NCBI GenBank assembly: GCA_016788705.1
Contig: JAEUSQ010000027.1
Coordinates: forward strand, 1,572 to 65,571
Origin: Bacteroidota Order II. bacterium
Lineage (GTDB): Bacteria > Bacteroidota > Rhodothermia > Rhodothermales > UBA2364
Direction: 5' to 3'
Length of the DNA: 64,000 nt
This document shows, in pieces, positions 1 through 64,000 of this stretch (positions within the stretch are counted from its first letter, which is position 1; each line of letters opens with the position of its first letter). The position numbers and the translations under genes are program-made. The notes under the pieces were generated by a model. It was not told the DNA's origin and did no database searches. It saw only the letters and a list, made by a program, of their open reading frames with translations.

Positions 1-33
1 TGGCGGTATCCCAGAGTATCGGGGCCCCGCAGG

Positions 34-444
34 CTAACCAGTTACAAGTTTATTTAAAAATATTGGATTGTAATCACCTATTTTTCTGCCTCGTATTACA
101 AAACCACCAAAGGTAGCCGTATTGTCAGTATCAAGGTAAACACATGCTGAACCAACATCTTCTCTAGTCTCTGAACTCCTTTGAAATAGTATATCACCAT
201 AATTTACAGGATATCTATCTACAATGTCTTTTGAAACGTCAACACTTCCTAAAATTTTATCATGGGTTAAAAATTCATTGTTCAAAATATCTAGGACATT
301 TATAAATTTATACCCACTGCCATATTGTTCTTTGGATGCGTTAATTCCATTTTTAAATTCTAATAAATCCCCCAATTTTTTCTTTTCCCATTCCCCAGAA
401 AATTCAGGGAAGCGCAATTGTGGTATGTTCATTTGCTTGCTCAT
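34..444 (-). CDS. hsdS: Type I restriction-modification specificity subunit HsdS, truncated (136 aa, one partial target-recognition domain)
   Basis: The N-terminus MSKQMNIPQLRFPEFSGEWEKKKLGDLLEFKNG is a typical HsdS start/TRD. It lies on the same strand directly after hsdM. Full-length HsdS is about three times longer. The stop at 34-36 coincides with a switch to GC-rich DNA at nt 1-33. Confidence 0.75.
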   Translation of the reverse strand: MSKQMNIPQLRFPEFSGEWEKKKLGDLLEFKNGINASKEQYGSGYKFINVLDILNNEFLTHDKILGSVDVSKDIVDRYPVNYGDILFQRSSETREDVGSACVYLDTDNTATFGGFVIRGRKIGDYNPIFLNKLVTG

Positions 445-460
445 TTGTCTGAATCAGGAT

Positions 461-940
461 TTAATTGATTTTAGGATTTGCAGGATTATTTTTTCTTTCA
501 TTATTTTGTTCATCTTTTAATCTCGTCAACCCTGATTCTGACATTTTAGGATTTGCAGGATTGATTTTGTTGAATTTTGGGTTAAATACTTTTTTGAATT
601 GCAAACTTGTTGCTCCAAAGTTTATCAATAATCCAATGGGAAAATCATAGGCAACTACATAATTTTTTGCTTGTGCTAAATGCACATCTTCCAAATTAAT
701 CAATGCTTTTAGTTCCACTATTATTTGGTTTTCTACAACAAAATCAGCTCTTCTTGTTCCTACTTCAATTCCTTCATAAAAGATAGTTTGTTCAACTTCT
801 CTTCCAAAAGATAATCCTGCTCTTTCTAATTCAATAGCCAAGCACCGTTGGTAAATGACCTCTTGAAATCCATTACCTAACGTGTTATGCACTTTCATTG
901 CACAACCATTAACTTTATAAGTAATCTCGTCTAATGTCAT
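461..940 (-). CDS. GxxExxY family protein (predicted PD-(D/E)XK nuclease fold) with a repeat-derived C-terminal tail
   Basis: The motif G-F-Q-E-V-I-Y sits in ...TLGNGFQEVIYQRCL.... D...ExK-like residues occur in RADFVVENQIIVELKA. The last ~45 aa (two NPANPK units) are encoded by intergenic-type repeats. Confidence 0.85.
   Translation of the reverse strand: MTLDEITYKVNGCAMKVHNTLGNGFQEVIYQRCLAIELERAGLSFGREVEQTIFYEGIEVGTRRADFVVENQIIVELKALINLEDVHLAQAKNYVVAYDFPIGLLINFGATSLQFKKVFNPKFNKINPANPKMSESGLTRLKDEQNNERKNNPANPKIN
508..543. repeat. 36-nt repeat copy A (GTTCATCTTTTAATC...TGATTCTGACA)
   Basis: 29/36 identity by eye to copy B at 967-1002. It ends in the same CTGATTC(T/A)GACA unit as the cassette terminal repeat. 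Confidence 0.7.
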
Positions 941-966
941 ATTTCAATATTATGTTTTAAAATCCG

Positions 967-1002
967 GTTCATCTTTTAATCCTGCAAATTCTGATTCAGA
1001 CA
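967..1002. repeat. 36-nt repeat copy B (GTTCATCTTTTAATC...TGATTCAGACA)
   Basis: Partner of copy A. It lies between the hsdM stop and the GxxExxY start and contains the right terminal inverted repeat. Confidence 0.7.
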
Positions 1003-1003
1003 A

Positions 1004-2602
1004 TTAAAAAGGTGTTGAAATGCCCAACTCTTTACAAAAAGTTGCAATGCTTTTATCTGTGGTAGCAATAGTTTCGTCCAATGCTTTTATTTCTTTCGCA
1101 ATCGCTTCAATATCTATGCTTTCTTCTGCTTCAAACGTATCTACATAGCGTGGTATGTTGAGGTTGTAATCATTTTTGGCAATTTCTTCTAATGTAGCTT
1201 TCTTGCTGTATTTTGGGGTTTCGGTTCTGTTGCGGTAGGTTTCAACAATCAAATCAATATCTTCCTTACGCAATACATTTTGTGTTTTAACCTTTTCAAA
1301 ATTACGACTGGCATCAATAAACAGAATGTCATCAGGATTTTCTCTACACTTTTTGAAAACCAAAATGCAAGTCGGAATACTCGTACCGTAAAATATATTG
1401 GCAGGTAAGCCAATGACGGCATCTAAAAAGTTTTTGTTTTCAATCAAATACCTGCGAATGTGTTGTTCAGCACCGCCACGAAACAGCGCCCCGTGCGGCA
1501 GGACGATTGCCATAGTGCCATTGTCTGCCAAATGGTAAATCATGTGTTGCACAAAAGCAAAGTCGGCTTTGCTACTGGGTGCAAGCCTTCCGTATTGACT
1601 AAAGCGGTCGTCACTTGTAAACAAAGGGTTGGCGCTCCATTGCGCCGAGAAGGGCGGATTAGCAACGATTGCCTCAAATTGTAGGTCAATGTGTTGTGGA
1701 TGTTCGAGCGTGTCGTCTTGTTTAATATCAAATTTACGGTAATGAACACCGTGCAGAATCATATTCATTCGAGCGAGGTTGTAAGTAGTACGGTTCATTT
1801 CTTGTCCGTAAAAATTGCTTACATTTTTCACTTCTCTGGCTACCCGAAGCAACAAAGAACCCGAACCACAAGTGGGGTCGTAAACGGATTTTAGTTTTTG
1901 TTTTCCTGTTGTCACGAGTTTTGCAAGTATTGAAGAAACTTGTTGCGGTGTATAAAATTCACCTGCTTTTTTACCTGCGCCACTGGCAAATTGTCCAATC
2001 AAGTATTCGTAAGCATCGCCCAAAACATCAACTTGATTAGTGTCAGATAATTTAAAATCAATTTTATCCAAGTGCGTCAGTACCTTTGCAATGATGGCAT
2101 TTCTTGCTTCGGGTGTTTTACCTAATTTAGAACTGTTCAAATCCATGTCCTCAAAGAGATTATCAAAATCTTCTTCGCTTTCTGTACCCATTGTGCTTAA
2201 CTGGATATTGATAAGGATTTTTTGTAGGTCTTCTAAAATGAAATTGGTTTTACTTTCGTCAAATTTATCCACGTCATCTTCATTATTACCTTTGCCACGT
2301 TTAGCAACTTCTGTAAAAAGCTCTTCTGGTCTTAAAAAGTAGCCTAATTTTTCGAGGGCTTCCTCTTTAATAGCTTCAATAAACGCTGTCCCGTTTTCGG
2401 TCTTTGGTGTTATGTCTTTAAACTTAATACCGTCTTGTTTCAAAATTTCGTCAGCGAAAATGTTCATTTTCTCGCTCAGGTATTTATAGAAAATGAAACC
2501 CAAAATGTAGTCACGAAACTCGTCTGCATTCATTTTGCCACGTAGCGTATTGGCAATGTTCCAAAGTTGGGCTTCTAGTATTCTTTTATATTCTTCACTC
2601 AT
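1004..2602 (-). CDS. hsdM: Type I restriction-modification DNA methyltransferase subunit M (N6-adenine)
   Basis: HsdM N-terminal domain (LWNIANTLRGKMNADEFRDYILGFIFYKYLSE), SAM motif DPTCGSGSLLL and catalytic NPPF in IVANPPFSAQW. Confidence 0.95.
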   Translation of the reverse strand: MSEEYKRILEAQLWNIANTLRGKMNADEFRDYILGFIFYKYLSEKMNIFADEILKQDGIKFKDITPKTENGTAFIEAIKEEALEKLGYFLRPEELFTEVAKRGKGNNEDDVDKFDESKTNFILEDLQKILINIQLSTMGTESEEDFDNLFEDMDLNSSKLGKTPEARNAIIAKVLTHLDKIDFKLSDTNQVDVLGDAYEYLIGQFASGAGKKAGEFYTPQQVSSILAKLVTTGKQKLKSVYDPTCGSGSLLLRVAREVKNVSNFYGQEMNRTTYNLARMNMILHGVHYRKFDIKQDDTLEHPQHIDLQFEAIVANPPFSAQWSANPLFTSDDRFSQYGRLAPSSKADFAFVQHMIYHLADNGTMAIVLPHGALFRGGAEQHIRRYLIENKNFLDAVIGLPANIFYGTSIPTCILVFKKCRENPDDILFIDASRNFEKVKTQNVLRKEDIDLIVETYRNRTETPKYSKKATLEEIAKNDYNLNIPRYVDTFEAEESIDIEAIAKEIKALDETIATTDKSIATFCKELGISTPF

Positions 2603-3088
2603 TGAGATTGTCTTTATTTTTTAGGTTGTAAAGTTAGTTTTTAAAATTCCGTTACTGTCAAAAGTTGCCTTCAAATTGTCCTTTGTCCGCTGAAAGGGTG
2701 GTGGGTGGGCTTGGGTGCGGTTGGGCAAAATTAAATGTGCTGCAAAAGCGTTGGCTCGTGTGTCGGCTTGCAGCTCTTTTAATTTGGCGAAGGGTTGGCA
2801 TTTTGTTTGTCATTTTTCTGCTCGTTTGTTGTCGGTCGTGTCGTCTTTTAGGGTGAGTGCTAACGCTTGTGTTGCTTGCATACTTGCACCTGTCGAGCGT
2901 TGTGCGTTGGGTTTAGGTGCAAGTTGGCAGCAACACGTTCTGTGAAGGTTCTTTTTTTCTCTAGCACATAATTGTACATTTTTTCTATCAAAGTATGGTT
3001 TTATTTTTTTGTCAAAATCTTATTCGGTTTACCCCCTCAGTATTTTTTGTCATGTTATTCCAAGCTCTGCACTTCTCATTTGCTTGAT

Positions 3089-3823
3089 TTACTTATATTC
3101 TGATAAAATATTCAATATTTCACTTTCTATATTTTCAGGGTTAATATAAACGAAATTTGTACAATGGTTCAATCCCAGTGATAAACATTCTTTCACTAAA
3201 GGTTTATCTGAAGTTAAAAATATTTTGCAATAAAAAGACAAAGCTGTATAAACAATTTCTAAATCTTTTGGATTGATGAAACAAGTATCAAGTATCTCTC
3301 TGAAGTTTAATATTTCATAAGAATTGCCAAAAACTTGGTCAAAGAGTATAACATTAATCTTATTCGAGGATATATCTGATTCAATATCATAAGAATAATT
3401 TCTTAAATATAGTTTTACTTGTTTAAAAAAATTTTTCATTAATCCAATATCACTATCTCTTTCAATTTCAACATATTCATATTCTTCTGCGATTCCAAAC
3501 TCATAGTATAAGTTATAGCGTTTTATTGCATTTCTAAGATTTATTAATTCATTTTCATTATACTGTAAAGTTTGTAAAACATTCTGCATTATGTATTTCG
3601 CAATCCGATTTGTTGCATCATTCTTATCGAGAATGTTTTTTTGAGATTTATGAGCTTTTAAATTATCGAGGATGAAATCTGGACTAACAAATTTTCTTTT
3701 TATCCCACTTTTAAATTCGTATATGCATTTTTCAAATGTATAGTATTCGTGTTCAATCGGTAAGTTTATATTAGTTTTTTCTATTAAAGCAATAAGTAAG
3801 TTAGTATCAAGAAAGATTTTCAT
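3089..3823 (-). CDS. PIN-like nuclease domain protein with a large (~130 aa) internal helical insertion
   Basis: MKIFLDTNLLIAL gives PIN acidic residue 1. The 3rd and 4th acidic positions follow in NPKDLEIVYTALSF and FLTSDKPL near the C-terminus. Very AT-rich. Adjacent to the R-M genes. Confidence 0.55.
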   Translation of the reverse strand: MKIFLDTNLLIALIEKTNINLPIEHEYYTFEKCIYEFKSGIKRKFVSPDFILDNLKAHKSQKNILDKNDATNRIAKYIMQNVLQTLQYNENELINLRNAIKRYNLYYEFGIAEEYEYVEIERDSDIGLMKNFFKQVKLYLRNYSYDIESDISSNKINVILFDQVFGNSYEILNFREILDTCFINPKDLEIVYTALSFYCKIFLTSDKPLVKECLSLGLNHCTNFVYINPENIESEILNILSEYK

Positions 3824-4420
3824 TCTGAATTGTAGTTTTTAGTTGTTATAATTATCAAATCTTGTGTTTAATCGAATTACACAGAACTTTGAATATCCAA
3901 AAAGGTAACATTAATATTATGTTTTTTAAATATTATATTTTTACTCGCTTCATTTTGTTAAATTGAAGAACGGATGCCATTTTTTTTGTTTACCACGAAC
4001 AGCTCATAAGTTGTTGAAAATCAATGCCTTTAAAAACTTCTCTTTCATTGATTTTAGATGACTTCTGTTCGTCAAGTTTTTGTACGTAGATTTTATGTCC
4101 TCTGATTTCACAGAACTTAGTTATATCCGCTCTTTTCGTGTTTTTTGTCGTACTTTCCCGTAAAAAGGGCATCTAAGGGGCTACGGATTGCTTTATGGTT
4201 TGCTGGTTTGTGTGGGTGTAACGCAACGTTGTTTTGGTTCTGATCGTTCTTGGATCAGCAGCATCTCTCCTTTATGCACGATCAACTTAGTTTGTACTGT
4301 TAGTACCGTGATGAACAGTTAGGAGGTATAAAATAGGCTGGTGGTTGCAATTTAAGATTTTTTAGAATAGGTGTGCAATTTTTATAGCATTATTCAGAAA
4401 TACAAAGTTATGTAAGGACA

Positions 4421-4450
4421 AAACCCTGACCTCGGCAGAAGTCAGGGTTT
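4421..4450 (-). terminator. Rho-independent terminator downstream of ppdK
   Basis: AAACCCTGAC (4421-4430) pairs with GTCAGGGTTT (4441-4450) around a 10-nt loop. A U-run follows on the minus-strand transcript. Confidence 0.7.
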
Positions 4451-4480
4451 TGAGTATGATCGTTCTAAGTGCAATATACG

Positions 4481-7222
4481 TTAGGCGTTGGCTTGTTTTT
4501 GGCGAATGGTGGCCTGAGCCGCAGCAATTCGGGCGATGGGTACCCGGAAGGGGGAACAGCTCACATAATCCAAACCAGTTTTACAAGCAAAAGCCACCGA
4601 TGTTGGATCGCCGCCATGTTCACCACACACCCCCAGATGCAGGTTCGCATTTACCGAACGCCCTTTTTTAACCGCCATATCAATCAGTTGGCCCACCCCC
4701 TTTTCATCAATAGATTTAAACGGATCTTGGTCCACAAGCCCTTTTTTCAGGTAGATCGGTAAGAATTTATTGGCATCGTCGCGGGAAAATCCGAACGTCA
4801 TTTGCGTGAGGTCGTTCGTTCCAAAAGAGAAGAACTCAGCTTTTTGGGCAATGCTATCTGCCATCAGTGCTGCACGCGGCGTTTCGATCATTGTCCCCAC
4901 TTTATAGGGGATTTCTACGCCTTGTTCTGCAAAAACCTTGGCAGCGACCCGACGGATGACCTTTTCTTGCTCTGCAAATTCGCGGACGGTCACCACTAAC
5001 GGAACCATGATTTCGGGCAAGACTTTGATCCCTTTTGCATGTACGTTAAGAGCCGCCTCTATGATGGCACGGGTTTGCATTTCGGTAATTTCGGGATACG
5101 TGATGCCGAGTCGGCAACCACGATGACCCAGCATGGGGTTTTGTTCTTTCAGTTCTTCAATCCGATCCCGGATTTTATTCACCGAGACATGCATTTGTTT
5201 GGCCATCACCTGTTGACTGGCATCGTCATGTGGGAGGAATTCATGGAGTGGCGGATCTAAGAGACGGATGGTCACGGGTAGATCGTGCATAACCTCGAAT
5301 AAGCCCTCGAAATCGCCCCGTTGAATGGGCAGTAGTTTGTCTAAAGCCTTCCGGCGCCCGGCCTCGTCATCGGCCAAAATCATTTCCCTTACCGAAATAA
5401 TACGATCCCCTTCAAAGAACATGTGCTCGGTGCGGCAAAGGCCAATTCCTGTTGCTCCAAAATTTACGGCTTGCTTAGCTTCTTCGGGCGTATCCGCGTT
5501 GGTACGTACACCGAGTCTGGCATATTTTTCGGAGAGCGTCATCAATTCGCCAAAGTCGCCGCTAAGTTCGGCTTCGCGGGTTTCGACCCGCCCCTCATAG
5601 ACCTCTCCGGTGGTGCCATTAAGCGAAATCCACGTTCCTTCGCGATAGGTTTTGCCTTCTACGGTCATCTCGCGCGATTTATAATCTACATGGATAGCAC
5701 CTGCACCCGAAACACAGCATTTGCCCATTCCCCGTGCAACCACTGCCGCATGAGATGTCATACCGCCGCGTGCCGTCAGAATCCCTTTGGCGGCGTGCAT
5801 CCCGCGCAAGTCTTCGGGACTGGTTTCTACCCGCACCAGAATAACATCTTTACCACGTTTGGCCCATTCTTCCGCTTCATCTGCAAAGAACACGATTTGC
5901 CCGGTGGAGGCCCCTGGAGAAGCCGGTAACCCGCGTGCAATTACCTCGGCATTCTTAATCGCCTTTCCATCAAAAACGGGATGTAGCAATTCATCCAAGC
6001 GATTCGGATCCACCCGTTGGATAGCCGTTTTTTCATCTATCATTCCTTGGCGAAGCATATCCATAGCAATTTTCACCATTGCTGCGCCCGTCCGTTTGCC
6101 ATTTCGGGTTTGCAACATCCAAAGTTTACCGTCCTCGATGGTAAACTCTACGTCTTGCATATCGCTAAAATGGTTTTCCAGTGTCGTTTCTGCATGAATC
6201 AGCTGTGCAAACACCTCGGGCATAGCTTCTTCTAATGACGGATAATTGGTCTTCCGGTCTTCTTCGCTGATGCAGGCCAACTCGGCCCACCGCTGTGAGC
6301 CTATACGCGTCACTTGTTGGGGTGTGCGAATCCCCGCAACCACATCTTCACCTTGTGCATTAAATAAAAATTCGCCATTAAAAATGTCTTCACCTGTGGC
6401 CGCATCGCGGGTGAAAGCCACACCAGTTGCACTATTGCTGGAATGGTTACCATAGACCATTGCCTGCACATTGACCGCTGTTCCCCAACTTTCAGGAATG
6501 TCGTTCAAGGCACGATAAACTTGTGCCCGCTCGTTGTTCCAACTTTGGAATACTGCCATGATGGCCCCCCACAACTGCTCCCATGGATCGGTCGGGAAGT
6601 CTTTACCTAACCGGGCCAAGATCAGGGCTTTAAACCGACGGACCAATTCTTTTAAATCATCTGCCGAAAGGTCGGTATCTAATTTTACCCCTCGTTCATG
6701 TTTAACAAATTCAATGATCAACTCGAAAGGGTCTTCATCTTCTTTGCGTTCAGGCTTCAGACCCATCACCACATCGCCATACATTTGCACAAATCGGCGG
6801 TACGAGTCCCATGCAAACCGTGCATCGCCCGATTTCTCGATCAACCCTTGAACGGCGTCATCATTCAGTCCCAAATTCAGGATCGTATCCATCATACCGG
6901 GCATCGAAGCACGTGCTCCCGAACGCACAGAGAGCAATAACGGGTCCGAAGCGTCTCCAAATTTTTTGCCCATGATTTTTTCGACATATGCCACGCCTTT
7001 TTTTACTTCATCGGCAATGAGGTTGGTCACCGTTTCCCGACCATGCAAGGTATATTGGGTACAAGCCTCGGTGGTTACCGTGAAACCAGCCGGAACGGGG
7101 ATATTGAGCAAGCACATTTCGGCCATATTGGCCCCTTTTCCTCCCAAAAGGTTCTTCATGTCAGCACGGCCTTCAGTGCCTTCCGGCCCAAAGAGATACA
7201 CATATTTAGCAGAGACGTCCAT
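4481..7222 (-). CDS. ppdK: Pyruvate, phosphate dikinase
   Basis: 913 aa. N-terminal LLGGKGANMAEM, phosphohistidine loop GGMTSHAAVVARGMG and C-terminal PEP-utilizer motif GVCGEHGGDP. Confidence 0.97.
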   Translation of the reverse strand: MDVSAKYVYLFGPEGTEGRADMKNLLGGKGANMAEMCLLNIPVPAGFTVTTEACTQYTLHGRETVTNLIADEVKKGVAYVEKIMGKKFGDASDPLLLSVRSGARASMPGMMDTILNLGLNDDAVQGLIEKSGDARFAWDSYRRFVQMYGDVVMGLKPERKEDEDPFELIIEFVKHERGVKLDTDLSADDLKELVRRFKALILARLGKDFPTDPWEQLWGAIMAVFQSWNNERAQVYRALNDIPESWGTAVNVQAMVYGNHSSNSATGVAFTRDAATGEDIFNGEFLFNAQGEDVVAGIRTPQQVTRIGSQRWAELACISEEDRKTNYPSLEEAMPEVFAQLIHAETTLENHFSDMQDVEFTIEDGKLWMLQTRNGKRTGAAMVKIAMDMLRQGMIDEKTAIQRVDPNRLDELLHPVFDGKAIKNAEVIARGLPASPGASTGQIVFFADEAEEWAKRGKDVILVRVETSPEDLRGMHAAKGILTARGGMTSHAAVVARGMGKCCVSGAGAIHVDYKSREMTVEGKTYREGTWISLNGTTGEVYEGRVETREAELSGDFGELMTLSEKYARLGVRTNADTPEEAKQAVNFGATGIGLCRTEHMFFEGDRIISVREMILADDEAGRRKALDKLLPIQRGDFEGLFEVMHDLPVTIRLLDPPLHEFLPHDDASQQVMAKQMHVSVNKIRDRIEELKEQNPMLGHRGCRLGITYPEITEMQTRAIIEAALNVHAKGIKVLPEIMVPLVVTVREFAEQEKVIRRVAAKVFAEQGVEIPYKVGTMIETPRAALMADSIAQKAEFFSFGTNDLTQMTFGFSRDDANKFLPIYLKKGLVDQDPFKSIDEKGVGQLIDMAVKKGRSVNANLHLGVCGEHGGDPTSVAFACKTGLDYVSCSPFRVPIARIAAAQATIRQKQANA

Positions 7223-7494
7223 TTGAATGCGTTATTTTAATGGAAAAGAAAAGCCGCTCTAAACGGCCTACATAATTTGCAACAAGGATAACCCAGACCA
7301 GAAAAAACCTTTTGATGGTTTCGTTGTTTAGATGTGTAGGGAAAAAAAGCCGATCCATGTAGGAAAAAGACGTAGGGAGAATGTCGGCGCTGTACCTTGA
7401 TCTTTTGTTCACCAGTACGTAACTTGATTGTCTAAAGCGATTTACGCTAACAGATAAAGGCCATCGCCGACCAATTCGGCACTGTAGTTTTTTT

Positions 7495-8646
7495 ATGCCG
7501 TTTTCCGAACCCCTCCGTACCCGCCATTGGACCATTAGGGCTGCTGTTCATTTTCTTGCTTGGTCTTTGGTTTTGCTCATGCCCTTGCTATTTGGTCTTC
7601 CGATCCGCCTTCGAGACCCAGTCCTTTTCTGGAGTATTCAGTTTGCCCAAGTGGCCTTAATGATGTCTCTGTACTATGGCAATCTGGGGATTTTTCTGCC
7701 GAGGCTATTGGTGCATCGTAAAACCCTTTGGTACATTGTGGTAGTGATTCTGGTCATTTTGTCCATTAGTGAAGCCTATATGATGTTTAGGGACTGGGTC
7801 ACAAGTACATTTGGTTCGCCATTTGAGCAACCAGCCCCCCCTCCGGGGTCTAAACACAACCACCGCCCCAATAACTATTCTTCATCGTACCGCTATTTTT
7901 CCATTATCACCCAACTCGTTTTGGTGGTTTTTGTAGGACTGACCCAACACTTTATCCATGAGTGGCAACGCTCTAAACAAGAGACCGAAGCGAGGGAAAA
8001 GGAGCGTCTTGCGGCCGAACTCGCGTTTTTGCGTTCGCAAGTAAGCCCCCATTTTTTGTTTAATGTATTAAATGGTATGGTTTCGCTGGCCCGGAAAAAA
8101 TCTGACAAATTAGAACCGGCCCTCATGACCCTGTCTAGTCTGATACGTTATACACTCTACGAAGCACCCGAATCTCGTGTCCCCCTTGACCGTGAGATCA
8201 CCTATCTCAATAGTTATTTAGACCTACAGCGCCTACGTTTTGGCGATACCTTGCACTTACAAGTTGAAATTTCCGGAGACACCACACAAGCCACCATAGA
8301 ACCCCTCCTATTAATCCCGTTTGTTGAGAATGCTTTTAAGCACGGCACCAATGTGGCACATCCAGAGATTGACCTTAAGATTCAGGTAAGGGAAGAGGTC
8401 TTGCACTTTGAAGTCAGCAATACAATGCCAGAATCAGATGTCGGCCCCAAAGACCCCGCATCCGGCATAGGATTGACCAACATTCGCCGGAGATTGGACC
8501 TCTTATATCCACAAGCACATTCATTAGGCATTGTACCGGGTCTTAACCGATTTCAGGTAGTACTGACCGTAAACCTGCACCACCCTGAAAGAGACCTAGA
8601 ATCACCCAAAAGCTTGCCCCATGACCAGCTAAGACATTATGCCTGA
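7495..8646 (+). CDS. Membrane sensor histidine kinase, LytS/YehU type (His_kinase + HATPase_c)
   Basis: N-terminal TM helices, H-box LRSQVSPHFLFNVLN and ATPase boxes FVENAFKHG and GIGLTNIRRRL. Confidence 0.85.
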   Translation: MPFSEPLRTRHWTIRAAVHFLAWSLVLLMPLLFGLPIRLRDPVLFWSIQFAQVALMMSLYYGNLGIFLPRLLVHRKTLWYIVVVILVILSISEAYMMFRDWVTSTFGSPFEQPAPPPGSKHNHRPNNYSSSYRYFSIITQLVLVVFVGLTQHFIHEWQRSKQETEAREKERLAAELAFLRSQVSPHFLFNVLNGMVSLARKKSDKLEPALMTLSSLIRYTLYEAPESRVPLDREITYLNSYLDLQRLRFGDTLHLQVEISGDTTQATIEPLLLIPFVENAFKHGTNVAHPEIDLKIQVREEVLHFEVSNTMPESDVGPKDPASGIGLTNIRRRLDLLYPQAHSLGIVPGLNRFQVVLTVNLHHPERDLESPKSLPHDQLRHYA

Positions 8647-11170
8647 ACACCTTCCCCCATTCCCCCCCAAATGGACCGGGCTTACGTCCGCGCAAGTTGA
8701 GCATTCACGGCGGCAACATGGCCCAAATGTACTGCGCCTACGGGAAAAACATCCCCTTTTTTCCATCTTAAAAGAAGTTATCTCCGATCCCTTGTTTTTA
8801 ATACTGGTAGGATCTGCTGCCATATATTTTATCTTAAACGAGGTTCAAGAAGGCATGATTATGCTGATGGCCTTGGGCTTTGTGTCGAGTATATCCATTT
8901 TTCAGGAAAACCGTAGTCGGAATGCCGTTCTAACCCTCCGAAAATTAGCAAATCCGCCGACTAAAGTGATACGAGACGGTCAGCAATATTCGGTCCCCGC
9001 AGAAGACGTGGTTATTGGCGATCTTATCATGCTCGAAGACGGAGATCTTATTCCAGCAGATGCCCAAATACTGGAAGCACATGATTTTTCGGTAAATGAA
9101 AGTATCTTGACGGGCGAATCGTTATCCGTTACCAAAGGCACTTCCTCCCTTCCTTCCGTTGTTTTTGGCGGCACATTGGTAGAAAGCGGCTCTTGTGTGG
9201 CCGAAGTAACAGTTGTTGGAAACAACACCGAATTGGGTAAAATTGGCCATTCCCTCACCGAAATCCAAACAACGACCTCGCCGCTCCAACACCAAATCAG
9301 GGGATTTGTGCATAGAATGGTAGCTTTCGGCGCCGTAGCCTTTTTCATGGTGTGGGGCCTCAATTTTGCACAATCGGGCGAAGTATTACATGCCTTGTTA
9401 CATGGGCTTACTCTGGCAATGTCGGTTTTGCCCGAAGAAATTCCAGTGGCATTCAGCACGTTTATGGCACTTGGCGCCTACCGCCTCTATAAAAACAACA
9501 TCATTGCCAAGTCTCCCATGACGGTTGAAACTCTCGGCGCCGCTACGGTCATTTGTACCGACAAGACGGGCACCCTTACAGAAAATGTCATGAAATTAGT
9601 AGCCTTGTATGATGCAAAAAAGGACGATTTATATGACTTTACTAACACTCCCATCACCATTTCACATCCGGTATTGGTAAGTGCCATGTGGGCGTCCGAG
9701 CCATCTCCTTTCGATCCGATGGAAAAAGCCCTCCATGCCGCCTATGCAGCTACCACCCCACAAGACCTCCGTCCATACTACACCCTTACTTCCGAATACC
9801 CCCTGAGCGGAATTCCTCCTTTTATGACCCATGTCTATACGGCTGAAAACTTGCCCCCTATCATTGCTTGCAAAGGGGCTGTAGAAGGCGTACTTGCGGT
9901 TTCGGATGCCTCTCAGGAGAAACAGAACCGTATTCTGGCGGTATCGCGTCAGTTGGCTTCAAAAGGCTATCGAGTTTTAGCCGTTGGTGTTTCCAACCAC
10001 GACCCTTTGCAACTTCCTGCATTACAAACAGCCCTGCGGTTTTCTTTTCAAGGATTGGTGGCGTTTTATGATCCACCCAAGGCCAATATCAGACAAACAG
10101 TCGAAGCCTTTTATCAGGCAGGAATACAAGTAAAAATGATCACCGGAGATTATGCTGAGACCGCCAAGGCCATCGGACAACAAGTACATTTTCGAGACCT
10201 TGAGCAATGCCTAACGGGCGAGGAAGTGATGCGAATGCCCCCAGAATCACTAAAAACCGCCGTTTCCTCTGTCAATTTGTATGCCCGCATGTTCCCCGAA
10301 GCCAAACTCCGTGTGATCGAAGCCCTAAAAGCAAACAATGAAATCGTGGCGATGACGGGCGATGGGGTAAATGACGGCCCCGCCTTAAAAGCTGCTCATA
10401 TTGGCATCGCAATGGGCAAACGCGGCTCCGAAACCGCAAAGGCCGCCGCATCGCTTGTTTTGACGGATGACGATCTGGGACACATGCCGCAAGCCATCGC
10501 GCTCGGACGACGTATTTATGAGAACCTTAAAAAAGCCATTCGGTACATTATTTCTATTCATATTCCGATTTTAATGATCGTAACCCTTCCATTGATGCTT
10601 TTTTGGCGCTTTACCGACTTGTTCTCGCCCATTCATGTCATCTTTTTGGAACTAATCATGGGCCCCACCTGCTCTATCATCTTTGAGAATGAGCCTATTG
10701 AGGCCAATTCGATGCACAAGCCACCTCGGAAAATGACGTCTTCCTTTTTTTCGTTGAACGAACTGGCAATCAGTATTTTGCAAGGTTTAATGATCTCGGT
10801 GGCTTGCCTTTCCGTCGGCTTTTGGGAAATGACCCAAAACGAACCAGAAGCAGTAGTCCGCACCACGGTTTTTTCGACGCTCATTTTTAGCAACCTTTTT
10901 CTCACCTTGGTAAATCGGTCTTTTTACTTCGGCTTGCTTACAACCCTTAGATACCCGAATTATCTAATCCCCCTGATCCTGATACTCTCCTTGCTCGTTT
11001 TGATTATGGCATTGTTGATTCCAAATATCCGCGATATTTTTGACTTTGCAGCGATATCGGGAATGCAGCTTTTCAGGTCCCTCTTTGCTGCCGCCTGCGG
11101 AGTCTTATGGATTGAAATTTGGAAGGCGTACCAACGAAAAGAACTACCAAAACCCATTAACTTTCCTTAA
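8639..11170 (+). CDS. Cation-translocating P-type ATPase (type II, Ca2+/Mg2+-like)
   Basis: TGES (LTGESLSV), phosphorylation site ICTDKTGTLT, hinge MTGDGVNDGPALKAAHIGIAMG and 8-10 TM helices. The start overlaps the kinase stop (ATGCCTGA). Confidence 0.9.
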   Translation: MPEHLPPFPPKWTGLTSAQVEHSRRQHGPNVLRLREKHPLFSILKEVISDPLFLILVGSAAIYFILNEVQEGMIMLMALGFVSSISIFQENRSRNAVLTLRKLANPPTKVIRDGQQYSVPAEDVVIGDLIMLEDGDLIPADAQILEAHDFSVNESILTGESLSVTKGTSSLPSVVFGGTLVESGSCVAEVTVVGNNTELGKIGHSLTEIQTTTSPLQHQIRGFVHRMVAFGAVAFFMVWGLNFAQSGEVLHALLHGLTLAMSVLPEEIPVAFSTFMALGAYRLYKNNIIAKSPMTVETLGAATVICTDKTGTLTENVMKLVALYDAKKDDLYDFTNTPITISHPVLVSAMWASEPSPFDPMEKALHAAYAATTPQDLRPYYTLTSEYPLSGIPPFMTHVYTAENLPPIIACKGAVEGVLAVSDASQEKQNRILAVSRQLASKGYRVLAVGVSNHDPLQLPALQTALRFSFQGLVAFYDPPKANIRQTVEAFYQAGIQVKMITGDYAETAKAIGQQVHFRDLEQCLTGEEVMRMPPESLKTAVSSVNLYARMFPEAKLRVIEALKANNEIVAMTGDGVNDGPALKAAHIGIAMGKRGSETAKAAASLVLTDDDLGHMPQAIALGRRIYENLKKAIRYIISIHIPILMIVTLPLMLFWRFTDLFSPIHVIFLELIMGPTCSIIFENEPIEANSMHKPPRKMTSSFFSLNELAISILQGLMISVACLSVGFWEMTQNEPEAVVRTTVFSTLIFSNLFLTLVNRSFYFGLLTTLRYPNYLIPLILILSLLVLIMALLIPNIRDIFDFAAISGMQLFRSLFAAACGVLWIEIWKAYQRKELPKPINFP

Positions 11171-11185
11171 ACCAATAACGCCCCT

Positions 11186-11938
11186 ATGCCCACCCTCCGT
11201 TGCCTTGCTGTGGACGATGAACCCTTAGCCCTTGACTTGTTGGAGGACAACATCCGGCAGGTCCCATTTCTAGAGTTGGTAGCGTGCTGTCGCACCATTC
11301 CTGACGCCCTTCAATGGCTAAATGATTCCTCTATTGATTTGATTTTCTTAGACATACAACTGCCAGGCATCACTGGTGTACAATTTCTTCGTAGCTTACG
11401 GCCACAACAAAAGGTCATTTTTGTCACCGCATATAGCCATTACGCCCTTGAGGGGTATGAACTCAATGTAGTGGATTATCTCTTGAAACCAGTGCCTTTT
11501 CAACGTTTTTTACAGGCCGCCCAGAAAGCCTTAGACACCATGACGCCGTCGGAGGTAGTCATTTCCACAACACCCCCCCCTTTACCGAAAGCCCTCCACC
11601 CGCCCATACATCAAGACACGATTTGGGTAAATGCCGATTATGCCCTCATCCCCATTCGTTTGGCGGACGTACTGTACGTAGAAAGTGAAAAGGACTACCT
11701 ACGCTTTCACTTAGCCTCTCAACAGCGTCCTTTAATTACCCGTATGACCCTAAAATCATTAGAAGAAAAACTTCCTTCTCCTCCGTTTTGTAGGGTTCAC
11801 AAATCGTTTATCGTCGCGACCCGTCATATTACAGCCATTCGTAACCAACGGTTGATGATTGGCGAGACTTGGATTCCTATTAGCGAGATGTATCAGCCGG
11901 ATTTGCTTGCAGCCATTGGACAAAAACCAATTAATTAA
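11186..11938 (+). CDS. LytTR-family response regulator
   Basis: Receiver domain (LAVDDEPLAL, FLDIQLPGITG, KP) plus a C-terminal LytTR domain (YVESEKDYLRFHL, CRVHKSFIV). Confidence 0.9.
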   Translation: MPTLRCLAVDDEPLALDLLEDNIRQVPFLELVACCRTIPDALQWLNDSSIDLIFLDIQLPGITGVQFLRSLRPQQKVIFVTAYSHYALEGYELNVVDYLLKPVPFQRFLQAAQKALDTMTPSEVVISTTPPPLPKALHPPIHQDTIWVNADYALIPIRLADVLYVESEKDYLRFHLASQQRPLITRMTLKSLEEKLPSPPFCRVHKSFIVATRHITAIRNQRLMIGETWIPISEMYQPDLLAAIGQKPIN

Positions 11939-12240
11939 GCTACTTTTATTTAATTGTTTTATCTCTTTCTATATGCTGGCCATTTTTTAGGATAAAGTCC
12001 AAAATTTATTTTTCGTCCTCAAATATGTTGTAAAAACGGGCATTTACTTCGTGTGTCGCTTCGCTCGACTCTACTCCACGCAATGCCCGGGAAGTTGACT
12101 ATTTTGAGTTCCCCTTAAGTTTTCGCCAACCTATAACCTTTTGAATTTGTTCTTATTTAAAATATTGCTTTTTTATGTACAAAATTCAATCATCCATCCT
12201 TAATTATTTCCCTCATTGACAGGCACAAGGTACACTTGGT

Positions 12241-12663
12241 TCACCTAAAATTTTTCACGATACGCCTTTTCTTCAACCAATCATGAACGCGCTTAAAAAA
12301 CGTACCCGGATTTGGTTTTTCCTTTTCCAAAATGCCCGGTTCTAAGCGAATATCATATCGAATATCGGCTCCAGCTACGGATATACTCCGCTCGAACCGA
12401 CGATACCCCACCGTGCCAACCCGAATCCGATATTCACCCGGCAACACATCTGCCAACAGATAGCCCCCATCTAGATCGCTTCTACCAAAAAACTGTACCT
12501 CGCCCGTTATTGGTTTAATGAGTGCCACTACAACACCCGAAACAGGAGCATTGCCACTTGTTTCACGGACCACTCCCCAAACACGCACCTGGGCAAGAAC
12601 ATCCGTCCAAACGAAATAGCCACATATAACATATAGTAGAAACTTAGGTAGGCGGATTTTCAT
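12241..12663 (-). CDS. Secreted carboxypeptidase-regulatory-like (CarboxypepD_reg) domain protein
   Basis: Signal peptide MKIRLPKFLLYVICGYF...AQ. The motif pattern VSGVVV...GEVQFFGRSDLDGGYLLADVLPGEYRIRVGTVGY fits the fold. The start was trimmed to the Met at 12663. Confidence 0.6.
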   Translation of the reverse strand: MKIRLPKFLLYVICGYFVWTDVLAQVRVWGVVRETSGNAPVSGVVVALIKPITGEVQFFGRSDLDGGYLLADVLPGEYRIRVGTVGYRRFERSISVAGADIRYDIRLEPGILEKEKPNPGTFFKRVHDWLKKRRIVKNFR

Positions 12664-12829
12664 GTAGGGCTGTTGGTAAAACAAATAGAGGAATCTAATT
12701 ATAGGTCGGAAGTGCCCTGTTTGATGGCTCTCTCCCGCTCTTGTGTTTTCTTGTAAAATAGGCTTCCTATTTCATCCTTTTTCGATTAAATTAAGCCTAC
12801 CTATCGCAACATCCAAAATATTGCACACC

Positions 12830-13516
12830 ATGAAAATAACCTATTTTGGCCACTCGGCCCTTTTGGCAACAACCGAAACCCACACATTTTTATTCGACCC
12901 TTTCCTGAGCGAAAATCCACTTGCAGAAGGTCATGTTCGGGCCTCGGACCTCAAGCCGGACGTGGTCTTCGTCACGCACGCGCATGGCGACCACTGGGGC
13001 GACTCCGAGGAAATCCTCCAGAGATCGGGTGCGCTTCTTATTGCTAATTACGAAATCTGTACCTATTTAGAGAACAAAACGGGCTATGGGCATTTTCATC
13101 CAATGAATACGGGTGGGATGGCCCACTTTGAATGGGGAAAGGTCAAACAAACGTATGCAAGACATTCCTCGTCCTTTCCCGACGGAACATATGGTGGCAA
13201 CCCGAATGGGTTTGTCCTGCAATCGGCTGGAAAAACATTATACCATGCCGGAGACACCGATTTGTTCAACGAAATGGCCTATATTGGCGAAGACTTCGAG
13301 ATAGATCTGGCTTTTTTACCCGTTGGCGATAATTTTACGATGGGAATACCGGATGCGGTCCGCGCAGCCAAAATGATTCGGGCCAAAAATGTAGTACCCG
13401 TACATCATAATACCTTTCCCTACATCGTTACCGATCTGGCCATCTGGCAAAATGCCATGGCAGCGGCTGGTATGAACGGCATGATTATGAAGCCGGGAGA
13501 ATCCCTTATTATTTAA
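12830..13516 (+). CDS. Metal-dependent hydrolase, metallo-beta-lactamase fold (UPF0173-like)
   Basis: MKITYFGHSALL start and HAHGDHWGD (HxHxDH). The start was trimmed from the track ORF (12743) to the Met at 12830. Confidence 0.8.
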   Translation: MKITYFGHSALLATTETHTFLFDPFLSENPLAEGHVRASDLKPDVVFVTHAHGDHWGDSEEILQRSGALLIANYEICTYLENKTGYGHFHPMNTGGMAHFEWGKVKQTYARHSSSFPDGTYGGNPNGFVLQSAGKTLYHAGDTDLFNEMAYIGEDFEIDLAFLPVGDNFTMGIPDAVRAAKMIRAKNVVPVHHNTFPYIVTDLAIWQNAMAAAGMNGMIMKPGESLII

Positions 13517-13522
13517 CCAACC

Positions 13523-14440
13523 ATGCACCACATCATGCACTTCTTCAAACGGTCGGCCTTCTTAATCACCTTAATGGGATTCTGGACGCCACTTTGGGAC
13601 ATTCCCACCGTGGCGCAGCCGTGGATTGGTTTTTCGGATCCGTTACGACAACCGGAAAGTGCAGATCGTGATTTTAACAGCCGCTTTTCTGGAAGAACGT
13701 TATTGGTGTACCAACCCGGTTACGTTCTTCCCATTTCCAGCATCCCTACCCAGCCCACCTCATCCCGTACGCCTGTTCTCAAGGCATACCAGTTCGCACT
13801 TCGCGCAGATGCACGCCTTTCTTCACATATAGACCTGCAAGGTATTTGGGGCCAAACCGCCATGGGAAACGGACGTATTGGCCTTGCATGGTTGGCAACC
13901 AAATATTACTTGCAAAGCGATAATAAGCATTTTGCCTTCCGCCTTGCCATCCAACCGCCCTTTTCGGAACCCAGTATCTCTGGTGTGGATATCAGTGGCT
14001 ATACCGAAACCAAATACCGCAATATGTTTTCTACAGAGTTTGCCATAGGTTTCCGTTATCAACGTATGGGGCTTTCCGACCAGCCATTGGTTAATCCAGA
14101 GACAGGTCGTCGGATGCCACAATCCTTATTACGAAAATCCGGCAAGAGCATTCACGCCAGTCGGACATACCGTTTTGCTTTTGATCCGGCAGCAAGCAAC
14201 CTCTTTGTCTCTCTCAAGGCATCAGCAGGAAACATGGACATTTTGCCAATCGAGGGCCGGAATTACGAAGGTTCACCCCAAAAGCCAATCAAGGAGCAAG
14301 GGGGCCTTATGTCCTTAGAAGTCGGCCTAAACCTATTGCGCCCAACCTGGCAGTTTTCCCCTTATTTCCGTATTCCTCTCCGCCAAACGGGTGCGGCACA
14401 CGATGCTATCCGATTGGGCGCAAATCTACAATTGCGATGA
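13523..14440 (+). CDS. Hypothetical secreted / outer-membrane protein
   Basis: N-terminal signal-like segment ending AQP. The C-terminus ends in an aromatic/basic beta-strand-like pattern. No recognised motif. Confidence 0.4.
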   Translation: MHHIMHFFKRSAFLITLMGFWTPLWDIPTVAQPWIGFSDPLRQPESADRDFNSRFSGRTLLVYQPGYVLPISSIPTQPTSSRTPVLKAYQFALRADARLSSHIDLQGIWGQTAMGNGRIGLAWLATKYYLQSDNKHFAFRLAIQPPFSEPSISGVDISGYTETKYRNMFSTEFAIGFRYQRMGLSDQPLVNPETGRRMPQSLLRKSGKSIHASRTYRFAFDPAASNLFVSLKASAGNMDILPIEGRNYEGSPQKPIKEQGGLMSLEVGLNLLRPTWQFSPYFRIPLRQTGAAHDAIRLGANLQLR

Positions 14441-14925
14441 CGATTGGTATCTTATCCGACACGCACCATTTTTTTCATCCGGACCTGGCTGGATTTCTGG
14501 CCGAAACCGACTTGATTTTACACGCGGGCGATATTGGAAATACAAACGTATTAGACCAGTTGGCATCCATTGGCCCGGAGGTTCGTGCTGTCTGGGGCAA
14601 TATAGATGGACAGGAACTTAGGAAGCGTCTTCCGCAACATCAACGGTTTAGCATAGAGGGCTGCACCTTTTGGATGACCCACATTGGCGGACATCCAGGA
14701 CGCTGGGATTCATCCGTTCGGGCTACCTTATTGGAGGCGCCTCCACACGTTTTCATCTGCGGTCACAGTCATATCCTTCGGATTGAGCGGGTCGCCCGAT
14801 TACAGAACATGCTCTACATCAATCCCGGAGCGGCCGGAATGCAGGGCTGGCACAAGGAAAAAACCCTTGTACGGCTTCAGGTTTGGGGAGGGAAACCCAC
14901 TTCCGCCGAAGTAATTCATCTCTAA
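14437..14925 (+). CDS. YfcE/MJ0936-family metallophosphoesterase
   Basis: LSDTHH, HAGDIG, GNIDG and CGHSH motifs. ATGA overlap with the upstream gene. Confidence 0.8.
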   Translation: MTIGILSDTHHFFHPDLAGFLAETDLILHAGDIGNTNVLDQLASIGPEVRAVWGNIDGQELRKRLPQHQRFSIEGCTFWMTHIGGHPGRWDSSVRATLLEAPPHVFICGHSHILRIERVARLQNMLYINPGAAGMQGWHKEKTLVRLQVWGGKPTSAEVIHL

Positions 14926-14934
14926 GGAGTTTCT

Positions 14935-16629
14935 ATGCGTGAAAAGTTTGACCTCCTTGCCCTCTACGAAACCAGTACATTACTGAACGACTCGCTCGAA
15001 ATTGGGTTTATTCTCGATAATCTACTCCGAACCGCCATGAGCAAATTACTCGTCACCCGGAGTATTGCCCTTTTATCGCATCCAGTTCATCAGGTATATA
15101 CCATTGCTTCGGCACAAGGAATCCATCACATAGACAAAACAGAGGCTTTTGGTTTCGACCTTTTCCCCGTTCCTGCCCCCGGCCTTTCAGAAGCGCCCGT
15201 CCCCCTCAAAAAGTGGGGCATCCATTATCTCCTTCCCCTTACTGCAAGAAAACAACATCTTGGATTTGTTGGATTTGGCCAGAAAGTAACCAAGCAACCA
15301 TTTTTGCCAGAAGAAGCTTCTTTTGTACAATCCTTGGTTCATATATCTTCGGTAGCCGTGCACAATGCTGCCATGGTTGCCGAACTACAAACGGCCAACC
15401 AAGACCTCGCCCTTAAAATCCAGCAACTAAATACGTTATTTGATTTAGCAGCCGGATTTGGCGCCACCCAAGGCAAAGAAAAAGTTCTGAAACAATTGGG
15501 ATTTTCATTGATGGGCCACCTAATGATCCGCCAATTCGCTTTTCTTCTTAAAGAACATACAACAGATACCCCATTTCAGTTTTCGCCTGTCATTGCCAAA
15601 GGGTTGAACATAACGCTCCAAGCCTCCGAAATACAAGCCTTATCCGAATTAAAAGAATTGGTGCTGTTGCCTAATCCCCAACTGCAATGGGAGTCTTTTT
15701 CCAAAAGGGGGCTTCGGCTGATCCTCCCACTTCGCATCCAGAACGAGACGCGCGGTGTCTTGTGCCTCGGAGACAAAACCTCTCAGTTGCCTTATACCCA
15801 GACCGATATAGAATTCATGACCGCTTTGGGTCAACTTACCTTAACCTCTCTCGAAAATGTTTCCTTGCTTGCCACGCGCCTTGAAAACGAGCGATTAGAA
15901 GAGGAAATGCGTTTGGCCAGTAATATCCAACGCAGGCTTCTTCCTCAAAGATTGCCATCCATTCCCGATTGGAGCGTAGATGTGTGGAGCCAACCTGCAC
16001 GGCATGTGGGTGGTGATTTTTTTGACGTAAGACCTTTAGACGAACATCGTTTTTTAATTGCCATTGCCGATGTTACCGGAAAAGGGATGCCCGCTGCCCT
16101 GTTGATGTCCCATTTACAAGCAGGCATTCAGTTCCAATTGGCCACCCGTGCCCTTTCCGACCTGGCCCAAGCAACAGCAATGCTCAATGCCGTGATTACC
16201 GACAATACCGATTCGGATAAGTTTATCACGTTTTTTTGGGGGATTTTAGACTTACGTGATCAAACTTTTGTTTTCGTTAACGCCGGACATGATGCCCCCA
16301 TTTGGTTCCGTTCTGGACGCGAGGTCTTACGACTTGAAACGGGCGGGCCTCTCTTGGGTGTTTTAAAACATGTACCATACGAACAAGGCCGTATTCGTCT
16401 CCAACCCGGTGACCGCATTTTCTTCTATACAGATGGCCTTTCCGAAGCCCTGAATCCTAATCATGAAGAGATGGGAGTGCAACGCCTCCTTCAGACACTG
16501 GTAGCGGCAAACACTCCTCATGCGACCCAAGCCCTTTCCATGATCAAGGATGCGGTTCTTCAATGGGCTGATACGGCCCCTCAAAGCGACGACCGCACAG
16601 CAATTGTATTACAAGCAGAAACCTTTTAA
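14935..16629 (+). CDS. GAF-domain PP2C-type serine phosphatase (SpoIIE/RsbU-like)
   Basis: C-terminal PP2C/SpoIIE motifs GGDFFDV, IADVTGKGMPAALLMS, FFYTDGLSEA and DDRTAIVL, preceded by GAF-like regions. Confidence 0.85.
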   Translation: MREKFDLLALYETSTLLNDSLEIGFILDNLLRTAMSKLLVTRSIALLSHPVHQVYTIASAQGIHHIDKTEAFGFDLFPVPAPGLSEAPVPLKKWGIHYLLPLTARKQHLGFVGFGQKVTKQPFLPEEASFVQSLVHISSVAVHNAAMVAELQTANQDLALKIQQLNTLFDLAAGFGATQGKEKVLKQLGFSLMGHLMIRQFAFLLKEHTTDTPFQFSPVIAKGLNITLQASEIQALSELKELVLLPNPQLQWESFSKRGLRLILPLRIQNETRGVLCLGDKTSQLPYTQTDIEFMTALGQLTLTSLENVSLLATRLENERLEEEMRLASNIQRRLLPQRLPSIPDWSVDVWSQPARHVGGDFFDVRPLDEHRFLIAIADVTGKGMPAALLMSHLQAGIQFQLATRALSDLAQATAMLNAVITDNTDSDKFITFFWGILDLRDQTFVFVNAGHDAPIWFRSGREVLRLETGGPLLGVLKHVPYEQGRIRLQPGDRIFFYTDGLSEALNPNHEEMGVQRLLQTLVAANTPHATQALSMIKDAVLQWADTAPQSDDRTAIVLQAETF

Positions 16630-16689
16630 ATGGTTATGTGGTTTCTTACCCCACTGCTGGTAATGACGTCCACCTAAACGCTCCTGTCT

Positions 16690-16983
16690 ATGCACTACAT
16701 GGTAGAATTTGATTTGCCCCAACCCTTCACCGAAACGTTTATTTCGCTGATTCCAGAACAACGGCTGAAAATACATCAGTTTATGGTAATGGGTCACATC
16801 ATTACCTATACCCTCTCGATGGAACATGCCAAACTTTGGGCGCTTATCAATGCAAATGATGAAGCGGCTGTTGCTCAATTATTAGAGAAATTGCCCCTCA
16901 CCAATTTCATGGAATATCAAATTCACCCCCTTACCTTTCTCTTAACCACGCAAGCGAATCTACCCAAGATACACTTAAACTGA
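16690..16983 (+). CDS. Hypothetical small protein (97 aa)
   Basis: Uninterrupted ORF in an operon-like position with backbone composition. No motif I can name with confidence. Confidence 0.35.
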   Translation: MHYMVEFDLPQPFTETFISLIPEQRLKIHQFMVMGHIITYTLSMEHAKLWALINANDEAAVAQLLEKLPLTNFMEYQIHPLTFLLTTQANLPKIHLN

Positions 16984-17603
16984 TGCTACCTTTCGATGCC
17001 ATACGTGCAGTCAACTATTTATCCGCACAAGATGCTATTTTGGCTACCCTCATGCACCAAGTTGGGCCATATTTGGTATTGCCAAAACCACTGCCATCCG
17101 TATTTGAGGCGCTGACCGAATCCATAATCTATCAACAACTTTCCGGGAAAGCAGCAGAAACCATTTATCGGCGGTTTCGGTCACTTTTTTCAGCACACGC
17201 CCATCCTACACCCGAAGAAATCCTCAAGACGCCGCACGACGCCCTTCGTGGTGTTGGTATTTCCCATGCCAAAGTCCGGGCCATTCACGATTTGGCTTTA
17301 AAGACCATTAATCACGAAATTCCAACTTTGGCACAAATCCGCAACATGTCCGACGAGGTGGTTATCGAAGCCCTGACAAAAGTTCGTGGCATTGGTCCTT
17401 GGACGGTTGAGATGATGTTGCTCTTTGATCTGGGAAGACCGGATGTATTACCTGCTACCGACTTGGGTGTACAAAAAGGGTTCCAGAAAACATATGGCCA
17501 CGCGGATTTACCCAAGCCTGCCGAAATACGCATTTTTGCTGAACGTTGGCGGCCATACCGAAGTGTCGCTTCTTGGTATATGTACCGCGCCTTAGAACGT
17601 TAA
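16983..17603 (+). CDS. DNA-3-methyladenine glycosylase II family (HhH-GPD, AlkA-like)
   Basis: Helix-hairpin-helix VRGIGPWTVEMMLLF followed by LPATDLGV (catalytic Asp region). Confidence 0.8.
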   Translation: MLPFDAIRAVNYLSAQDAILATLMHQVGPYLVLPKPLPSVFEALTESIIYQQLSGKAAETIYRRFRSLFSAHAHPTPEEILKTPHDALRGVGISHAKVRAIHDLALKTINHEIPTLAQIRNMSDEVVIEALTKVRGIGPWTVEMMLLFDLGRPDVLPATDLGVQKGFQKTYGHADLPKPAEIRIFAERWRPYRSVASWYMYRALER

Positions 17604-17614
17604 CCACCGATAAA

Positions 17615-18097
17615 ATGTCAACTCTTCAGGTATTATTACTTGGCGACCCAAGGCTTTATGAAAAATGTACGCCGATTATTGGAAGCGACTGGCTGGACGT
17701 ACCCAATATGGTTGCACAATTAGATGCAGTTTTGAAAGCTTTCAAAGCCCAATATGGCGTTTTTCGTGGAATTGCAGCACCTCAATTGGGCATCATGAAA
17801 CGAATAATTTATGTAAACATTGACCATCCAATAGTTATCATTAATCCGGAACTATCCGAACTTAGCGAGGAAATGTTTGAATTGTGGGATGACTGTATGT
17901 GCTTTCCAAATTTATTGGTGCGTGTAAAACGGCATAACCGTTGTACCCTTCACTTCCAAAATGAACATCAGGAGGCACAAATGTGGCAAATAGAAGGAGC
18001 GTTGTCTGAATTAATCCAGCATGAATATGACCACTTGGAAGGTATTTTGGCCATTCAAAGGGCCATTGAGCCAACAGCTTATAGGTGGCGTCCCTGA
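17615..18097 (+). CDS. def: Peptide deformylase
   Basis: GIAAPQLG, a Cys motif region (WDDCMCFP) and HEYDHLEG. The start was trimmed to the Met at 17615. Confidence 0.85.
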   Translation: MSTLQVLLLGDPRLYEKCTPIIGSDWLDVPNMVAQLDAVLKAFKAQYGVFRGIAAPQLGIMKRIIYVNIDHPIVIINPELSELSEEMFELWDDCMCFPNLLVRVKRHNRCTLHFQNEHQEAQMWQIEGALSELIQHEYDHLEGILAIQRAIEPTAYRWRP

Positions 18098-18110
18098 ATC
18101 CGGTTATTGG

Positions 18111-19730
18111 TTATTTCCCATTTTTCACCAGACGAAGTTCTATTTCTCCACTTCCCGATATCCCTATTTCCTGCGCCACCTTAGGAGAAACCAATGCCAG
18201 ATTCGCACCGCTGGTAGTGCGATCTATCACTCGCGCAAAAGTATGCATATTCTTGGATTTGTTCGAAATTAAAACCACCGAGTTCATAGGCAAGTTTTTA
18301 TGGGAAATAGTAAGTTCATCCTGATCTAATTTTTCGCCCGAATTGGTGGCTGTCCCATTGGCACGGGTATCTATAACTGCTTTTCCTTTTTGGATGGTTC
18401 CTTTCAGTGCCGAAGCAAACGAAATACCTTGTTCTTTATTTGGGATGCGTAATACTTGTCCTTTTTTCAAAATATTTCCAGTACTATTGACAACTCGGAT
18501 AGAATTAGCGGACACATTGTATTTGTTGGCAATCTCTGTAATACCCTCACCTGCCTGAACCACATGCTTTCGCTCATATTTGCCCGACGTTGCGGGTAAT
18601 TGGATGACCTCGCCGGGCTTGAGGTTTTTACCTGCCCACGTCCCCGGATTCGCCGCCAATATATCTGCTACGGCTATGTTGTAACTGGTGGCAATGCTAT
18701 AAAAGGTATCACCACGGTTTATGCTATGTGTTTTGCCTGCTTTTGTTTGTCCCGGCAAGCTCGTTGAACGCGCCACCGTAGCCGACCGCGCAGGGGCTGT
18801 CGGCTTTGGTGTTGCCTCGGAGGAGGTACTCGGAGAAGCAGAAGCCGCAGGGGTCACTACTTTTAACACCTGCCCAACCGTAATTCTATCATTCCGGAGA
18901 CCATTTAAACGCCGTAGCGCTGCCGGGGTCAGTTTATGCCGTTGTGCAATGGAAAAAACCGTGTCTCCCGCTTTTACAATATAGGATCCAGGTGGCGCCA
19001 CTTGTTGATCATCCACACCCACAACGCCACCGGTACGGCGGGGATTGGTCGCCGCTGGATCAGATTGGTCATCAACGCCCACAATGCCACCGGTGCGGCG
19101 GGGATTGGTCGCCGCTGGATCAGATTGGTCATCAACGCCCACAATGCCACCAGTCCGACGCGAATTGATTGTGGAGGCTGCCACCGATCGTTGTTGCACG
19201 CTTTTCCGGGCAACTGTTTCTAAATTCACTCCTTCAATGGTCAGTACTTGCCCCAACTTCACCGTGTTATCGGGTAGATTGTTCATCGTTTTCAACTTAT
19301 CAACACTCAAGCCGTACCGACGCGAAATGGAATAAAGTGTTTCACCTGGTTTCACAGTATGCATCACCTTATCCGCACCCGTAGTGGTTGGAACAGCAGG
19401 GGCAGTGGCTGTACTGCTTGTAGAAGGCGAAGCCGATGGAATAGGCTCTGCCGTTGAGACGGGAACGCTTCCTGTGGTCGAGGTACTTTTTTTAATATTT
19501 AGCACCCCGCCTGCATCCAAGCGAAAATTTTTAAGGCCATTCAGTTGACGCAAATCGCTTAAGGACAGACCATATTTTTTGGCAATCGAATACAAGGTTT
19601 CACCCTTTTGGATAATATGTTTTGTTCCATCAACCGAGATCTGGGCGTATGCCATCCCAAAAGACAAACAAAACATTATGGCCCCCAAAACGGTGTGCCG
19701 AGCGAATAACTGTTGTTTAATCATCATCAT
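18111..19730 (-). CDS. Multi-LysM peptidoglycan-binding protein with C-terminal RlpA-like double-psi beta-barrel
   Basis: Signal peptide. At least 5 LysM units (e.g. [29 protein letters not shown]). The C-terminus [29 protein letters not shown]...ARVIDRT resembles RlpA. Confidence 0.8.
19001..19170. repeat. 60-bp tandem repeat (about 2.8 copies) inside the LysM/RlpA gene, encoding [20 protein letters not shown] units
   Basis: Units 19021-19080 and 19081-19140 differ at 2 positions. Partial units flank them on both sides. Confidence 0.9.
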
Positions 19731-20052
19731 GAAAGTTAAGCTGTAGAGAAACTAGCGCGTTTTGCAATTCTGCACGTTCATGCATCGCAGATTGACTATC
19801 AGCAACTTGCGTGCCTAATTTATAGGTCGCCTCCGCTTTTTCGCGATCACCAAACTTCTCATACAGTTTACCCAGATGGTAGTATGTCCCGACGTATCCC
19901 GGATGCCCTTCGACGAGGGCTTCAAATTGCGTCCGCGCAGCCATTAGATCACCCATTTTCAGGTATTCCTGTGCGATTGCAAATTGTGTAAAAGCATCGG
20001 TTGGGTCCTCTGCCAAATACATTTTGAGTCTTTCTAATCTAGAAATTGCCAT
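19717..20052 (-). CDS. Tetratricopeptide-repeat protein (111 aa)
   Basis: TPR-like helices ([40 protein letters not shown]). Overlaps the start of the LysM gene. Confidence 0.7.
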
Positions 20053-20174
20053 TGTTAAATTTTGAATAACATCGTTAGTTTACGAATTAAGTTACAACAA
20101 AACCCCTACTTCGTCAAAAAAAATGCGGCACCTCATTTCTGAAATACCGCCGTTTCTTGTATCGAGTCTAAGAT

Positions 20175-20936
20175 TTACCAACTATCCCCAGCGCCACCTC
20201 CGCCAAAGTCTCCCCCACCGAAGCCAAAGTCGGAGCTGCCGCCGCTACTCCACCCAGATGACGACGAGGAGGAAGAATCCCAGCCACTTCCGAAGATAAT
20301 AGGCCCACCACCATATCCACCACCAAAACCATCTCCACCCCTATTTCGGCGCGAAGCCTTGCTCACCACTACAAAAAAGAGAATGATAAGGATCAAAATA
20401 AACAGGAAGAAAATCAACCCAGCGAAATCGTCGTCATCAGAGGATGTGCCATCAGATTGATAGGCGCCACTGGCTGCCGATATTAAGGCATCCACCGCAG
20501 TATTCGTTCCTTGGAAATACTGTTCCTGCCGAAAAGCAGGCACCATGTATTCCCGAACAATTTGTTTGGCGGTAAAGTCGGTGATATTGGCCTCCAAGCC
20601 ACGTCCTACAGCAATATAAGCCTTCCGATCTCCTTTAGAAATCAGCACAATCACGCCGTTGTCCTTGTTTTTTGTTCCAACGCCCCACTCATGACCCAAT
20701 TCGGTGGCATATTGGTTCGCATCCATGCCTTCTAAAGAAGGTATGGTCACTACGACAAACTGATTCGAGGTTGAGTCTTCGTAGGCATTTAGTTTTTGTC
20801 GCAAGATTTCGCGCTCGTTACCCGAAAACAAGTTGGCCGCGTCGGTGACGGGACCAGTGGACTTAAGGTTGATTTTTTGACCGTAAACCGGAATGCCCAA
20901 CAACAGCAGGCACAACAAACGCAAAGCGTAACGCAT
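20175..20936 (-). CDS. TPM-domain (TLP18.3/Psb32/MOLO-1) protein with TM helix and Gly/Ser-rich tail
   Basis: Signal peptide, VTDAANLFSGNEREILRQKLNAYEDSTSNQFVVVTIPSL, a TM segment and a GGGYGGG...SSSSSS tail. Downstream of lemA. Confidence 0.8.
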   Translation of the reverse strand: MRYALRLLCLLLLGIPVYGQKINLKSTGPVTDAANLFSGNEREILRQKLNAYEDSTSNQFVVVTIPSLEGMDANQYATELGHEWGVGTKNKDNGVIVLISKGDRKAYIAVGRGLEANITDFTAKQIVREYMVPAFRQEQYFQGTNTAVDALISAASGAYQSDGTSSDDDDFAGLIFFLFILILIILFFVVVSKASRRNRGGDGFGGGYGGGPIIFGSGWDSSSSSSSGWSSGGSSDFGFGGGDFGGGGAGDSW

Positions 20937-21002
20937 GGTCGAAAGAGGCTAAATGGAAAGGGAGGGGCACAAAAACAGGCCCCACCCTTGGAACAAAAGA
21001 AG

Positions 21003-21587
21003 TTAGAACTGGACTTTAGGTGCATTTTGGGCACTGGCATCTGCCTGGAAGGGCTGCTTGGCCGAGAAACCCATCATACCTGCAAACATGACCAACGGAA
21101 AACTCCGAACCTTTACGTTGTAGTTTTGAACCACTTCGTTGTAACGATTCCGCTCCGTATTAATCCGGTTTTCTGTTCCTTCTAATTGACTTTGAAGCCC
21201 TACAAAAGCCTCTGTCGCCCGTAGTTGCGGATAGTTTTCTGCAACCATCATCAAGCGCCCTAAGCCTTGGCTCAGCGAAGCCTGCGCTTGTTGGAATTGC
21301 TGCATTTTCTGCGGATCATTCAAGTCTTCTGCTTTTAACTGGATAGAAGTGGCTTTCGCCCGTGCTTCCACCACTTGCGTCAGGGTTTGTTGTTCAAAAT
21401 TGGCTGCACCTTTCACAGTGCTGACCAAGTTCGGGACAAGATCTGCACGACGTTGATATGCCGATTGTACGTTGGCCCAAGCGGTTTGGACTTCGGAATC
21501 GGTTGTTACTAGGCCGTTATACTGAGAGCAGCCCCACATACCAAAGAGCGCCACCACAACAATTGCAAGAATAGCACCACCTTTCAT
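21003..21587 (-). CDS. lemA: LemA family protein
   Basis: N-terminal TM helix and the LemA signature region AWANVQSAYQRRADLVPNLV. Confidence 0.9.
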   Translation of the reverse strand: MKGGAILAIVVVALFGMWGCSQYNGLVTTDSEVQTAWANVQSAYQRRADLVPNLVSTVKGAANFEQQTLTQVVEARAKATSIQLKAEDLNDPQKMQQFQQAQASLSQGLGRLMMVAENYPQLRATEAFVGLQSQLEGTENRINTERNRYNEVVQNYNVKVRSFPLVMFAGMMGFSAKQPFQADASAQNAPKVQF

Positions 21588-21802
21588 AGTTTTATTAAAT
21601 TTTAAATAGGTGAAGGGATTGCATTACCGGATTGATAGAGCCGGTTGCTTTATGTGCCTTAATATACGCTTTAGGCTTGTGAGGTTGCGAATTTTTCGTC
21701 TTCAGGATTAAAGAAAAGGTGAATCCGGTTGAATGGCTGATATTACAGACCCTTTTTGATAGAGACATTATTCAATCTATTAGATTTTTGCTTCGTGGGT
21801 TT

Positions 21803-23359
21803 TTATTGCCATCGTTCCGAAACCGTATCTAATACCGACTTGGTTTTCTCAAAAAAATGCACGGCCCGTTCGGGTGTACGACCAATAGAGACCACACCCA
21901 ATTTTCCAAACTCGGAAAGCGCTCCTATCAAATGAAAGACCACCCCTTCTTGGTCGGTACTTTCATAATGCAGGTTCTCACACATCGCCAGATCAATCAG
22001 ATCGGGAGGAGTGATGCCTTTATAATGCGGGGACTTCAGGTTATCGGTGGCAAAATAAAAACGATTTTGTCCATTGAGGGTCTCATACAATCCGGAGTGT
22101 GGATTATACCGCCCATCAGTCAAAAACTGGAGCATCAGATAAGGATGGGTTGTCCCCCCTTTTCGGAGATTAATTTCGATAGCGAGATGTTTCCAGCAAT
22201 TGCCCTGTTTTACCGAAATAAAGTCCACCGCAAAGCGCCCCATCACGTTTTTGGACTGTAGTACTTTTCCTATGGCCAAGCCATTTCGGGCAATTTCGCG
22301 GCTATATTCGGGATCGGCAGGAAATTTTGCACCCAGAAAAATTTGTCCGGTTGCCGCATCCAAGACCTGATCGTGTGTAGAAACCACCTCCACCTCACCA
22401 AGCGGATTAATTCGACATTGTACAGAAGGAGAAACCTTCACCTCTCCTTCAACAAAGACTTCTACAATCCCGCCCAGTTCAATAATTTTCGCCATATAAG
22501 CCGCATAATCTAAATGTGGGGCCACTATTTTTAGGTGTTTGGGCAGGTAATGCTTCAGCCATTGTTTTAATGAAGCATCGGAAGGTGCTTGTTCTAAATG
22601 GACAATGGCATTGCCTTCTCCCGAGAAGCCTTCGTTCATTTTAACCACCATTTTGCGGGTTTCGGGCAATTGGCGTTTAATTTCAACAATGGCCTCTACC
22701 ACATCCAGTTCGCTTCTTAGGTTTTCAAAACCCGGCGGCATGTCCACACCTGCTTCACGAAAAGCCATACGACTCCCACTTTTCGATCCCCAAAACATAA
22801 GTTCCGGATCGCAGCCATACAGTGGAACCCCCAAACGTACTGACAAGGTTCGTTCAAGAGGTGTTACATTAAAAGCAGCAATGTGTGCGGCGTGACCATG
22901 TGGGATGCATTGTCGGATGCGCTCCATCAAAAGGGGCCGTTCCAAAATTTTCTGGGTCAAAGACTTGGCAGAGGCGTCGTAACAACTTAATAAGGTCAAA
23001 CGTTGGCGGGCATGCCATCCGGTAATTCCGGGTAATAAATGCAGGTAATAATCCACAATGACCGGATCAAGCGGGGTACTGGTTAGATAGATGATATGCG
23101 TTCGAGGCATACGCAACAGCATGAGCAGAGAAAGCATCCGTTCTTCGTAATGGATTTCTCCAGGTATGGTTCCGAGCATATCTTGGTCTAATGTGGTACT
23201 GGGCAGGACAATAATGGTTTTAGGCGCCAATGGATCAGGAAATGCATCTCGGTATTGTGTGACAAACGTATTTTGTAGCCGTAAGAATGCGGCTACTTCT
23301 TCGGTTGAAGCAGGGATAGGAAATTGAGGCGGCTCAATATGGGGAGAGAGTGCGTACAT
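21803..23359 (-). CDS. ATP-grasp-like carboxylate-amine/peptide ligase (PGM1-like, tentative)
   Basis: 518 aa. The central region GSKSGSRMAFREAGVDMPPG...KMVVKMNEGFSGEGNAIV resembles an ATP-grasp core. The assignment is from motif memory only. Confidence 0.5.
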   Translation of the reverse strand: MYALSPHIEPPQFPIPASTEEVAAFLRLQNTFVTQYRDAFPDPLAPKTIIVLPSTTLDQDMLGTIPGEIHYEERMLSLLMLLRMPRTHIIYLTSTPLDPVIVDYYLHLLPGITGWHARQRLTLLSCYDASAKSLTQKILERPLLMERIRQCIPHGHAAHIAAFNVTPLERTLSVRLGVPLYGCDPELMFWGSKSGSRMAFREAGVDMPPGFENLRSELDVVEAIVEIKRQLPETRKMVVKMNEGFSGEGNAIVHLEQAPSDASLKQWLKHYLPKHLKIVAPHLDYAAYMAKIIELGGIVEVFVEGEVKVSPSVQCRINPLGEVEVVSTHDQVLDAATGQIFLGAKFPADPEYSREIARNGLAIGKVLQSKNVMGRFAVDFISVKQGNCWKHLAIEINLRKGGTTHPYLMLQFLTDGRYNPHSGLYETLNGQNRFYFATDNLKSPHYKGITPPDLIDLAMCENLHYESTDQEGVVFHLIGALSEFGKLGVVSIGRTPERAVHFFEKTKSVLDTVSERWQ

Positions 23360-23514
23360 ATCTGGCCAAGCATGAAAGGTGTAAAAAAATTAGGACTACG
23401 AATAAAAATAACACCTCGCAACTTCCTGTTTATTAAGCCGTTGGTGTGTCTTTTTGTAAGGCTTTTCCCCACAAAAAAAGGCCCTCGGAAGTCGCGAAAG
23501 CCTCTAATGCTATT

Positions 23515-24834
23515 TTACCGATTCAACGATTCCGGCAAAGTCCCCGCTATAGATAAGTGTATGTCTTCGGGATTGATGTATTGACGAATCACCCGATTTA
23601 CCTCCTCCGCAGTGAGGGCCTCAATTTTGGGTACATACTCATCCAGCATATCAAGCGGATACCCTTCTTCGGCATTTTGCTGCATGGCCCTGGCCAATCC
23701 GTGCGTCGTCGCCATTTCCACTTGGTATTTTCCGGCAATCGTGGTTTTCTTTTCGGCCAACTCACTTTCGGTAATACCTTCTTGTACCCATTTACGAAGT
23801 TGCTCCTTGGTAGCAGAAATGCCTCTTTCGAGGTTTTCTTGGCTCAACGTAACGTAAATTTGAAAATAACCTGCGTATTCTTGTGTAACGCCAGAAAGGC
23901 TTGCACCGATGCCATAAGTCAACCCTTGTTCATCCCGAACCGTATTCATGAGGCGTGCCGAGAAATTCCCCCCCAGAATGTATGTCCCCAAGTACAAGGC
24001 CAAATAGTCGGGATGTTGTGTGGTGACGGGCGTCGGAACGCCCATCATGACATCTAAATTTTGGCGGTCTTTGAGTGCCGTTACTGTTTTTCCTGGATTG
24101 ATATTGCCCAAGGTCGCAAAAGTCGAAGTCCGGTTTTCCACCTGCCAATCCCCAAAAACCTGATCAACCAAGCTTGCAAAACCATCAGGATCCACATCTC
24201 CAGCGGTGCTGATAATCAATTGATTGGCCGAGATATGCTTCTGATGATATGCTTGCACTTGTTCCAGTTCCATCTGCTCCAGAAGGGCAATTTCCTGTTC
24301 GGCAGGTGTGTTATAATTGGGATGATTTTCTGGATACAGGGCATGGTTTAACCCCAATTCTGCCCTATATCGGGTGTTTGACAAACTGCGTTGCCGAGCA
24401 GAGATGGTTTGTAGCCGTAATTTGTCAAATTCTTCAGGGCCGAACTGTGGGGTATTCAGTTGCTCACCAAGTACACCCAGCACGGCAGGCAAGTCGGCTT
24501 TAAGTGACCTCCCAAAGAAACCAATGCGCAAACCGTCGGAGAACAGTTGAAGTTGTGCACCCCGTTTTTCTAATTCATCCGAGATCACAAACTTATCGCG
24601 GTATAAGGTTCCTTTATCCAACATAGCCACCATCAGTTCTTGTAAAAGCATTGGATCGGGGTGGTCGCCTTCTGGGAAGGAATAGAAAGAGCCGTACCAC
24701 GAAACCACCTCCCGGACAGATGTTGGGAGGGCAAAAATGGTGGCATTTTCAGTTTTAAGGGTTTTAATTCTATGAACAAACATATTTTTCTGATTCAAAA
24801 TATTTGGGATACAGCTTATTTTGGCAAGTGCCAA
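23515..24834 (-). CDS. M16-family (pitrilysin/insulinase) peptidase, subunit lacking the HxxEH motif
   Basis: M16 C-terminal-type architecture. It is paired with the catalytic subunit immediately upstream. An alternative start at 24783 would remove the 19-nt overlap. Confidence 0.8.
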   Translation of the reverse strand: MALAKISCIPNILNQKNMFVHRIKTLKTENATIFALPTSVREVVSWYGSFYSFPEGDHPDPMLLQELMVAMLDKGTLYRDKFVISDELEKRGAQLQLFSDGLRIGFFGRSLKADLPAVLGVLGEQLNTPQFGPEEFDKLRLQTISARQRSLSNTRYRAELGLNHALYPENHPNYNTPAEQEIALLEQMELEQVQAYHQKHISANQLIISTAGDVDPDGFASLVDQVFGDWQVENRTSTFATLGNINPGKTVTALKDRQNLDVMMGVPTPVTTQHPDYLALYLGTYILGGNFSARLMNTVRDEQGLTYGIGASLSGVTQEYAGYFQIYVTLSQENLERGISATKEQLRKWVQEGITESELAEKKTTIAGKYQVEMATTHGLARAMQQNAEEGYPLDMLDEYVPKIEALTAEEVNRVIRQYINPEDIHLSIAGTLPESLNR

Positions 24835-26093
24835 CCAATGGTACGCTTGTCTTCGATGAGGTATGTTTGGGCAACGCGCTGTATATCTGCCACCGTTACA
24901 GCCCCAATTCGGGTAACATACTCAGTGTAGAACTTCCAGTCTCCAATAGCAATGGCTTCGTTCAATTCGGAAGCGATATTGTACGAGCCGTCCCTATCGA
25001 ATGCCATCGAGGTCTTGATTTTTTGGCGGGCGCGGTCCAGTTCTTCTTGCGTAATGCCATTTTTCTGCACTTCTTTAAGGACTTTCAGTATGGCTTTTTC
25101 AATTTTGGCATGACGAACCCCCATTGCCTGATACCCAAATAGGTAAAACAATCCAGGATCGCGATGGCGCGAATTGGCCGCATATGCAGCGACGGTCAGC
25201 CCCTGATCCGTAAGCGCACGGTAAAGGCGGCTGTTTTTGCCCGAACCAAGCGCCATAGCCAACATGTCTAATGCATCATTATCGGTATGTAGCCCTTCCG
25301 GGTTTTTAAAGGCAATCATCACAGACCCCAACTCGGCTTCTTTGCGAACGGTTATCCGGCGTTCACCCCGTTGTTGTGGCTCCCTGATGGTTACTTCGGG
25401 GCGCGGAACAGTGGATTTTGGGAGGCCGCCAAAATACTGATGTACCCAAGCCAACGCCTGTTCGCGGTCTATGTCTCCGATAATAGAAAGCGTGGCATTA
25501 TCAGGCCAATAGAACGTATCATAAAATGCCCGCAGTTTTTCCGGCGTGGTTTGCTCGATGTCGCTCCGCCAACCAATGGTGCTATGGTGGTATGGATGCG
25601 CCAAGTAGGCCGTACTCCACACTGTTTGATACAGATTTTGTGTCGGTTCATTGTCACCTCGGTCAAACTCATTTAAGATTACGGTTTTCTCGGAAGCCAC
25701 ATCTTCTGGACTCAAGCGGGCAAATCGCATCCGGTCGGCTTCAATTTCCATCGCTAAGGGCAAATGGGCTTTGGGCAGCAGTTCAAAATAATTGGTTCGG
25801 TCCATCCAAGTGGTGGCATTCACCATGGCCCCCACCCGTTGTAATACATTAAATACCGATGTCCCGGCTTGTTTATTAAAGCGTTCCGTTCCTTTGAACA
25901 TCATGTGTTCTAAAAAGTGGGTAGCACCCGTATTCCCCGGTATTTCGTTGCGGCTTCCCACACGATACGTCACCATAAAGGTCACCACAGGCGCGGTGGC
26001 ATCCGGGTACAACAATACCTGTAAATCGTTGGATTGGTGTACCCACTGTTCAATGCCACCAGAGGTTTCGATAAAAGAAAAGGCTTCTAGCAT
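24816..26093 (-). CDS. M16-family zinc peptidase, catalytic subunit
   Basis: Inverted zinc motif HFLEHMMFKGT (HxxEH) near the N-terminus. Confidence 0.9.
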   Translation of the reverse strand: MLEAFSFIETSGGIEQWVHQSNDLQVLLYPDATAPVVTFMVTYRVGSRNEIPGNTGATHFLEHMMFKGTERFNKQAGTSVFNVLQRVGAMVNATTWMDRTNYFELLPKAHLPLAMEIEADRMRFARLSPEDVASEKTVILNEFDRGDNEPTQNLYQTVWSTAYLAHPYHHSTIGWRSDIEQTTPEKLRAFYDTFYWPDNATLSIIGDIDREQALAWVHQYFGGLPKSTVPRPEVTIREPQQRGERRITVRKEAELGSVMIAFKNPEGLHTDNDALDMLAMALGSGKNSRLYRALTDQGLTVAAYAANSRHRDPGLFYLFGYQAMGVRHAKIEKAILKVLKEVQKNGITQEELDRARQKIKTSMAFDRDGSYNIASELNEAIAIGDWKFYTEYVTRIGAVTVADIQRVAQTYLIEDKRTIGWHLPK

Positions 26094-26218
26094 ATTTTAG
26101 TTGGTTCATTTGCGGCCAGTCTGTACCTGATACAGACCACGACCATTTGTCTAAGCCATCAACATACCGTAGATTCCGATGAATGATTCCACTTGTACCC
26201 ATAAACTTTAGGTGAACC

Positions 26219-27127
26219 ATGCCGCCAGATATTGATCAGGTTGTTCTGAACTTTTCGCCCGCTTCCCTTACCTTGTTAAATGCGATTTTGGTTTTCCTTA
26301 TGTTTGGTGTTGCTTTAGAAATCCGCTTGTCTGATTTTCAGAATATCCTTGCATTTCCGCGTGCTGTTTTTATAGGTTTATTAAATCAATACCTTATTTT
26401 TCCTGCATTTACTTTTGTGCTGGTCTGGTTCTGGCAACCACCACCGAGTATGGCACTCGGGTTGTTTTTGGTTGCAGCCTGTCCGGGTGGAAGTTTATCC
26501 AATTATCTGACCAATTTCAGCGGAGGAAATACGGCGCTTTCGGTTAGCATGACAACTGTTTCGACGGTGGCTTCTATCATTGCCACCCCCGCTTTGTTTG
26601 CATTTTGGAGCAGCTTATACCCACCCGCTCGCCATTTATTGCGTGAGATCGCACTAGATCCCATAGGAATGATTGGTTCAATTGTGCTGATTCTCGGTGC
26701 ACCACTGGCTCTTGGAATGTGGATAGGCACCCGTTTTCCGACATTTACAGCCAAAATCGTAAAGCCTATCCGAAAAGCTTCTTTATTGATTTTTGTCTTT
26801 TTTTTGATGGGCGCTTTGGCAGCCAATGCCGTTCATTTCGTCAATATTATCGGCTCCATTTTCCTTTTGATTGCTCTCCACAATGGTGCAGCACTTGCGT
26901 TCGGATACTACTTTTCAAAATTGGCTCGCCTTCCCGAGGCTGACCGACGCGCCATGTCTATCGAAATTGCCATTCACAATACAGGCTTGGGGCTAGCCCT
27001 CGTTTTCTCCTTCTTTAGCGGGCTTGGCGGGATGGCTGTGGTTGCCGGTTGGTGGGGAATTTGGGACTTAATCACTGGCTTGGGGCTTGGGGCTTGGTGG
27101 CGAACTAAAAAAACACACGTTTTATGA
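26219..27127 (+). CDS. Bile acid:sodium symporter (BASS/SBF) family transporter
   Basis: About 10 TM helices. SBF-like signature ACPGGSLSNYLTNFSGGNTALSVSMTTVST. Confidence 0.75.
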   Translation: MPPDIDQVVLNFSPASLTLLNAILVFLMFGVALEIRLSDFQNILAFPRAVFIGLLNQYLIFPAFTFVLVWFWQPPPSMALGLFLVAACPGGSLSNYLTNFSGGNTALSVSMTTVSTVASIIATPALFAFWSSLYPPARHLLREIALDPIGMIGSIVLILGAPLALGMWIGTRFPTFTAKIVKPIRKASLLIFVFFLMGALAANAVHFVNIIGSIFLLIALHNGAALAFGYYFSKLARLPEADRRAMSIEIAIHNTGLGLALVFSFFSGLGGMAVVAGWWGIWDLITGLGLGAWWRTKKTHVL

Positions 27128-27371
27128 GCCATGATAGAACCTAAAATTTTCTAATTACACCAATGTAAATAATGAAATAAATAGGAATTTAGGTATAGGA
27201 AAGCCTATAAGACTTTAAAAATACCGTCAGCAATTCCACCTTTTTCAATTATCCTGACTTAGGGTGATTTTTTCCAACCTCTCCACCGAATATAAGTAAT
27301 GAATTTAGCACGGTAGTGAAATAAAGTTTAGCTATTTATTTTCTCATTTTCTTTGGAAAGATACACATTAA

Positions 27372-27398
27372 AAGCCCCTTAAAATACTTAAAGGGCTT
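27372..27398 (-). terminator. Probable terminator downstream of the GC-rich oxidase gene
   Basis: AAGCCCCTT and AAAGGGCTT form a stem with one bulge. A short U-run follows on the minus-strand transcript. Confidence 0.5.
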
Positions 27399-27422
27399 TA
27401 TAAATTTTGAACGTATCTGACT

Positions 27423-29516
27423 CTATACAGGCCTACTATGCCACTCAAAAAACACCCCGTGCGGGTCACGCCTTGCCCTTATTTCCTGCACCCGTTTCAG
27501 GTTTTCGGGCGTCATAAAATGGTCGGTGCGCTTGTGCAGGCCCTCGTCGGCGAGTTGTATGCCCGATGACAGGTGCTGCATTTCCCGCACCATGTTGGCG
27601 GCCCAGAAATTGTATTTTTCCGTGTCCTTGACGCTTTTCCAGCAACTGTACAGGGCGAGGTAAATATTGTCCTCCTTGCTGTACGCCATGTCCACGGTCA
27701 GCGGGTCGGGGTACCAGTTGAGCCAAAGGAAATGCGAGGGCGACGGGGGCAGTGTCTCGGCGATTTTTTTGATATGCGGCAGCAGTTCGTCAATGGAGGC
27801 ATGTGTCCACATATTGTCCACGCCGTAGTGGTAGTTGGCGGGATAGTGGGTCATCGTTGCCCGATAAAAAACCTCAATCCCGGGATTGAAAGCGGGCGTG
27901 GCGATGATGGCTTTTTTCTTGATGGGGCTGTTGTGCATAAATGCCTTGGCCGCCTCAAACTCGTCCTCGTTATCGGCGAAAATGGGCGCAAACGCCTCGA
28001 TGCCCGGCCCCATGATGTTCATCATGTTTTTGTTCATCATCATCTGGAACTCCACGGCCTTGGGGATTTCCGGCCCCACTTCATAGGCCCAGCGATAGAC
28101 ATCTTCCAAGTGCTTGATGGCAAAATCATGCGCAATAAGGGCCCTGTATGGTGGCAATGGGTATAGTTTCAGGTAAAACTTGACCACCACGCCAAAAAAG
28201 CCCGGCCCCGAACCCCTTGCCGCCCAGAACAGGTCGGCGTTTTCCGTTTCGCTGGCGTGGACGAGTTCGCCGTCGGCGGTCACGATGTCCATACCGAGGA
28301 TGCTCTGGCAGGCGATGCCCGTTTTCCGACCGTTCCAGCCGTAGCCGCCTTGCAACAAAAAGCCGCCAATGCACACCCCTGTGCAATGCCCCGCCGGGAA
28401 AAACAGGCCCATCTTGAACAGCGCTTTCAGCAGCACTGAGCCGCCAATGCCGGGGCCTGCCTCGGCAGTCATGGCTTCCTTGTTGACCTTGTATTGGTCA
28501 AAATATTTCATGGAAATCACGATGCAATCGGGGCGGATGGAATTGGCGCTGAAGCTGCGCCCGCCGGAAAGCACCGTCACCCGCTTGCCCACCCTTTTTG
28601 CGTAGCGAACAATGCGGAGGATGTCCTCCACCGTGCGTGGCTCGGTGAGCATGTCGGGGGTGCGGCCCGTGTCCACCTTATTGTACTGGTTGCTGAGGAT
28701 GATTTTTTTGAAATCAGCCTGCGAACGGTGAAAGATGTCGCCGTTGATAACCAATTGATTGTCAGTGTGGTATTGCTGGTAGAGTTGGGGCAAAAACGCT
28801 GCGAGGTGGTTCATCTCCTCGGCACAGTGGCGCAGCAGGTCGGCCCCGAAATTGTCGGGCAGGCTTTTGAATTTCCGAATGATGTCCGTGACCATTTCCG
28901 CCAGTTTACCCTTTTTGCGAACGCTGGCATATTTGCCCCCGATGAAAAAACGGGAGCGCATCTCCGCACCATTTTCCGTGGCCCGCACTTGGTGGACGAG
29001 GTAGCCATAGTCCACGGGCAGGTCGGGGTGGCCGAGCTTGGCGCAGATATAAACGGCCCTGTCGGGGCGGTTAACGGACTCCTTGGAGAAGCCAAACTCC
29101 AGCGGCGACTTGAACTGAATGACCGCATCCAACGGGTCTTTGCCGATGTATTCCTTGATAATGGAATTGCGCCCGATGTAGCAGGCATCGTCCCGGCCAT
29201 CTTCCCATCGGGCGCTGAGGTGTGCGGCAGGGTGCCAAAGCTTGTAGCGGAGGTCCTGCGAGCCGTGCCAGCCGAACCACCAGTCCCACATGGCGGGCGC
29301 GACGCCGGGCATATCGGTCTTCACCGCCACGGCGATGCTGCCGTCTTGGTCAATGGAGTAGCCGTACTCGACTGCAGTGTAACCCGGTTTTTCCAATAAC
29401 GACAAATCGCCGACATCGGGCAAGATGCCCCAGGGCAAAGCGCCAGCATTCAATGCGGCTGCCACTTTTGCGGGCAAGGGAGCCATTTCTTGATTAAAAA
29501 ATGGGGTGTAGTCCAT
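27423..29516 (-). CDS. Fusion protein: N-terminal PhlG/DAPG-hydrolase-like domain (tentative) + FAD-binding PCMH-type oxidase with BBE-like C-terminus
   Basis: N-terminal WDWWFGWHGSQDLRYKLWHPAAH region. FAD_binding_4-like VTVLSGGRSFSANS and GHCTGVCIGGFLLQGGYGWNGR. C-terminal LKRVQEIRARRDPHGVFF. The gene is far more GC-rich than its flanks. Confidence 0.7.
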   Translation of the reverse strand: MDYTPFFNQEMAPLPAKVAAALNAGALPWGILPDVGDLSLLEKPGYTAVEYGYSIDQDGSIAVAVKTDMPGVAPAMWDWWFGWHGSQDLRYKLWHPAAHLSARWEDGRDDACYIGRNSIIKEYIGKDPLDAVIQFKSPLEFGFSKESVNRPDRAVYICAKLGHPDLPVDYGYLVHQVRATENGAEMRSRFFIGGKYASVRKKGKLAEMVTDIIRKFKSLPDNFGADLLRHCAEEMNHLAAFLPQLYQQYHTDNQLVINGDIFHRSQADFKKIILSNQYNKVDTGRTPDMLTEPRTVEDILRIVRYAKRVGKRVTVLSGGRSFSANSIRPDCIVISMKYFDQYKVNKEAMTAEAGPGIGGSVLLKALFKMGLFFPAGHCTGVCIGGFLLQGGYGWNGRKTGIACQSILGMDIVTADGELVHASETENADLFWAARGSGPGFFGVVVKFYLKLYPLPPYRALIAHDFAIKHLEDVYRWAYEVGPEIPKAVEFQMMMNKNMMNIMGPGIEAFAPIFADNEDEFEAAKAFMHNSPIKKKAIIATPAFNPGIEVFYRATMTHYPANYHYGVDNMWTHASIDELLPHIKKIAETLPPSPSHFLWLNWYPDPLTVDMAYSKEDNIYLALYSCWKSVKDTEKYNFWAANMVREMQHLSSGIQLADEGLHKRTDHFMTPENLKRVQEIRARRDPHGVFFEWHSRPV

Positions 29517-29744
29517 GTTCTGATATTGTTGCTTTACCGAAAAAAGATTCGTCTAAATTCCTTAAGTTTGTAAATAATCCCAAGTTATCATTTTACAAGT
29601 ACATAGACAAAATTAATTTCTGTTACAACATAAGGTTGCGGGTATTACCAAAAAGAGAAAGGTCTTATGTTGTGAAGAAATCGCAATTGACATAATCATA
29701 AAACCTTCTCCCCAATATACTTACAAGATAAAGAAAGTTTTGTG

Positions 29745-30513
29745 GTAAATCTATATGTTGAAGTAGATGATTTATTACAAATTTACCAAACATAATTACA
29801 ACAACATTGTTTGCCTATTATGTTAAATCCGGCTTCTAACAAATCAAGCAAAACCTTAAAGGGATCTGAAATGGCAACCATTTTGGTCTTCGACCACTAT
29901 TCAGGATATAAGAATTTCACGTATTATTACGACGATTTTATTCGGGCAGAAGGTAAACAATACTTTCCTAAAGCACCACAATACCATATTTTTTTACTTT
30001 ACATTTTTGGGTATCTCCGCTTTTACTCTTGTGGCTGATGTGGACTTGTAGCAAAAGTATCCGCACAGGAAATTATTTCATTGATTCAAAAAAACTACCT
30101 TTATGCCGCCTAAAACGCAAAGATCAGCATCAAGTATTTAAAAATTTAGCTCAAAAAGGCAAATCGTCTATGGGGTAGTTCTTTGGCTTCAAACTTCATG
30201 ATATCAGACCATATTATTTTCTACGTTTTACGATCCAGGGTTGCATCTACTGGTAAAACCTCGTAAAAACATGAAGAAGTCAAAAGTGCTTGTGGCACTC
30301 AATAACGTTACCTTAATGAAAAAGCGCGGGGTAATCGAGTCGGTGAATGACATTTTAACTTCGGTATTTGATTTAGAGCATACTCGTCATCGTAAAGTAG
30401 AGAATAGTTTTGCTCATATGGTGTGCACCTTAATTGCATACCAAAGCGGATTTAGAGCATCAAATTTGCCTTGTCACTTTTTATTCATTCATGTAATCCT
30501 GTTCGCACTTTGA
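29745..30513 (+). pseudogene. IS982-family transposase relic (multiple frameshifts and stops)
   Basis: Pieces lie in different frames: LYVEVDDLLQ, ATILVFDHYSGYKNFTYYY, TGIYFIDSKKLPLC...KGKSSMG*FFGFKLH, and RGVIESVNDILTSVFDLEHTRHRKVENSF...LIAYQ. The order matches IS982 transposases. Confidence 0.7.
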
Positions 30514-30545
30514 CATTCATCAAAGCAAGGTAGAATAAACCCCGT

Positions 30546-31658
30546 TTATTTATTCGCCACCTGAGCCAACCGCTCTACAAATCGGCTTCGGTTCACAAGC
30601 CATGCAGCATCTACATGCGGACGCAAACCAGCGTCTTTGTTTTCAGCAAACCAATCTAATGACAACCTGGGTGCATGAATACCCTGGCCAATTTGTTCGA
30701 TAAAATAGGCATTCATCGCCTGCTCATATTGGCCCGCAACCGCCGTTGCAATAAAAGGTTTTTTCAAAAACATCGCTTCGCAAGTGGTCTGAAAACCCGC
30801 CGTCCCTGCAAGCCCTCTACAACGGTTTAAGTAGTCTAAAAATAACTGAGCATCCACCTGATGAAAGGTAAAGTTCGGATGGGGTTGGTACACGGGCGGT
30901 ACTTTGGGGTTGTCCCAAAAACAATGTACCTTAATATCTGGATGCTGCCGATGCCACTCTAACAAGTCTTGTGCGTATCCATTATTAATTACATATGACA
31001 GCACAAAGTCTTCTGTGGCCGTTTTTGTCAGAGTTTGTACATCTTCTCGCAATAACGGAGGCATAACCACAAGGCGCTTTCGGCGAATGTCCGCCAGTGG
31101 GACCGGAGAAAGACACCATTTCTCTTGATTCCACCAACTGGAGGCCCAAACCAATAAACGCATCCCCAACCAATCTTTTAGCATTCCCTTGGGCTTCGGA
31201 TAATCGGGATGATGCAAAAGGAACTGATTGGCAATACCGATAATGGGAAATTTTGGCCGAAACCGGACGGCATAGAAGCTGGTCATCAGGTCAAAAAAAT
31301 TGAATACCAGATCTGGCTTTAGGTCTTCCAATGTGTCATGAATCTGTCGGAGACTTTTTAAATATGTTCGGGCATTCCAAACCCCATCGAAAATGGTAGC
31401 CATCACCCGAATCGCTTTATCCGCCTCATCGGTGATAAAATTGGGACTCTCGAAATGATGTAAACGACCCTCAAAAGCAGTTTCAAAAAAAACTGGCAAC
31501 TTTCGTCGGTGAGAGCGGCCAATCAATACGCCCACAACTTGATGTCCGGCAGTTTTGAATATGTTCTGAAGTGCAATTGCCTGAACCATGTGGCCACGGC
31601 CTTCACCTTGGACGATAAAGGCAATCCGAAGAGGTGGTGTAGCGGGGTATGTCGTCAA
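30546..31658 (-). CDS. Glycosyltransferase, MurG/GT1-like (TIGR00661-type)
   Basis: N-terminal GEGRGH loop. C-terminal GTAGFQTTCEAMFLKKP...GQYEQAMNA nucleotide-sugar binding pattern. Confidence 0.6.
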   Translation of the reverse strand: MTTYPATPPLRIAFIVQGEGRGHMVQAIALQNIFKTAGHQVVGVLIGRSHRRKLPVFFETAFEGRLHHFESPNFITDEADKAIRVMATIFDGVWNARTYLKSLRQIHDTLEDLKPDLVFNFFDLMTSFYAVRFRPKFPIIGIANQFLLHHPDYPKPKGMLKDWLGMRLLVWASSWWNQEKWCLSPVPLADIRRKRLVVMPPLLREDVQTLTKTATEDFVLSYVINNGYAQDLLEWHRQHPDIKVHCFWDNPKVPPVYQPHPNFTFHQVDAQLFLDYLNRCRGLAGTAGFQTTCEAMFLKKPFIATAVAGQYEQAMNAYFIEQIGQGIHAPRLSLDWFAENKDAGLRPHVDAAWLVNRSRFVERLAQVANK

Positions 31659-31906
31659 GGATGCGGGGATTTAGCATCTAAAAGGGGTGCTGAAAATATA
31701 CCAAACAATTTTAAGAGAAACTGCACGTCCTTGTTTCGGCCAGATGAAGGAAAGATCACGAAATTGTAACGTATGCTTTTTCTGGACTTCTTTGCAGTGC
31801 CGGGGCTACTTTTCGGCCAAATCTTTCCCTATTTATTTTAGACCACCGAGGCGTTTGCAAGCACCAGAAACCGTAGGACTTGGCAGGATAAACCATGACC
31901 TGATGT

Positions 31907-32530
31907 TTAGACATTGGTGGCCACAAGTTGCTCTACGTGTGCAAGCAGCATGGAAATTCCTGCTTCGTTGTGACCGCCACGGGTAATAATGATGTCTGCA
32001 AAGCGTTTGGAAGGTTCTACAAATTCCATATACATAGGCTGCACGCTCTTTTCGTACTGTGTTAAAATAGATTCGATAGAACGCCCACGCTCATGTATGT
32101 CCCGGCGAATCCGACGAATAAGGCGAATATCAGGGTCAGCATCTACAAACACCCGCAAATCCATGCGTTTACGTAATGCTGGCTCTGCAAAAATTAGGAT
32201 CCCTTCCACAATAATAACAGGCTTGGGCGTAATTCTCTCTACTTTGTCGGCACGGCTATGATTGCTGAAGTCATAGGTTGGCTTTTCGACGGCAAACCCC
32301 TTCAGAAGCGAATCCACATGTCGGACCATTAACTCGGTTTCTAATGAGTCTGGGTGATCGAAGTTTACTTTTGTGCGTTCTTCATGAGGTAGATGGCTCA
32401 GGTCCCGATAGTAGGAATCGTGGTCTAAAACAGCAATATCTGGCGAGAACTTCTCCATAACGCGGCGTTGTACGGTTGTTTTACCAGAACCACTACCACC
32501 TGCGATGCCAATAATAACGGGCTTCTTCAT
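31907..32530 (-). CDS. udk: Uridine kinase
   Basis: P-loop IGIAGGSGSGKTT, DHDSYY, FDHPDS and IIVEGIL motifs. Confidence 0.93.
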   Translation of the reverse strand: MKKPVIIGIAGGSGSGKTTVQRRVMEKFSPDIAVLDHDSYYRDLSHLPHEERTKVNFDHPDSLETELMVRHVDSLLKGFAVEKPTYDFSNHSRADKVERITPKPVIIVEGILIFAEPALRKRMDLRVFVDADPDIRLIRRIRRDIHERGRSIESILTQYEKSVQPMYMEFVEPSKRFADIIITRGGHNEAGISMLLAHVEQLVATNV

Positions 32531-32552
32531 CTCGAATCGCGTTTACACGGGG

Positions 32553-33344
32553 TTATTTTACAAAAACGAGGGTTATTCTTTTTCCATCGGAACTGGTTTG
32601 TGTGGCATCGGCATCCATCTGAAAACCAGCTTCAGGTATCCAATATCGGAGGTCGGTCGGTACTGTGAGCCGATGTATGGCAAGGTAACGGATTAATTCT
32701 CCGCGCAACGGCTTTACTCCATGCGAAACGGTTTTTCGACGGCCATTTTTTTCTTCCAAAAAAGCAACCTGTACCCGGTAGCGATACCCCCCACTGTCTG
32801 TCCAAGCCGCCGCATGGGCCGTAGGAAGCAAATCCCAAACCGTCTTATCTGCCATTTCGGCCTGTAGGACGGGTTGTAAAAACGGCTTCCAAAAATCAGA
32901 GACCCGCCCATACGTACCCAAAATTGCGTCCATCTTGAGTTTGTACATGGGGATCAAATCATCTATTCGTAAAAGACCAAATAATCCCGAAAATACAAGG
33001 GTGTGTTCTAATAACTGCGTTTGTACCTCTGGTGGAAGCGTGGCAAAATCTAACGACCGATACATAATGCCAGGAGCATACCGATCTAATGCTGGAAGGA
33101 CTCGGCCATGTGCAAGTTGTTCATTGGCCACGATGGCGTCTATGAGGTTTTTACCTCGAACGCCAAAAAGTTTATCCAGTGCAACACCACTTTTTTGAAC
33201 GGTTAACAGCCGATCATACAACGCTTCACGTGCCGGGCGCAAACAGGAAAACCCACCCTCAAAGGGATGTGGATGCCCATTTGGCTCCAAACCACCGGAT
33301 GCTTTCCCCTCTGCTGGAGGAATCAATACACAAAAACCAGGCAT
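32553..33344 (-). CDS. yaaA: YaaA-family (DUF328/UPF0246) peroxide-stress protein
   Basis: N-terminal LIPPAEGK. Central LVFSGLFGLLRIDDLIPMYKLKMD matches the YaaA pattern. Confidence 0.7.
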   Translation of the reverse strand: MPGFCVLIPPAEGKASGGLEPNGHPHPFEGGFSCLRPAREALYDRLLTVQKSGVALDKLFGVRGKNLIDAIVANEQLAHGRVLPALDRYAPGIMYRSLDFATLPPEVQTQLLEHTLVFSGLFGLLRIDDLIPMYKLKMDAILGTYGRVSDFWKPFLQPVLQAEMADKTVWDLLPTAHAAAWTDSGGYRYRVQVAFLEEKNGRRKTVSHGVKPLRGELIRYLAIHRLTVPTDLRYWIPEAGFQMDADATQTSSDGKRITLVFVK

Positions 33345-33345
33345 T

Positions 33346-33672
33346 TTAGTTCAAGGTCGCGTCCTTCACCGCATTCTTGGCCATGCGTGCGGAGTTCATC
33401 ACCTCGTCCATCTCGGCCAATAGCTGTTGGGCCTCGGTGGTTGTCACCTCCACTACTTCTTGTGCATCGCGGCGGGCGACACTCTCCATGTCCTCTTCTT
33501 CTTTGACTGCTTCCAGCAAGGCACTAATTTGTTGGGCGCCTTGCTTTACGCGATACGCCACTTTGCGGCGCAATTTCTCACCTTGTTCTGGCGCAATCAG
33601 CAGCCCAACGGCCAATCCTAATGCGCCTCCGACAAGAAAGCCCAAAAGCCCATTGCTTCGCTCTTTCGACAT
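33346..33672 (-). CDS. YtxH-domain protein
   Basis: The start MSKERSNGLLGFLVGGALGLAVGLLIAPEQGEKLRRK is the YtxH signature. The start was trimmed to the Met at 33672. Confidence 0.75.
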   Translation of the reverse strand: MSKERSNGLLGFLVGGALGLAVGLLIAPEQGEKLRRKVAYRVKQGAQQISALLEAVKEEEDMESVARRDAQEVVEVTTTEAQQLLAEMDEVMNSARMAKNAVKDATLN

Positions 33673-33828
33673 AGCTTTATAGATTAAAAGGTGTTTGGTA
33701 CAAAAGTCACTATTTTGAGTCAAAACGCTTTGAAAAACGGATTGATCCACTCCTCTGCCCAATATAAAAAGAAAAAACTGCGAGGCGCCTCACAGTTTTT
33801 TGGATCTTATTGCGAACACGGAGAACCG

Positions 33829-33918
33829 TTACTTCTTCTTATGACGGTTCTTGCGAAGACGCTTTTTCCGTTTGTGCGTCGCAATTTTATGGCGCTTCCG
33901 TTTCTTACCGCATGGCAT
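33829..33918 (-). CDS. 29-aa Lys/Arg-rich micro-protein, bS22 / AURKAIP1-COX24-like small ribosomal protein candidate
   Basis: My own translation gives MPCGKKRKRHKIATHKRKKRLRKNRHKKK*. It is below the ORF-track length cutoff and sits in an otherwise empty 450-bp gap. Confidence 0.6.
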   Translation of the reverse strand: MPCGKKRKRHKIATHKRKKRLRKNRHKKK

Positions 33919-34127
33919 GAGTCGGTCTCCTATGTTTAACGTGGAATAATCAGTTGCTGTTTTGAACTTTTTAAAATAATACATTTTCTCCATTCAAACA
34001 AACACAAACATACGGTTCATAAAAGTCTAACGGAACGCTTGACCGGTTCTACAATTGGTGTAGTTGTACCCTACAGAAAATCACCTTAGTTTAGAGCATC
34101 AGGAACCCCTATCCTTCGGAGTGGCAA

Positions 34128-35543
34128 ATGGAATCTATCAGCGTTTTCGATATCTTTAAGATTGGCGTCGGGCCTTCCAGCTCCCATACCATGGGTCCTT
34201 GGCGGGCGGCACAGCAATTCACCCAAGCATGTAAGAAAAGAGGTTTTTTTTACCATACCAAACGGTTACAATGCCTGCTCTATGGCTCATTGGCCAAAAC
34301 GGGTATCGGACACGGAACGGATTTAGCGGTTGTCTTAGGGTTGTGTGGCGAGGATCCAGAAACCTGCAATACGTCCGACATATTGGCCCGTTTTAGGAAC
34401 CTTAAAAACGGCGCTTCCTTGGTCTGGGATGGCGAGTACACGTTACCGTTTGCGTATAACGACGATGTGGTTTTTCGGAAATCAGAGACGCTGCCGTTTC
34501 ATCCGAATGGCCTCTCGTTCATTGCTTGGTTGGAAAACGGAGAGACTTTCGAGGAAACCTACTATTCCGTAGGAGGTGGTTTTGTGGTTCAGGAAGGCCA
34601 AGCAGATGCCGCACATTTTGTGGCACTGCCCCATCCCATCGAACGTGCAGACGAATTACGGGCCTATTGCCAAAATATGAGACGAACTATCCCAGAGGTG
34701 GTTTGGGAAAACGAAAAAACGTGGCGCACCACCTCCGAAATCCAAGCAGGTTTGGATAGAATTTGGGAAACCATGAAAGCCTGTATTTTTAAAGGTTGTT
34801 ATGCGGATGGCATTTTGCCGGGCGGGCTTTCGGTGAGCCGGAGAGCGGCAAAACTTAACCAAAAACTTCTCGGAGACCGTTCTTTTGAATCGCCAGAACG
34901 ATGGATGGATGCCATTTGCCGACAGGTAAAGTCCTTTCAAAGTACCCTAAAATGGGTTTCTTGTTTTGCTTTGGCCGTGAATGAGGAAAATGCCTCCTTC
35001 GGACGCGTGGTAACGGCACCTACCAACGGAGCAGCAGGAGTGATTCCGGCGGTTTTAATGTATTATACTTGCTTCTGTGATGCCACCGATGGAGGCCGAA
35101 CCCGTTTTCTCTTAACAGCGGGTGAGATTGGCAGTTTGTTCAAAAAAGGTGCTACGATCTCGGCAGCAATGGGAGGCTGTCAGGCAGAAATCGGGGTTTC
35201 CTCGGCAATGGCGGCGGCTGGCTTGACGGAAGCACTGGGTGGCTCCCCAGAGCAGGTGCTGATGGCTGCCGAAATTGCCATGGAACATCATCTGGGGCTG
35301 ACATGCGACCCCATTGGAGGTTTGGTGCAAATTCCATGTATCGAACGGAACACAATGGGGGCAATCAAAGCCATTACAGCAGCCAATATCGCCTTAGAGA
35401 GCGATCCAGCACAAGCCAAAGTAAGTTTGGATGATGTGATCCACTCTATGTGGGAAACGGCCTTGGACATGAACACCAAGTACAAAGAAACCTCGGAAGG
35501 CGGCTTGGCCATCCGAATTCCCGTGAGCGTGATTGAGTGCTGA
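34128..35543 (+). CDS. sdaA: L-serine ammonia-lyase (iron-sulfur, single-chain)
   Basis: [19 protein letters not shown] start. The beta+alpha domain order and 471-aa length fit. Confidence 0.93.
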
Positions 35544-36134
35544 TCCATACAAGGATTTTAAATATAAAAACACTTGTTTAATTATAAGAAATTATTTTTT
35601 AAAACCTTTAGCAATCGCTCCTGACGGTCCCAGAATGCTGTTATTTCGCCATGAGCGGTTTTGACTTTAGAACAGACAAGCAAGGAAGCGCAACAAGCTG
35701 AAGCGCAGATAATAAAACAGACACTTTAGACTTTACACCATGCTCCCCCTCCGAAGACATACAAATCTGCACCCCATCTACACCTTCCACAAATTATTTC
35801 CCATAGAACCACATAACATATTTCATTTTCCTTCTATGGGTTTATCCCCTGTTTCACATTTTTGAACACTTTCCCAAAATATTTACCTCCTGAAAAAGTT
35901 GCACCCTTACTTTAGAAAGTTTTATATTGTAATGGCTAAATATGGTTAAACTTCCACTCGCTGATAAGGAAAGGTGTGTATTGTAAAATGATGTTGCGTT
36001 ACACCTACATAATCAGGGAAACAGAATATCGAGAAACCCTTCCAAGTTTTTTTCACTAAAAAATACAGCGAAAAGGATAAGACAACTAAGTTAATTGTTA
36101 TGTTTGAAAACAAACCATTTAAACAGCAAAACAG

Positions 36135-37814
36135 ATGAAAAAATCTATTATAGTTCTATTTTTAAATTCAATATTCGGACAAATTTTTGCCCAACCTACC
36201 AATCAAGATTATTTAATACAGGGTGATATGTATTACAATGATGGCAACTATGATATGGCAATTAATTCTTATGTAGTACATAAACTATCAAATTCAGAGG
36301 ACAAAATTGTAAACATTAATATTGGACTATGTTACTTAAGAAAGATTCAAAAAGAAACACCTTTAACTTCTATTATTGGCATTCCTGCATTGACAACCAA
36401 TGCCGAAAAAGCAATATCTTATTTCAAATATTACCTTGAGTCGCAGCCACCAATTTCTATAAGTTCAGATAAAAATGTATATACTACTTACAAACTAATA
36501 GCAGAAACTTACGCAACAATGCTCAACTGGGAAAAAACATTAGAATATGCAAGTATTATGTACAATATCAATCCGAATTATAAATTCACCAATGACTATG
36601 GCGTTAAGGAATTTTACAACGATGCAAATAATGCACTAGCAAATTGGTACTGCGACCAAGCCTATTTATACTCTGAAAAAGAAAATGAAATAGAAGTAAA
36701 AAAACATTACGACAAAGCATTACAGTACTTTAAAGAACCGCTAAGTGAACATTCCCTTTTTTATAGAGGCTTTGCTAACTCAAAGTTAGGTAATTCAGAT
36801 AAAGCTAAAATTGATTTGGGAAATGTTATCAAATTATATCCCAATAGTTCTTATGCTTTACTTGCTAAACAGGAATTAGAAACAATAAATATCAATGCTG
36901 CATTACAATCTGATCCTTTAAATAATAATTTATTAACCTTTGAAAGGCCATCTTACAAAGGTGAAATTCTTTACTATAGCGGCGAGATAAAAAATGGAAA
37001 AGCAAATGGTAAAGGTGAGGCGACAACAAGTTTTAACCATTTCTACAAAGGTGACTTTAAAGACAATGAATATCACGGAAAAGGCTTGCATAAATGGACT
37101 AATGGAGATACTTATGAAGGATATTGGCTAAATGGACAAAGGACTGGAAAAGGTGTTTACAAATGGGCAAATAATACGGCCTTAATCTATGAAGGGGATT
37201 TTGTAAATGGACAAAGGACTGGAAAAGGAAAAATGAAGTGGACAACTGGTGAAATGTATGACGGAGAGTGGTTAAATGACAAGCAAACAAAAGGGTTCGG
37301 GGTTTATAAATATGGCAATGACACTTATACTGGCGACTTATTAAATAATAACCGACACGGAAAAGGGACTTATAAATGGGCCAATGGTGATATTTATATT
37401 GGTGATTGGCAAAATGGCTATAGAACAGGTTATGGGAAATACACTTACATGAATGGAAAAATTGAGGAAGGATATTTTGAAAATAATATACTTAAAACAG
37501 TAACAAATACAACACAAAACACTACTTCTGCGTTTTCATTTAATGAAGACACAGAAGTAGAAAAAGCTAAACTAGCAACGAAAGAAAAAAGGTATAATAA
37601 TGCTATTGAAACGTACACTTTTTTAATTCAAAAAACGGGTCAAGCATATTTGTATTTTGAAAGGGGGAAAATATATTCGACCACAAAAGAGTATCAAAAA
37701 GCAAAAAATGATTTTCATTCTGCAATCAATATCTGGAGTACAATACAAACAGAAAAATACAGCTGGCTTAAAGAAGATGCCCAACAAGAATTAAGAAAAA
37801 TTGAAAACAAATAA
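36135..37814 (+). CDS. Secreted TPR - MORN-repeat - TPR protein
   Basis: Signal peptide. About 7 MORN units of the Y-x-G-(D/E)-x(5-6)-G-x-G type (e.g. YEGYWLNGQRTGKGVYKW) flanked by TPR-like helices. AT-rich gene. Confidence 0.8.
   Translation: MKKSIIVLFLNSIFGQIFAQPTNQDYLIQGDMYYNDGNYDMAINSYVVHKLSNSEDKIVNINIGLCYLRKIQKETPLTSIIGIPALTTNAEKAISYFKYYLESQPPISISSDKNVYTTYKLIAETYATMLNWEKTLEYASIMYNINPNYKFTNDYGVKEFYNDANNALANWYCDQAYLYSEKENEIEVKKHYDKALQYFKEPLSEHSLFYRGFANSKLGNSDKAKIDLGNVIKLYPNSSYALLAKQELETININAALQSDPLNNNLLTFERPSYKGEILYYSGEIKNGKANGKGEATTSFNHFYKGDFKDNEYHGKGLHKWTNGDTYEGYWLNGQRTGKGVYKWANNTALIYEGDFVNGQRTGKGKMKWTTGEMYDGEWLNDKQTKGFGVYKYGNDTYTGDLLNNNRHGKGTYKWANGDIYIGDWQNGYRTGYGKYTYMNGKIEEGYFENNILKTVTNTTQNTTSAFSFNEDTEVEKAKLATKEKRYNNAIETYTFLIQKTGQAYLYFERGKIYSTTKEYQKAKNDFHSAINIWSTIQTEKYSWLKEDAQQELRKIENK
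36954..37484 (+). repeat. MORN repeat array (coding, about 7 units of ~23 aa)
   Basis: Recurrent YxGxxxxGxxxGxG spacing across residues ~274-450. Confidence 0.7.
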
Positions 37815-37944
37815 AAACAGCAAGTAATATCAGTTTACTTAGCTAATTACTTCGGTCGTGTGGCAAAATGGCGGGTTCAGTGCTAAACAGTGTTTTTTTA
37901 ATTGAACTTAAATTCGTCTTTATAAACAATAAGACCTCATCAAT

Positions 37945-38922
37945 AGACATTATGTCAGTTTATTTTAGGGTATTGAAGTGGTGTAATTGAGGTTATGAGA
38001 TTGTGTAAATGCTGCCCCAGTAGCGAAAGCGTTTTTTACAAAATTGTTCTTTCTTAATCGGCATCCATCTTTGAGAATACGCAAACGTTTTATGCTTCCA
38101 ATGGCGTGTTCGACATGCGCTCGTGTACGAAATATTTCTCGATTGAGCGCTTTTTGTTCGCTGTTCAATCCTTGACGACAAGGTTTTTTGATTGATTGAT
38201 GAATCCTGCCTTCATCGGGCACCAAACCTTGATAAGCCGTATCTTGGCATACCATAAATCCTGATGGAATCGTGTAATAGGTATCTGCTACCTTTTTATC
38301 ATGTATTTTATTCGGAACCGAAGGAAAAAAACAATACATAACAGAGTACAGTGGGTAATGACTGCGTTTTTCAATGTCTGTTTTTTTTACCACTACACAT
38401 AACTTCTTGTTTTTCTCGACCTTGTGGACGTAGTATTTTGCGCGTCGTACAGTTATTAAGCAAGGTTTTATCTTCTACTGTGGTTAAGACTTATTGTAAG
38501 GCTTCATCCGTTCTAAAAGGCATTGTTTGTGCAAGAACCAACACCTTTTTCAGAGCTATATGTAGGCCATGAGTAAGTTGTGAGCATTGTTTTTGGGTAA
38601 GACGAAACAAATCGAATCGGTATGTGCTCCTTGTAGAGGATTGAGTTTGAGGTAAAACAAGATAAAGACAGGTCGCTCTTGAATCGTTGGCGAAGGACTG
38701 TTGGAGTAACGGACAAATTTTCGATAACTATTTTGTCCTTTTCCATTCAGATCAAACGTTTTGAAGTGGGCTTGATGTGCTTGTTCAAAAAAAGGAAACA
38801 ACGCATTAACTTGTTAGAGCGTGTGCCCTGTCATGGCTAAGAAGCGACCGGGCATTGTTGACCAGTGATCGTATTTCATAGCTTCGCGCATATACTTATA
38901 AAGTTAGCGTAACATAATGTCT
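37945..38922. mobile_element. Decayed ~1-kb IS (IS5-superfamily, HTH_Tnp_4/DDE_Tnp_4 Harbinger-like) with intact 11-bp TIRs and 3-bp AAT target duplication
   Basis: AGACATTATGT at 37945-37955 is the reverse complement of ACATAATGTCT at 38912-38922. AAT occurs at 37942-37944 and again at 38923-38925. Confidence 0.75.
37965..38879 (-). pseudogene. Transposase pseudogene of the IS above (in-frame stop plus frameshifts)
   Basis: The N-terminus MKYDHWSTMPGRFLAMTGHTL* is followed by ...ERPVFILFYLKLNPLQ (HTH_Tnp_4-like). The C-terminal DDE part is QDTAYQG...KKP...LNSEQKALNREIFRTRAHVEHAIGSIKRLRIL. The pieces lie in different frames. Confidence 0.7.
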
Positions 38923-39310
38923 AATAATTTTGCAAATCCCATTCAGGGGGTTGATACGAGGTATTGGGAGGATGGTAACCCATTCTTTGGCCATACAGAT
39001 GCACCAGCGCATAGGCCAGAATTCCTAAACCAAGTCCCAGGGCACTGAAGTAAAGGATGATAAGTTGTGCCGTTTTGACTTGCAGATGTGGATCAGAGCC
39101 TGCCCAAAAGGTAGCGAAGAACACTCCTATAATACCACCATTGAGCAAGCCCACCAGACCATATCCCAGCATCAGCCAAATGGAAAACGGGCGTTTTTCC
39201 GGAAACCGAAAATTGGAACGTTCAGAATAAATAAAAAGCATTGCACTACATTTTCGACAATGCTGATACGATTCATCAAAGACTCCGTTCCATGTCATAA
39301 TAAAGATCAC
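38921..39310 (-). CDS. Hypothetical membrane protein (2-3 TM helices)
   Basis: Hydrophobic segments WLMLGYGLVGLLNGGIIGVFFATFW and LIILYFSALGLGLGILAYALV. Backbone composition. The start codon choice is uncertain. Confidence 0.4.
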   Translation of the reverse strand: MIFIMTWNGVFDESYQHCRKCSAMLFIYSERSNFRFPEKRPFSIWLMLGYGLVGLLNGGIIGVFFATFWAGSDPHLQVKTAQLIILYFSALGLGLGILAYALVHLYGQRMGYHPPNTSYQPPEWDLQNY

Positions 39311-39356
39311 CTCTCAATACCTAACGCACCGCATCAAAGAATCATCAATTCTTAAC

Positions 39357-39390
39357 GCAACGCGTCTAATTTTATATTGCGCAACGCGTC
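39357..39390. promoter_or_regulatory. Two direct copies of GCAACGCGTC upstream of phaR (candidate operator)
   Basis: Copies lie at 39357-39366 and 39381-39390, 24 bp apart. A related TAACGCACCGC lies at 39322-39332. All are within 105 nt of the phaR start. Confidence 0.3.
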
Positions 39391-39425
39391 ATGGTAAGCG
39401 TATCTTGTAATAAAAAGATTCGGCC

Positions 39426-39893
39426 ATGACACCCCATATCATCAAACGTTACGAAAACAGGAAACTTTACGACACCGAAGCACGCAAATATGTTTCACTA
39501 CCTGAATTGGCCGAATTGGTTCGAAAAGGTGAAACCATTCAGGTTTTAGACAATGTTTCTGGGGATGACTTGACAAATGCTACCCTTACCCAGATCATCT
39601 TGGATGAAGGAAAAAAGGGGAACAGCCTCATACCCACGGACTTGCTTCATGACTTGGTGCGTCGTGGCGCCTCGGTTTTGGAAGAAAGCGTTAGTCACAT
39701 CCGTACCAATGTGGATACCTTGCTAAACACCTCGTTGCATCAGCTAAACGCATGGCTTCCAACGCCAAAAGAAAAAACGGAACTGGAAGAGTTGCGCACC
39801 CATCTAAAACAATTAGAAGAAACCGTAGCGAAATTGGTCTCACAAACCGATTTGCCAGCCGCAGAAGTTCAAAAAAAACCATCAAATTCATAA
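39426..39893 (+). CDS. phaR: Polyhydroxyalkanoate synthesis regulator PhaR
   Basis: N-terminal PHB_acc_N pattern IIKRYENRKLYDTEARKYVSLPELAELVRKGETIQVLD. Confidence 0.8.
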   Translation: MTPHIIKRYENRKLYDTEARKYVSLPELAELVRKGETIQVLDNVSGDDLTNATLTQIILDEGKKGNSLIPTDLLHDLVRRGASVLEESVSHIRTNVDTLLNTSLHQLNAWLPTPKEKTELEELRTHLKQLEETVAKLVSQTDLPAAEVQKKPSNS

Positions 39894-39910
39894 TAAACTG
39901 GAGTCTAACC

Positions 39911-40510
39911 ATGAAACCGACCCCGAATACCCTCGACATCAACAAATTGGCCACCGAGTTGGCGGACAAAAGCCGTGATTTTTATTTTGCTGGCCTCGGT
40001 GCCTTTGCCGTTGCGCAGGAAGAAGGCAATAAAATGTTTGACATGTTTGCAGAAAAAGGCAAAGAAGTAGCCGATTACATGCAAGCCCTTCAACGCCGCA
40101 CAATGAATTTGGACGAAGAAGCCCAAGACCTGATGAAGGAAGGCGAAGCCTATGCCGATAAACTGATTGACAAGGGGGAGTCACTTCAGCAAGAAGCCCT
40201 TGCGGAAATCAAAAAATGGATAGAAGATATGCAAGTGCAGGCCACCAAATGGCAAAAAGAAGCCACCAAGTTCATCTTGGATCCGGTTGAGAAAATGATT
40301 TCTCCGGTACAAGATGTGGTGACAGATGCCCTTACCCGTTTTGGCGTACCCACCTCAGGCGAAGTGAGAACCCTCAATGTACAAGTTACCGAACTGACCC
40401 ACAAGGTGGACCAACTGACCGCATTATTAGCGACCAAAGAAGTGCCTGCACCCAAAAAAGCGACGAAAGCAATGAAAGTTGAAGAAGTAAAAGTTGAGGT
40501 TGTTGTATAG
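39911..40510 (+). CDS. Phasin-family PHA granule-associated protein
   Basis: FYFAGLGAFAVAQEEGNKMFDMFAEKGKEV followed by a long amphipathic helical region. The start was trimmed to the Met at 39911. Confidence 0.75.
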   Translation: MKPTPNTLDINKLATELADKSRDFYFAGLGAFAVAQEEGNKMFDMFAEKGKEVADYMQALQRRTMNLDEEAQDLMKEGEAYADKLIDKGESLQQEALAEIKKWIEDMQVQATKWQKEATKFILDPVEKMISPVQDVVTDALTRFGVPTSGEVRTLNVQVTELTHKVDQLTALLATKEVPAPKKATKAMKVEEVKVEVVV

Positions 40511-40548
40511 TGCCCCTAAGCAACCGTTTCAACTAAATTGAAGTGAAA

Positions 40549-40576
40549 GGCGGGCGGAATAGGTCCGCCTTTTTTA
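40549..40576 (+). terminator. Rho-independent terminator after the phasin gene
   Basis: AGGCGG (40549-40554) pairs with CCGCCT (40566-40571). TTTTTT follows. Confidence 0.75.
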
Positions 40577-40616
40577 TCTTCCTCTGGAAAAACGTTTCCA
40601 CAAACCCAATTTTCCC

Positions 40617-41855
40617 ATGAACGTTCCGAATTCTGCCGCCAACGGAGCGGATACCATTGACTATAGTGGACTTGGCTTGGCTTGCGCAGGAGGTGTGGTA
40701 GAAGGTGCTATCTATGAAATTGGCGCCCTTAACGCCTTACAAGATGCCATTGTCGGATTAGACCTGAATCAGATGAGCACATATGTAGGCATCAGTTCCG
40801 GTGCACTCCTGACGTCCTGTTTGGCAAATGGGGTAACCGTGCGTGCGCTTAGCAAAGCAGTGGTAGGCCATGCAGAAGAAGCCGAATTAAACTTTGAGCC
40901 CAATACACTTTTTGGGTTTGCCATAGACGAATATATCCAGCGGCTTTCCAATATTCCAAAAGCAGTCTGGAAGTCGGTAGAATACCTTTTCCAGCACCCT
41001 ACCCAATGGTCTCTTTGGGGATCCTTGGGGGGATTCGGCAGGGTTATCCCAGCAGGTATTTTTGACAATAAAAACTTAGAAAAGTACCTACGGTTTGTAT
41101 TTTCTAAAGTGGGGAGGAGCAATGATTTCCGAAAGCTCAAAGCAAAATTGCGCATTGTTGCCACCGACTTAGACACAGCGGAATTGGTGAGTTTTGGGGA
41201 AACGGGCTTTGATGAGGTACCCATTTCCGTAGCTGTTCAGGCGAGTACGGCCTTACCCGGTTTGTACACTCCTATAAAAATCGGAAAAAAATATTACATA
41301 GATGGCGTTGCTCGCCGCACGGTCCATGCATCTGCGGCATTGAAAGAAGGCGTTAAATTATTGTTTTGTATCAATCCAATCGTGCCGATCAACACCCGTT
41401 CCGGTGAAGTACAAGGAGAAGGCAAACACTTAAACGATTACGGACTTCCCGCAGTAATGTCGCAGACATTCCGTGTCTTGGTATTTTCCAGGATGCAGAC
41501 GGGGTTTGAACGGTACAAAATGTTTTATCCCGATGCCGACACCATCCTGATTGAACCCCGAATGGACGATGACGAAGTTTTCTTCTCGAACATATTCAGT
41601 TTCTCGAACCGTCACAAGGTGGCTGAACATGCCTATCAGAAAACCCGCACCCATTTGCTCGAACAAGCAGAGATCATCCAGCCCAAATTGGCCAAACACG
41701 GACTGCGTTTAGACATCGAGGGCCTCAAAAAACCACGATCGCTGTATAATGAGCACGATTTAAATCAAGGAAGCTCCTTTTTTGAAGAAGCTCAGAACAC
41801 TTTTGAAAAATTAGACATGGTGCTTCAAAGCCTCCGAAAAACCGTAGGTGTATGA
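40617..41855 (+). CDS. Patatin-like phospholipase family protein
   Basis: Oxyanion Gly-rich loop CAGGVVEG, nucleophile elbow GISSG (GxSxG) and catalytic Asp in YIDGVARR. Confidence 0.85.
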   Translation: MNVPNSAANGADTIDYSGLGLACAGGVVEGAIYEIGALNALQDAIVGLDLNQMSTYVGISSGALLTSCLANGVTVRALSKAVVGHAEEAELNFEPNTLFGFAIDEYIQRLSNIPKAVWKSVEYLFQHPTQWSLWGSLGGFGRVIPAGIFDNKNLEKYLRFVFSKVGRSNDFRKLKAKLRIVATDLDTAELVSFGETGFDEVPISVAVQASTALPGLYTPIKIGKKYYIDGVARRTVHASAALKEGVKLLFCINPIVPINTRSGEVQGEGKHLNDYGLPAVMSQTFRVLVFSRMQTGFERYKMFYPDADTILIEPRMDDDEVFFSNIFSFSNRHKVAEHAYQKTRTHLLEQAEIIQPKLAKHGLRLDIEGLKKPRSLYNEHDLNQGSSFFEEAQNTFEKLDMVLQSLRKTVGV

Positions 41856-42749
41856 TTCCCGCAAACTTAAAAGGTTCCCTTTGGTTCTCTGTTGTGTTAG
41901 GTATGCTTCACCATAAGCCAAAAAAGCTTGATGAAGCGCCTTGGTAACCGACCCCACTTGCCCATTACCTATTTTCAGGGCATCCAACTGCACCACCCCC
42001 ACAGCACCGTTGGTTGTCGAAGTTACAAATGCCTCTTGGGCCGTTTGTAATTCATCTATGTGTACGGGCCGCATTTCTACGGGGTACCGATCTTGCGCCA
42101 ATTCCAAAATCACGCCACGGGTTATTCCCCGCAATATGCGGTCATGGGGTGTTACAACCACCCCCGTTTTCGTTACCAAAAAGAAATTTGACCGCGAAGA
42201 CTCTGTAATCCATCCTTCCGGGTCAATGTACAACATATCAAAGGCTCCCGCTTTACGAATCTGTGGCAAAGCCCTAATCGGAACAATATAATTGAGCGTT
42301 TTAGCCTCTGCTATTTCCCGGACGTAAGGATGGGCAATTAGGAGAACGCCCTCGGTATAGTATTCCGGCTTAGGAGCTGGATAGGGGGCATCAAGCACAA
42401 TCAGATTAGGAGTCGTAGGATGGTAACTATCCGACGAGAAGCCACCCGTCAAAACCAACCTCAAACCAGCGCTCGGATGACCATTGGCCGCAATCAATGA
42501 ATAAATATGTGCCTTCAGTGCTGTTATAGAAAGCGGTATTTCAAGCCCCAAGAGCGCGGCAGAATGCTGGAAACGTGCCAGATACCTATCCTCAAAAAGG
42601 GGTATCCCATTGACCACCCGCATAAAATCAAAAACACCATAACCGCGCAACAAGGCCAAGTCGGTTACATGCAGTTTGGCATCGGCTGTTGAAACCACAT
42701 CGCCATTAAGACCAATAAAAGGCGAGGAGAAAACAGGAACAGTAAACAT
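41811..42749 (-). CDS. Class IV (branched-chain / D-amino-acid / ADC-lyase type) aminotransferase
   Basis: Fold-type IV pattern including the Lys region EAKTLNYIVP and ESSRSNFFLV...ILRGITR. Confidence 0.8.
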   Translation of the reverse strand: MFTVPVFSSPFIGLNGDVVSTADAKLHVTDLALLRGYGVFDFMRVVNGIPLFEDRYLARFQHSAALLGLEIPLSITALKAHIYSLIAANGHPSAGLRLVLTGGFSSDSYHPTTPNLIVLDAPYPAPKPEYYTEGVLLIAHPYVREIAEAKTLNYIVPIRALPQIRKAGAFDMLYIDPEGWITESSRSNFFLVTKTGVVVTPHDRILRGITRGVILELAQDRYPVEMRPVHIDELQTAQEAFVTSTTNGAVGVVQLDALKIGNGQVGSVTKALHQAFLAYGEAYLTQQRTKGNLLSLRESYTYGFSEALKHHV

Positions 42750-42770
42750 GAATTCGAGGTCGTCAAAGGT

Positions 42771-44459
42771 TTATGAAAGGGCGGTTTGTTGAATAACAGT
42801 ATGGAGCATAGTCAAAAAATCGCTCAAGGCCAATTCATTGGTAAAAGGGATTTGATGAAATCTACCACGATTACAATACATCCAGTGTGCCAGAATCCGG
42901 ATTTCATCTACCTCTTTCTGGCCGTACCGTTCAGGAGGTTTACGGTGGGGCGAAAACTGGTCTTCCACAACGGCTTGAAGCAGATGTAAGACCTGTTCTG
43001 TTTGCCAGCCATGCGGACTAAACCGAAGTGTCTCCACTTTTTTTCCAAAACGGATAAGGTGTACCAACAGCGCGCCTTCTTCCATAAGCACAAACGCTCC
43101 ATTATGATCCCGGACAGGCGCGGCAATGTGCTTCCGTCCTTGCAATATCCGATCAAACATCTGTAATTGATCTCTAAACCATCGTGCTTCCTCGAAGGCT
43201 AAAGCCGTTGCTGCTTTTTTCATCTTATGCTGCAAGGCCGTTCGAACACTTTCATTTTCGCCCATTAGAAAATTCCGCACCATTTGTACGTGATCGGCAT
43301 ACGCTACCCTCGCTTCAGGTTTTGCACACGGGGCTTCGCAGCGACCCATTTCGTGATAAATGCAGACCGCTTTCCGGTTAAACGTACTTTCGTCACACTC
43401 CCTTAGGCGAAAAAGCTGGTTAATCCATTCCAAAGTCTGCTCGGCTTGTTCACGATTTGCCAAAGGCCCAAAATACTCGGCTCCATCATTTAGTACCACA
43501 TATTTCCATCCAACCGTTGGGAATGCAAGATGGCTATTGAGACAGATAAACGGTGCATTTTTATACCGAACCAATGCACGGTTAAATTTAGGCAGGTGTT
43601 GCTTGATGAGCTTAGATTCATACAGCAAGGCATCCAGCTCTGACGGCAAGGCATCCCACTTAATGTCCCGCACTTCCCGCACCAGATTTTGGGTTTTCTT
43701 GGGGTGATTTTCAATGGCCCGAAAGTATGAAGTTACCCGATCCTTTAAACGCCTTGCCTTCCCTACATAAATCAACCGCTTTGACCGATCATACATTCGA
43801 TAAACACCGGGGAGATCTGGAATTTGGGGCAAGATTTTTTCTCGGATAATGGGAATGTGTTTGGGCTCCCCCTTCGTTTGCGCATAAGACTTGTATTGGA
43901 AACGAATTGCCTCTTCAATGGTGCTGATATTGAATTCAGTATCGAGGATACGTGCCAATTGTACAAAGATTTTGGCGGTAGCTTCGGCATCTGCAGTGGC
44001 CCGGTGGTGGTTGACAATGCGGATACCAAAATGGTTGGCCAAGTTTTTTAGACCGCGAGAAGGAAGACGTGGCAATAACCGACGCGCCAGCCGCAACGTA
44101 CACAATTTTTTTTGCTCTAAGGCTGGCAACTCGGCCCGCTCCAATTCTGCCGACACAAATCCATCGTCGAAAGAAAGGTTGTGCGCGACCAAAACCCCAT
44201 CTCCCACAAAGGCCAGAAAATCCATAAATGCTTCTTCCGGTGGGGGCATATTGACCAACATCGCCGTATGAATGCCTGTGATTTCGGTAATAAAACGGGG
44301 CACAAATTTGCCCGGATTGACTAATTGGGAAAAACGAGCCACCTCCACCCCATTCACCAATTTAATAGCCCCTATTTCAATCACACGGTCTTCGTCCGGC
44401 TTCATGCCAGTCGTTTCTGTGTCAAATACCACAAAGGTGTGATTGGTTAAAAGCGTCAC
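42771..44459 (-). CDS. DEDDh 3'-5' exonuclease (DnaQ-like) fused to UvrC/Cho-like GIY-YIG nuclease
   Basis: Exo motifs FVVFDTETTG, VAHNLSFDDGF and HRATADAEAT. GIY-YIG PGVYRMYDRSKRLIYVGKARRLKDRVTSYF ... YESKLIKQHLPKFN. Cys cluster CIYHEMGRCEAPC. Confidence 0.85.
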   Translation of the reverse strand: MTLLTNHTFVVFDTETTGMKPDEDRVIEIGAIKLVNGVEVARFSQLVNPGKFVPRFITEITGIHTAMLVNMPPPEEAFMDFLAFVGDGVLVAHNLSFDDGFVSAELERAELPALEQKKLCTLRLARRLLPRLPSRGLKNLANHFGIRIVNHHRATADAEATAKIFVQLARILDTEFNISTIEEAIRFQYKSYAQTKGEPKHIPIIREKILPQIPDLPGVYRMYDRSKRLIYVGKARRLKDRVTSYFRAIENHPKKTQNLVREVRDIKWDALPSELDALLYESKLIKQHLPKFNRALVRYKNAPFICLNSHLAFPTVGWKYVVLNDGAEYFGPLANREQAEQTLEWINQLFRLRECDESTFNRKAVCIYHEMGRCEAPCAKPEARVAYADHVQMVRNFLMGENESVRTALQHKMKKAATALAFEEARWFRDQLQMFDRILQGRKHIAAPVRDHNGAFVLMEEGALLVHLIRFGKKVETLRFSPHGWQTEQVLHLLQAVVEDQFSPHRKPPERYGQKEVDEIRILAHWMYCNRGRFHQIPFTNELALSDFLTMLHTVIQQTALS

Positions 44460-44473
44460 AGATAATAGCGTGG

Positions 44474-46396
44474 TTATGGCATTAAATAGCCCAATACTCC
44501 AAGACGGCCTTTCAACTCGGAAACATGCGCATGCTCAACCATTATATGACGGTTTTCTGCGCGTAAAATAAGCTTAGACAATACCGGATCCGTCAGGAAC
44601 AACTGCAACAAATCCGGGTCATCATCCAATTTAAAAACCTGATAAGTCGCAACAGCCCGTATGGGACGGATTCTTGTTCTTATTTTCACAATAAATTCCA
44701 ACCAATTTATTGGCCATTCGGTGATCGGCACCTCCACTACCCGCTGAAAGTCTTTTATCCGCTCATTTGCCTCCTCGACCGTCGTACAGTTCTTCAGAAA
44801 GCTCCGAAAATCTGCCCGAAACCGACACGTAGCCACTTGTTCGGCAAATCTACTTAAGTTCGCCTCTTTAATGCTGTCGGGTTTGGAAATCGTGATCATC
44901 AAAAAATCCGGATCTAGTTCTATATTGGTTTTTCCTGATTCAACAATTTCCTTTTTATACACATATGTGGGTGCTTGACCAAAGAAATAAGCGCCTAAAT
45001 CAGTTAATCGTACATATTGAATACCATCAAAAAGAGTAAGATACTCCTCATCTGGAACACGAATTTCATCATTAATGGGGTCCGTATAGGCAATTTCAAC
45101 CAAACCCAAGGAAGCCATAATAGAAAAGAATGATCTCACAAATGGTAGTGCCAAAACCTCAATTATTTGTGAAAAAGATATTTCTTTTTTTATGAAATTA
45201 ATCTTATCATTCTCTCTAATGGCTGAATCCAGATAAAGATCTTTAACTGAAAAAGATTGAATATAACTAAAAAAAACATCGTTCATGTGATACATCCATT
45301 GGGCAATATGTAGCGGAGAATACCATACTTTTTTTTCAAGTTTACGCATTAACTCCTGCAACTCCTGCAAGACGGGTTGTAAGTTTTCATCAAAAGAAAA
45401 ATTGGTATTAGGTTTATAAATATACGAAAAAAATATCTTCTTTGTTATATGGTTTGGCATCATAAACAAAGCATCTAAAATATGTTTCAATATCACTAAA
45501 GGTTGATCATAATGAATTTTTATACCTAAATTAATAAATAAATTCGCCAATAAATTCGTCATAACGAATGCACGAGGTCCTTTATTTTCTTTATATAGTT
45601 CTTGAATTTTTGCTACTTTTTTCAACTCTTTAAGCGTAGATATCGAAATTTTATTGGTTGCAGTTTTCTGGATAGTTACTTCCCTAAAATAAGTCACCAA
45701 AGTATTCACATGTAAAGGTGCATGACCGTCAGATTCTATATCATAGCGTTGCCAATCTGCTAATATTTCTGACTGTTCAGCATATAGCAACTTAGAGGGT
45801 AAAATACTTTTGAACCACTCCCTTAATATCTTTTTTATTTCTTTACTAAGATCCACATCATAAGCATTGGTATATGAAGAATAACCATATCTACTACTAT
45901 TACGGAATATTTCATATGCTCTTTCTACATCTCGATAATAATTTTCTTGGTTGGTTTGATAAAAAATGATGCCAAAATTTTCTTTTAAAGAACGTGCCGA
46001 TAACGAACCAAAGCATGCAACCTGAAAGAAGATTGTTTTCACTTCTTCGGGAAGTGTATTATAAAAACGTAAAAAAGATGTCCGGTTTCCCCAAATAGTA
46101 GCTATAGCAGTGGCCAATGCTTTTTTAGAAGGTTGCTTAATAGGTTTTAACCAAACATTTGGAATTTTTATATCCACTTTTCCGGCATCAGAAACAAGAT
46201 AAGGCAGGATATAGTCATCGTAGAAAATTTTTAATGACTCTATACCTTTATCCCTTAGCAATGCAGATTGAATAATAGCTTCTGGAGATTTACCCATAAC
46301 TTCTTCTTCGGATTGAATAATACCTTGTGAAGATCTACCCAGGACTTTTTCTTCGATAACGCGCCTTGGGCGTCCACGTCTTAGCTGGTGTGCCAT
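44474..46396 (-). CDS. Unknown 640-aa protein with N-terminal AT-hook-like RRGRPRR. The C-terminal region faintly resembles the XPB N-terminal / Helicase_C_3-type domain.
   Basis: Uninterrupted ORF, 11 nt after the SNF2 stop and 14 nt before the nuclease start. No catalytic motif recognised. There is a strong internal composition shift. Confidence 0.6.
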   Translation of the reverse strand: MAHQLRRGRPRRVIEEKVLGRSSQGIIQSEEEVMGKSPEAIIQSALLRDKGIESLKIFYDDYILPYLVSDAGKVDIKIPNVWLKPIKQPSKKALATAIATIWGNRTSFLRFYNTLPEEVKTIFFQVACFGSLSARSLKENFGIIFYQTNQENYYRDVERAYEIFRNSSRYGYSSYTNAYDVDLSKEIKKILREWFKSILPSKLLYAEQSEILADWQRYDIESDGHAPLHVNTLVTYFREVTIQKTATNKISISTLKELKKVAKIQELYKENKGPRAFVMTNLLANLFINLGIKIHYDQPLVILKHILDALFMMPNHITKKIFFSYIYKPNTNFSFDENLQPVLQELQELMRKLEKKVWYSPLHIAQWMYHMNDVFFSYIQSFSVKDLYLDSAIRENDKINFIKKEISFSQIIEVLALPFVRSFFSIMASLGLVEIAYTDPINDEIRVPDEEYLTLFDGIQYVRLTDLGAYFFGQAPTYVYKKEIVESGKTNIELDPDFLMITISKPDSIKEANLSRFAEQVATCRFRADFRSFLKNCTTVEEANERIKDFQRVVEVPITEWPINWLEFIVKIRTRIRPIRAVATYQVFKLDDDPDLLQLFLTDPVLSKLILRAENRHIMVEHAHVSELKGRLGVLGYLMP

Positions 46397-46407
46397 CTTT
46401 TATTCTG

Positions 46408-49245
46408 TTAAGTCCCAAAAATATACAAAATATCATCCTCCGAGAGTGACTTAAGCATCCCTTCGTCTGAACTAATAATGGCTTCTACTAAGGCTTGTTT
46501 CTGTAGTTGAAGTTGAACAATTTTTTCCTCAATGCTTCCTTTGGTAACAAGTTTATGGCTAAATACGGTTTTATCCTGGCCAATTCGGTGTGTCCGGTCT
46601 ATTGCCTGTTGCTCGGCAGCGGTATTCCACCACGGATCAAAAATGAACACATGGTCGGCGGCAGTTAGGTTAAGACCCGTCCCCCCTGTTTTTAGGGTCA
46701 TAACAAAAACCTTGGTTTCGGGATCTTCCTGAAACCGTTGCACCAGTTCTTGTCGGTTGGAAGTTGCTCCCGTCATGCTCACATAGGGAATCCCCGCTTG
46801 TTCCAAATCGTTCCCAATGGCTTCCACACCCGCCAAATAATGGGTAAATATCAGCGACTTGTGCCCATTCAATGCCGCATCTGTCAATTGCTCCATCAAA
46901 ACACTGCGCTTGGGCGACCGGATCCGGCCATCGCTTTTCGCTTCGGGAATACTTGCAATCTGACGAAGTTCATTCAATGCCTGAAAAATAAAGAACTGTG
47001 TTTTGGCGATGCCGTCTTTGGCTACCTGATTTTGGATGGTATCCACATAGTACCGACGTCGGCGCTCATAGAAAGCCCGTTGGACGTCGTTCATTTCCAC
47101 CCAAAGTGTCTGATCTACACGGTCTGGTAGTTCCTTGGCCACTTCGCGTTTTAATCGTCGGAGGATGAAGGGATATATTTTTCTCTTTAGTTCGTGTGCA
47201 GCCTCTTCGTCCTGATTTTTTTGGATGGGAGTGGCGTAACGCTCAGAAAAATCTTGCTCACTTCGTAGCATAGCAGGGTTTAAAAAACGAAACAAAGCGT
47301 ACAGTTCGCTCAAATTATTTTCGATGGGTGTACCAGAAAGGGCGAGACGCACGTCGGCCTTGATCATCAAGGCAGCTTTAGTCGCCTGTGTCTGTAAGTT
47401 TTTAATGTTCTGAGACTCGTCAAGCACCACATAATGAAACTTTCGGTCCTTAAACGCCTCAATATCACTCCGTAACATGCCATAGGTTGTCAGGATTAAC
47501 TGATGCTTGAAGGCTTCATCTAAATCTCGATTTTGGCGGTAATAGGTATAAAATCGTAGGCTGGGGTTAAACTTTGTTAGTTCAGCCTCCCAGTTGAACA
47601 ACAAGCTAGTGGGCATTACTACCAGCGAAGGCTTTTGTTCTGCCGGATAAACCGTACTCAACAGGGCAATGGCCTGAGCCGTTTTTCCAAGCCCCATATC
47701 ATCTGCCAGACACCCTCCTAAGCCATGCTCCCGGAGGTAATCCATCCACCGTACCCCATATTCTTGATACGGACGTAAATGCCCCTGAAACTGATTGAGG
47801 GACATATCCCGATCTTGGACATGGTTAAATCCTTTATATACCGACCATACCTCTGGTAATGATGTCGCTCCTTCTAATTGCTGCTCGATCATCGAAGCCG
47901 CAATGGGTAAATCGAAAAACGAAATCCGAGCACCTTCTTGGTTTACATCCGAAAAAATCCGCTCTAATTTGCGAATATAAGCCTCATTAATCAGCGCTTG
48001 TGAACCATCGCCCAACTGTACGTATCCTGCTTGGCGCACCTCCGTCAAAACATCAAACAACGAGAATCGTTCCCCTTCCAACGTAAGAGAAACATCTCCA
48101 GCGAGGTAGTCAATCCCACTATCTAATCGCATATCTAAATTGGGCGTGACAAAACGGATTCGATAAGACCTTAGCTTTTCTGCACCAAATACCGGATATT
48201 TTTGTACCAAGCTGTAAAGATGTTTATAAACAAATTCATGGGCCAACCCTCTTTCAATCAGCAACGTATCCCCTTCTCGAATAAACCCGTAATCTTGTTT
48301 CCCTGCTTTGCTTAACGTCCGTTGGAGTTTTCCAAGCAACCCTTCCAAGACCTGAAATACCTCCCCAAGCGGCTCCGTCTGAATTGGGCGCACCACAATC
48401 CGGCTTTCAAGGTCATCAATTTTGACGGAAACACTCACCAAAGAGGCTACAGCAGATGGTAGTAGTTCCCCTGGAATAGCTGAAGACACACGCAGATAGA
48501 GGGCATCAAGCGCATCTACTTTATCAAAAAAAAGGCCTACCCGAACTTTTAGCAATTTATCCCAAACCGTTTCATATTGCTGCCAAACCAATGAAATGTG
48601 TTGCGACAAAGAGAACAGAATACATAAGAACGGATGAATGTCTTTGGTCTCTAACGTGGCCTCCAGATGTTGAAGCTCATTCCACGTCGGCCCGAGCGGT
48701 GGTATTTCGTAAAGGCTATTCCTTACCATAACCCAGCCATCCGCCACCATCAAAGGTGAAGAGAGTACTTTTTCTCCTTCCCGAAGTTGGAGTTTCGCCT
48801 TCCAAACACCCATTTCATCAGATTCTAACAGGTGCATTTCTAATTTTGCCTTTTCCGAAGCATATTTGACCGCTGCCCCAGTTGCGGTTATAAAAAACGC
48901 AGAATGTCGCAAGTATTCCAGAACGAGGGGTACTTCATCTATCACATAAGAAGTCTCCACTTCTGTTCCTTTAGCAGTACTCCAAATTTCACCCCAATCA
49001 TTTCCGGACGGCTTCTTGCCGAACGCATAGGACAATGTTTTGAGCACTTGTCGTGTCTCCCCTTCATATCCCAGATAATCTGGTAAGAAAGAAACAGGCT
49101 TTTTATCCGGCCCCAGGATGATTAGCCGTCCCCCATGCTCCGGAGAGACATCCAGACGAAACCACAAAGGCGAAAGTAATAACTTACCCGAATGTAGGGT
49201 GCGGTTGGAAACTTTTAGCCTTTGAAATAAATCTTCAATACCCAT
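46408..49245 (-). CDS. SNF2-family DNA-dependent ATPase/translocase with a ~480-aa N-terminal extension (bacterial SNF2-associated type)
   Basis: Motif I LADDMGLGKTAQ, motif II VLDESQNIKN, motif III LSGTPIENNLSELYALFRFLNP and the helicase-C block FDPWWNTAAEQQAIDRTHRIGQ. Confidence 0.92.
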   Translation of the reverse strand: MGIEDLFQRLKVSNRTLHSGKLLLSPLWFRLDVSPEHGGRLIILGPDKKPVSFLPDYLGYEGETRQVLKTLSYAFGKKPSGNDWGEIWSTAKGTEVETSYVIDEVPLVLEYLRHSAFFITATGAAVKYASEKAKLEMHLLESDEMGVWKAKLQLREGEKVLSSPLMVADGWVMVRNSLYEIPPLGPTWNELQHLEATLETKDIHPFLCILFSLSQHISLVWQQYETVWDKLLKVRVGLFFDKVDALDALYLRVSSAIPGELLPSAVASLVSVSVKIDDLESRIVVRPIQTEPLGEVFQVLEGLLGKLQRTLSKAGKQDYGFIREGDTLLIERGLAHEFVYKHLYSLVQKYPVFGAEKLRSYRIRFVTPNLDMRLDSGIDYLAGDVSLTLEGERFSLFDVLTEVRQAGYVQLGDGSQALINEAYIRKLERIFSDVNQEGARISFFDLPIAASMIEQQLEGATSLPEVWSVYKGFNHVQDRDMSLNQFQGHLRPYQEYGVRWMDYLREHGLGGCLADDMGLGKTAQAIALLSTVYPAEQKPSLVVMPTSLLFNWEAELTKFNPSLRFYTYYRQNRDLDEAFKHQLILTTYGMLRSDIEAFKDRKFHYVVLDESQNIKNLQTQATKAALMIKADVRLALSGTPIENNLSELYALFRFLNPAMLRSEQDFSERYATPIQKNQDEEAAHELKRKIYPFILRRLKREVAKELPDRVDQTLWVEMNDVQRAFYERRRRYYVDTIQNQVAKDGIAKTQFFIFQALNELRQIASIPEAKSDGRIRSPKRSVLMEQLTDAALNGHKSLIFTHYLAGVEAIGNDLEQAGIPYVSMTGATSNRQELVQRFQEDPETKVFVMTLKTGGTGLNLTAADHVFIFDPWWNTAAEQQAIDRTHRIGQDKTVFSHKLVTKGSIEEKIVQLQLQKQALVEAIISSDEGMLKSLSEDDILYIFGT

Positions 49246-49354
49246 TTAGACAAAGATTAATACAATTAAGCACTTATTTATACAGCATTTACACCAATTA
49301 AAATATTTTTTAAACTTATAAAATGTTTTTTCTATTTAAGCAGGCTGTGTTAAC

Positions 49355-49468
49355 ATAGTTTATGTTAAGCATTTTACAAAATGGATTCCCGTTTTCGCGA
49401 GCATGACGTACTCGGCACTTAAAAGCCCGTCATGCCCAACTTGATTCGACATCCATAACATAAACTAT
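49355..49468. repeat. MITE/REP-like 114-bp element bounded by 13-bp inverted repeats, in the upstream region of the SNF2 operon
   Basis: ATAGTTTATGTTA at 49355-49367 is the reverse complement of TAACATAAACTAT at 49456-49468. The interior holds a GC-rich palindrome, GCATGACG...CGTCATGC. Confidence 0.4.
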
Positions 49469-49521
49469 TCAAAAAAACCTACTTATTGGCAAATCAATCC
49501 TCTGTTAGGCAGGATAGCGCT

Positions 49522-49551
49522 ATAAAAAAAGGCAATCAAATAGATTGCCTT
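49522..49551 (-). terminator. Rho-independent terminator downstream of rpsU
   Basis: AAGGCAATC pairs with GATTGCCTT over 9 bp with a 5-nt loop. A 7-nt U-run follows on the minus-strand transcript. Confidence 0.75.
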
Positions 49552-49604
49552 AGGTAAAATAACAAAATTCTTTTGACCAAATCAGTACATGCAAAACCGT
49601 GATA

Positions 49605-49805
49605 CTAAAATTCGAATTCTTCGCGACTGTTTTTTCGGGCTACTCGGTCAGACTTTTGACGGGCTAAACGATTGGTTTCCGAAGGCTTTGTATAGGCAAG
49701 TGTTTCACGATAGATTCGAAGCACTTTGCTACGGTTGATGGTGCGTTTAAAGCGGCGAAGGGCACGGTCTATAGACTCGTTTTCCCGAATTTTGATCCCT
49801 ACCAA
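49605..49805 (-). CDS. rpsU: 30S ribosomal protein bS21
   Basis: (M)VGIKIRENESIDRALRRFKRTINRSKVL matches the S21 N-terminal signature. The start codon appears to be TTG. Confidence 0.9.
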   Translation of the reverse strand: MVGIKIRENESIDRALRRFKRTINRSKVLRIYRETLAYTKPSETNRLARQKSDRVARKNSREEFEF

Positions 49806-50159
49806 GGTTTTTTAGGTTTTTAATTTTTACAATTGTTTATTCAAGCCCTGCAATAAACAAAAAAAATCAACTAATTTCAATACCGCAAAGAAGATTCACA
49901 TTCTTAGGAGGCTATTTCCCCACCGATGTCGTTGTTTGAACAGCTCTATGGAAGTTTTTGCAGGAAATTAGACACCCAAACACAGATCAATCACCTCAGC
50001 TAATTAGGGAAATGGGTTGGGTTCTCGATTCGTGCTTTTTCACCTCTAAGCAGATATTACGTTAAACGCTATATACCCGTAGAAGCATCAAAGCGAGGTC
50101 ACATCATAGTGTGTCTGATTCGACGAAGGCGGTGGTGTCGAACAGACCTTGAATGACGC

Positions 50160-50197
50160 GGGCCTCTGTTGCAGACCAGAGGCCCTTTTCTTATTTT
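50160..50197 (+). terminator. Strong intrinsic terminator with no upstream CDS on its strand (3' end of an sRNA or a leader/attenuator)
   Basis: GGGCCTCTG pairs with CAGAGGCCC over 9 bp with an 8-nt loop, followed by TTTTCTTATTTT. An 11-bp hairpin precedes it at 50113-50147. Confidence 0.65.
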
Positions 50198-50235
50198 AAC
50201 CACTCGTCCTCATGAACCATTTATAACTTTTCGCG

Positions 50236-50622
50236 ATGTTCAGTACCATTTTTCCTAAAAACCTGCATATTGCGAATATGGTTTTTGCTCTCTTATTTTT
50301 TTCATCCGCCATTTTGCAATATAATGACCCCGATCCCATCGGTTGGACGGTCATTTATCTAATGGCAACGGCGGTTTGTATCCAAAGTGGACGTGGTGCT
50401 TTGGCATGGTGGGTGCCGCTGATTTTGGTTGGGATTGCGGCTTTATGGGTTGCAGACATTGCGCCGATTTTTTTGGGAAAGACAGATTGGGGTCGCATGT
50501 TTGAGTCTTGGAAGATGACCGATCCTGTGATCGAAGTAGAACGAGAAGTTGGGGGCTTGATCATTATTTCTTTGTGGATGATGGTATTATCCTGGGCCAC
50601 CTTTAAATTCAAATCCCACTAA
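50236..50622 (+). CDS. Small 4-TM membrane protein (TMEM220-like, tentative)
   Basis: Four hydrophobic helices. The YNDPDP motif follows helix 1. Confidence 0.5.
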   Translation: MFSTIFPKNLHIANMVFALLFFSSAILQYNDPDPIGWTVIYLMATAVCIQSGRGALAWWVPLILVGIAALWVADIAPIFLGKTDWGRMFESWKMTDPVIEVEREVGGLIIISLWMMVLSWATFKFKSH

Positions 50623-50677
50623 AAAAGCCCCCGACACCGTGTCAAGGGCTTTAAAACACTTTATTTGGCAGGCCAAC

Positions 50678-51298
50678 TTAGTGAAAACCAATGCCCAATT
50701 TAATGACGAACTGATTGAGTTGGCTGTCGTCCGCTGCGTTTATCGAGATACCACCGACGGTTGCACCCGTTTTCAAGAACGAAGACACTCCAACGGTGTA
50801 GTTAATTTCGGGATAGAGACTAAGGCCTCCCAGCCGCAATTCTACGCCTCCCCCAATACTGGCTGCAACATTAAGAGACTTGATGGCATCCTTAAATTCG
50901 TCATTATCGGAACCAGCCGCTACACGGAGCAAAGGACCTGCCACCAAATAGGGCTTGAGTAGCGGCGTATTTACCCGCAGCCGAAGATCAACAGGCATTT
51001 CTACAAAACTTGCTTTGAATCCTTCCGTATTTCCGGAAGAAAGCCCCTTGTACAAACCTTCTGCATCTGAGTAGCGAAGACCAAGGCGCAGGCCTACATT
51101 ACGGCCCATTCCATAAAAAATACCCAGATGCTTGCCTTGTGCACTTTCAAAAGATTCGGTCACATTGTTGACTTTTGCATCCGAGAGTTGGTTGAAAGTA
51201 AGCCCGCCTTCAATGCCAAATTGGGCATTCGCAGCAGGTGTCAGGAGGAAAATGAGGGCTACAAAGCCCCAATAAAGTTTTTTCATGGTAGCAATCAT
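50678..51298 (-). CDS. Outer-membrane beta-barrel protein (OMP_b-brl type)
   Basis: Signal peptide ending ANAQ, alternating beta-strand pattern and a C-terminal ...IKLGIGFH with an aromatic near the end. Confidence 0.7.
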   Translation of the reverse strand: MIATMKKLYWGFVALIFLLTPAANAQFGIEGGLTFNQLSDAKVNNVTESFESAQGKHLGIFYGMGRNVGLRLGLRYSDAEGLYKGLSSGNTEGFKASFVEMPVDLRLRVNTPLLKPYLVAGPLLRVAAGSDNDEFKDAIKSLNVAASIGGGVELRLGGLSLYPEINYTVGVSSFLKTGATVGGISINAADDSQLNQFVIKLGIGFH

Positions 51299-51574
51299 TT
51301 GTGTGGATCAAAGGTTTTGGTATTACTAATAAGAATAGGCGTAATACAATTAAAGCATATACCAACAGAAACAAAAAGGGTTTCTGGTCTTGCTTCGTTT
51401 ATATATACGTTTGGCGTCGATTCCAAAAAATTACACATTAATACCCGAAACTTTATAGATCTGACCCATCCCAATATCCACCAAGTATCACCGGAACTTC
51501 ATGAAGCTATTCCCCAAAAAACATAAACCGCCAGAGGCACTCCCCGGCGGCTTATATCCGTTTCGAAAGGTTGC

Positions 51575-54500
51575 TTAGAAGGCCAAGGCCCCTGTTAAAA
51601 TTTCATTTTGCTCGCGGGTATGGACCTGTGCCAAACCTGCTGCAGTACTTGCCGAGGCATTCCGGCCCACATACCGAACAGCTTTCGCCCTTTTGTTCCC
51701 CTTGGCAATCTGCGCATTCAGGTAGGGCTGAACAAACCGCCATGCACCCATATTTTCCGGCTCTTCTTGTACCCAAAGTACATCTTTTGCCCGACTATAG
51801 CGTTTGATTTCGGCGAGCACCTCCTCTTCGGGGAATGGATAAAATTGCTCCAGGCGAGCAAGCGCAACATTCGCTCCTTGAAGCGTCCCCCCTTCCGACT
51901 CGATGCGCTCCAGGAGATCAAAATAGACCTTTCCGCTACAGAATACGAGTCGCTCGGTCTGGGCAGGATCAGAAACCGCAGGAATAAGCGGCTGGAACCC
52001 ACCTTTTGTGAAGTCTTCGGGCTTTGACACCACGTATTTGTGGCGCAGCAAACTTTTAGGAGACATCACGATCAGGGGTTTCTTCACCTCCATTTTGGCC
52101 TGACGCCGGAGGGCATGGAAATAATTTGCTGGCGTACTAAAATTGCACACTTGAATATTTTCTTCAGCGCAGGCTTGTAGAAAACGCTCCAAGCGGGCAG
52201 AGGAATGTTCGGGGCCTTGGCCTTCATAGCCATGTGGCAGGAGGCAAACGAGGCCGGAGTGCTGATTCCATTTTGCCTCGGCAGCAGCAATAAACTGATC
52301 AAAAATTATTTGCGCACCGTTAAAGAAATCGCCAAATTGCGCCTCCCAAATAGTCAGTGCCGAAGGATCAGCTACCGAGAAGCCATAGTCAAAGCCCAGA
52401 ACCGCATATTCGGAAAGGAAAGAATCGAAAGCTGCATAAGGAGCTTGTTCTTCTGACAGATGGTTAAGCGGCACATACACGCCTTTGCTTTCCATATCGT
52501 GCAAGACCGAATGCCGATGGCTAAATGTGCCACGTTGCGAGTCTTCCCCACTAATCCGAACCTTGTGGCCTTCGAGTAAAAGGCTTCCAAAAGCAATGGC
52601 TTCACCCAACGCCCAGTCTATCGAACCATTTTCGCGGTACGTCTTTTCCCGTTTTAAGAATTGGTTTTTTAATTTGGGATGCACATTAAAATCAGAAGGC
52701 CATTCTGATAGCGCTTTAACAATCAAGTCCACTTTATCAAGGCCAATTGCCGTTGGATAACGGAACTGATATTTGGGTTTCGCCTTTGGTTTTTCGTCGG
52801 ATGCCACCAGCTCTTTGGTACGATCGAACGCCGAATGAAGGGTTGCCTGAAACGCATTCATCGCTGCTTCGGCTTGCTCAATGGTCAAGTCTCCACGACG
52901 CACCAACAATTCGAGGTATAGGTTTCTAACGGAGCGTTTACGTTTGATTTGTTCATACATGAGCGGCTGCGTGTAACTCGGATCATCTCCTTCGTTATGG
53001 CCGTATTTGCGATAACAAACCATATCTATCACGATGTCTTTGTTGAACACCTGCCGATAGTCCATAGCAAGCCGGGCTGCCCGTACACATGCTTCCGGAT
53101 CGTCCCCATTTACCCGTAGCACGGGAGCTTGGATCATGAGGGCCATATCCGAAGCATATTGGCTGGAACGCGCGTCTTCGGGGTTCGTCGTAAATCCAAT
53201 TTGGTTATTTACGATGATATGAATGGTCCCTCCTGTGCGGTACCCTGTCAATTGGCTCATCTGTAACGTTTCGGCAACCACGCCTTGTCCAGCAAAAGCG
53301 GCATCTCCATGTATGATAATGGGCAACACTCGGTCAAAATTCACATTACTGTTATGTTCTTCGACCCAGTACATCTCTTGGATGGCCCGCGACATGCCTT
53401 CCACAACCGGGCCAACCGCTTCAAGGTGGCTTGGATTGGCACACAAGCGGACGTTTACTTCCGAACCAGTTGGTGCCACAAATGTCCCCGAAGTACCTAA
53501 GTGGTACTTCACGTCACCGGAACCATGCATGGTATTCGGATCTATCATGCCAGAAAACTCGCGGAAGAGACGCTCATAAGGCTTATTGAGGATATTGGTC
53601 AGTACATTCAACCGTCCACGGTGAGGCATACCAATCACCACCTCTTTCACCTCTTGGTCGGCGGCATCACACAAAATGCGGTCCAAAATCGGAATCATGG
53701 TCTCCCCGCCTTCTAACGAAAAGCGTTTATGACCAATATATTTGGTATGGATAAAGTTTTCGAGGGCTTCGGCAGCATTGAGCCTATCCAAAATTCGTAC
53801 TTTTTGTGCATTGCTAAGGGGGTCTTGCATCCGATGCGATTCAATGCGGTCTTGCAACCACTTTTTCTCTACCGGATCCGCAATGTGCATAAATTCCGCA
53901 CCAACCTTACGGGTGTACGTTTCCCAGAGCGTATCGAGAATATCACGCAGCAACATTTCATCTTTACCACCCAAGCCATCGGAGAAAAAGGCACGGTCTA
54001 AATCCCAGATAGACAAGCCATATTCTGCCTGATCCAAGTCTGGAATGTGCGGTGGATCGTAACCCAGCGGATTAATGTCCGCCAAGCGGTGCCCACGCCA
54101 ACGGTAAGCGCGGATCAACTGAATCACCCGGCCTTGTTTACGAATAAGTTCTTGCTCAGAATTATAGGTTCCACGGCCAATCCCAGGCGTGGAATCCATG
54201 GCAATGGAAAAGGGCGGTTGGGCAAGACCCAGATCTCGGAAAATCTGGTGATAAAATTTTTCGCCACCCAACAAAAGTTTACCGATATATGCCAAGAATG
54301 CACCACTTTCTGCACCCTGAATAATACGGTGGTCATAAGTGGATGTTAGGCCCATCACCTGAGAAATGCCCATTCGGCTTAGTTCATCTGGCGGCAAAGC
54401 AAGATATTCGGGTGGGTAGGTAATCGCTCCCGTAGCCACAATCAGCCCTTGACCAACCATCAGACGTGGGACCGATGCAAACGTGCCAATCATGCCCGGA

Positions 54501-55246
54501 TTGGTGAGCGAAGCCGTTGTACCCGCAAAGTCTTCGGGCGTTAATTTACCAAGACGCGCCCGTTTGGTCAGATCATCAAACGAACCTACGAATGCGGCAA
54601 AGTTTTTCTCGTTGGCATTTTTAATATTTGGAACCACCAGTGCAGAACTGCCATCTTTATTGGTGGTGCTTACGGCAATACCTAAATTAATCCCACCTGG
54701 CTTGACATGCCAAGGCTTTTCCCCTTCGAAGCGATAAGCCGTATATAGGTTCGGATATTTTTTTAGCGCCTGTACCATTGCAAAAGCAATGATGTGTGTA
54801 AACGAAATCTTTGCTCCGCCTCTGGTTCGTTGAAACTCATTAACCAGCCGTCGGTTTTCTGCCATCAACTTTACTGGAACCGTAAAAAACGAGGTTGCTG
54901 TTGGGACAGACAAACTGTCTTCCATATTCGTAGCAAGCCGAGCTGGTGCTCCTTTTAACCAAACCGTCTCGCTTTGCGGTGGTATGGGCGGGTAGTTAAT
55001 GCTTCGCCCCGTCTGTTTTGGTACCACCGATGGCGGTAGAATCTGCGGCGTTTGCTCCTTTTTTTGTTCCTGCGTGGCCACTGCGGTCTCGTATGCAGCT
55101 CGAGACTGTGCACTGGCTTGTGTGGCAGCTTCTGGACGGTAGTCTTTGAAAAACTCCTGCCAAACGCCACTAACGGATTGCGGGTTCTGGAGGTATTGGC
55201 TGTAAAGTTCCTCGATATACCCGGTATTATAGCCTAAATTATCCAC
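51575..55246 (-). CDS. kgd: Multifunctional 2-oxoglutarate dehydrogenase E1 fused to an E2o-like succinyltransferase domain (Kgd/OdhA type)
   Basis: 1223 aa. SucA N-terminus YIEELYSQYLQNPQSV. Acyltransferase catalytic motif TSTYDHRIIQGAESG at residues ~300-315, with no lipoyl domain. A full ThDP E1 part follows (GMPHRGRLNVL, HGDAAFAGQGVV). Confidence 0.93.
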   Translation of the reverse strand: MDNLGYNTGYIEELYSQYLQNPQSVSGVWQEFFKDYRPEAATQASAQSRAAYETAVATQEQKKEQTPQILPPSVVPKQTGRSINYPPIPPQSETVWLKGAPARLATNMEDSLSVPTATSFFTVPVKLMAENRRLVNEFQRTRGGAKISFTHIIAFAMVQALKKYPNLYTAYRFEGEKPWHVKPGGINLGIAVSTTNKDGSSALVVPNIKNANEKNFAAFVGSFDDLTKRARLGKLTPEDFAGTTASLTNPGMIGTFASVPRLMVGQGLIVATGAITYPPEYLALPPDELSRMGISQVMGLTSTYDHRIIQGAESGAFLAYIGKLLLGGEKFYHQIFRDLGLAQPPFSIAMDSTPGIGRGTYNSEQELIRKQGRVIQLIRAYRWRGHRLADINPLGYDPPHIPDLDQAEYGLSIWDLDRAFFSDGLGGKDEMLLRDILDTLWETYTRKVGAEFMHIADPVEKKWLQDRIESHRMQDPLSNAQKVRILDRLNAAEALENFIHTKYIGHKRFSLEGGETMIPILDRILCDAADQEVKEVVIGMPHRGRLNVLTNILNKPYERLFREFSGMIDPNTMHGSGDVKYHLGTSGTFVAPTGSEVNVRLCANPSHLEAVGPVVEGMSRAIQEMYWVEEHNSNVNFDRVLPIIIHGDAAFAGQGVVAETLQMSQLTGYRTGGTIHIIVNNQIGFTTNPEDARSSQYASDMALMIQAPVLRVNGDDPEACVRAARLAMDYRQVFNKDIVIDMVCYRKYGHNEGDDPSYTQPLMYEQIKRKRSVRNLYLELLVRRGDLTIEQAEAAMNAFQATLHSAFDRTKELVASDEKPKAKPKYQFRYPTAIGLDKVDLIVKALSEWPSDFNVHPKLKNQFLKREKTYRENGSIDWALGEAIAFGSLLLEGHKVRISGEDSQRGTFSHRHSVLHDMESKGVYVPLNHLSEEQAPYAAFDSFLSEYAVLGFDYGFSVADPSALTIWEAQFGDFFNGAQIIFDQFIAAAEAKWNQHSGLVCLLPHGYEGQGPEHSSARLERFLQACAEENIQVCNFSTPANYFHALRRQAKMEVKKPLIVMSPKSLLRHKYVVSKPEDFTKGGFQPLIPAVSDPAQTERLVFCSGKVYFDLLERIESEGGTLQGANVALARLEQFYPFPEEEVLAEIKRYSRAKDVLWVQEEPENMGAWRFVQPYLNAQIAKGNKRAKAVRYVGRNASASTAAGLAQVHTREQNEILTGALAF

Positions 55247-55441
55247 GGTGTTAAAAGGGTTTTGTCGAATGTTTAGGGTACGAACCCATTAGATAAAAAA
55301 CGTTTTGCAGGGATAGATGGTTGGGTATAATCAATCAGAATCGGCCATCTTCCAAAGAAAAACCTTTGAATTATCAACAGATTTTCGGGGAACATCCAAA
55401 GAACAATAATTAACACAGAAAAAATAATTAAATTACAAAAT

Positions 55442-55473
55442 AAATAAGGCAAATCAATTGAAATGCCTTATTT
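55442..55473 (-). terminator. Rho-independent terminator downstream of the VWA gene
   Basis: AAATAAGGCA pairs with TGCCTTATTT in a perfect 10-bp stem. A U-run follows on the minus-strand transcript. Confidence 0.7.
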
Positions 55474-55500
55474 AATAAATTAATTTATTTTAACAAATCT

Positions 55501-56193
55501 CTATTTCCGGAAGTACTGACCATTATTAGCAGCGGCAAGTTGGCGAAGGAATGGCTCATCCTGATCCTCACCGATTCCAATGCAATTAATCACGATTTTT
55601 TTTGAGCGGTTCTTAGAGGCAACTAAGTTCAGGATTTCTTGTGCACTGGCATCCGTTGGCTGTCCATCCGTTACAAAGAAAATGGCATCTATCCCTGAAA
55701 CCCGGAAAGCCTGTTCTAAAGCGGCTTTTGCTGAAGTGCCTCCTCCAGATTGCACAGCGTCTATATATACAGCCGCCAAGTTTTTGTTGGTTGCTGAAGC
55801 CATAACTGGTGCGGAACGCCATGATTTTACTTTGTCTTCAAAAATCAACACAGAAAACTGCGTGCTTTCAGCCAGACCTTTAATTGTTGGAATCAACTCG
55901 CGTTTAGCGGACCCCAATTTGGTTGTCTGCTTTCTGATTTGGCTCCCAGCAATGTTCCCTAGGCGCCCCCCCACAGTTCGTTCTACAACATTCGCACCAG
56001 CATTGGCTGCCGCTGCGGTTGCCCGACCCGAAAGCCCCCCTTCATTTTTACCCTCCATACTTCCCGATATATCCATCACGAAGACAATGTTTTTGGCATC
56101 CGTGGAAATACCATAATATGTGGTTTGCTTTTTAAACAGGTAACATCCCGAGAATGATCCCAATAAAATGAATAGAACTAATAACTTACGCAT
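55501..56193 (-). CDS. von Willebrand factor type A (VWA) domain lipoprotein
   Basis: Lipobox LGSFSGC. MIDAS motif VFVMDISGSMEG. Second half FFVTDGQPTD. Confidence 0.8.
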   Translation of the reverse strand: MRKLLVLFILLGSFSGCYLFKKQTTYYGISTDAKNIVFVMDISGSMEGKNEGGLSGRATAAAANAGANVVERTVGGRLGNIAGSQIRKQTTKLGSAKRELIPTIKGLAESTQFSVLIFEDKVKSWRSAPVMASATNKNLAAVYIDAVQSGGGTSAKAALEQAFRVSGIDAIFFVTDGQPTDASAQEILNLVASKNRSKKIVINCIGIGEDQDEPFLRQLAAANNGQYFRK

Positions 56194-56318
56194 AACAACC
56201 TCCCCTATAGTTTAATGATGAAATGAGATTCGATGGTGGTTTGCACTACTTTAATCAACGACAATACAGCATGAAACGGACAGGCATTCTCGTTAAGTTA
56301 CCATGAATCTATTAATCA

Positions 56319-56346
56319 TGTAACCTTTTCGTAAGACAGGCCGTTA
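56319..56346 (+). promoter_or_regulatory. Candidate ECF-type promoter (AAC-N17-CGT) upstream of the ECF sigma gene
   Basis: TGTAACC at 56319-56325 and CGTTA at 56342-56346, about 27 nt before the start codon. Confidence 0.35.
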
Positions 56347-56372
56347 CTTCCGCGAACTGCACCCTAAACCCT

Positions 56373-56912
56373 ATGCTTAGACAACGGCAAAAATTCCAGA
56401 AATTGGTTGAACGGCATAAGAACCGCGTGTTTTCCTTTGCGCGGTATTACTTAGGCAATGCCGAAGACGCCGAAGATGTTACACAAGAAGTTTTGTTGCG
56501 TCTGTGGCATCATGGGATGGATCTGGAAGAAACGGTTTTAGCCGCTTGGCTAACCCGTGTAACCAAGAATGCTTGTGTGGATGCTTTGCGAAAGCGTCAA
56601 ACATATCAGGCAGCCGTCACAACCGATACGGAGCATGTTGCCCATTTGTTGATTGCCGACGAAGCACCTGCGCCGGATAAGATGTTGGAGGCAAAGCAAA
56701 TCCGACAACGGATTGAAGGGGCGCTCCAGAAAATCGGAGAACCGTATCGCTCCATTGTGGTTTGCCGAGAAATCCAAGACATGGCATATGAACAAATCGC
56801 TGAGTCATTGGATATTCCCCTGAACACCGTAAAAGTATATTTACATCGTGCCCGCAAAATGCTCCGAGAACACCTAACCACCCAATTGCCCTATGAAACC
56901 GTTAACTCTTGA
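56373..56912 (+). CDS. ECF-subfamily RNA polymerase sigma-70 factor
   Basis: Region 2 (AEDAEDVTQEVLLRLW) and region 4 HTH (IAESLDIPLNTVKVYLHRARKMLR). Confidence 0.9.
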   Translation: MLRQRQKFQKLVERHKNRVFSFARYYLGNAEDAEDVTQEVLLRLWHHGMDLEETVLAAWLTRVTKNACVDALRKRQTYQAAVTTDTEHVAHLLIADEAPAPDKMLEAKQIRQRIEGALQKIGEPYRSIVVCREIQDMAYEQIAESLDIPLNTVKVYLHRARKMLREHLTTQLPYETVNS

Positions 56913-57675
56913 ACAATTGGAACAGATGGACGCTTACCTTGCAGGAGCCCTGTCCGATGCCGAACACAAGCATTTTGAACACTTACTGGCCGATTCCCAG
57001 GCACTGCGTGATGAATTGCAACTGATACAGGACATGCGGCTTGCATTTACCCGTTTACCGGAAATGACCTGCCCAGACCGGGTAACCACACAAGTAATGG
57101 CGGCAGTAGATCAGGAGTTAAAAGCGCATTATCAGCAACGCTTAAGGGCTTTCTGGCATGTTTTAGTTGTACCGACGTGGCGGCCAGCCTTGGCAGTTGC
57201 CGCTTTGGGCCTACTTGTCGTTGCTGTTTTGGTGTTCCGTAACCCCGCTTTTGGACCTACTTCGCCTAAAGTAGCGCAACAATCGGGCAAACTTACCCCC
57301 AAAACTTCTGATAATGAAGCGCATCGGAAACGTATTGCTCCGATGCCCACCGAAGAACTTGCGGCCAACCTTCCCCCAACAACGGAAGCCCCAGGTCCTA
57401 CAATACGTCCGACCTCGTTAGGTCATACGAAGCGCACCGTTCGCCGCGCAACACGTAAAGCCAAAGACGTCCTCGTAACACCATCACCCCGTGCTGATGA
57501 AACATTTTCGGATGAAGATATTGCTCTTGCAAAAGACCAAGCGCAATGGATCATGGCGTTCCTCGGTACGGTTGCCAAAAAATCAGAATCCATCCAAGCA
57601 CAATATATGGAAGACCATGTGGTGGAACCCGTAAGACTGGCCGCTGCCGCTCCTTTCGAAGTGCTCAATCAATAA
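56893..57675 (+). CDS. Putative anti-sigma factor (single-pass membrane protein)
   Basis: It overlaps the sigma gene end. The N-terminal segment is anti-sigma-like (LEQMDAYLAGALSDAEHKHFEHLL). A central TM helix (ALAVAALGLLVVAVLVF) follows. Confidence 0.55.
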   Translation: MKPLTLEQLEQMDAYLAGALSDAEHKHFEHLLADSQALRDELQLIQDMRLAFTRLPEMTCPDRVTTQVMAAVDQELKAHYQQRLRAFWHVLVVPTWRPALAVAALGLLVVAVLVFRNPAFGPTSPKVAQQSGKLTPKTSDNEAHRKRIAPMPTEELAANLPPTTEAPGPTIRPTSLGHTKRTVRRATRKAKDVLVTPSPRADETFSDEDIALAKDQAQWIMAFLGTVAKKSESIQAQYMEDHVVEPVRLAAAAPFEVLNQ

Positions 57676-57781
57676 TATCTTGAACAAAGAACGTGGTACC
57701 CGTTTTTTGTGATGGCTCCATTTTACGGCACGCAAAGCGATGCCAACCATTTTTAGCGTTCCTTCAAAACAAAATACAATC

Positions 57782-59077
57782 ATGAAAATCTTTAAAAACC
57801 GCCTCGTGCATCTGGTTGTTTGGCTAATTCCCTTGCTCGTTTTTGGCAGCACCACTCATGCACAACCCATTGATTTTGACGCTTTAGATCGGTTTTTCGA
57901 CGAAGAACCCAAAATTGAAGTAACCCTAAAGGGTGCGCTCCTGAGAATGGGCGCCCGCGCTGCCGAAGCAGAAGATCCCGAAGCAGCGGCCATGATGCGC
58001 GATATTCGTGGCATTTATGTGCGTGGCTATCCAGTCAAGGGCCGTTCTATGGAAGATATCGGACGTAAAATGACCGGAATCTCGCGGAACCTAAAAGGCG
58101 AAGGATGGGATGTCGTAACCCGTGTACGCGACGAGGAAAGTAATGTGTATGTGATGGTGAAAGAAGGCCGAAACGACGATGTTCTTGGCATGTTGGTGAT
58201 GGTGTTGGATATGGATGACAAGGAGCCTATGGCAATGTTCGTTCACATTGATGGCAAAGTGGATCCGGATAAAATCGGACGTCTAACGGGCAACTTGAAC
58301 ATCAATGGTATGGAATATTTCTCTTCCAGCGGTAGGAGATCACATAACAGATCCCCTTATGTCCGCAATGTTTGCCCCGACGACGATGAAGACTGCATAG
58401 AGGCACCCAAAGTCCCTAAAATGAAGGAACATTGCGAAGAGGACGAGGAGGGCTGCGTGCAAATGCCGAGACTGCCAAAATTCAAAGAAACCTGTAAAGA
58501 CGACGAAGAAGATTGTATAGAAACTCCCAAACCAATCAGATTTAAGGTTTCGTGTGGAGATGACGAAGAAGACTGTGTACCCATGCCCGTTGCCGCTCCC
58601 AAACCGCCGTCGGGGGTCATGCCACCCAAGGCGCCAATGCCACCAGATAGTGCTTGCCCCGCTCCAGGAAAACCAGGATACAAAGCCTGCATGAAAGCCA
58701 AACGCGAGGTAGATCGTTCGCCCCTTAATGACAAGAAGCCCAAAGATCGGGGACAAAACATGAACTTTAATGACAACGACTGGGATCATCCCGCCGTTCA
58801 AAAAGCCCTACGATATGCCGGAATGGCCCTCAATATTGAAGATGGCTTCGATAAATTGCTACACTTGGCGGGGTCCCCGCTTTCCAACATGGCACAAGCC
58901 CCATCCCTGACAAATTTGCCCTATCTGCAATATTCCGACGTTTTATCGGAAGTGCTAGTACCCCAAGTCCGGCTGAATACCAGACCGGATGTACAGGTGC
59001 TGGAAGGGCTGAATGGCAATGTGAAGGTGCGGGTGGTTTATGATAAAAAGGACCGCACCATTACAATAGACCAATAA
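57782..59077 (+). CDS. DUF4252-domain protein with a C-terminal extension containing four Cys-acidic-Cys repeats
   Basis: Signal peptide. DUF4252-like IEVTLKGALLRMGARAAE...IRGIYVRGY...MFVHIDGKVD. Then 4 x 20-aa C-x-[DE]5-x-C units. The start was trimmed to the Met at 57782. Confidence 0.65.
   Translation: MKIFKNRLVHLVVWLIPLLVFGSTTHAQPIDFDALDRFFDEEPKIEVTLKGALLRMGARAAEAEDPEAAAMMRDIRGIYVRGYPVKGRSMEDIGRKMTGISRNLKGEGWDVVTRVRDEESNVYVMVKEGRNDDVLGMLVMVLDMDDKEPMAMFVHIDGKVDPDKIGRLTGNLNINGMEYFSSSGRRSHNRSPYVRNVCPDDDEDCIEAPKVPKMKEHCEEDEEGCVQMPRLPKFKETCKDDEEDCIETPKPIRFKVSCGDDEEDCVPMPVAAPKPPSGVMPPKAPMPPDSACPAPGKPGYKACMKAKREVDRSPLNDKKPKDRGQNMNFNDNDWDHPAVQKALRYAGMALNIEDGFDKLLHLAGSPLSNMAQAPSLTNLPYLQYSDVLSEVLVPQVRLNTRPDVQVLEGLNGNVKVRVVYDKKDRTITIDQ
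58373..58612 (+). repeat. Four tandem 60-bp coding repeats: C(P/E/K/G)DD(D/E)E(D/G)C(I/V)x(A/M/T)P(K/R)xPK(M/F)K(E/V)x
   Basis: The units are CPDDDEDCIEAPKVPKMKEH, CEEDEEGCVQMPRLPKFKET, CKDDEEDCIETPKPIRFKVS and CGDDEEDCVPMPVAAPKPPS. Confidence 0.85.
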
Positions 59078-59094
59078 TAAACCAGCCCTAATCT

Positions 59095-59631
59095 ATGAAA
59101 TTACGTTATTTAACTTTGGCTTTGCTGCTTCCTCTTCTTTCGGGCTGTTTGGGTTCTTCCCATATGCAACAGGTTCGTTGGGATTTAGAGCGCCAACAAG
59201 AGAGTGGGTCTTACCGCAAAATAGTGGGTGTCCATGCCGGACCTGCACTCTTGGGCTTGGCCCGTTGGATCGTTTCATGGACCGATCAGGAAGATGATTG
59301 GGATGCTCGGCGGATTATGCAGCACTTTCACCGCGCTTACGTCCGCGTTTATGAATTCCGAGGACGCCCCACGCAAGCCTCGCTACGAATGCCCAAGGCT
59401 TTACGCGACCTCCAACATGACGGCTGGGAAACAGCCCTCAGTGTTCGGGAAGAAGGCAGCAATGTCTGGATGCTGTATAAAGAACGGTATGGAAATGTCC
59501 GCGATTTGTATATGGTGGTAGTAGATGAAGAAGACTTGGTTATGATACGGGCCAAAGGAAATTTCAACGAATTGGTAGAAGAAGCCATTGCGACACAAAA
59601 CCCTGCTTTTCGTCTTAAACGAAAGCAGTAA
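59095..59631 (+). CDS. DUF4252-domain lipoprotein
   Basis: Lipobox LLSGC. YVRVYEF...GWETALSVREEGSNVWMLYKE...MVVVDEEDLVMIRAKGNF pattern as in the preceding paralogue. Confidence 0.7.
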   Translation: MKLRYLTLALLLPLLSGCLGSSHMQQVRWDLERQQESGSYRKIVGVHAGPALLGLARWIVSWTDQEDDWDARRIMQHFHRAYVRVYEFRGRPTQASLRMPKALRDLQHDGWETALSVREEGSNVWMLYKERYGNVRDLYMVVVDEEDLVMIRAKGNFNELVEEAIATQNPAFRLKRKQ

Positions 59632-59664
59632 TCAAAACTCCCAAAAGGCATTTTTGCCTCCTCA

Positions 59665-59699
59665 AAAGGATGTATGGCGAGACAGTACATCCTTTTTTT
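59665..59699 (+). terminator. Rho-independent terminator ending the ECF/DUF4252 operon
   Basis: AAAGGATGTA pairs with TACATCCTTT over 10 bp, followed by TTTTT. Confidence 0.8.
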
Positions 59700-59830
59700 A
59701 TGCTAAGACGAGAAGTCTCATCAATTCAACTTTTAGATCTTTCCATATTGCAGCCAAAAGCCCTCAACATATCGCTATCCTTTTTTATATATTGATCAGG
59801 CTTTCGAATCACCTTTAAGCTTGTAACCAC

Positions 59831-60940
59831 ATGAAATGGTGTCTCTTTCTCCTCGGCCTTTTATCCCTGCATTGCAACCAAGCCAACACTCCCAAATCCA
59901 TTGGACAAACGAAGATAAAATTACCGGAGGGCTTTGAAATTAATGTATTTGCAGACAACGTGATCAATGCCCGCTCCCTGAGCCAGTCTCCTGATGGAAC
60001 GTTGTTTGTGGGGACTAAGTCTGAAGGCAAGGTATATGCCCTACGCGACGAAGATGGCGACGGCGTTGCAGAAAAGCGGTACACCATTGCCAAAAACATG
60101 AATACGCCAAATGGTGTTGCGTATCACGACGGTGCATTATTTGTGGCGGAAATAGACAAGATTTGGAGATTCGATCATATCATTTCTCACCTTACCAATC
60201 CTCCGAAACCTGTTTTGGTGACGGACGAATTACCCGAAGAAACCCATCACGGCTGGAAGTTTATTGCGTTTGGACCAGACGGGAAGCTATACGTACCTGT
60301 TGGTGCACCCTGCAATGTTTGTAAAGAAGACGATCCTGTTTTTTCCAGCATCCTACGCATGAATCCTGATGGAACTGGCCGCGAGATTTTTGCAAGTGGC
60401 GTCCGAAACTCCGTTGGTTTTAGTTGGCATCCGGTTACAGGCCATCTATGGTTTACGGATAACGGGCGTGATATGCTGGGAGACGACTTGCCACCCGATG
60501 AACTTAATCATGCTCCTGTGGCGGGCCTTCATTTTGGTTTTCCTTTCTGCCATGCGGGTGAAATTAATGACCCAGAGTTTGGGAAAGAAAAACCCTGTGG
60601 TCCATCTTTTACTCGGCCCGTCCAGAAACTCGGCCCTCACGTCGCGGCCCTTGGGATGCGATTTTATACAGGGAACCTTTTTCCCAAAACCTATAAAAAA
60701 CAAATATTTATAGCAGAACATGGTTCTTGGAACCGAAGCAACAAGATCGGTTATCGGATCTCTCTTGTCCGTTTAGATGAACGGGGGCAAGCACATTCCT
60801 ACGAAACGTTTGCCGAAGGTTGGTTGTCGGATGATGTCGTCAGTGGACGCCCGGTAGATGTACTCGTTTGGCGGGACGGCAGCCTATTGGTCTCCGACGA
60901 CTTTGGGGATAAAATTTACCGAATTATGTGGCGCGGATAA
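59831..60940 (+). CDS. PQQ-dependent sugar (glucose/sorbosone) dehydrogenase family, beta-propeller
   Basis: Signal/lipoprotein-like start. Motifs PNGVAYHDGALFVAE, GHLWFTDNGRD, FGFPFCH and AEHGSWNR. Confidence 0.85.
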   Translation: MKWCLFLLGLLSLHCNQANTPKSIGQTKIKLPEGFEINVFADNVINARSLSQSPDGTLFVGTKSEGKVYALRDEDGDGVAEKRYTIAKNMNTPNGVAYHDGALFVAEIDKIWRFDHIISHLTNPPKPVLVTDELPEETHHGWKFIAFGPDGKLYVPVGAPCNVCKEDDPVFSSILRMNPDGTGREIFASGVRNSVGFSWHPVTGHLWFTDNGRDMLGDDLPPDELNHAPVAGLHFGFPFCHAGEINDPEFGKEKPCGPSFTRPVQKLGPHVAALGMRFYTGNLFPKTYKKQIFIAEHGSWNRSNKIGYRISLVRLDERGQAHSYETFAEGWLSDDVVSGRPVDVLVWRDGSLLVSDDFGDKIYRIMWRG

Positions 60941-60964
60941 TTCATCCTGCCAAAAACCTCGTTT

Positions 60965-62149
60965 CTAAAGCCCAAACTCCGCCTTAACCTCGGCAAAAGC
61001 CGCGAGGGCCAAATCGAGGTCTTCGTGGGTGTGGGCCGCAGAAACCTGCGTACGAATCCGTGCACTTCCACGAGGAACAACCGGAAAGAAAAACCCAATC
61101 ACATAGACACCTTTTTCCAGCATCCGATTAGCCACCCGCTGCGAGAGGGCTGCATCACCCAGCATCACAGGGACAATGGGATGAACACCTGGAATAATGT
61201 TTAGTCCAATCTTTTCAAGCCCTTGTCTAAAATAACGTGTATTGTTTTCCAAACGATCCCGAAGTTCAGTGGAGGCTTCCAGAAGATCAAGCACCTTCAG
61301 CGAGGCAGTTGTAATGGCGGGCGCGAGCGTGTTGGAGAACAAATACGGACGCGACCGCTGGCGAAGTATTTCCACAATTTCCTTCCGACCACTCGTATAA
61401 CCTCCGCTTGCTCCACCGAGTGCTTTGCCCAACGTACCTGTAATCACATCCACCCGATCCATCACTCCACAATGTTCGTGTGTTCCTCTGCCCATTTTTC
61501 CCATAAAACCAACGGCATGGCTATCATCCACCATAACCAAAGCATTGTATTGATCTGCCAAGTCACAAATGGCCGCTAAATTCGCCACAATGCCATCCAT
61601 CGAGAATACCCCATCGGTTGCAATGAGTTTAAAGCGTGCCTGACTGGCTTCTTTTAATTTCGTCTCCAAATCATCCATTCGGTTATTTTCATACCGAAAT
61701 CGCTGTGCTTTACAAAGCCGAATACCATCAATAATGCTGGCATGGTTTAAGGCATCCGAAATAATCGCATCTTCTTCTCCCAAAAGCGTCTCGAACAACC
61801 CGCCATTGGCATCAAAGCAAGAAGAGTATAAAATTGTGTCTTCGGTTCCCAGAAACTGTGAAAGACGGTTTTCTAATGTTTTATGGATGTCTTGTGTCCC
61901 ACAAATAAACCGCACCGAAGCCATGCCATAGCCATGTGCATCGAAACTTTCCCTTGCGGCTGACACTACTTCGGGGTGATTCGCCAATCCTAAATAGTTA
62001 TTTGCACACATATTCAGGACTTCCCGTCCATCGGCCGTCGTAATGCGGTTATTTTGTGGGCTTGTAATCACCCGTTCCCGTTTAAATAATCCAGCGTCAT
62101 CTATTTCGGCCAGATTTTTTCTAAGGTGTTCAAAAAATGCTGTTCGCAT
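60965..62149 (-). CDS. kbl: Glycine C-acetyltransferase (2-amino-3-ketobutyrate CoA ligase)
   Basis: Class II aminotransferase. PLP-Lys motif [14 protein letters not shown]. Directly downstream of tdh. Confidence 0.93.
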
Positions 62150-62150
62150 G

Positions 62151-63191
62151 TTATGCCTCCCAATTAAGGATTACTTTTCCACTCAGACCAGCCTTCATTA
62201 AGTCGAACCCTTGTTGAAATTCGGTATAATGGAAGCGGTGGGTAATAATTCCAGAAATATCCAATCCACTTTGAAGCATTGCCGTAGTTTTATACCATGT
62301 TTCATAAATTTTGCGCCCATAAATGCCCTGAATGGTGAGGCTATTAAAAATCACCTTATCCCAATCTATGACGGTATGGTTTGGTAGAATACCCAAGAGG
62401 GCAATTTTTCCACCGTGCATCAGGTTGTCCACCATTTGCGAAAATCCAGCAGGGCTTCCACTCATTTCCAAGCCTACATCAAACCCCTCGCGCATGTCCA
62501 GCTCCTGTTGAACATCGGCTAAACTTTCGTTCCGTACATCCACAACTCGGGTAGCACCCAGTTTTTCAGCAAGAGACAACCGATACGGATTGATGTCTGT
62601 GACCACCACATGACGTGCGCCAGCGTGGCGAGCAATTGCAGCCGCCATACACCCGATGGGTCCAGCGCCTGTGATCAGCACATCCTCTCCTAACAATTCA
62701 AATGTTAGGGCGGTATGAACGGCATTCCCCAACGGATCAAAGCAAGAAAGCACATCAAGATCTAGCCCGTCGGCTGCATGCCAGACATTTGCCGAGGGAA
62801 TGGCAATATACTCTGCAAAGGCACCGGTACGGTTCACTCCTACGCCCATCGTATTTTTACACAAATGGCGTCGGCCTGCTAAACAATTCCGGCACGTACC
62901 ACAGACGATATGACCTTCTCCAACCACCACCTCTCCTACCGAAAAATGTTCCACATTGTCGCCACAATCTACGATACACCCAACAAACTCGTGCCCAATG
63001 GTCATGGGTGGTTTTATGGTTCGCTGTGCCCATTCATCCCATTTCTCAATATGCACATCGGTCCCACATATCGAAGACTTCATCACACGGATCAACACGT
63101 CGTTATCCCCCATCTGGGGCTTTTTCACCGTTGCAAGGGCAACTCCCGGAGCAGCGGTTGGCTTGATGATGGCTTTCATATTTTTCAGCAC
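62151..63191 (-). CDS. tdh: L-threonine 3-dehydrogenase
   Basis: Zn-ADH motifs GHEFVGCIV and [18 protein letters not shown] fold LITGAGPIG. tdh-kbl gene pair. Confidence 0.95.
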
Positions 63192-63254
63192 ATTGGTTTA
63201 ACCTATCCGGATGATTCCGGTGTTATAGGAAGATACAACATTTTATAAAAGCGC

Positions 63255-63320
63255 TTCCAGAACATCTTTGGAAGTTTTCTGGAACCAGCAAGGTATGTCA
63301 AAACCAGCAAAGTATGTCAA
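63255..63320. promoter_or_regulatory. Palindrome plus tandem 19-bp direct repeat upstream of tdh-kbl (candidate regulator binding region)
   Basis: TTCCAGAA (63255-63262) and TTCTGGAA (63277-63284) form an inverted pair. AACCAGCAAGGTATGTCAA (63283-63301) and AACCAGCAAAGTATGTCAA (63302-63320) repeat with 1 mismatch. Confidence 0.35.
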
Positions 63321-63411
63321 ACAGCGGAAGAAAAAAACCAGCCCTTTATGAAAGAACTGGCTGAGAACTGTATGGAAAAGCCTCCCTCTGCTTACCAAAC
63401 ACCATGAGTAC

Positions 63412-63795
63412 TCAAGGAACAACGGGTAAATTGGCCCGTTTCCAGCGTTGAAGTCCACCCTGAACGCTCATAACATTACTATACCCCCAAGCCACCGCCT
63501 GACGGGCTGCCGAGCCTGCACGAGAGCCTGTTTGACAGATAAACATGATGGGTGTATTGGTGTTGAGTGGTAAGCGTTTAGGGGAGATTTCGCGCAAGGG
63601 CAATGGACGTGCCCCTTGAATTTCTCCATGGGATTTTCGGTCAAACTCTTCGCGGATATCGAATAGGATGGTACCGGATTTTAATAATTCATAAGCATCG
63701 TGTACTGAAACTTCTTTTACCCTAAAAACCGTGAGTTTCAGGTTTTTGGGTTTGCTTGGTGGCTCTTTTGTTTTGAACCAATCAAAGATAGACAT
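63412..63795 (-). CDS. Rhodanese-like domain protein
   Basis: Active-site loop FICQTGSRAGSAA (CxxGxR). The start was trimmed to the Met at 63795. Confidence 0.8.
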   Translation of the reverse strand: MSIFDWFKTKEPPSKPKNLKLTVFRVKEVSVHDAYELLKSGTILFDIREEFDRKSHGEIQGARPLPLREISPKRLPLNTNTPIMFICQTGSRAGSAARQAVAWGYSNVMSVQGGLQRWKRANLPVVP

Positions 63796-64000
63796 GGTAT
63801 TGATGAAGGTTAGCGTGAAGGTATATAAATAAACCACAAATTGGGATTCAAAATTAACCGGGTTTACGCGCTTGTAAGACCCCATATCGCAAAAGCCCGG
63901 TCCGGTGCCCGCTCCATAAAAGCCGGAGCATCAACAGATGCCGAACAAAAGGCCACCCGGAGTGGACAGCCAGTTTAATGCTGCGCCAGCGCAGTGCAGG

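Follow-up and report, generated by a model that had tools for sequence, protein, structure and literature searches.

The window analysed here, a 64,000-nt stretch of a Rhodothermales MAG, carries four closely packed open reading frames on its minus strand, separated by gaps of 11, 14 and 21 nt, and the coordinates and domain calls that a first-pass annotation had given for them were borne out. The first gene encodes a SNF2-family ATPase of 945 aa (46408-49245, -), the second a 640-aa partner protein predicted to resemble p52/Tfb2 (44474-46396, -), the third, which begins with a GTG start, a 562-aa fusion of a DEDDh exonuclease with a UvrC-N-like, Cho-like GIY-YIG nuclease (42771-44459, -), and the fourth a 312-aa protein of the class IV aminotransferase fold (41811-42749, -). 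Pfam searches identified the RNase_T (DEDDh) and GIY-YIG domains of the third protein and Aminotran_4 in the fourth (E 3.1e-48), as had been predicted; the aminotransferase scored below every NCBIfam subfamily cut-off. The 3' end of its gene overlaps a convergent patatin gene by 45 nt. No terminator-like sites were found in the short gaps between the four genes, and in the Rhodothermales lineage the SNF2-partner pair is probably co-transcribed with the nuclease and aminotransferase genes, which follow 14 nt downstream.

The flanking genes are housekeeping genes, and their order (sigma-70, VWA, sucA, OMP, TMEM220, rpsU, then the four genes) is kept in Rhodothermales relatives, even where the relative's partner protein is 41% identical to that of the window. 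The locus thus holds a stable position across the lineage, and its earlier description as a variable locus does not fit a neighbourhood conserved as a whole. In the spacer between rpsU (49605-49805) and the SNF2 gene, a strong terminator-like hairpin (49529-49551, -; a 9-bp stem followed by a T-run), whose sequence is kept in the relatives L001 and L003, would set rpsU apart from the SNF2 transcription unit. The same spacer contains an insertion of ~114 nt bounded by inverted repeats (49355-49468, no strand assigned; 18-nt arms, 89% complementary; DNA fold z = -4.2), which is absent in L001 and L003. This insertion, previously called MITE-like, does have the shape of a MITE, but it is single copy, with no further copies in the window or in 82 loci, and no repeat family was seen.

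The SNF2 gene and its partner are a real conserved pair, apparently undescribed. Of the 50 genome loci in which the upstream DNA was long enough to judge, 43 have a SNF2 gene directly upstream of the partner gene and in the same orientation, with a median gap of 23 nt, and the upstream SNF2 in those loci has the same ~480-aa N-terminal region. Paired loci come from at least eight phyla, including Bacteroidota, Desulfobacterota, Fusobacteriota and Firmicutes, and also from Spirochaetota, Omnitrophota, Desantisbacteria and SAR324. In the reverse direction, all four SNF2 orthologues found with a SNF2 query have a partner-family member directly downstream, unlike a SWIM-containing outgroup SNF2 (one example), which has no such dedicated partner. 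Distances among the SNF2 proteins correlate with those among their partners (Mantel r 0.83 for 47 pairs, a value reached by 0 of 2000 permutations), pointing to co-inheritance, although the correlation could in part be due to shared species phylogeny; mean pairwise divergence is 75% for the partner versus 50% for SNF2. The partner family comprises 1595 representatives at 50% identity; RefSeq labels the partner 'hypothetical protein', and none of the Pfam, NCBIfam and PADLOC models matches it. An adjacent SNF2 gene is missing for about 10% of the family, and some of these SNF2-less members adjoin SRAP and topoisomerase III, or an AlkD-like protein. A third conserved gene beside the pair was looked for across the loci and not found; the conserved unit across bacteria is almost certainly the two-gene pair rather than a trio or quartet.

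The first-pass annotation had proposed an undescribed translocase-adaptor-nuclease operon comprising all four genes, to be judged by its synteny among homologues. The pair holds across phyla, but the trio and the quartet occur only in close Rhodothermales relatives, and beyond these no conserved synteny was found for either. Loci in which the nuclease adjoins the pair are limited to L001-L005, L011 and L078-L080, and no nuclease or aminotransferase homologue lies within ~8 kb of ~50 pairs from other phyla. In that one Rhodothermales lineage synteny extends to all the flanking genes, and therefore the conservation of these two genes beside the pair is not independent evidence. They are outside the conserved set, neighbours in one lineage only, and their lineage-specific linkage to the pair may be merely positional. 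Furthermore, the nuclease is a full-length member of a named family, NCBIfam NF005906 (592.8 bits, cut-off 495), with the uvrC model TIGR00194 matching residues 208-482 only (GIY-YIG and the UvrC middle region). A single repair or defence machine made up of the four genes, or of the first three alone, is quite unlikely, given a nuclease from a stand-alone family and no plausible role for the aminotransferase, even though the short gaps without terminator-like sites, the arrangement kept in relatives down to 41% partner identity and the UvrC-N/Cho-like character of the nuclease all favour it. In Rhodothermales such a machine could constitute an alternative excision pathway, and repair wiring of this kind is plausible because eukaryotic p52-XPB works in excision repair.

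The SNF2 protein contains a SNF2-rel_dom at residues 493-764 (Pfam, E 3.6e-65) followed by Helicase_C, and the nearest solved structure to its core is Sulfolobus SSO1653 (1z63, E 1e-96). All 47 SNF2 orthologues compared carry the motifs GLGKT, DESQ and SGTP without variation, indicating that the ATPase motifs are intact. The N-terminal extension noted earlier (residues 1-480; 47806-49245, -) gave no match in a Pfam scan of the window protein and has homologues in the N-termini of those SNF2s that are linked to a partner (E 1e-31 to 1e-66); PF08455 SNF2_assoc is matched by 2 of 22 orthologues (best E 8.7e-10), suggesting a divergent module of this type. Its AF2 model (pLDDT 80) had no significant fold match in the PDB, and no XPB-NTD-like domain able to pair with a clutch was detected in it.

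The core has in common with DISARM DrmD, Zorya ZorD, Dpd DpdE and BREX BrxH that it is a SNF2 helicase, and it scores well on PADLOC defence models, among them DpdE and ZorD. Together with the patchy distribution over many phyla, the rapid evolution of the partner relative to SNF2, and some loci that have IS elements beside them on a 524-kb replicon, or a WYL regulator or a Uma2 nuclease as neighbour, these scores could be taken to mean that the two genes defend against phages or plasmids in a manner comparable to DISARM, Zorya or Dpd. The PADLOC matches, however, are confined to residues ~484-941, the generic helicase core, while the N-terminal regions do not match those of the defence proteins; NCBIfam scores fall far under the cut-offs (ZorD 227 against 1500, DrmD 108 against 950, DpdE 57 against 500), and the conserved pair has no effector or nuclease domain. 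Among the neighbours with domains assigned from Pfam labels or scans, no other component of DISARM, Zorya, Dpd or BREX was present, the 20 sampled flanking genes were all housekeeping or metabolic, and searches of IMG/VR contigs and GenBank phages found no relatives. With a stable locus position in Rhodothermales and a partner unmatched by PADLOC, the defence framing of the first-pass annotation loses its ground, and a defence role for the pair appears improbable.

The partner begins MAHQLRRGRPRR, and its first 45 residues (46262-46396, -) form a low-confidence, lineage-specific tail, with residues 1-34 at pLDDT ~29 in the AF2 model and a 45-nt tandem duplication at 46266-46355 (-; repeat family D4, 84% identity). 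The AT-hook-like RRGRPRR on which the adaptor idea was built lies in this tail (46361-46381, -) and is indeed present, but only in the window protein and a 65%-identical relative (P0002), being absent from the other aligned family members (five in alignment A1 and ~50 more in A2). The putative AT-hook is thus lineage-specific, and since it is not conserved the adaptor idea is not supported. The foreign-looking composition of this gene is real as far as its GC content is concerned (35.5% versus 45.6-47.9% for its neighbours), but low GC is shared by orthologues in relatives (33.6-36.8%), and among 59 pairs the partner gene has a lower GC than the SNF2 gene beside it in 53; it is therefore no evidence of recent foreign origin and, judged from sequence composition, is a trait of the partner gene family. 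The best-conserved motif, GLVEIAY...DGIQYVRLTDLG (residues 431-468; 44993-45106, -), has G431, R463, L464, L467 and G468 invariant or nearly so across 57 family sequences, and the AF2 secondary structure around it (H408-429, E433-437, E459-464) suggests a winged-helix-like helix plus beta-hairpin.

Apart from the AT-hook-like start, the partner had been described as lacking a catalytic motif, and a resemblance to p52/Tfb2 had been overlooked; the protein is not featureless. Foldseek comparison of its AF2 model (moderate pLDDT of 67.7) with the PDB returned as the top 17 matches p52/Tfb2 chains exclusively (E 3.5e-6 to 1.3e-2), including human and yeast proteins and the Tfb2 crystal structure 6trs, with chain identities verified and most alignments spanning ~570 columns. 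Further matches were to the N-terminal region of XPB (probability 0.99-1.0) and to Tfb5 (TM-score 0.59-0.66), which have the clutch and C-terminal-domain folds in common with p52. An independent bridge is provided by the distant family members L071 and L072, which the partner-family profile matches with 84 and 62 bits and which in turn match PF13625 Helicase_C_3 (E 5.5e-8 and 1.3e-7, with scores of 32-33 bits just under the Pfam gathering score of 34.2). Residues 326-375 of human p52 also match this model (E 5.6e-6), and the matches occupy an equivalent C-terminal position, corresponding to window residues ~506-612 (44561-44881, -), after which a short alpha/beta domain extends to residue 640. 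The similarity to p52 is thus one of fold together with a Pfam bridge, and the partner's architecture is probably p52-like. The window protein matches no Pfam model, including Tfb2 and Tfb2_C, PDB profile searches gave no match, and hhalign of partner against p52 reached a probability of 0.1-0.2 only. Since there is no profile signal, and since global TM-scores are low (0.12-0.21), the likeness might be a modelling artefact and the partner a generic DNA-binding or scaffold protein with multiple winged helices, inherited together with SNF2 and unrelated to the TFIIH clutch mechanism, for example an RNA-polymerase-recycling accessory factor as assumed for RapA or YwqA. The reported interaction of the B. 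subtilis SNF2 protein YwqA with RNA polymerase (PMC7385302) would fit such a role. The specificity of the Foldseek matches and the Helicase_C_3 bridge make an artefact unlikely.

Overall, we modestly favour the reading that the pair consists of a bacterial SNF2 translocase and a p52-like regulatory, DNA-binding subunit, and tentatively suggest that this partner-regulated translocase may act in genome maintenance or transcription-linked remodelling; physical interaction, ATPase regulation and cellular process are inferred. The first gene would supply a dsDNA translocase whose ATPase core is intact and whose N-terminal region is of a divergent 'bacterial SNF2-associated' type, and the second a ~600-aa p52/Tfb2-like protein in which helical and winged-helix-like repeats would be followed by the clutch-like domain and the small C-terminal domain. 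By analogy with p52-XPB, the partner would most likely bind the motor and DNA, or a target protein, and once bound could anchor, target or stimulate ATP-driven translocation, so that the complex might remodel or displace protein-DNA complexes, or open DNA, in repair or transcription-linked events.

Among known systems, the window nuclease belongs to the Cho/UvrC N-terminal-half nucleases fused to a DnaQ-like exonuclease (NF005906, PRK07883 group), and nothing sets it apart from that family; its one unusual trait is the lineage-specific adjacency to the SNF2 pair. Archaeal XPB-Bax1 likewise encodes a motor and a partner side by side, and in the window lineage a nuclease gene follows; however, the window has neither XPB nor a Bax1/XPG-like nuclease, its partner is non-catalytic and p52-like, and its GIY-YIG/DEDDh nuclease is not conserved with the pair. 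The motor is closely related to the poorly characterised bacterial SNF2_assoc/SWIM helicases (P0182-P0195), whose cores are 36-42% identical and which share the divergent N-terminal SNF2_assoc module, although the window clade has no SWIM domain. B. subtilis YwqA is possibly of this architecture. The p8 (Tfb5) fold is common to the C-terminal domain of p52, and the small C-terminal domain of the partner is like it. Unlike TFIIH, the pair is a bacterial two-gene module outside any larger complex, has SNF2 rather than XPB as its motor and no p8-like gene conserved nearby. In TFIIH, p52 and p8 serve as an anchor for XPB and raise its ATPase activity (PMC13024598), and like XPB-p52(-p8) the pair joins an SF2 dsDNA translocase to a non-catalytic protein whose predicted domain order, clutch-type region included, follows p52/Tfb2 along most of its length.

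The locus consists of four closely packed genes on the minus strand of the window, encoding an SNF2-family ATPase of 945 aa (46408-49245), a 640-aa protein here called the partner (44474-46396), a 562-aa nuclease read from a GTG start (42771-44459) and a 312-aa aminotransferase (41811-42749), separated by gaps of 11, 14 and 21 nt. In Pfam searches, SNF2-rel_dom and Helicase_C domains were assigned to residues 493-889 of SNF2, and its first ~480 residues remained unmatched. The nuclease combined RNase_T (DEDDh) and GIY-YIG domains, the aminotransferase matched Aminotran_4 (165 bits), and the partner, which is 100% identical to JNN12_07135, matched no model. Coordinates and Pfam assignments thus largely confirm the four tightly spaced genes and domain calls of the first-pass annotation. 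Since the three short gaps lack terminator-like sites and a clear hairpin with a T-run lies between rpsU and the SNF2 gene, co-transcription of the four genes in the window genome, a Rhodothermales MAG, is plausible. The 3' end of the aminotransferase gene overlaps a convergent patatin-like gene (40617-41855, plus strand) by 45 nt (41811-41855). Elsewhere, an AT-rich segment (36000-38000, GC 29-35%) contains a 559-aa ORF (36135-37814) with 41-nt repeats (37113-37435) giving YEGYWLNGQRTGKG, which resembles a MORN repeat, and three 60-nt tandem repeats (19005-19184; later copies 92% and 65% identical to the first) fall within a 539-aa minus-strand ORF (18111-19730). Neither Rfam families nor tRNA genes were found in the window.

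Partner relatives at 65%, 41% and 43% identity retain the four genes together with the entire flanking set (sigma-70, VWA, sucA, OMP, TMEM220 and rpsU), so that the four-gene synteny of these close relatives amounts to plain shared ancestry. Distant homologues are more informative: at 24% identity, a partner homologue is preceded by an SNF2 gene and followed by LMWPc and flavodoxin genes. A word-index homologue search recovered only 7 partner relatives, and the same type of search with the SNF2 N-terminus alone recovered none. The apparent rarity of the partner family was an artefact of sensitivity, as an exhaustive profile search gave 1595 representatives at 50% identity, ~200-fold more, 766 of them with E < 1e-30; 'rare' calls resting on the word-index search alone would have been misleading for such a fast-evolving, compositionally biased family. 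Most members are ~600 aa long; N-terminal HEAT repeats occur in a longer subset (800-880 aa). Scanning one genome per species yielded 62 loci from Bacteroidota, Desulfobacterota, Fusobacteriota, Firmicutes, Spirochaetota, Omnitrophota, Desantisbacteria and SAR324.

Gene linkage was surveyed by calling six-frame ORFs on these loci and searching them with the window proteins. Upstream DNA of at least 2.9 kb was available for 50 loci, and in 43 of them a same-strand SNF2 gene (900-980 aa) lay directly upstream of the partner (median gap 23 nt); the N-terminal 480 residues of the encoded proteins were homologous to those of the window SNF2 (E 1e-31 to 1e-66). The association also held in reverse: four out of four SNF2 orthologues fetched with the SNF2 query alone had a partner-family member immediately downstream, and the one SWIM-containing outgroup SNF2 considered had none. 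SNF2 and partner distance matrices were correlated (Mantel r 0.83, 47 pairs, 0 of 2000 permutations as high), and none of the 47 SNF2 proteins deviated in the GLGKT, DESQ and SGTP motifs. No third conserved gene emerged when flanking ORFs were clustered all against all. As judged from adjacency in both directions, the lack of a third gene and the correlated distances, the conserved unit is the SNF2-partner pair, and the trio and quartet are lineage-specific juxtapositions.

The motor-adaptor-nuclease operon of the first-pass annotation is therefore supported for SNF2 and the partner but not for the nuclease and aminotransferase, whose homologues were found beside the pair only in Rhodothermales relatives; the earlier reading is corrected in that neither of these two proteins should be regarded as a system component. 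The nuclease is a full-length member of NCBIfam NF005906 ('DEDD exonuclease domain-containing protein'; 592.8 bits, cut-off 495, residues 4-548 covered), and it is Cho-like in that its similarity to UvrC is confined to the N-terminal half of UvrC. Its GTG start is supported by exonuclease motif I (DTETTG), which precedes the first internal Met. Scanning metagenomes with the nuclease for its ancestral context gave close relatives only. The aminotransferase fell below every NCBIfam subfamily cut-off (best 140.5 of 320) among D-amino-acid transaminase, branched-chain aminotransferase and aminodeoxychorismate lyase.

Several loci depart from the usual arrangement. In L006 (1892-4014), L007 and L008 the partner is full-length and the SNF2 gene is cut to 621 aa, with the greater part of the N-terminal region, the Q-motif and the Walker A (GKT) segment missing and with a small ORF overlapping its start. 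The motor gene may be decaying, or three assemblies from one study may share an assembly artefact. Tandem partner-family copies occur in L009 (1-2124) and L032 (2937-5565), the latter pair after one SNF2 gene, which may point to duplicated paralogues or to hetero-oligomerization via the C-terminal domain. An N-terminal extension of ~260 aa with HEAT repeats is present in 28 of the best 150 listed family members (~1/5), with long-form ORFs of 823-867 aa in L013-L016, L022, L023, L025 and L028; the repeats correspond to Pfam HEAT_2 matches mostly under the gathering score. Family members without an adjacent SNF2 gene were found in L039 (6968-12749), with a SRAP peptidase upstream and topoisomerase III downstream, and in L044 (6085-9140), directly downstream of an AlkD-like 'DNA_alkylation' protein, to which the HEAT-repeat extension showed no BLASTP similarity. 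On the conjugative megaplasmid pSX1_LC6 of Shewanella sp. LC6 (L082, 3274-9207), a 585-aa hypothetical protein has a group II intron reverse transcriptase on one side and a type I restriction R subunit-like fragment on the other; its similarity is restricted to the WH-motif/early clutch stretch (35% identity, window residues 428-522). Finally, in the relative L003 (18547-21812), precomputed Pfam labels point to a cluster ~4 kb downstream of the four genes that looks like a diversity-generating retroelement, with an RVT_1 reverse transcriptase and a bAvd-family gene beside a kinase/FGE-sulfatase protein.

An AlphaFold2 model of the partner, built on a seven-sequence alignment (pLDDT 67.7), was compared with the PDB using Foldseek. 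The best 17 matches were all TFIIH p52/GTF2H4/Tfb2 chains, from human, yeast and the 6trs Tfb2 crystal structure, with E-values of 3.5e-6 to 1.3e-2 and most alignments spanning ~570 columns, the query being a predicted model and global TM-scores being low. The identity of the p52 chains was checked by a PDB query with the human p52 sequence (462/462 residues matched). Two further TFIIH components were matched: the N-terminal region of XPB (169 columns, probability 0.99-1.0), a domain with the p52 'clutch' fold, and Tfb5 (56-58 columns, TM-score 0.59-0.66), which has the fold of the p52 C-terminal domain.

At the sequence level, direct comparison with p52 was negative. Neither the window partner nor 57 family members matched Tfb2 (PF03849) or Tfb2_C (PF18307) in Pfam, PDB profile searches with the partner gave zero matches, and hhalign probabilities were 0.1-0.2 both for the partner against human p52 and for a 154-sequence family profile against human and yeast p52, the p52 profile in each case comprising 1-2 sequences only. 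The Pfam scan of the 57 members contained a single faint Helicase_C_3 match. A bridge was provided by L071 and L072, remote members of the family from Spirochaetia (84 and 62 bits to the family profile, C-terminal half), which match Helicase_C_3 (PF13625) at E 5.5e-8 and 1.3e-7 (33.3 and 32.1 bits; gathering score 34.2). The window partner has no direct match of its own; the corresponding stretches map to its residues ~506-612, and human p52 matches PF13625 at residues 326-375 (E 5.6e-6). The agreement between the Foldseek fold and the Helicase_C_3 bridge suggests that the partner probably has a p52-like domain order. The predicted succession quite likely runs from helical/winged-helix-like repeats through a GLV...YVRLT.LG signature motif and a Helicase_C_3-like region to a short C-terminal alpha/beta domain. 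According to a 2012 paper on the M. tuberculosis XPB helicase, no p52 homologues had by then been found in bacteria (PMC3353954).

An XPB-NTD/DRD-like domain in the SNF2 N-terminus, which could pair with the clutch, was considered as a counterpart to the partner. The N-terminal region was modelled with a pLDDT of 80 and had no significant fold match in the PDB, including XPB, and the idea was dropped for this reason. SNF2_assoc (PF08455) was matched by two of 22 SNF2 orthologues (best E 8.7e-10) and left the window N-terminus unmatched; more distant SNF2 relatives possess PF08455 together with SWIM. On the strength of the two orthologue matches, the N-terminal region is assigned as a putative divergent member of the SNF2_assoc module. 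SNF2 scored 29.9 bits on the RapA/HepA equivalog NF003426 (cut-off 576).

The first-pass annotation had also drawn on an AT-hook in the partner, and had taken a foreign-looking middle gene and an upstream MITE-like insert as marks of a variable locus. The AT-hook-like string RRGRPRR is real (partner residues 6-12, within a segment with pLDDT ~29) and is confined to the window partner and its 65%-identical closest relative, being absent from five further relatives (P0003-P0007) and the wider family, so that it is not a conserved functional element. Beside it, in the same lineage-specific, low-confidence N-terminal tail, a 45-nt tandem duplication with 84% identity at the 5' end of the gene (46266-46355) encodes the 15-aa copies EEKVLGRSSQGIIQS and EEEVMGKSPEAIIQS. 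The GC content of the partner gene (35.5%) is low, as it is in the orthologues, and lies below that of the associated SNF2 gene in 53 of 59 pairs; low GC is therefore a trait of the gene family and no sign of recent acquisition. In the rpsU-SNF2 spacer, an insertion of ~114 nt (49355-49468), which is bounded by inverted repeats of 18 nt and contains an inner hairpin, is absent from the relatives L001 and L003. The insertion is MITE-shaped, as proposed, but a repeat family was not recovered, with a single copy in the window and the 82 loci searched. With flanking genes conserved in relatives, the locus is not a variable island.

We regard the finding as a bacterial case of an SF2 translocase, with SNF2 as the motor, accompanied by a predicted p52-like accessory subunit. 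A partner-regulated translocase is the most economical reading: the partner, itself non-catalytic, would bind the SNF2 motor and DNA, or a target protein, and would thereby target or activate dsDNA translocation by SNF2. Genome maintenance or transcription-linked remodelling is weakly inferred as the cellular role in preference to immunity, given the housekeeping genomic context, the SNF2-less family members beside SRAP and topoisomerase III or beside an AlkD-like protein, the Cho-like nuclease next to the pair in the Rhodothermales lineage, and the reported interaction of the B. subtilis SNF2 protein YwqA with RNA polymerase (PMC7385302). The defence role put forward in the earlier annotation would account for the patchy distribution of the pair, the fast evolution of the partner and one megaplasmid locus flanked by IS elements, but the partner is PADLOC-negative, PADLOC matches of SNF2 are limited to the helicase core, the conserved pair lacks an effector domain, and neither defence neighbours among the 20 flanking genes sampled nor relatives on viral contigs or in phage records were found. 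Defence is thus less favoured than a maintenance or transcription-linked role of a partner-regulated translocase.

To our knowledge, bacterial SNF2 ATPases are abundant, and their function is obscure except for RapA and a few defence components. One large SNF2 clade now gains an obligate partner, and the partner, labelled 'hypothetical protein' in RefSeq and without a model in Pfam, NCBIfam or PADLOC, gains a predicted p52-like structural identity, which makes the partner-regulated translocase available as a concrete hypothesis. No description of an SNF2 and p52-like pair was found in the full texts searched, which cover few subscription-journal papers. If a p52-like family is indeed widespread and paired with an SF2 motor other than XPB, this would be relevant to the evolution of the TFIIH core. 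A bolder proposal, which we consider rather unlikely when all its parts are taken together, is that bacteria widely possess an unannotated p52 relative which acts as a 'clutch' regulator on an SNF2 motor instead of XPB, and that in Rhodothermales this module is also wired to the Cho-like nuclease as an NER-like motor-plus-incision pathway independent of UvrAB. If the first part were true, the p52/XPB-NTD clutch would be an ancient, portable regulator of SF2 translocases, older than TFIIH.

Among known systems, SNF2 stays well below the NCBIfam cut-offs for Zorya ZorD (227.5 of 1500), DISARM DrmD (108 of 950) and Dpd DpdE (57 of 500), and, unlike in these systems, its neighbours in the window and syntenic relatives are genes such as rpsU, sucA, patatin and phasin. 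A parallel is offered by TFIIH, where p52 and p8 anchor XPB via a pseudo-symmetric clutch-NTD interface and stimulate its ATPase (PMC13024598). The predicted fold and domain order along the partner resemble those of p52/Tfb2, whereas the motor differs, being XPB with an N-terminal domain that pairs with the clutch in TFIIH and SNF2 in the bacterial pair.

Follow-up and report, generated by a model that had tools for sequence, protein, structure and literature searches.

Background

The window analysed here, a 64,000-nucleotide stretch of a Rhodothermales contig, carries a gene (gene X, Table 1) whose product appears in NCBI records as 'hypothetical protein'. The gene contains a long AT-rich block, and two questions arise: what does the protein do, and was the block acquired from elsewhere? 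The original prediction described a conserved docking end that loosely resembles XPB-type helicases and their partners, an AT-hook-like N-terminus and, between them, an exchangeable, possibly horizontally replaced, central module.

Table 1. Features of gene X and its surroundings, with positions in the window
Feature	Position	Strand	Basis
DnaQ (DEDDh) exonuclease + GIY-YIG/UvrC-middle nuclease fusion, 562 aa	42771..44459	-	Pfam RNase_T + GIY-YIG
Gene X (p52/Tfb2-like, 640 aa, unannotated family)	44474..46396	-	ORF with ATG start
Beta-alpha-beta-beta-alpha end module, X residues ~583-640	44477..44650	-	Model secondary structure
Alpha/beta domain, X residues ~485-580	44657..44944	-	Model: 4 strands + 4 helices
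AT-rich block, codons ~13-505, 32% G+C, GC3 ~0.25	44882..46360	-	Three-segment fit
Helical/winged-helix-like array, X residues ~30-480	44957..46309	-	Secondary structure, pLDDT
Most conserved sequence core, X residues 408-471	44984..45175	-	Invariant/near-invariant columns
45-nt tandem duplication, 2 copies	46266..46355	-	Repeat search + sequence
AT-hook-like motif RRGRPRR, X residues 6-12	46361..46381	-	Translation
SNF2 ATPase, 945 aa (motor = residues 479-945)	46408..49245	-	Pfam SNF2-rel_dom + Helicase_C
SNF2 N-terminal domain, residues 1-478	47812..49245	-	
AT-rich spacer, rpsU (S21)-SNF2	49246..49607	-	G+C 33-39%
S21 orthologue (rpsU)	49608..49805		

Results and Discussion

Gene X represents a large, collinear protein family

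The open reading frame of gene X proved to be real. Its product matched no model of Pfam (E≤0.1), NCBIfam or PADLOC, and the family to which it belongs is not covered by any model of these collections. An Rfam scan of the whole window detected no RNA family.

Word-indexed searches returned only 7-8 relatives and gained almost nothing when an 80-sequence alignment was used as query. The extent of the family rests on an exhaustive profile search, which revealed at least 1,595 homologous clusters from many phyla, 766 of them at E≤1e-30. Nearly all clusters align across profile positions ~30-622, showing a collinear architecture of about 600 aa. The invariant and near-invariant columns of the 80-sequence alignment are concentrated in residues 418-637, and conservation across the family is highest in the C-terminal third (~35% identity vs 15-20% elsewhere), which fits the predicted docking end. 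The core columns are P418, G431, V-E, A436-Y437, D457, Y-V-R-L-T and L467-G468; the pattern used to search for loci, [FY]Dx[LI][QKE]YVRLT, was taken from this core in a 7-sequence alignment. No catalytic-looking motif was conserved among the invariant columns of the family. The N-terminal appendages vary, with an AT-hook here and HEAT/Cys-rich extensions elsewhere.

Gene X is paired with a SNF2 ATPase gene

The SNF2 gene ends with a stop codon 11 nt before the start of gene X. Of the 62 loci, about 50 have, immediately before gene X and on its strand, a SNF2 gene with a homologous N-terminal domain, and most loci without it are truncated contigs. The junctions measure 0-20 nt or overlap, and the pair occurs in Bacteroidota, Desulfobacterota, Fusobacteriota, Firmicutes, Spirochaetota, Omnitrophota and SAR324. 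By gene order, the X family is genetically locked to one SNF2 motor subfamily. No other recurrent gene, and no small conserved neighbour, was found beside the pair across the 62 loci.

In the window the nuclease gene begins 14 nt past the gene X stop, and its product scores 592.8 bits against NCBIfam NF005906 (cut-off 495). The nuclease gene also follows gene X in loci L001-L005, L009 and the outgroup L071 and is missing at the others, indicating that its linkage to the pair is confined to Rhodothermia-type genomes. The neighbouring genes of the window encode S21, TMEM220, an OMP, 2-oxoglutarate dehydrogenase, the nuclease and an aminotransferase. In three genomes the run keeps its place between the 2-oxoglutarate dehydrogenase/S21 genes and the aminotransferase gene, and in 10 other loci the pair is flanked by metabolic genes; the genomic context is of housekeeping type. 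The AT-rich spacer between rpsU and the SNF2 gene may hold the promoter region for the gene run.

The protein is predicted to fold like p52

The AlphaFold (AF2) model of X had a pLDDT of 87.5 and a pTM of 0.83. When it was compared with the PDB by Foldseek, the top 17 matches were all p52/Tfb2 chains of TFIIH, drawn from independent structures of the human and yeast complexes (E 1.4e-6 to 3.6e-3, prob 0.75-1.0); the matches spanning the full length, at ~570 columns, had E 1e-6 to 1e-4 and prob 1.0. XPB chains (9pd3_A, 8ebu_A and 7lbm_W) aligned over 172-175 columns with prob 1.0 and E 0.011-0.046, so that the resemblance suspected from the sequence may extend to XPB as well as to its partner. 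The TM-scores were low (0.16-0.27) because the domain arrangement differs. In the viral structure library BFVD, used as background control, the best match had E 0.09 and prob below 0.1. X is thus predicted to fold like p52, a subunit of eukaryotic TFIIH.

In the model a winged-helix array, a clutch and a C-terminal module follow one another as in p52, the mapping of single domains being putative. Residues ~30-480 would be equivalent, by position, to the N-terminal winged-helix region of p52; their sequence evolves fast (dN/dS 0.28) and their fold seems conserved. Residues ~485-580 probably form the XPB-NTD or p52 'clutch'-like fold, an assignment made by position, and their secondary structure agrees with the fold as published, which has 4 helices and 5 strands (PMC6422496). 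The end module, as modelled, occupies the place of the XPB DRD or of the p52 C-terminal domain.

Sequence profiles detect little of this relationship. PF13625 (Helicase_C_3), the XPB/Ssl2 N-terminal domain, matched 3 of 80 family members weakly (best E 0.002), and PF18458 (XPB_DRD) matched the C-terminal end of one relative, P0030, with 13.7 bits against a cut-off of 26 (E 0.058). The window protein matched neither, even at E≤5. PF03849 (Tfb2) and PF18307 (Tfb2_C) matched none of the 80 members at E≤5, and a profile search of PDB sequences with the X family was empty.

X therefore has to be compared with p52/Tfb2 (GTF2H4), its best structural match over the whole length, by architecture. The predicted order of an N-terminal winged-helix-type array, a clutch-type alpha/beta domain and a small C-terminal module is shared, and both are non-enzymatic proteins genetically tied to a dsDNA-translocating SF2 ATPase. 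On the other hand, X lacks a sequence-level Pfam match, is ~180 aa longer than p52 and is bacterial, encoded in an operon-like pair whose motor is of SNF2 type instead of XPB, with no p8, p34 or p62 equivalents nearby. In XPB/Ssl2 the NTD and the following DRD are fused in cis at the N-terminus of the motor, whereas in X the putatively corresponding region is the C-terminus of a separate protein that accompanies a different motor. Neither Foldseek nor hhalign detected in the SNF2 partner a domain of XPB-NTD type from which a pseudo-symmetric clutch could be built, and hhalign found no similarity between the SNF2 N-terminal domain and the X family that would reveal a shared clutch-type domain (prob 0.3); the docking mode is therefore not the same as that of XPB-p52.

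Proposed roles: a docking and regulatory subunit, a defence module or part of a repair pathway

With moderate confidence we propose that gene X encodes a p52-like docking and regulatory subunit of a bacterial SNF2 translocase, and that its compositional mosaic is secondary and confined to one clade. X would serve the SNF2 ATPase of the preceding gene as its dedicated partner. The logic of the p52 clutch and the XPB-NTD and the stimulation of the ATPase have been described (PMC6422496, PMC13024598): the clutch is the means by which p52 recruits XPB, whose ATPase p52 also tunes. By analogy, X would most likely bind SNF2 through its conserved C-terminal third and, once docked, would gate or target ATP-driven SNF2 translocation on double-stranded DNA and regulate the ATPase, while the variable N-terminal two-thirds and the lineage-specific appendages (AT-hook, HEAT/Cys-rich) could supply contacts with DNA or with partners.

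In Rhodothermia, the DnaQ-GIY-YIG nuclease of UvrC/Cho type that follows the pair points to a putative role in DNA repair or DNA processing. The tight run of genes for a translocase, an accessory protein and a GIY-YIG/UvrC-type-DnaQ nuclease resembles, by analogy, motor-plus-nuclease repair modules such as archaeal XPB-Bax1 and those of bacterial UvrC/Cho. X is not Bax1-like, however, and the nuclease is linked in one clade only.

An alternative is that SNF2-X is an anti-phage or anti-plasmid defence module, composed of a ZorD-like effector and a sensor or adaptor, in which case an arms race would account for the rapid evolution and the odd composition of X. The SNF2 motor obtained its best PADLOC scores against the defence families DpdE and ZorD, and its N-terminal domain (model pLDDT 80, from trimmed database proteins) had ZorD apo, 8qy7, as its sole significant PDB match (E 3.6e-6, prob 1.0). 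Moreover, the variable N-terminal two-thirds of X and its appendages resemble sensor domains, and dN/dS of gene X (~0.27-0.28) is 3-18 times that of the neighbouring genes (0.015-0.10). However, the PADLOC scores were below the family cut-offs, the NCBIfam scores fell far under theirs (ZorD NF041790, 227.5 bits vs 1500; DpdE, 57 bits vs 500), and X itself has no PADLOC match. Neither the ZorA/ZorB membrane motor genes nor any other recurrent partner gene accompany the pair in the 62 loci, its synteny among core metabolic genes is stable in three species, and its flanks are metabolic elsewhere. The X family occurs hardly at all among 72,556 plasmids, tblastn found no member in 50,697 phage records, and a dN/dS of 0.28 denotes purifying, not positive, selection at the present resolution. 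We therefore consider a defence function unlikely.

The likeness to type I Zorya lies in the motor, of ZorD/DpdE kind with a ZorD-like N-terminal domain, and in its pairing with an adjoining protein of ~560-640 aa. In Zorya the protein encoded next to ZorD, ZorC, binds dsDNA, and the N-terminal domain of ZorD is autoinhibitory (PMC11946911). In SNF2-X, by contrast, the gene order is reversed, with the partner downstream, the context is not a defence island, and the SNF2 protein stays below the ZorD equivalog cut-off, only the fold of its N-terminal domain being ZorD-like. The possibility that X is ZorC, an EH-signature protein, was rejected, as X had no PADLOC match to ZorC and no ZorC was among its Foldseek matches.

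The N-terminal motif is a narrowly distributed addition

The predicted RRGRPRR at residues 6-12 is present and has the G-R-P core and basic flanks of an AT-hook; it lies in a basic tail predicted to be disordered (pLDDT below 50, residues 2-26). It shares with HMGA-type AT-hooks the R-G-R-P core with Arg on both sides, and differs from them in being a single copy, matching no Pfam model (the AT-hook entry is PF02178) and having a putative DNA-binding function. The motif is identical in orthologue P0002 and missing from P0003 and 152 other family proteins. Since it occurs in only 2 of 155 proteins, the two closest orthologues, it is not a family feature but a two-species add-on. The third syntenic orthologue, at L004, has the AT-rich block and no AT-hook, with a stop 4 codons upstream of its ATG. 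Residues 1-40 of X have a dN/dS of 0.93.

The short internal duplication noticed next to the motif turned out to be larger than described: a tandem repeat with copies at 46266-46310 and 46311-46355 that are 84% identical and encode EEKVLGRSSQGIIQS and EEEVMGKSPEAIIQS. P0002 shows a recognisable second copy only.

The AT-rich block is real and shared by three species

The hand counts behind the predicted mosaic were exact (29/60 G+C in 44701-44760 and 15/60 in 45181-45240). Sliding-window G+C dips to 27-35% over ~44950-46300 against a window mean of 45.2%, and codons 41-470 have 31.6% G+C against 43.1% in codons 471-640 (Fisher p = 5e-6). A maximum-likelihood three-segment fit, used to place the boundaries, gave 0.64 for the first 12 codons, 0.32 for the block and 0.45 downstream, the value of the gene remainder and of the window. 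The shift extends to every codon position: the block has GC1/2/3 of 0.40/0.29/0.25, and the adjoining SNF2 gene has 0.56/0.36/0.45. The block had thus been located correctly (at about residues 30-465), but it runs ~40 codons further at its 3′ side, to about residue 505; and of the two ends described as backbone-like, the 3′ part is so, whereas at the 5′ end the description applies only to the first 12 codons, which code for Arg, Gly and Pro.

The block is not an assembly artefact, because orthologues from independent assemblies show the same pattern. Other AT-rich islands of the window have a G+C equal to that of the block or lower; the block is therefore not unique in the genome, although it is unusual for a syntenic core-like gene.

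Across 47 loci gene X is typically a few G+C points below its SNF2 partner. In the window, L001 and L004 the difference is -10 to -11.5 points, against only about -3 points at the 44 other loci, which have no AT block. The gene X of the outgroup L071, in the same three-gene arrangement, has a uniform 51% G+C. FYMINK residues make up 0.38-0.40 of the proteins in the AT-block orthologues and 0.24 in the outgroup. The window protein shares 66% and 42% identity with its two orthologues, against 87-98% and 67-90% for the neighbouring genes, and matches P0002 at 100% identity over its last 40 aa.

The block probably drifted in place and was not swapped in

The alternative that the central ~430-490 codons are an exchangeable module, recombined from a homologue of a low-G+C donor between conserved docking ends, draws on the shape of the composition profile. 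The step in G+C and GC3 near codon 505-520 is fairly sharp in the window and in L004, two of the three species, and it lies inside the conserved region and not at the conservation boundary (~410). The outgroup gene is uniform, residues 251-410 are no closer to the outgroup (identity 0.10) than to random family members (0.15), and other AT-rich islands of the window are accessory, namely a type I RM methylase and a MORN/TPR protein missing from L001.

Other evidence argues against such a module. The block is collinear in every homologue found. Its AT-richness is common to three syntenic Rhodothermia orthologues, in which the SNF2 genes have diverged to 72% identity, and is missing in the closest outgroup gene, so that a replacement, had there been one, would have happened once and long ago and not as ongoing exchange; nor does the block show the marks of recent horizontal transfer, a composition atypical in one genome and a donor relative. 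No donor-like relative was found among 121 representatives (maximum identity 0.22). GC3 is ~0.25 in all three lineages although dS is already ~0.85 between the closest two, which favours a maintained local equilibrium over an unameliorated import; a local maintaining force would be needed in any case. dS is similar in the central (0.85) and C-terminal (0.79) parts. In L001, GC3 is low in the C-terminal part too, indicating that AT decay happens in place in gene X, and the low G+C of X relative to SNF2 exaggerates a trend seen generally among the loci. Across the family, sequence divergence in the N-terminal and middle regions is close to saturation (15-20% identity), and the missing affinity to the outgroup is therefore uninformative. 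Homologues align collinearly over the central region, with low identity and a conserved fold that is modelled with confidence; it thus behaves as a conserved central domain, whose function is suggested by the fold match. A replaced module is accordingly improbable in our judgement; at most, a single ancient replacement of the central block may have occurred.

Two further analyses were set aside. When GC-to-AT and AT-to-GC changes in the block were polarised by parsimony, L004 serving as outgroup, a 3:1 AT-to-GC excess resulted; this was rejected as uninformative because a saturated, 75% AT outgroup yields this ratio by chance matching. Segment-wise best hits, in which P0015 stands out only C-terminally, had suggested mosaicism; P0015 is collinear over its whole length and, given the saturation of the N-terminal and middle regions, the pattern reflects a rate gradient and not different histories.

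The odd composition is thus most probably a lineage-specific drift in one clade and not a swapped-in module. As to the cause of the AT drift, we infer that in three related genomes the first three-quarters of the gene, being under weak constraint, would have come to rest at an AT-rich equilibrium, the drift altering synonymous sites and amino-acid make-up alike, while the more constrained 3′ quarter would have stayed near backbone G+C. The mismatch between the compositional and conservation boundaries, together with the sharp step, is not predicted by a simple 'relaxed constraint' model.

That AT-richness itself is selected, either because rare AT-ending codons would slow translation of X in comparison with SNF2 on the same transcript or because an AT-rich tract would serve autoregulation by binding nucleoid proteins or the AT-hook of X itself, would agree with a GC3 of 0.25 kept in three lineages amid flanking genes at 0.45-0.49, with a boundary that does not track protein conservation and with the AT-hook-type motif encoded by gene X itself, but it is very unlikely, since the L004 gene has the block without the motif, the family outside the clade shows no block, and GC1, GC2 and the amino-acid make-up shift too, as undirected mutation pressure would give.

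Conclusions

The reading that we prefer, a p52-like partner of a SNF2 translocase with a secondary, clade-confined mosaic, concerns a protein treated as a eukaryotic TFIIH subunit in the literature that we searched, where we met no account of a p52/Tfb2-like or Helicase_C_3 family in bacteria. According to a 2026 review, archaea have no TFIIH-like assembly, and XPB function in archaea and bacteria is elusive (PMC13024598). The composition aspect matters less: gene X offers an intragenic segment that has long been at an AT-rich equilibrium at a fixed chromosomal position, and cautions against taking compositional mosaics for module swaps.

A bolder extension, which we hold to be doubtful though worth stating, is that the pair is a widespread bacterial two-gene machine, joining a SNF2 dsDNA translocase to a p52/Tfb2-like scaffold with an XPB-NTD/DRD-like end. 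Recruitment and gating of a translocase by a p52-type clutch would then be older than eukaryotes and independent of XPB; the Rhodothermia version, with its DnaQ-GIY-YIG nuclease, would be a UvrABC-independent, TFIIH-like pathway of damage opening and incision, and the family or a relative could be the prokaryotic source of p52. The X family bears on the origin of TFIIH parts and on the roles of many orphan bacterial SNF2 ATPases. It provides a handle on how accessory scaffolds gate dsDNA translocases, and X offers a candidate partner or regulator concept for ZorD-like motors.

Gene X and its SNF2 partner

The ORF of the original prediction, here gene X, was confirmed as a 640-aa reading frame on the minus strand with an ATG start. 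It belongs to a head-to-tail run of four minus-strand genes separated by spacers of 11, 14 and 21 nt (see table). Protein X showed no match to Pfam, NCBIfam or PADLOC. In the three syntenic Rhodothermia orthologues gene X lies between sigma70-VWA-OGDH-OMP-TMEM220-S21-SNF2 and DnaQ/GIY-YIG-aminotransferase.

Features of the window and parts of the predicted model of protein X
Feature	Position	Strand	Remarks
AT-rich island, 30-37% G+C	1-2602		
PD-(D/E)XK_3 protein	461-940	minus	in island 1-2602
Type I RM methylase (HsdM_N + N6_Mtase)	1004-2602	minus	in island 1-2602
Lowest G+C of the window, 24-29%	2800-4000		
244-aa ORF, ~25% G+C	3089-3823	minus	no Pfam family
AT-rich island, 29-35% G+C	35600-38000		
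MORN-repeat/TPR protein	36135-37814	plus	
Class IV aminotransferase		minus	last of four-gene run
DnaQ-exonuclease/GIY-YIG/UvrC-middle fusion, 562 aa	42771-44459	minus	NCBIfam NF005906, 592.8 bits (cut-off 495)
Gene X	44474-46396	minus	second of four-gene run
SNF2 ATPase, 945 aa	46408-49245	minus	first of four-gene run
Helical and winged-helix-like part	X residues ~30-480		predicted model
Four strands and four helices	X residues ~485-580		predicted model
Small beta-alpha-beta-beta-alpha module	X residues ~583-640		predicted model

The conservation of this arrangement was determined in 62 loci of the GTDB species set (Bacteroidota, Desulfobacterota, Fusobacteriota, Firmicutes, Spirochaetota, Omnitrophota, SAR324 and others). 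In about 50 of them gene X is immediately preceded, on its own strand, by a SNF2 gene, counted by homology of its N-terminal 480 aa to the SNF2 of the window; the exceptions were mostly contigs ending at that point. The SNF2/X junctions often overlap. No recurrent neighbour besides SNF2 and X was found in the 62 loci, among which linkage to DnaQ-GIY-YIG was restricted to Rhodothermia-type genomes. In three loci (L017, L037 and L042, with X at about 5300-7700) BLASTP revealed no SNF2 in the approximately 5 kb upstream; this sequence could be masked or encode another motor, or X could be an orphan there.

Family breadth and predicted fold of protein X

A word-indexed search yielded seven first relatives of X, and an exhaustive search of 1.84 billion representatives with a profile built from them revealed at least 1,595 clusters, 766 of them at E<=1e-30. 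Nearly all members have about 600 aa and align over profile positions ~30 to 622; a smaller number, of about 860 aa, are extended at the N-terminus. Since the alignment is near full length across clusters, the central region of X is homologous across the whole family. When 80 sequences were aligned, the invariant and near-invariant columns concentrated in residues 418-637. Over the family, identity is about 35% in residues 411-640, compared to about 15-20% in residues 41-410. Judged from these alignments, this gradient of conservation holds for the family in general.

The AlphaFold2 model of X, built from the 80-sequence alignment, had a pLDDT of 87.5 and a pTM of 0.83, with predicted disorder confined to residues 2-26. 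When it was compared with the PDB using Foldseek, the first 17 matches were all TFIIH p52/GTF2H4/Tfb2 chains, human or yeast and from independent structures such as 8ebt_D, 6nmi_D, 7zs9_2 and 7o4i_2 (E 1.4e-6 to 3.6e-3, prob 0.75-1.0, ~470-630 aligned columns). XPB chains came next (172-175 columns, prob 1.0, E 0.011-0.046). The low TM-scores (0.16-0.27) are in keeping with a flexible multi-domain protein, and the background control against viral structures gave a best E of 0.09 with prob <0.1.

The p52 protein consists of N-terminal winged-helix domains, a 'clutch' (residues 306-399) and a p8-binding C-terminal module; the clutch shares the fold of the XPB N-terminal domain, with which it forms a pseudo-symmetric dimer (Greber et al. 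2019, PMC6422496). The predicted secondary structure of X follows the same order of parts. Weak matches to PF13625 were found in 3 of 80 family members (best E 0.002), and one to PF18458 (XPB_DRD) at the C-terminal end of one long member (E 0.058). The likeness to XPB proposed for the C-terminal part of X is thus supported by the XPB chains, the p52-like order and these weak matches, and the model supports describing X as p52-like over its full length with an XPB-NTD/DRD-like end. Sequence-level membership of X in those Pfam families was not found, and X is therefore taken as a protein that would work like and fold like p52, not as a member.

In the SNF2 partner, the N-terminal domain (AlphaFold2 pLDDT 80) had one significant PDB match, apo ZorD (8qy7, E 3.6e-6, prob 1.0, 489 columns). 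In ZorD this domain packs against the SNF2 domain in a toroid, and autoinhibition is described for full-length ZorD (PMC11946911). The SNF2 motor of the window scores on the DpdE and ZorD models, far under their equivalog cut-offs. Since no XPB-NTD-like domain was detected in SNF2, any docking of X on it must differ in detail from that of p52 on XPB.

Base composition and evolution of gene X

The compositional mosaic of gene X is in itself a modest curiosity. Hand counts of 29/60 and 15/60 G+C in two of its lines were exactly right on recount, and a 300-nt sliding profile showed G+C dropping from about 45% to 27-35% at roughly 44950-46300. Maximum-likelihood segmentation placed the AT-rich block at codons ~13-505 (44882-46360), with G+C of 0.32 compared to 0.64 in the 12 Arg/Gly/Pro codons before it and 0.45 in the last ~135 (codons 41-470 versus 471-640, Fisher p = 5e-6). 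GC1/2/3 was 0.40/0.29/0.25 in the block and 0.56/0.36/0.45 in the neighbouring SNF2 gene; since all three codon positions are lowered, the shift is in the DNA and not merely an amino-acid by-product. The suspected internal duplication is genuine, a 45-nt tandem repeat (46266-46310 and 46311-46355) with 84% identity.

The AT-rich 5' three-quarters are common to the three syntenic orthologues (the window, L001-L003/L009 and L004-L005), in which G+C is 0.34-0.36 in gene X versus 0.45 in their own SNF2 genes. GC3 of the block is about 0.25 in each of the three lineages, although their synonymous divergence is substantial, and the FYMINK residue fraction is 0.38-0.40 versus 0.24 in the nearest outgroup protein, P0015. 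The latter is collinear with X over its full length (31% identity overall, 48% in the C-terminal part); its locus, L071, has the same SNF2-X-DnaQ/GIY-YIG order, yet its gene X has a uniform 51% G+C. In 44 other loci the median G+C of gene X was about 3 points under that of its SNF2 partner, and the difference was negative in 41 of 47 loci. The deficit of -10 to -11.5 points in the Rhodothermia trio is an exaggerated form of this general tendency.

Gene X is much faster-evolving than its neighbours: identity to the window is about 65-66% in L001-L003/L009 and about 41-42% in L004-L005, against 87-98% and 67-90% for neighbouring genes, and dN/dS is 0.27 versus 0.015-0.10. By region, dN/dS was 0.93 in residues 1-40, 0.28 in 41-470 and 0.135 in 471-640, and dS was alike between regions (0.85 versus 0.79). 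Taken together, this speaks for a local AT-rich equilibrium of the block, reached in place.

At codon ~505-520 the composition changes in a step, fairly sharp in two species, that lies apart from the conservation boundary at about residue 410. For these reasons a single ancient segmental replacement of the block in the common ancestor of the trio remains a rival, although an unlikely one. The exchangeable, possibly horizontally replaced central module of the original prediction is not supported: the shared block, the similar dS, the homologues whose central region is collinear and homologous family-wide, and the lack of any donor standing out among the family representatives compared (maximum identity 0.22) all speak against a module that can be swapped or was recently imported.

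In gene X of the sister species, L001 (10001-11920), the C-terminal quarter also has a low GC3 of 0.25-0.40 (~0.3), compared to 0.42-0.62 in L004 and the window. In this lineage the AT bias seems to be spreading along the gene.

As to the other AT-rich islands, that at 1-2602 is probably an accessory RM locus severed by the window edge, and the region of the MORN/TPR ORF is variable, since L001 has a peptidase S9 gene at the syntenic place. About 9 kb downstream of gene X, L004 carries a bAvd-like gene followed by a reverse transcriptase (RVT_1) at 20513-21812, near a kinase/FGE-sulfatase-domain protein; this set-up resembles a diversity-generating retroelement and is absent from the window. 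An Rfam scan of the whole 64-kb window revealed no family at gathering score.

N-terminal appendages

An N-terminal stretch of X, MAHQLRRGRPRRVIEE, contains the RRGRPRR of the original prediction at residues 6-12, which fits the R-G-R-P core of an AT-hook with basic flanks and sits in a tail predicted to be disordered. The motif is identical in the two closest orthologues amid 40 near-neutral surrounding residues, which hints at selection on it. The third syntenic orthologue, in which a stop codon lies four codons upstream of the ATG, lacks it, as do 152 other family proteins examined. By this distribution the motif is a recent lineage-specific add-on, outside the family mechanism.

HEAT_2 repeats occur in the N-terminal extension of long X forms (~800-870 aa; P0020, P0025, P0027, P0030, P0036 and P0037), several of which have Cys-rich motifs there. 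The SNF2 orthologue P0181 (959 aa) starts METSQPKRKRGRPPRDR, an AT-hook-like tail on the motor instead of X. From their sequences, nucleic-acid- or protein-binding accessory tails seem to be added freely to SNF2 or X.

Possible role of the SNF2-X pair

By analogy with p52 and p8 on XPB, we infer a mechanism in which X would dock on the SNF2 ATPase via its conserved C-terminal third, recruit the motor and tune its ATPase, possibly relieving a ZorD-type N-terminal autoinhibition. The winged-helix array and the lineage-specific appendages (the AT-hook in the window and its closest orthologue, P0002; HEAT_2 and Cys-rich extensions in the ~860-aa members) would touch DNA or other factors. In Rhodothermia, the adjacent UvrC/Cho-type nuclease suggests that incision may be coupled to translocation.

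In 10 diverse loci X is flanked by metabolic or ordinary genes (aminopeptidase P, dehydrogenases, COX3, quinolinate phosphoribosyltransferase, HAD hydrolase, DeoR, redoxins and OEP), and the Rhodothermia synteny is stable. By tblastn, X was missing from all 50,697 phage records searched; among 72,556 plasmid records, 3 contained it, including a replicon of 524 kb and a record of 2.1 Mb. In RefSeq one member is labelled 'hypothetical protein', beside a 'DEAD/DEAH box helicase'. These findings speak for a housekeeping role in DNA transactions rather than for a defence island.

The Shewanella sp. LC6 conjugative plasmid pSX1_LC6 (L075) encodes a 585-aa hypothetical protein (5769-7526) that matches the X core only (residues 428-522, 35% identity), and the ~2.6 kb upstream of its gene is without annotation. 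By its sequence, it may be a more distant X branch on a mobile element.

A 2026 review (PMC13024598) describes archaea as being without a TFIIH-like assembly and XPB function in archaea and bacteria as elusive. The literature searched yielded no account of this pair of SNF2 and partner, or of a p52/Tfb2-like family in bacteria. What would be new here is the combination, in bacteria, of a translocase and a p52-type scaffold, with a motor other than XPB.
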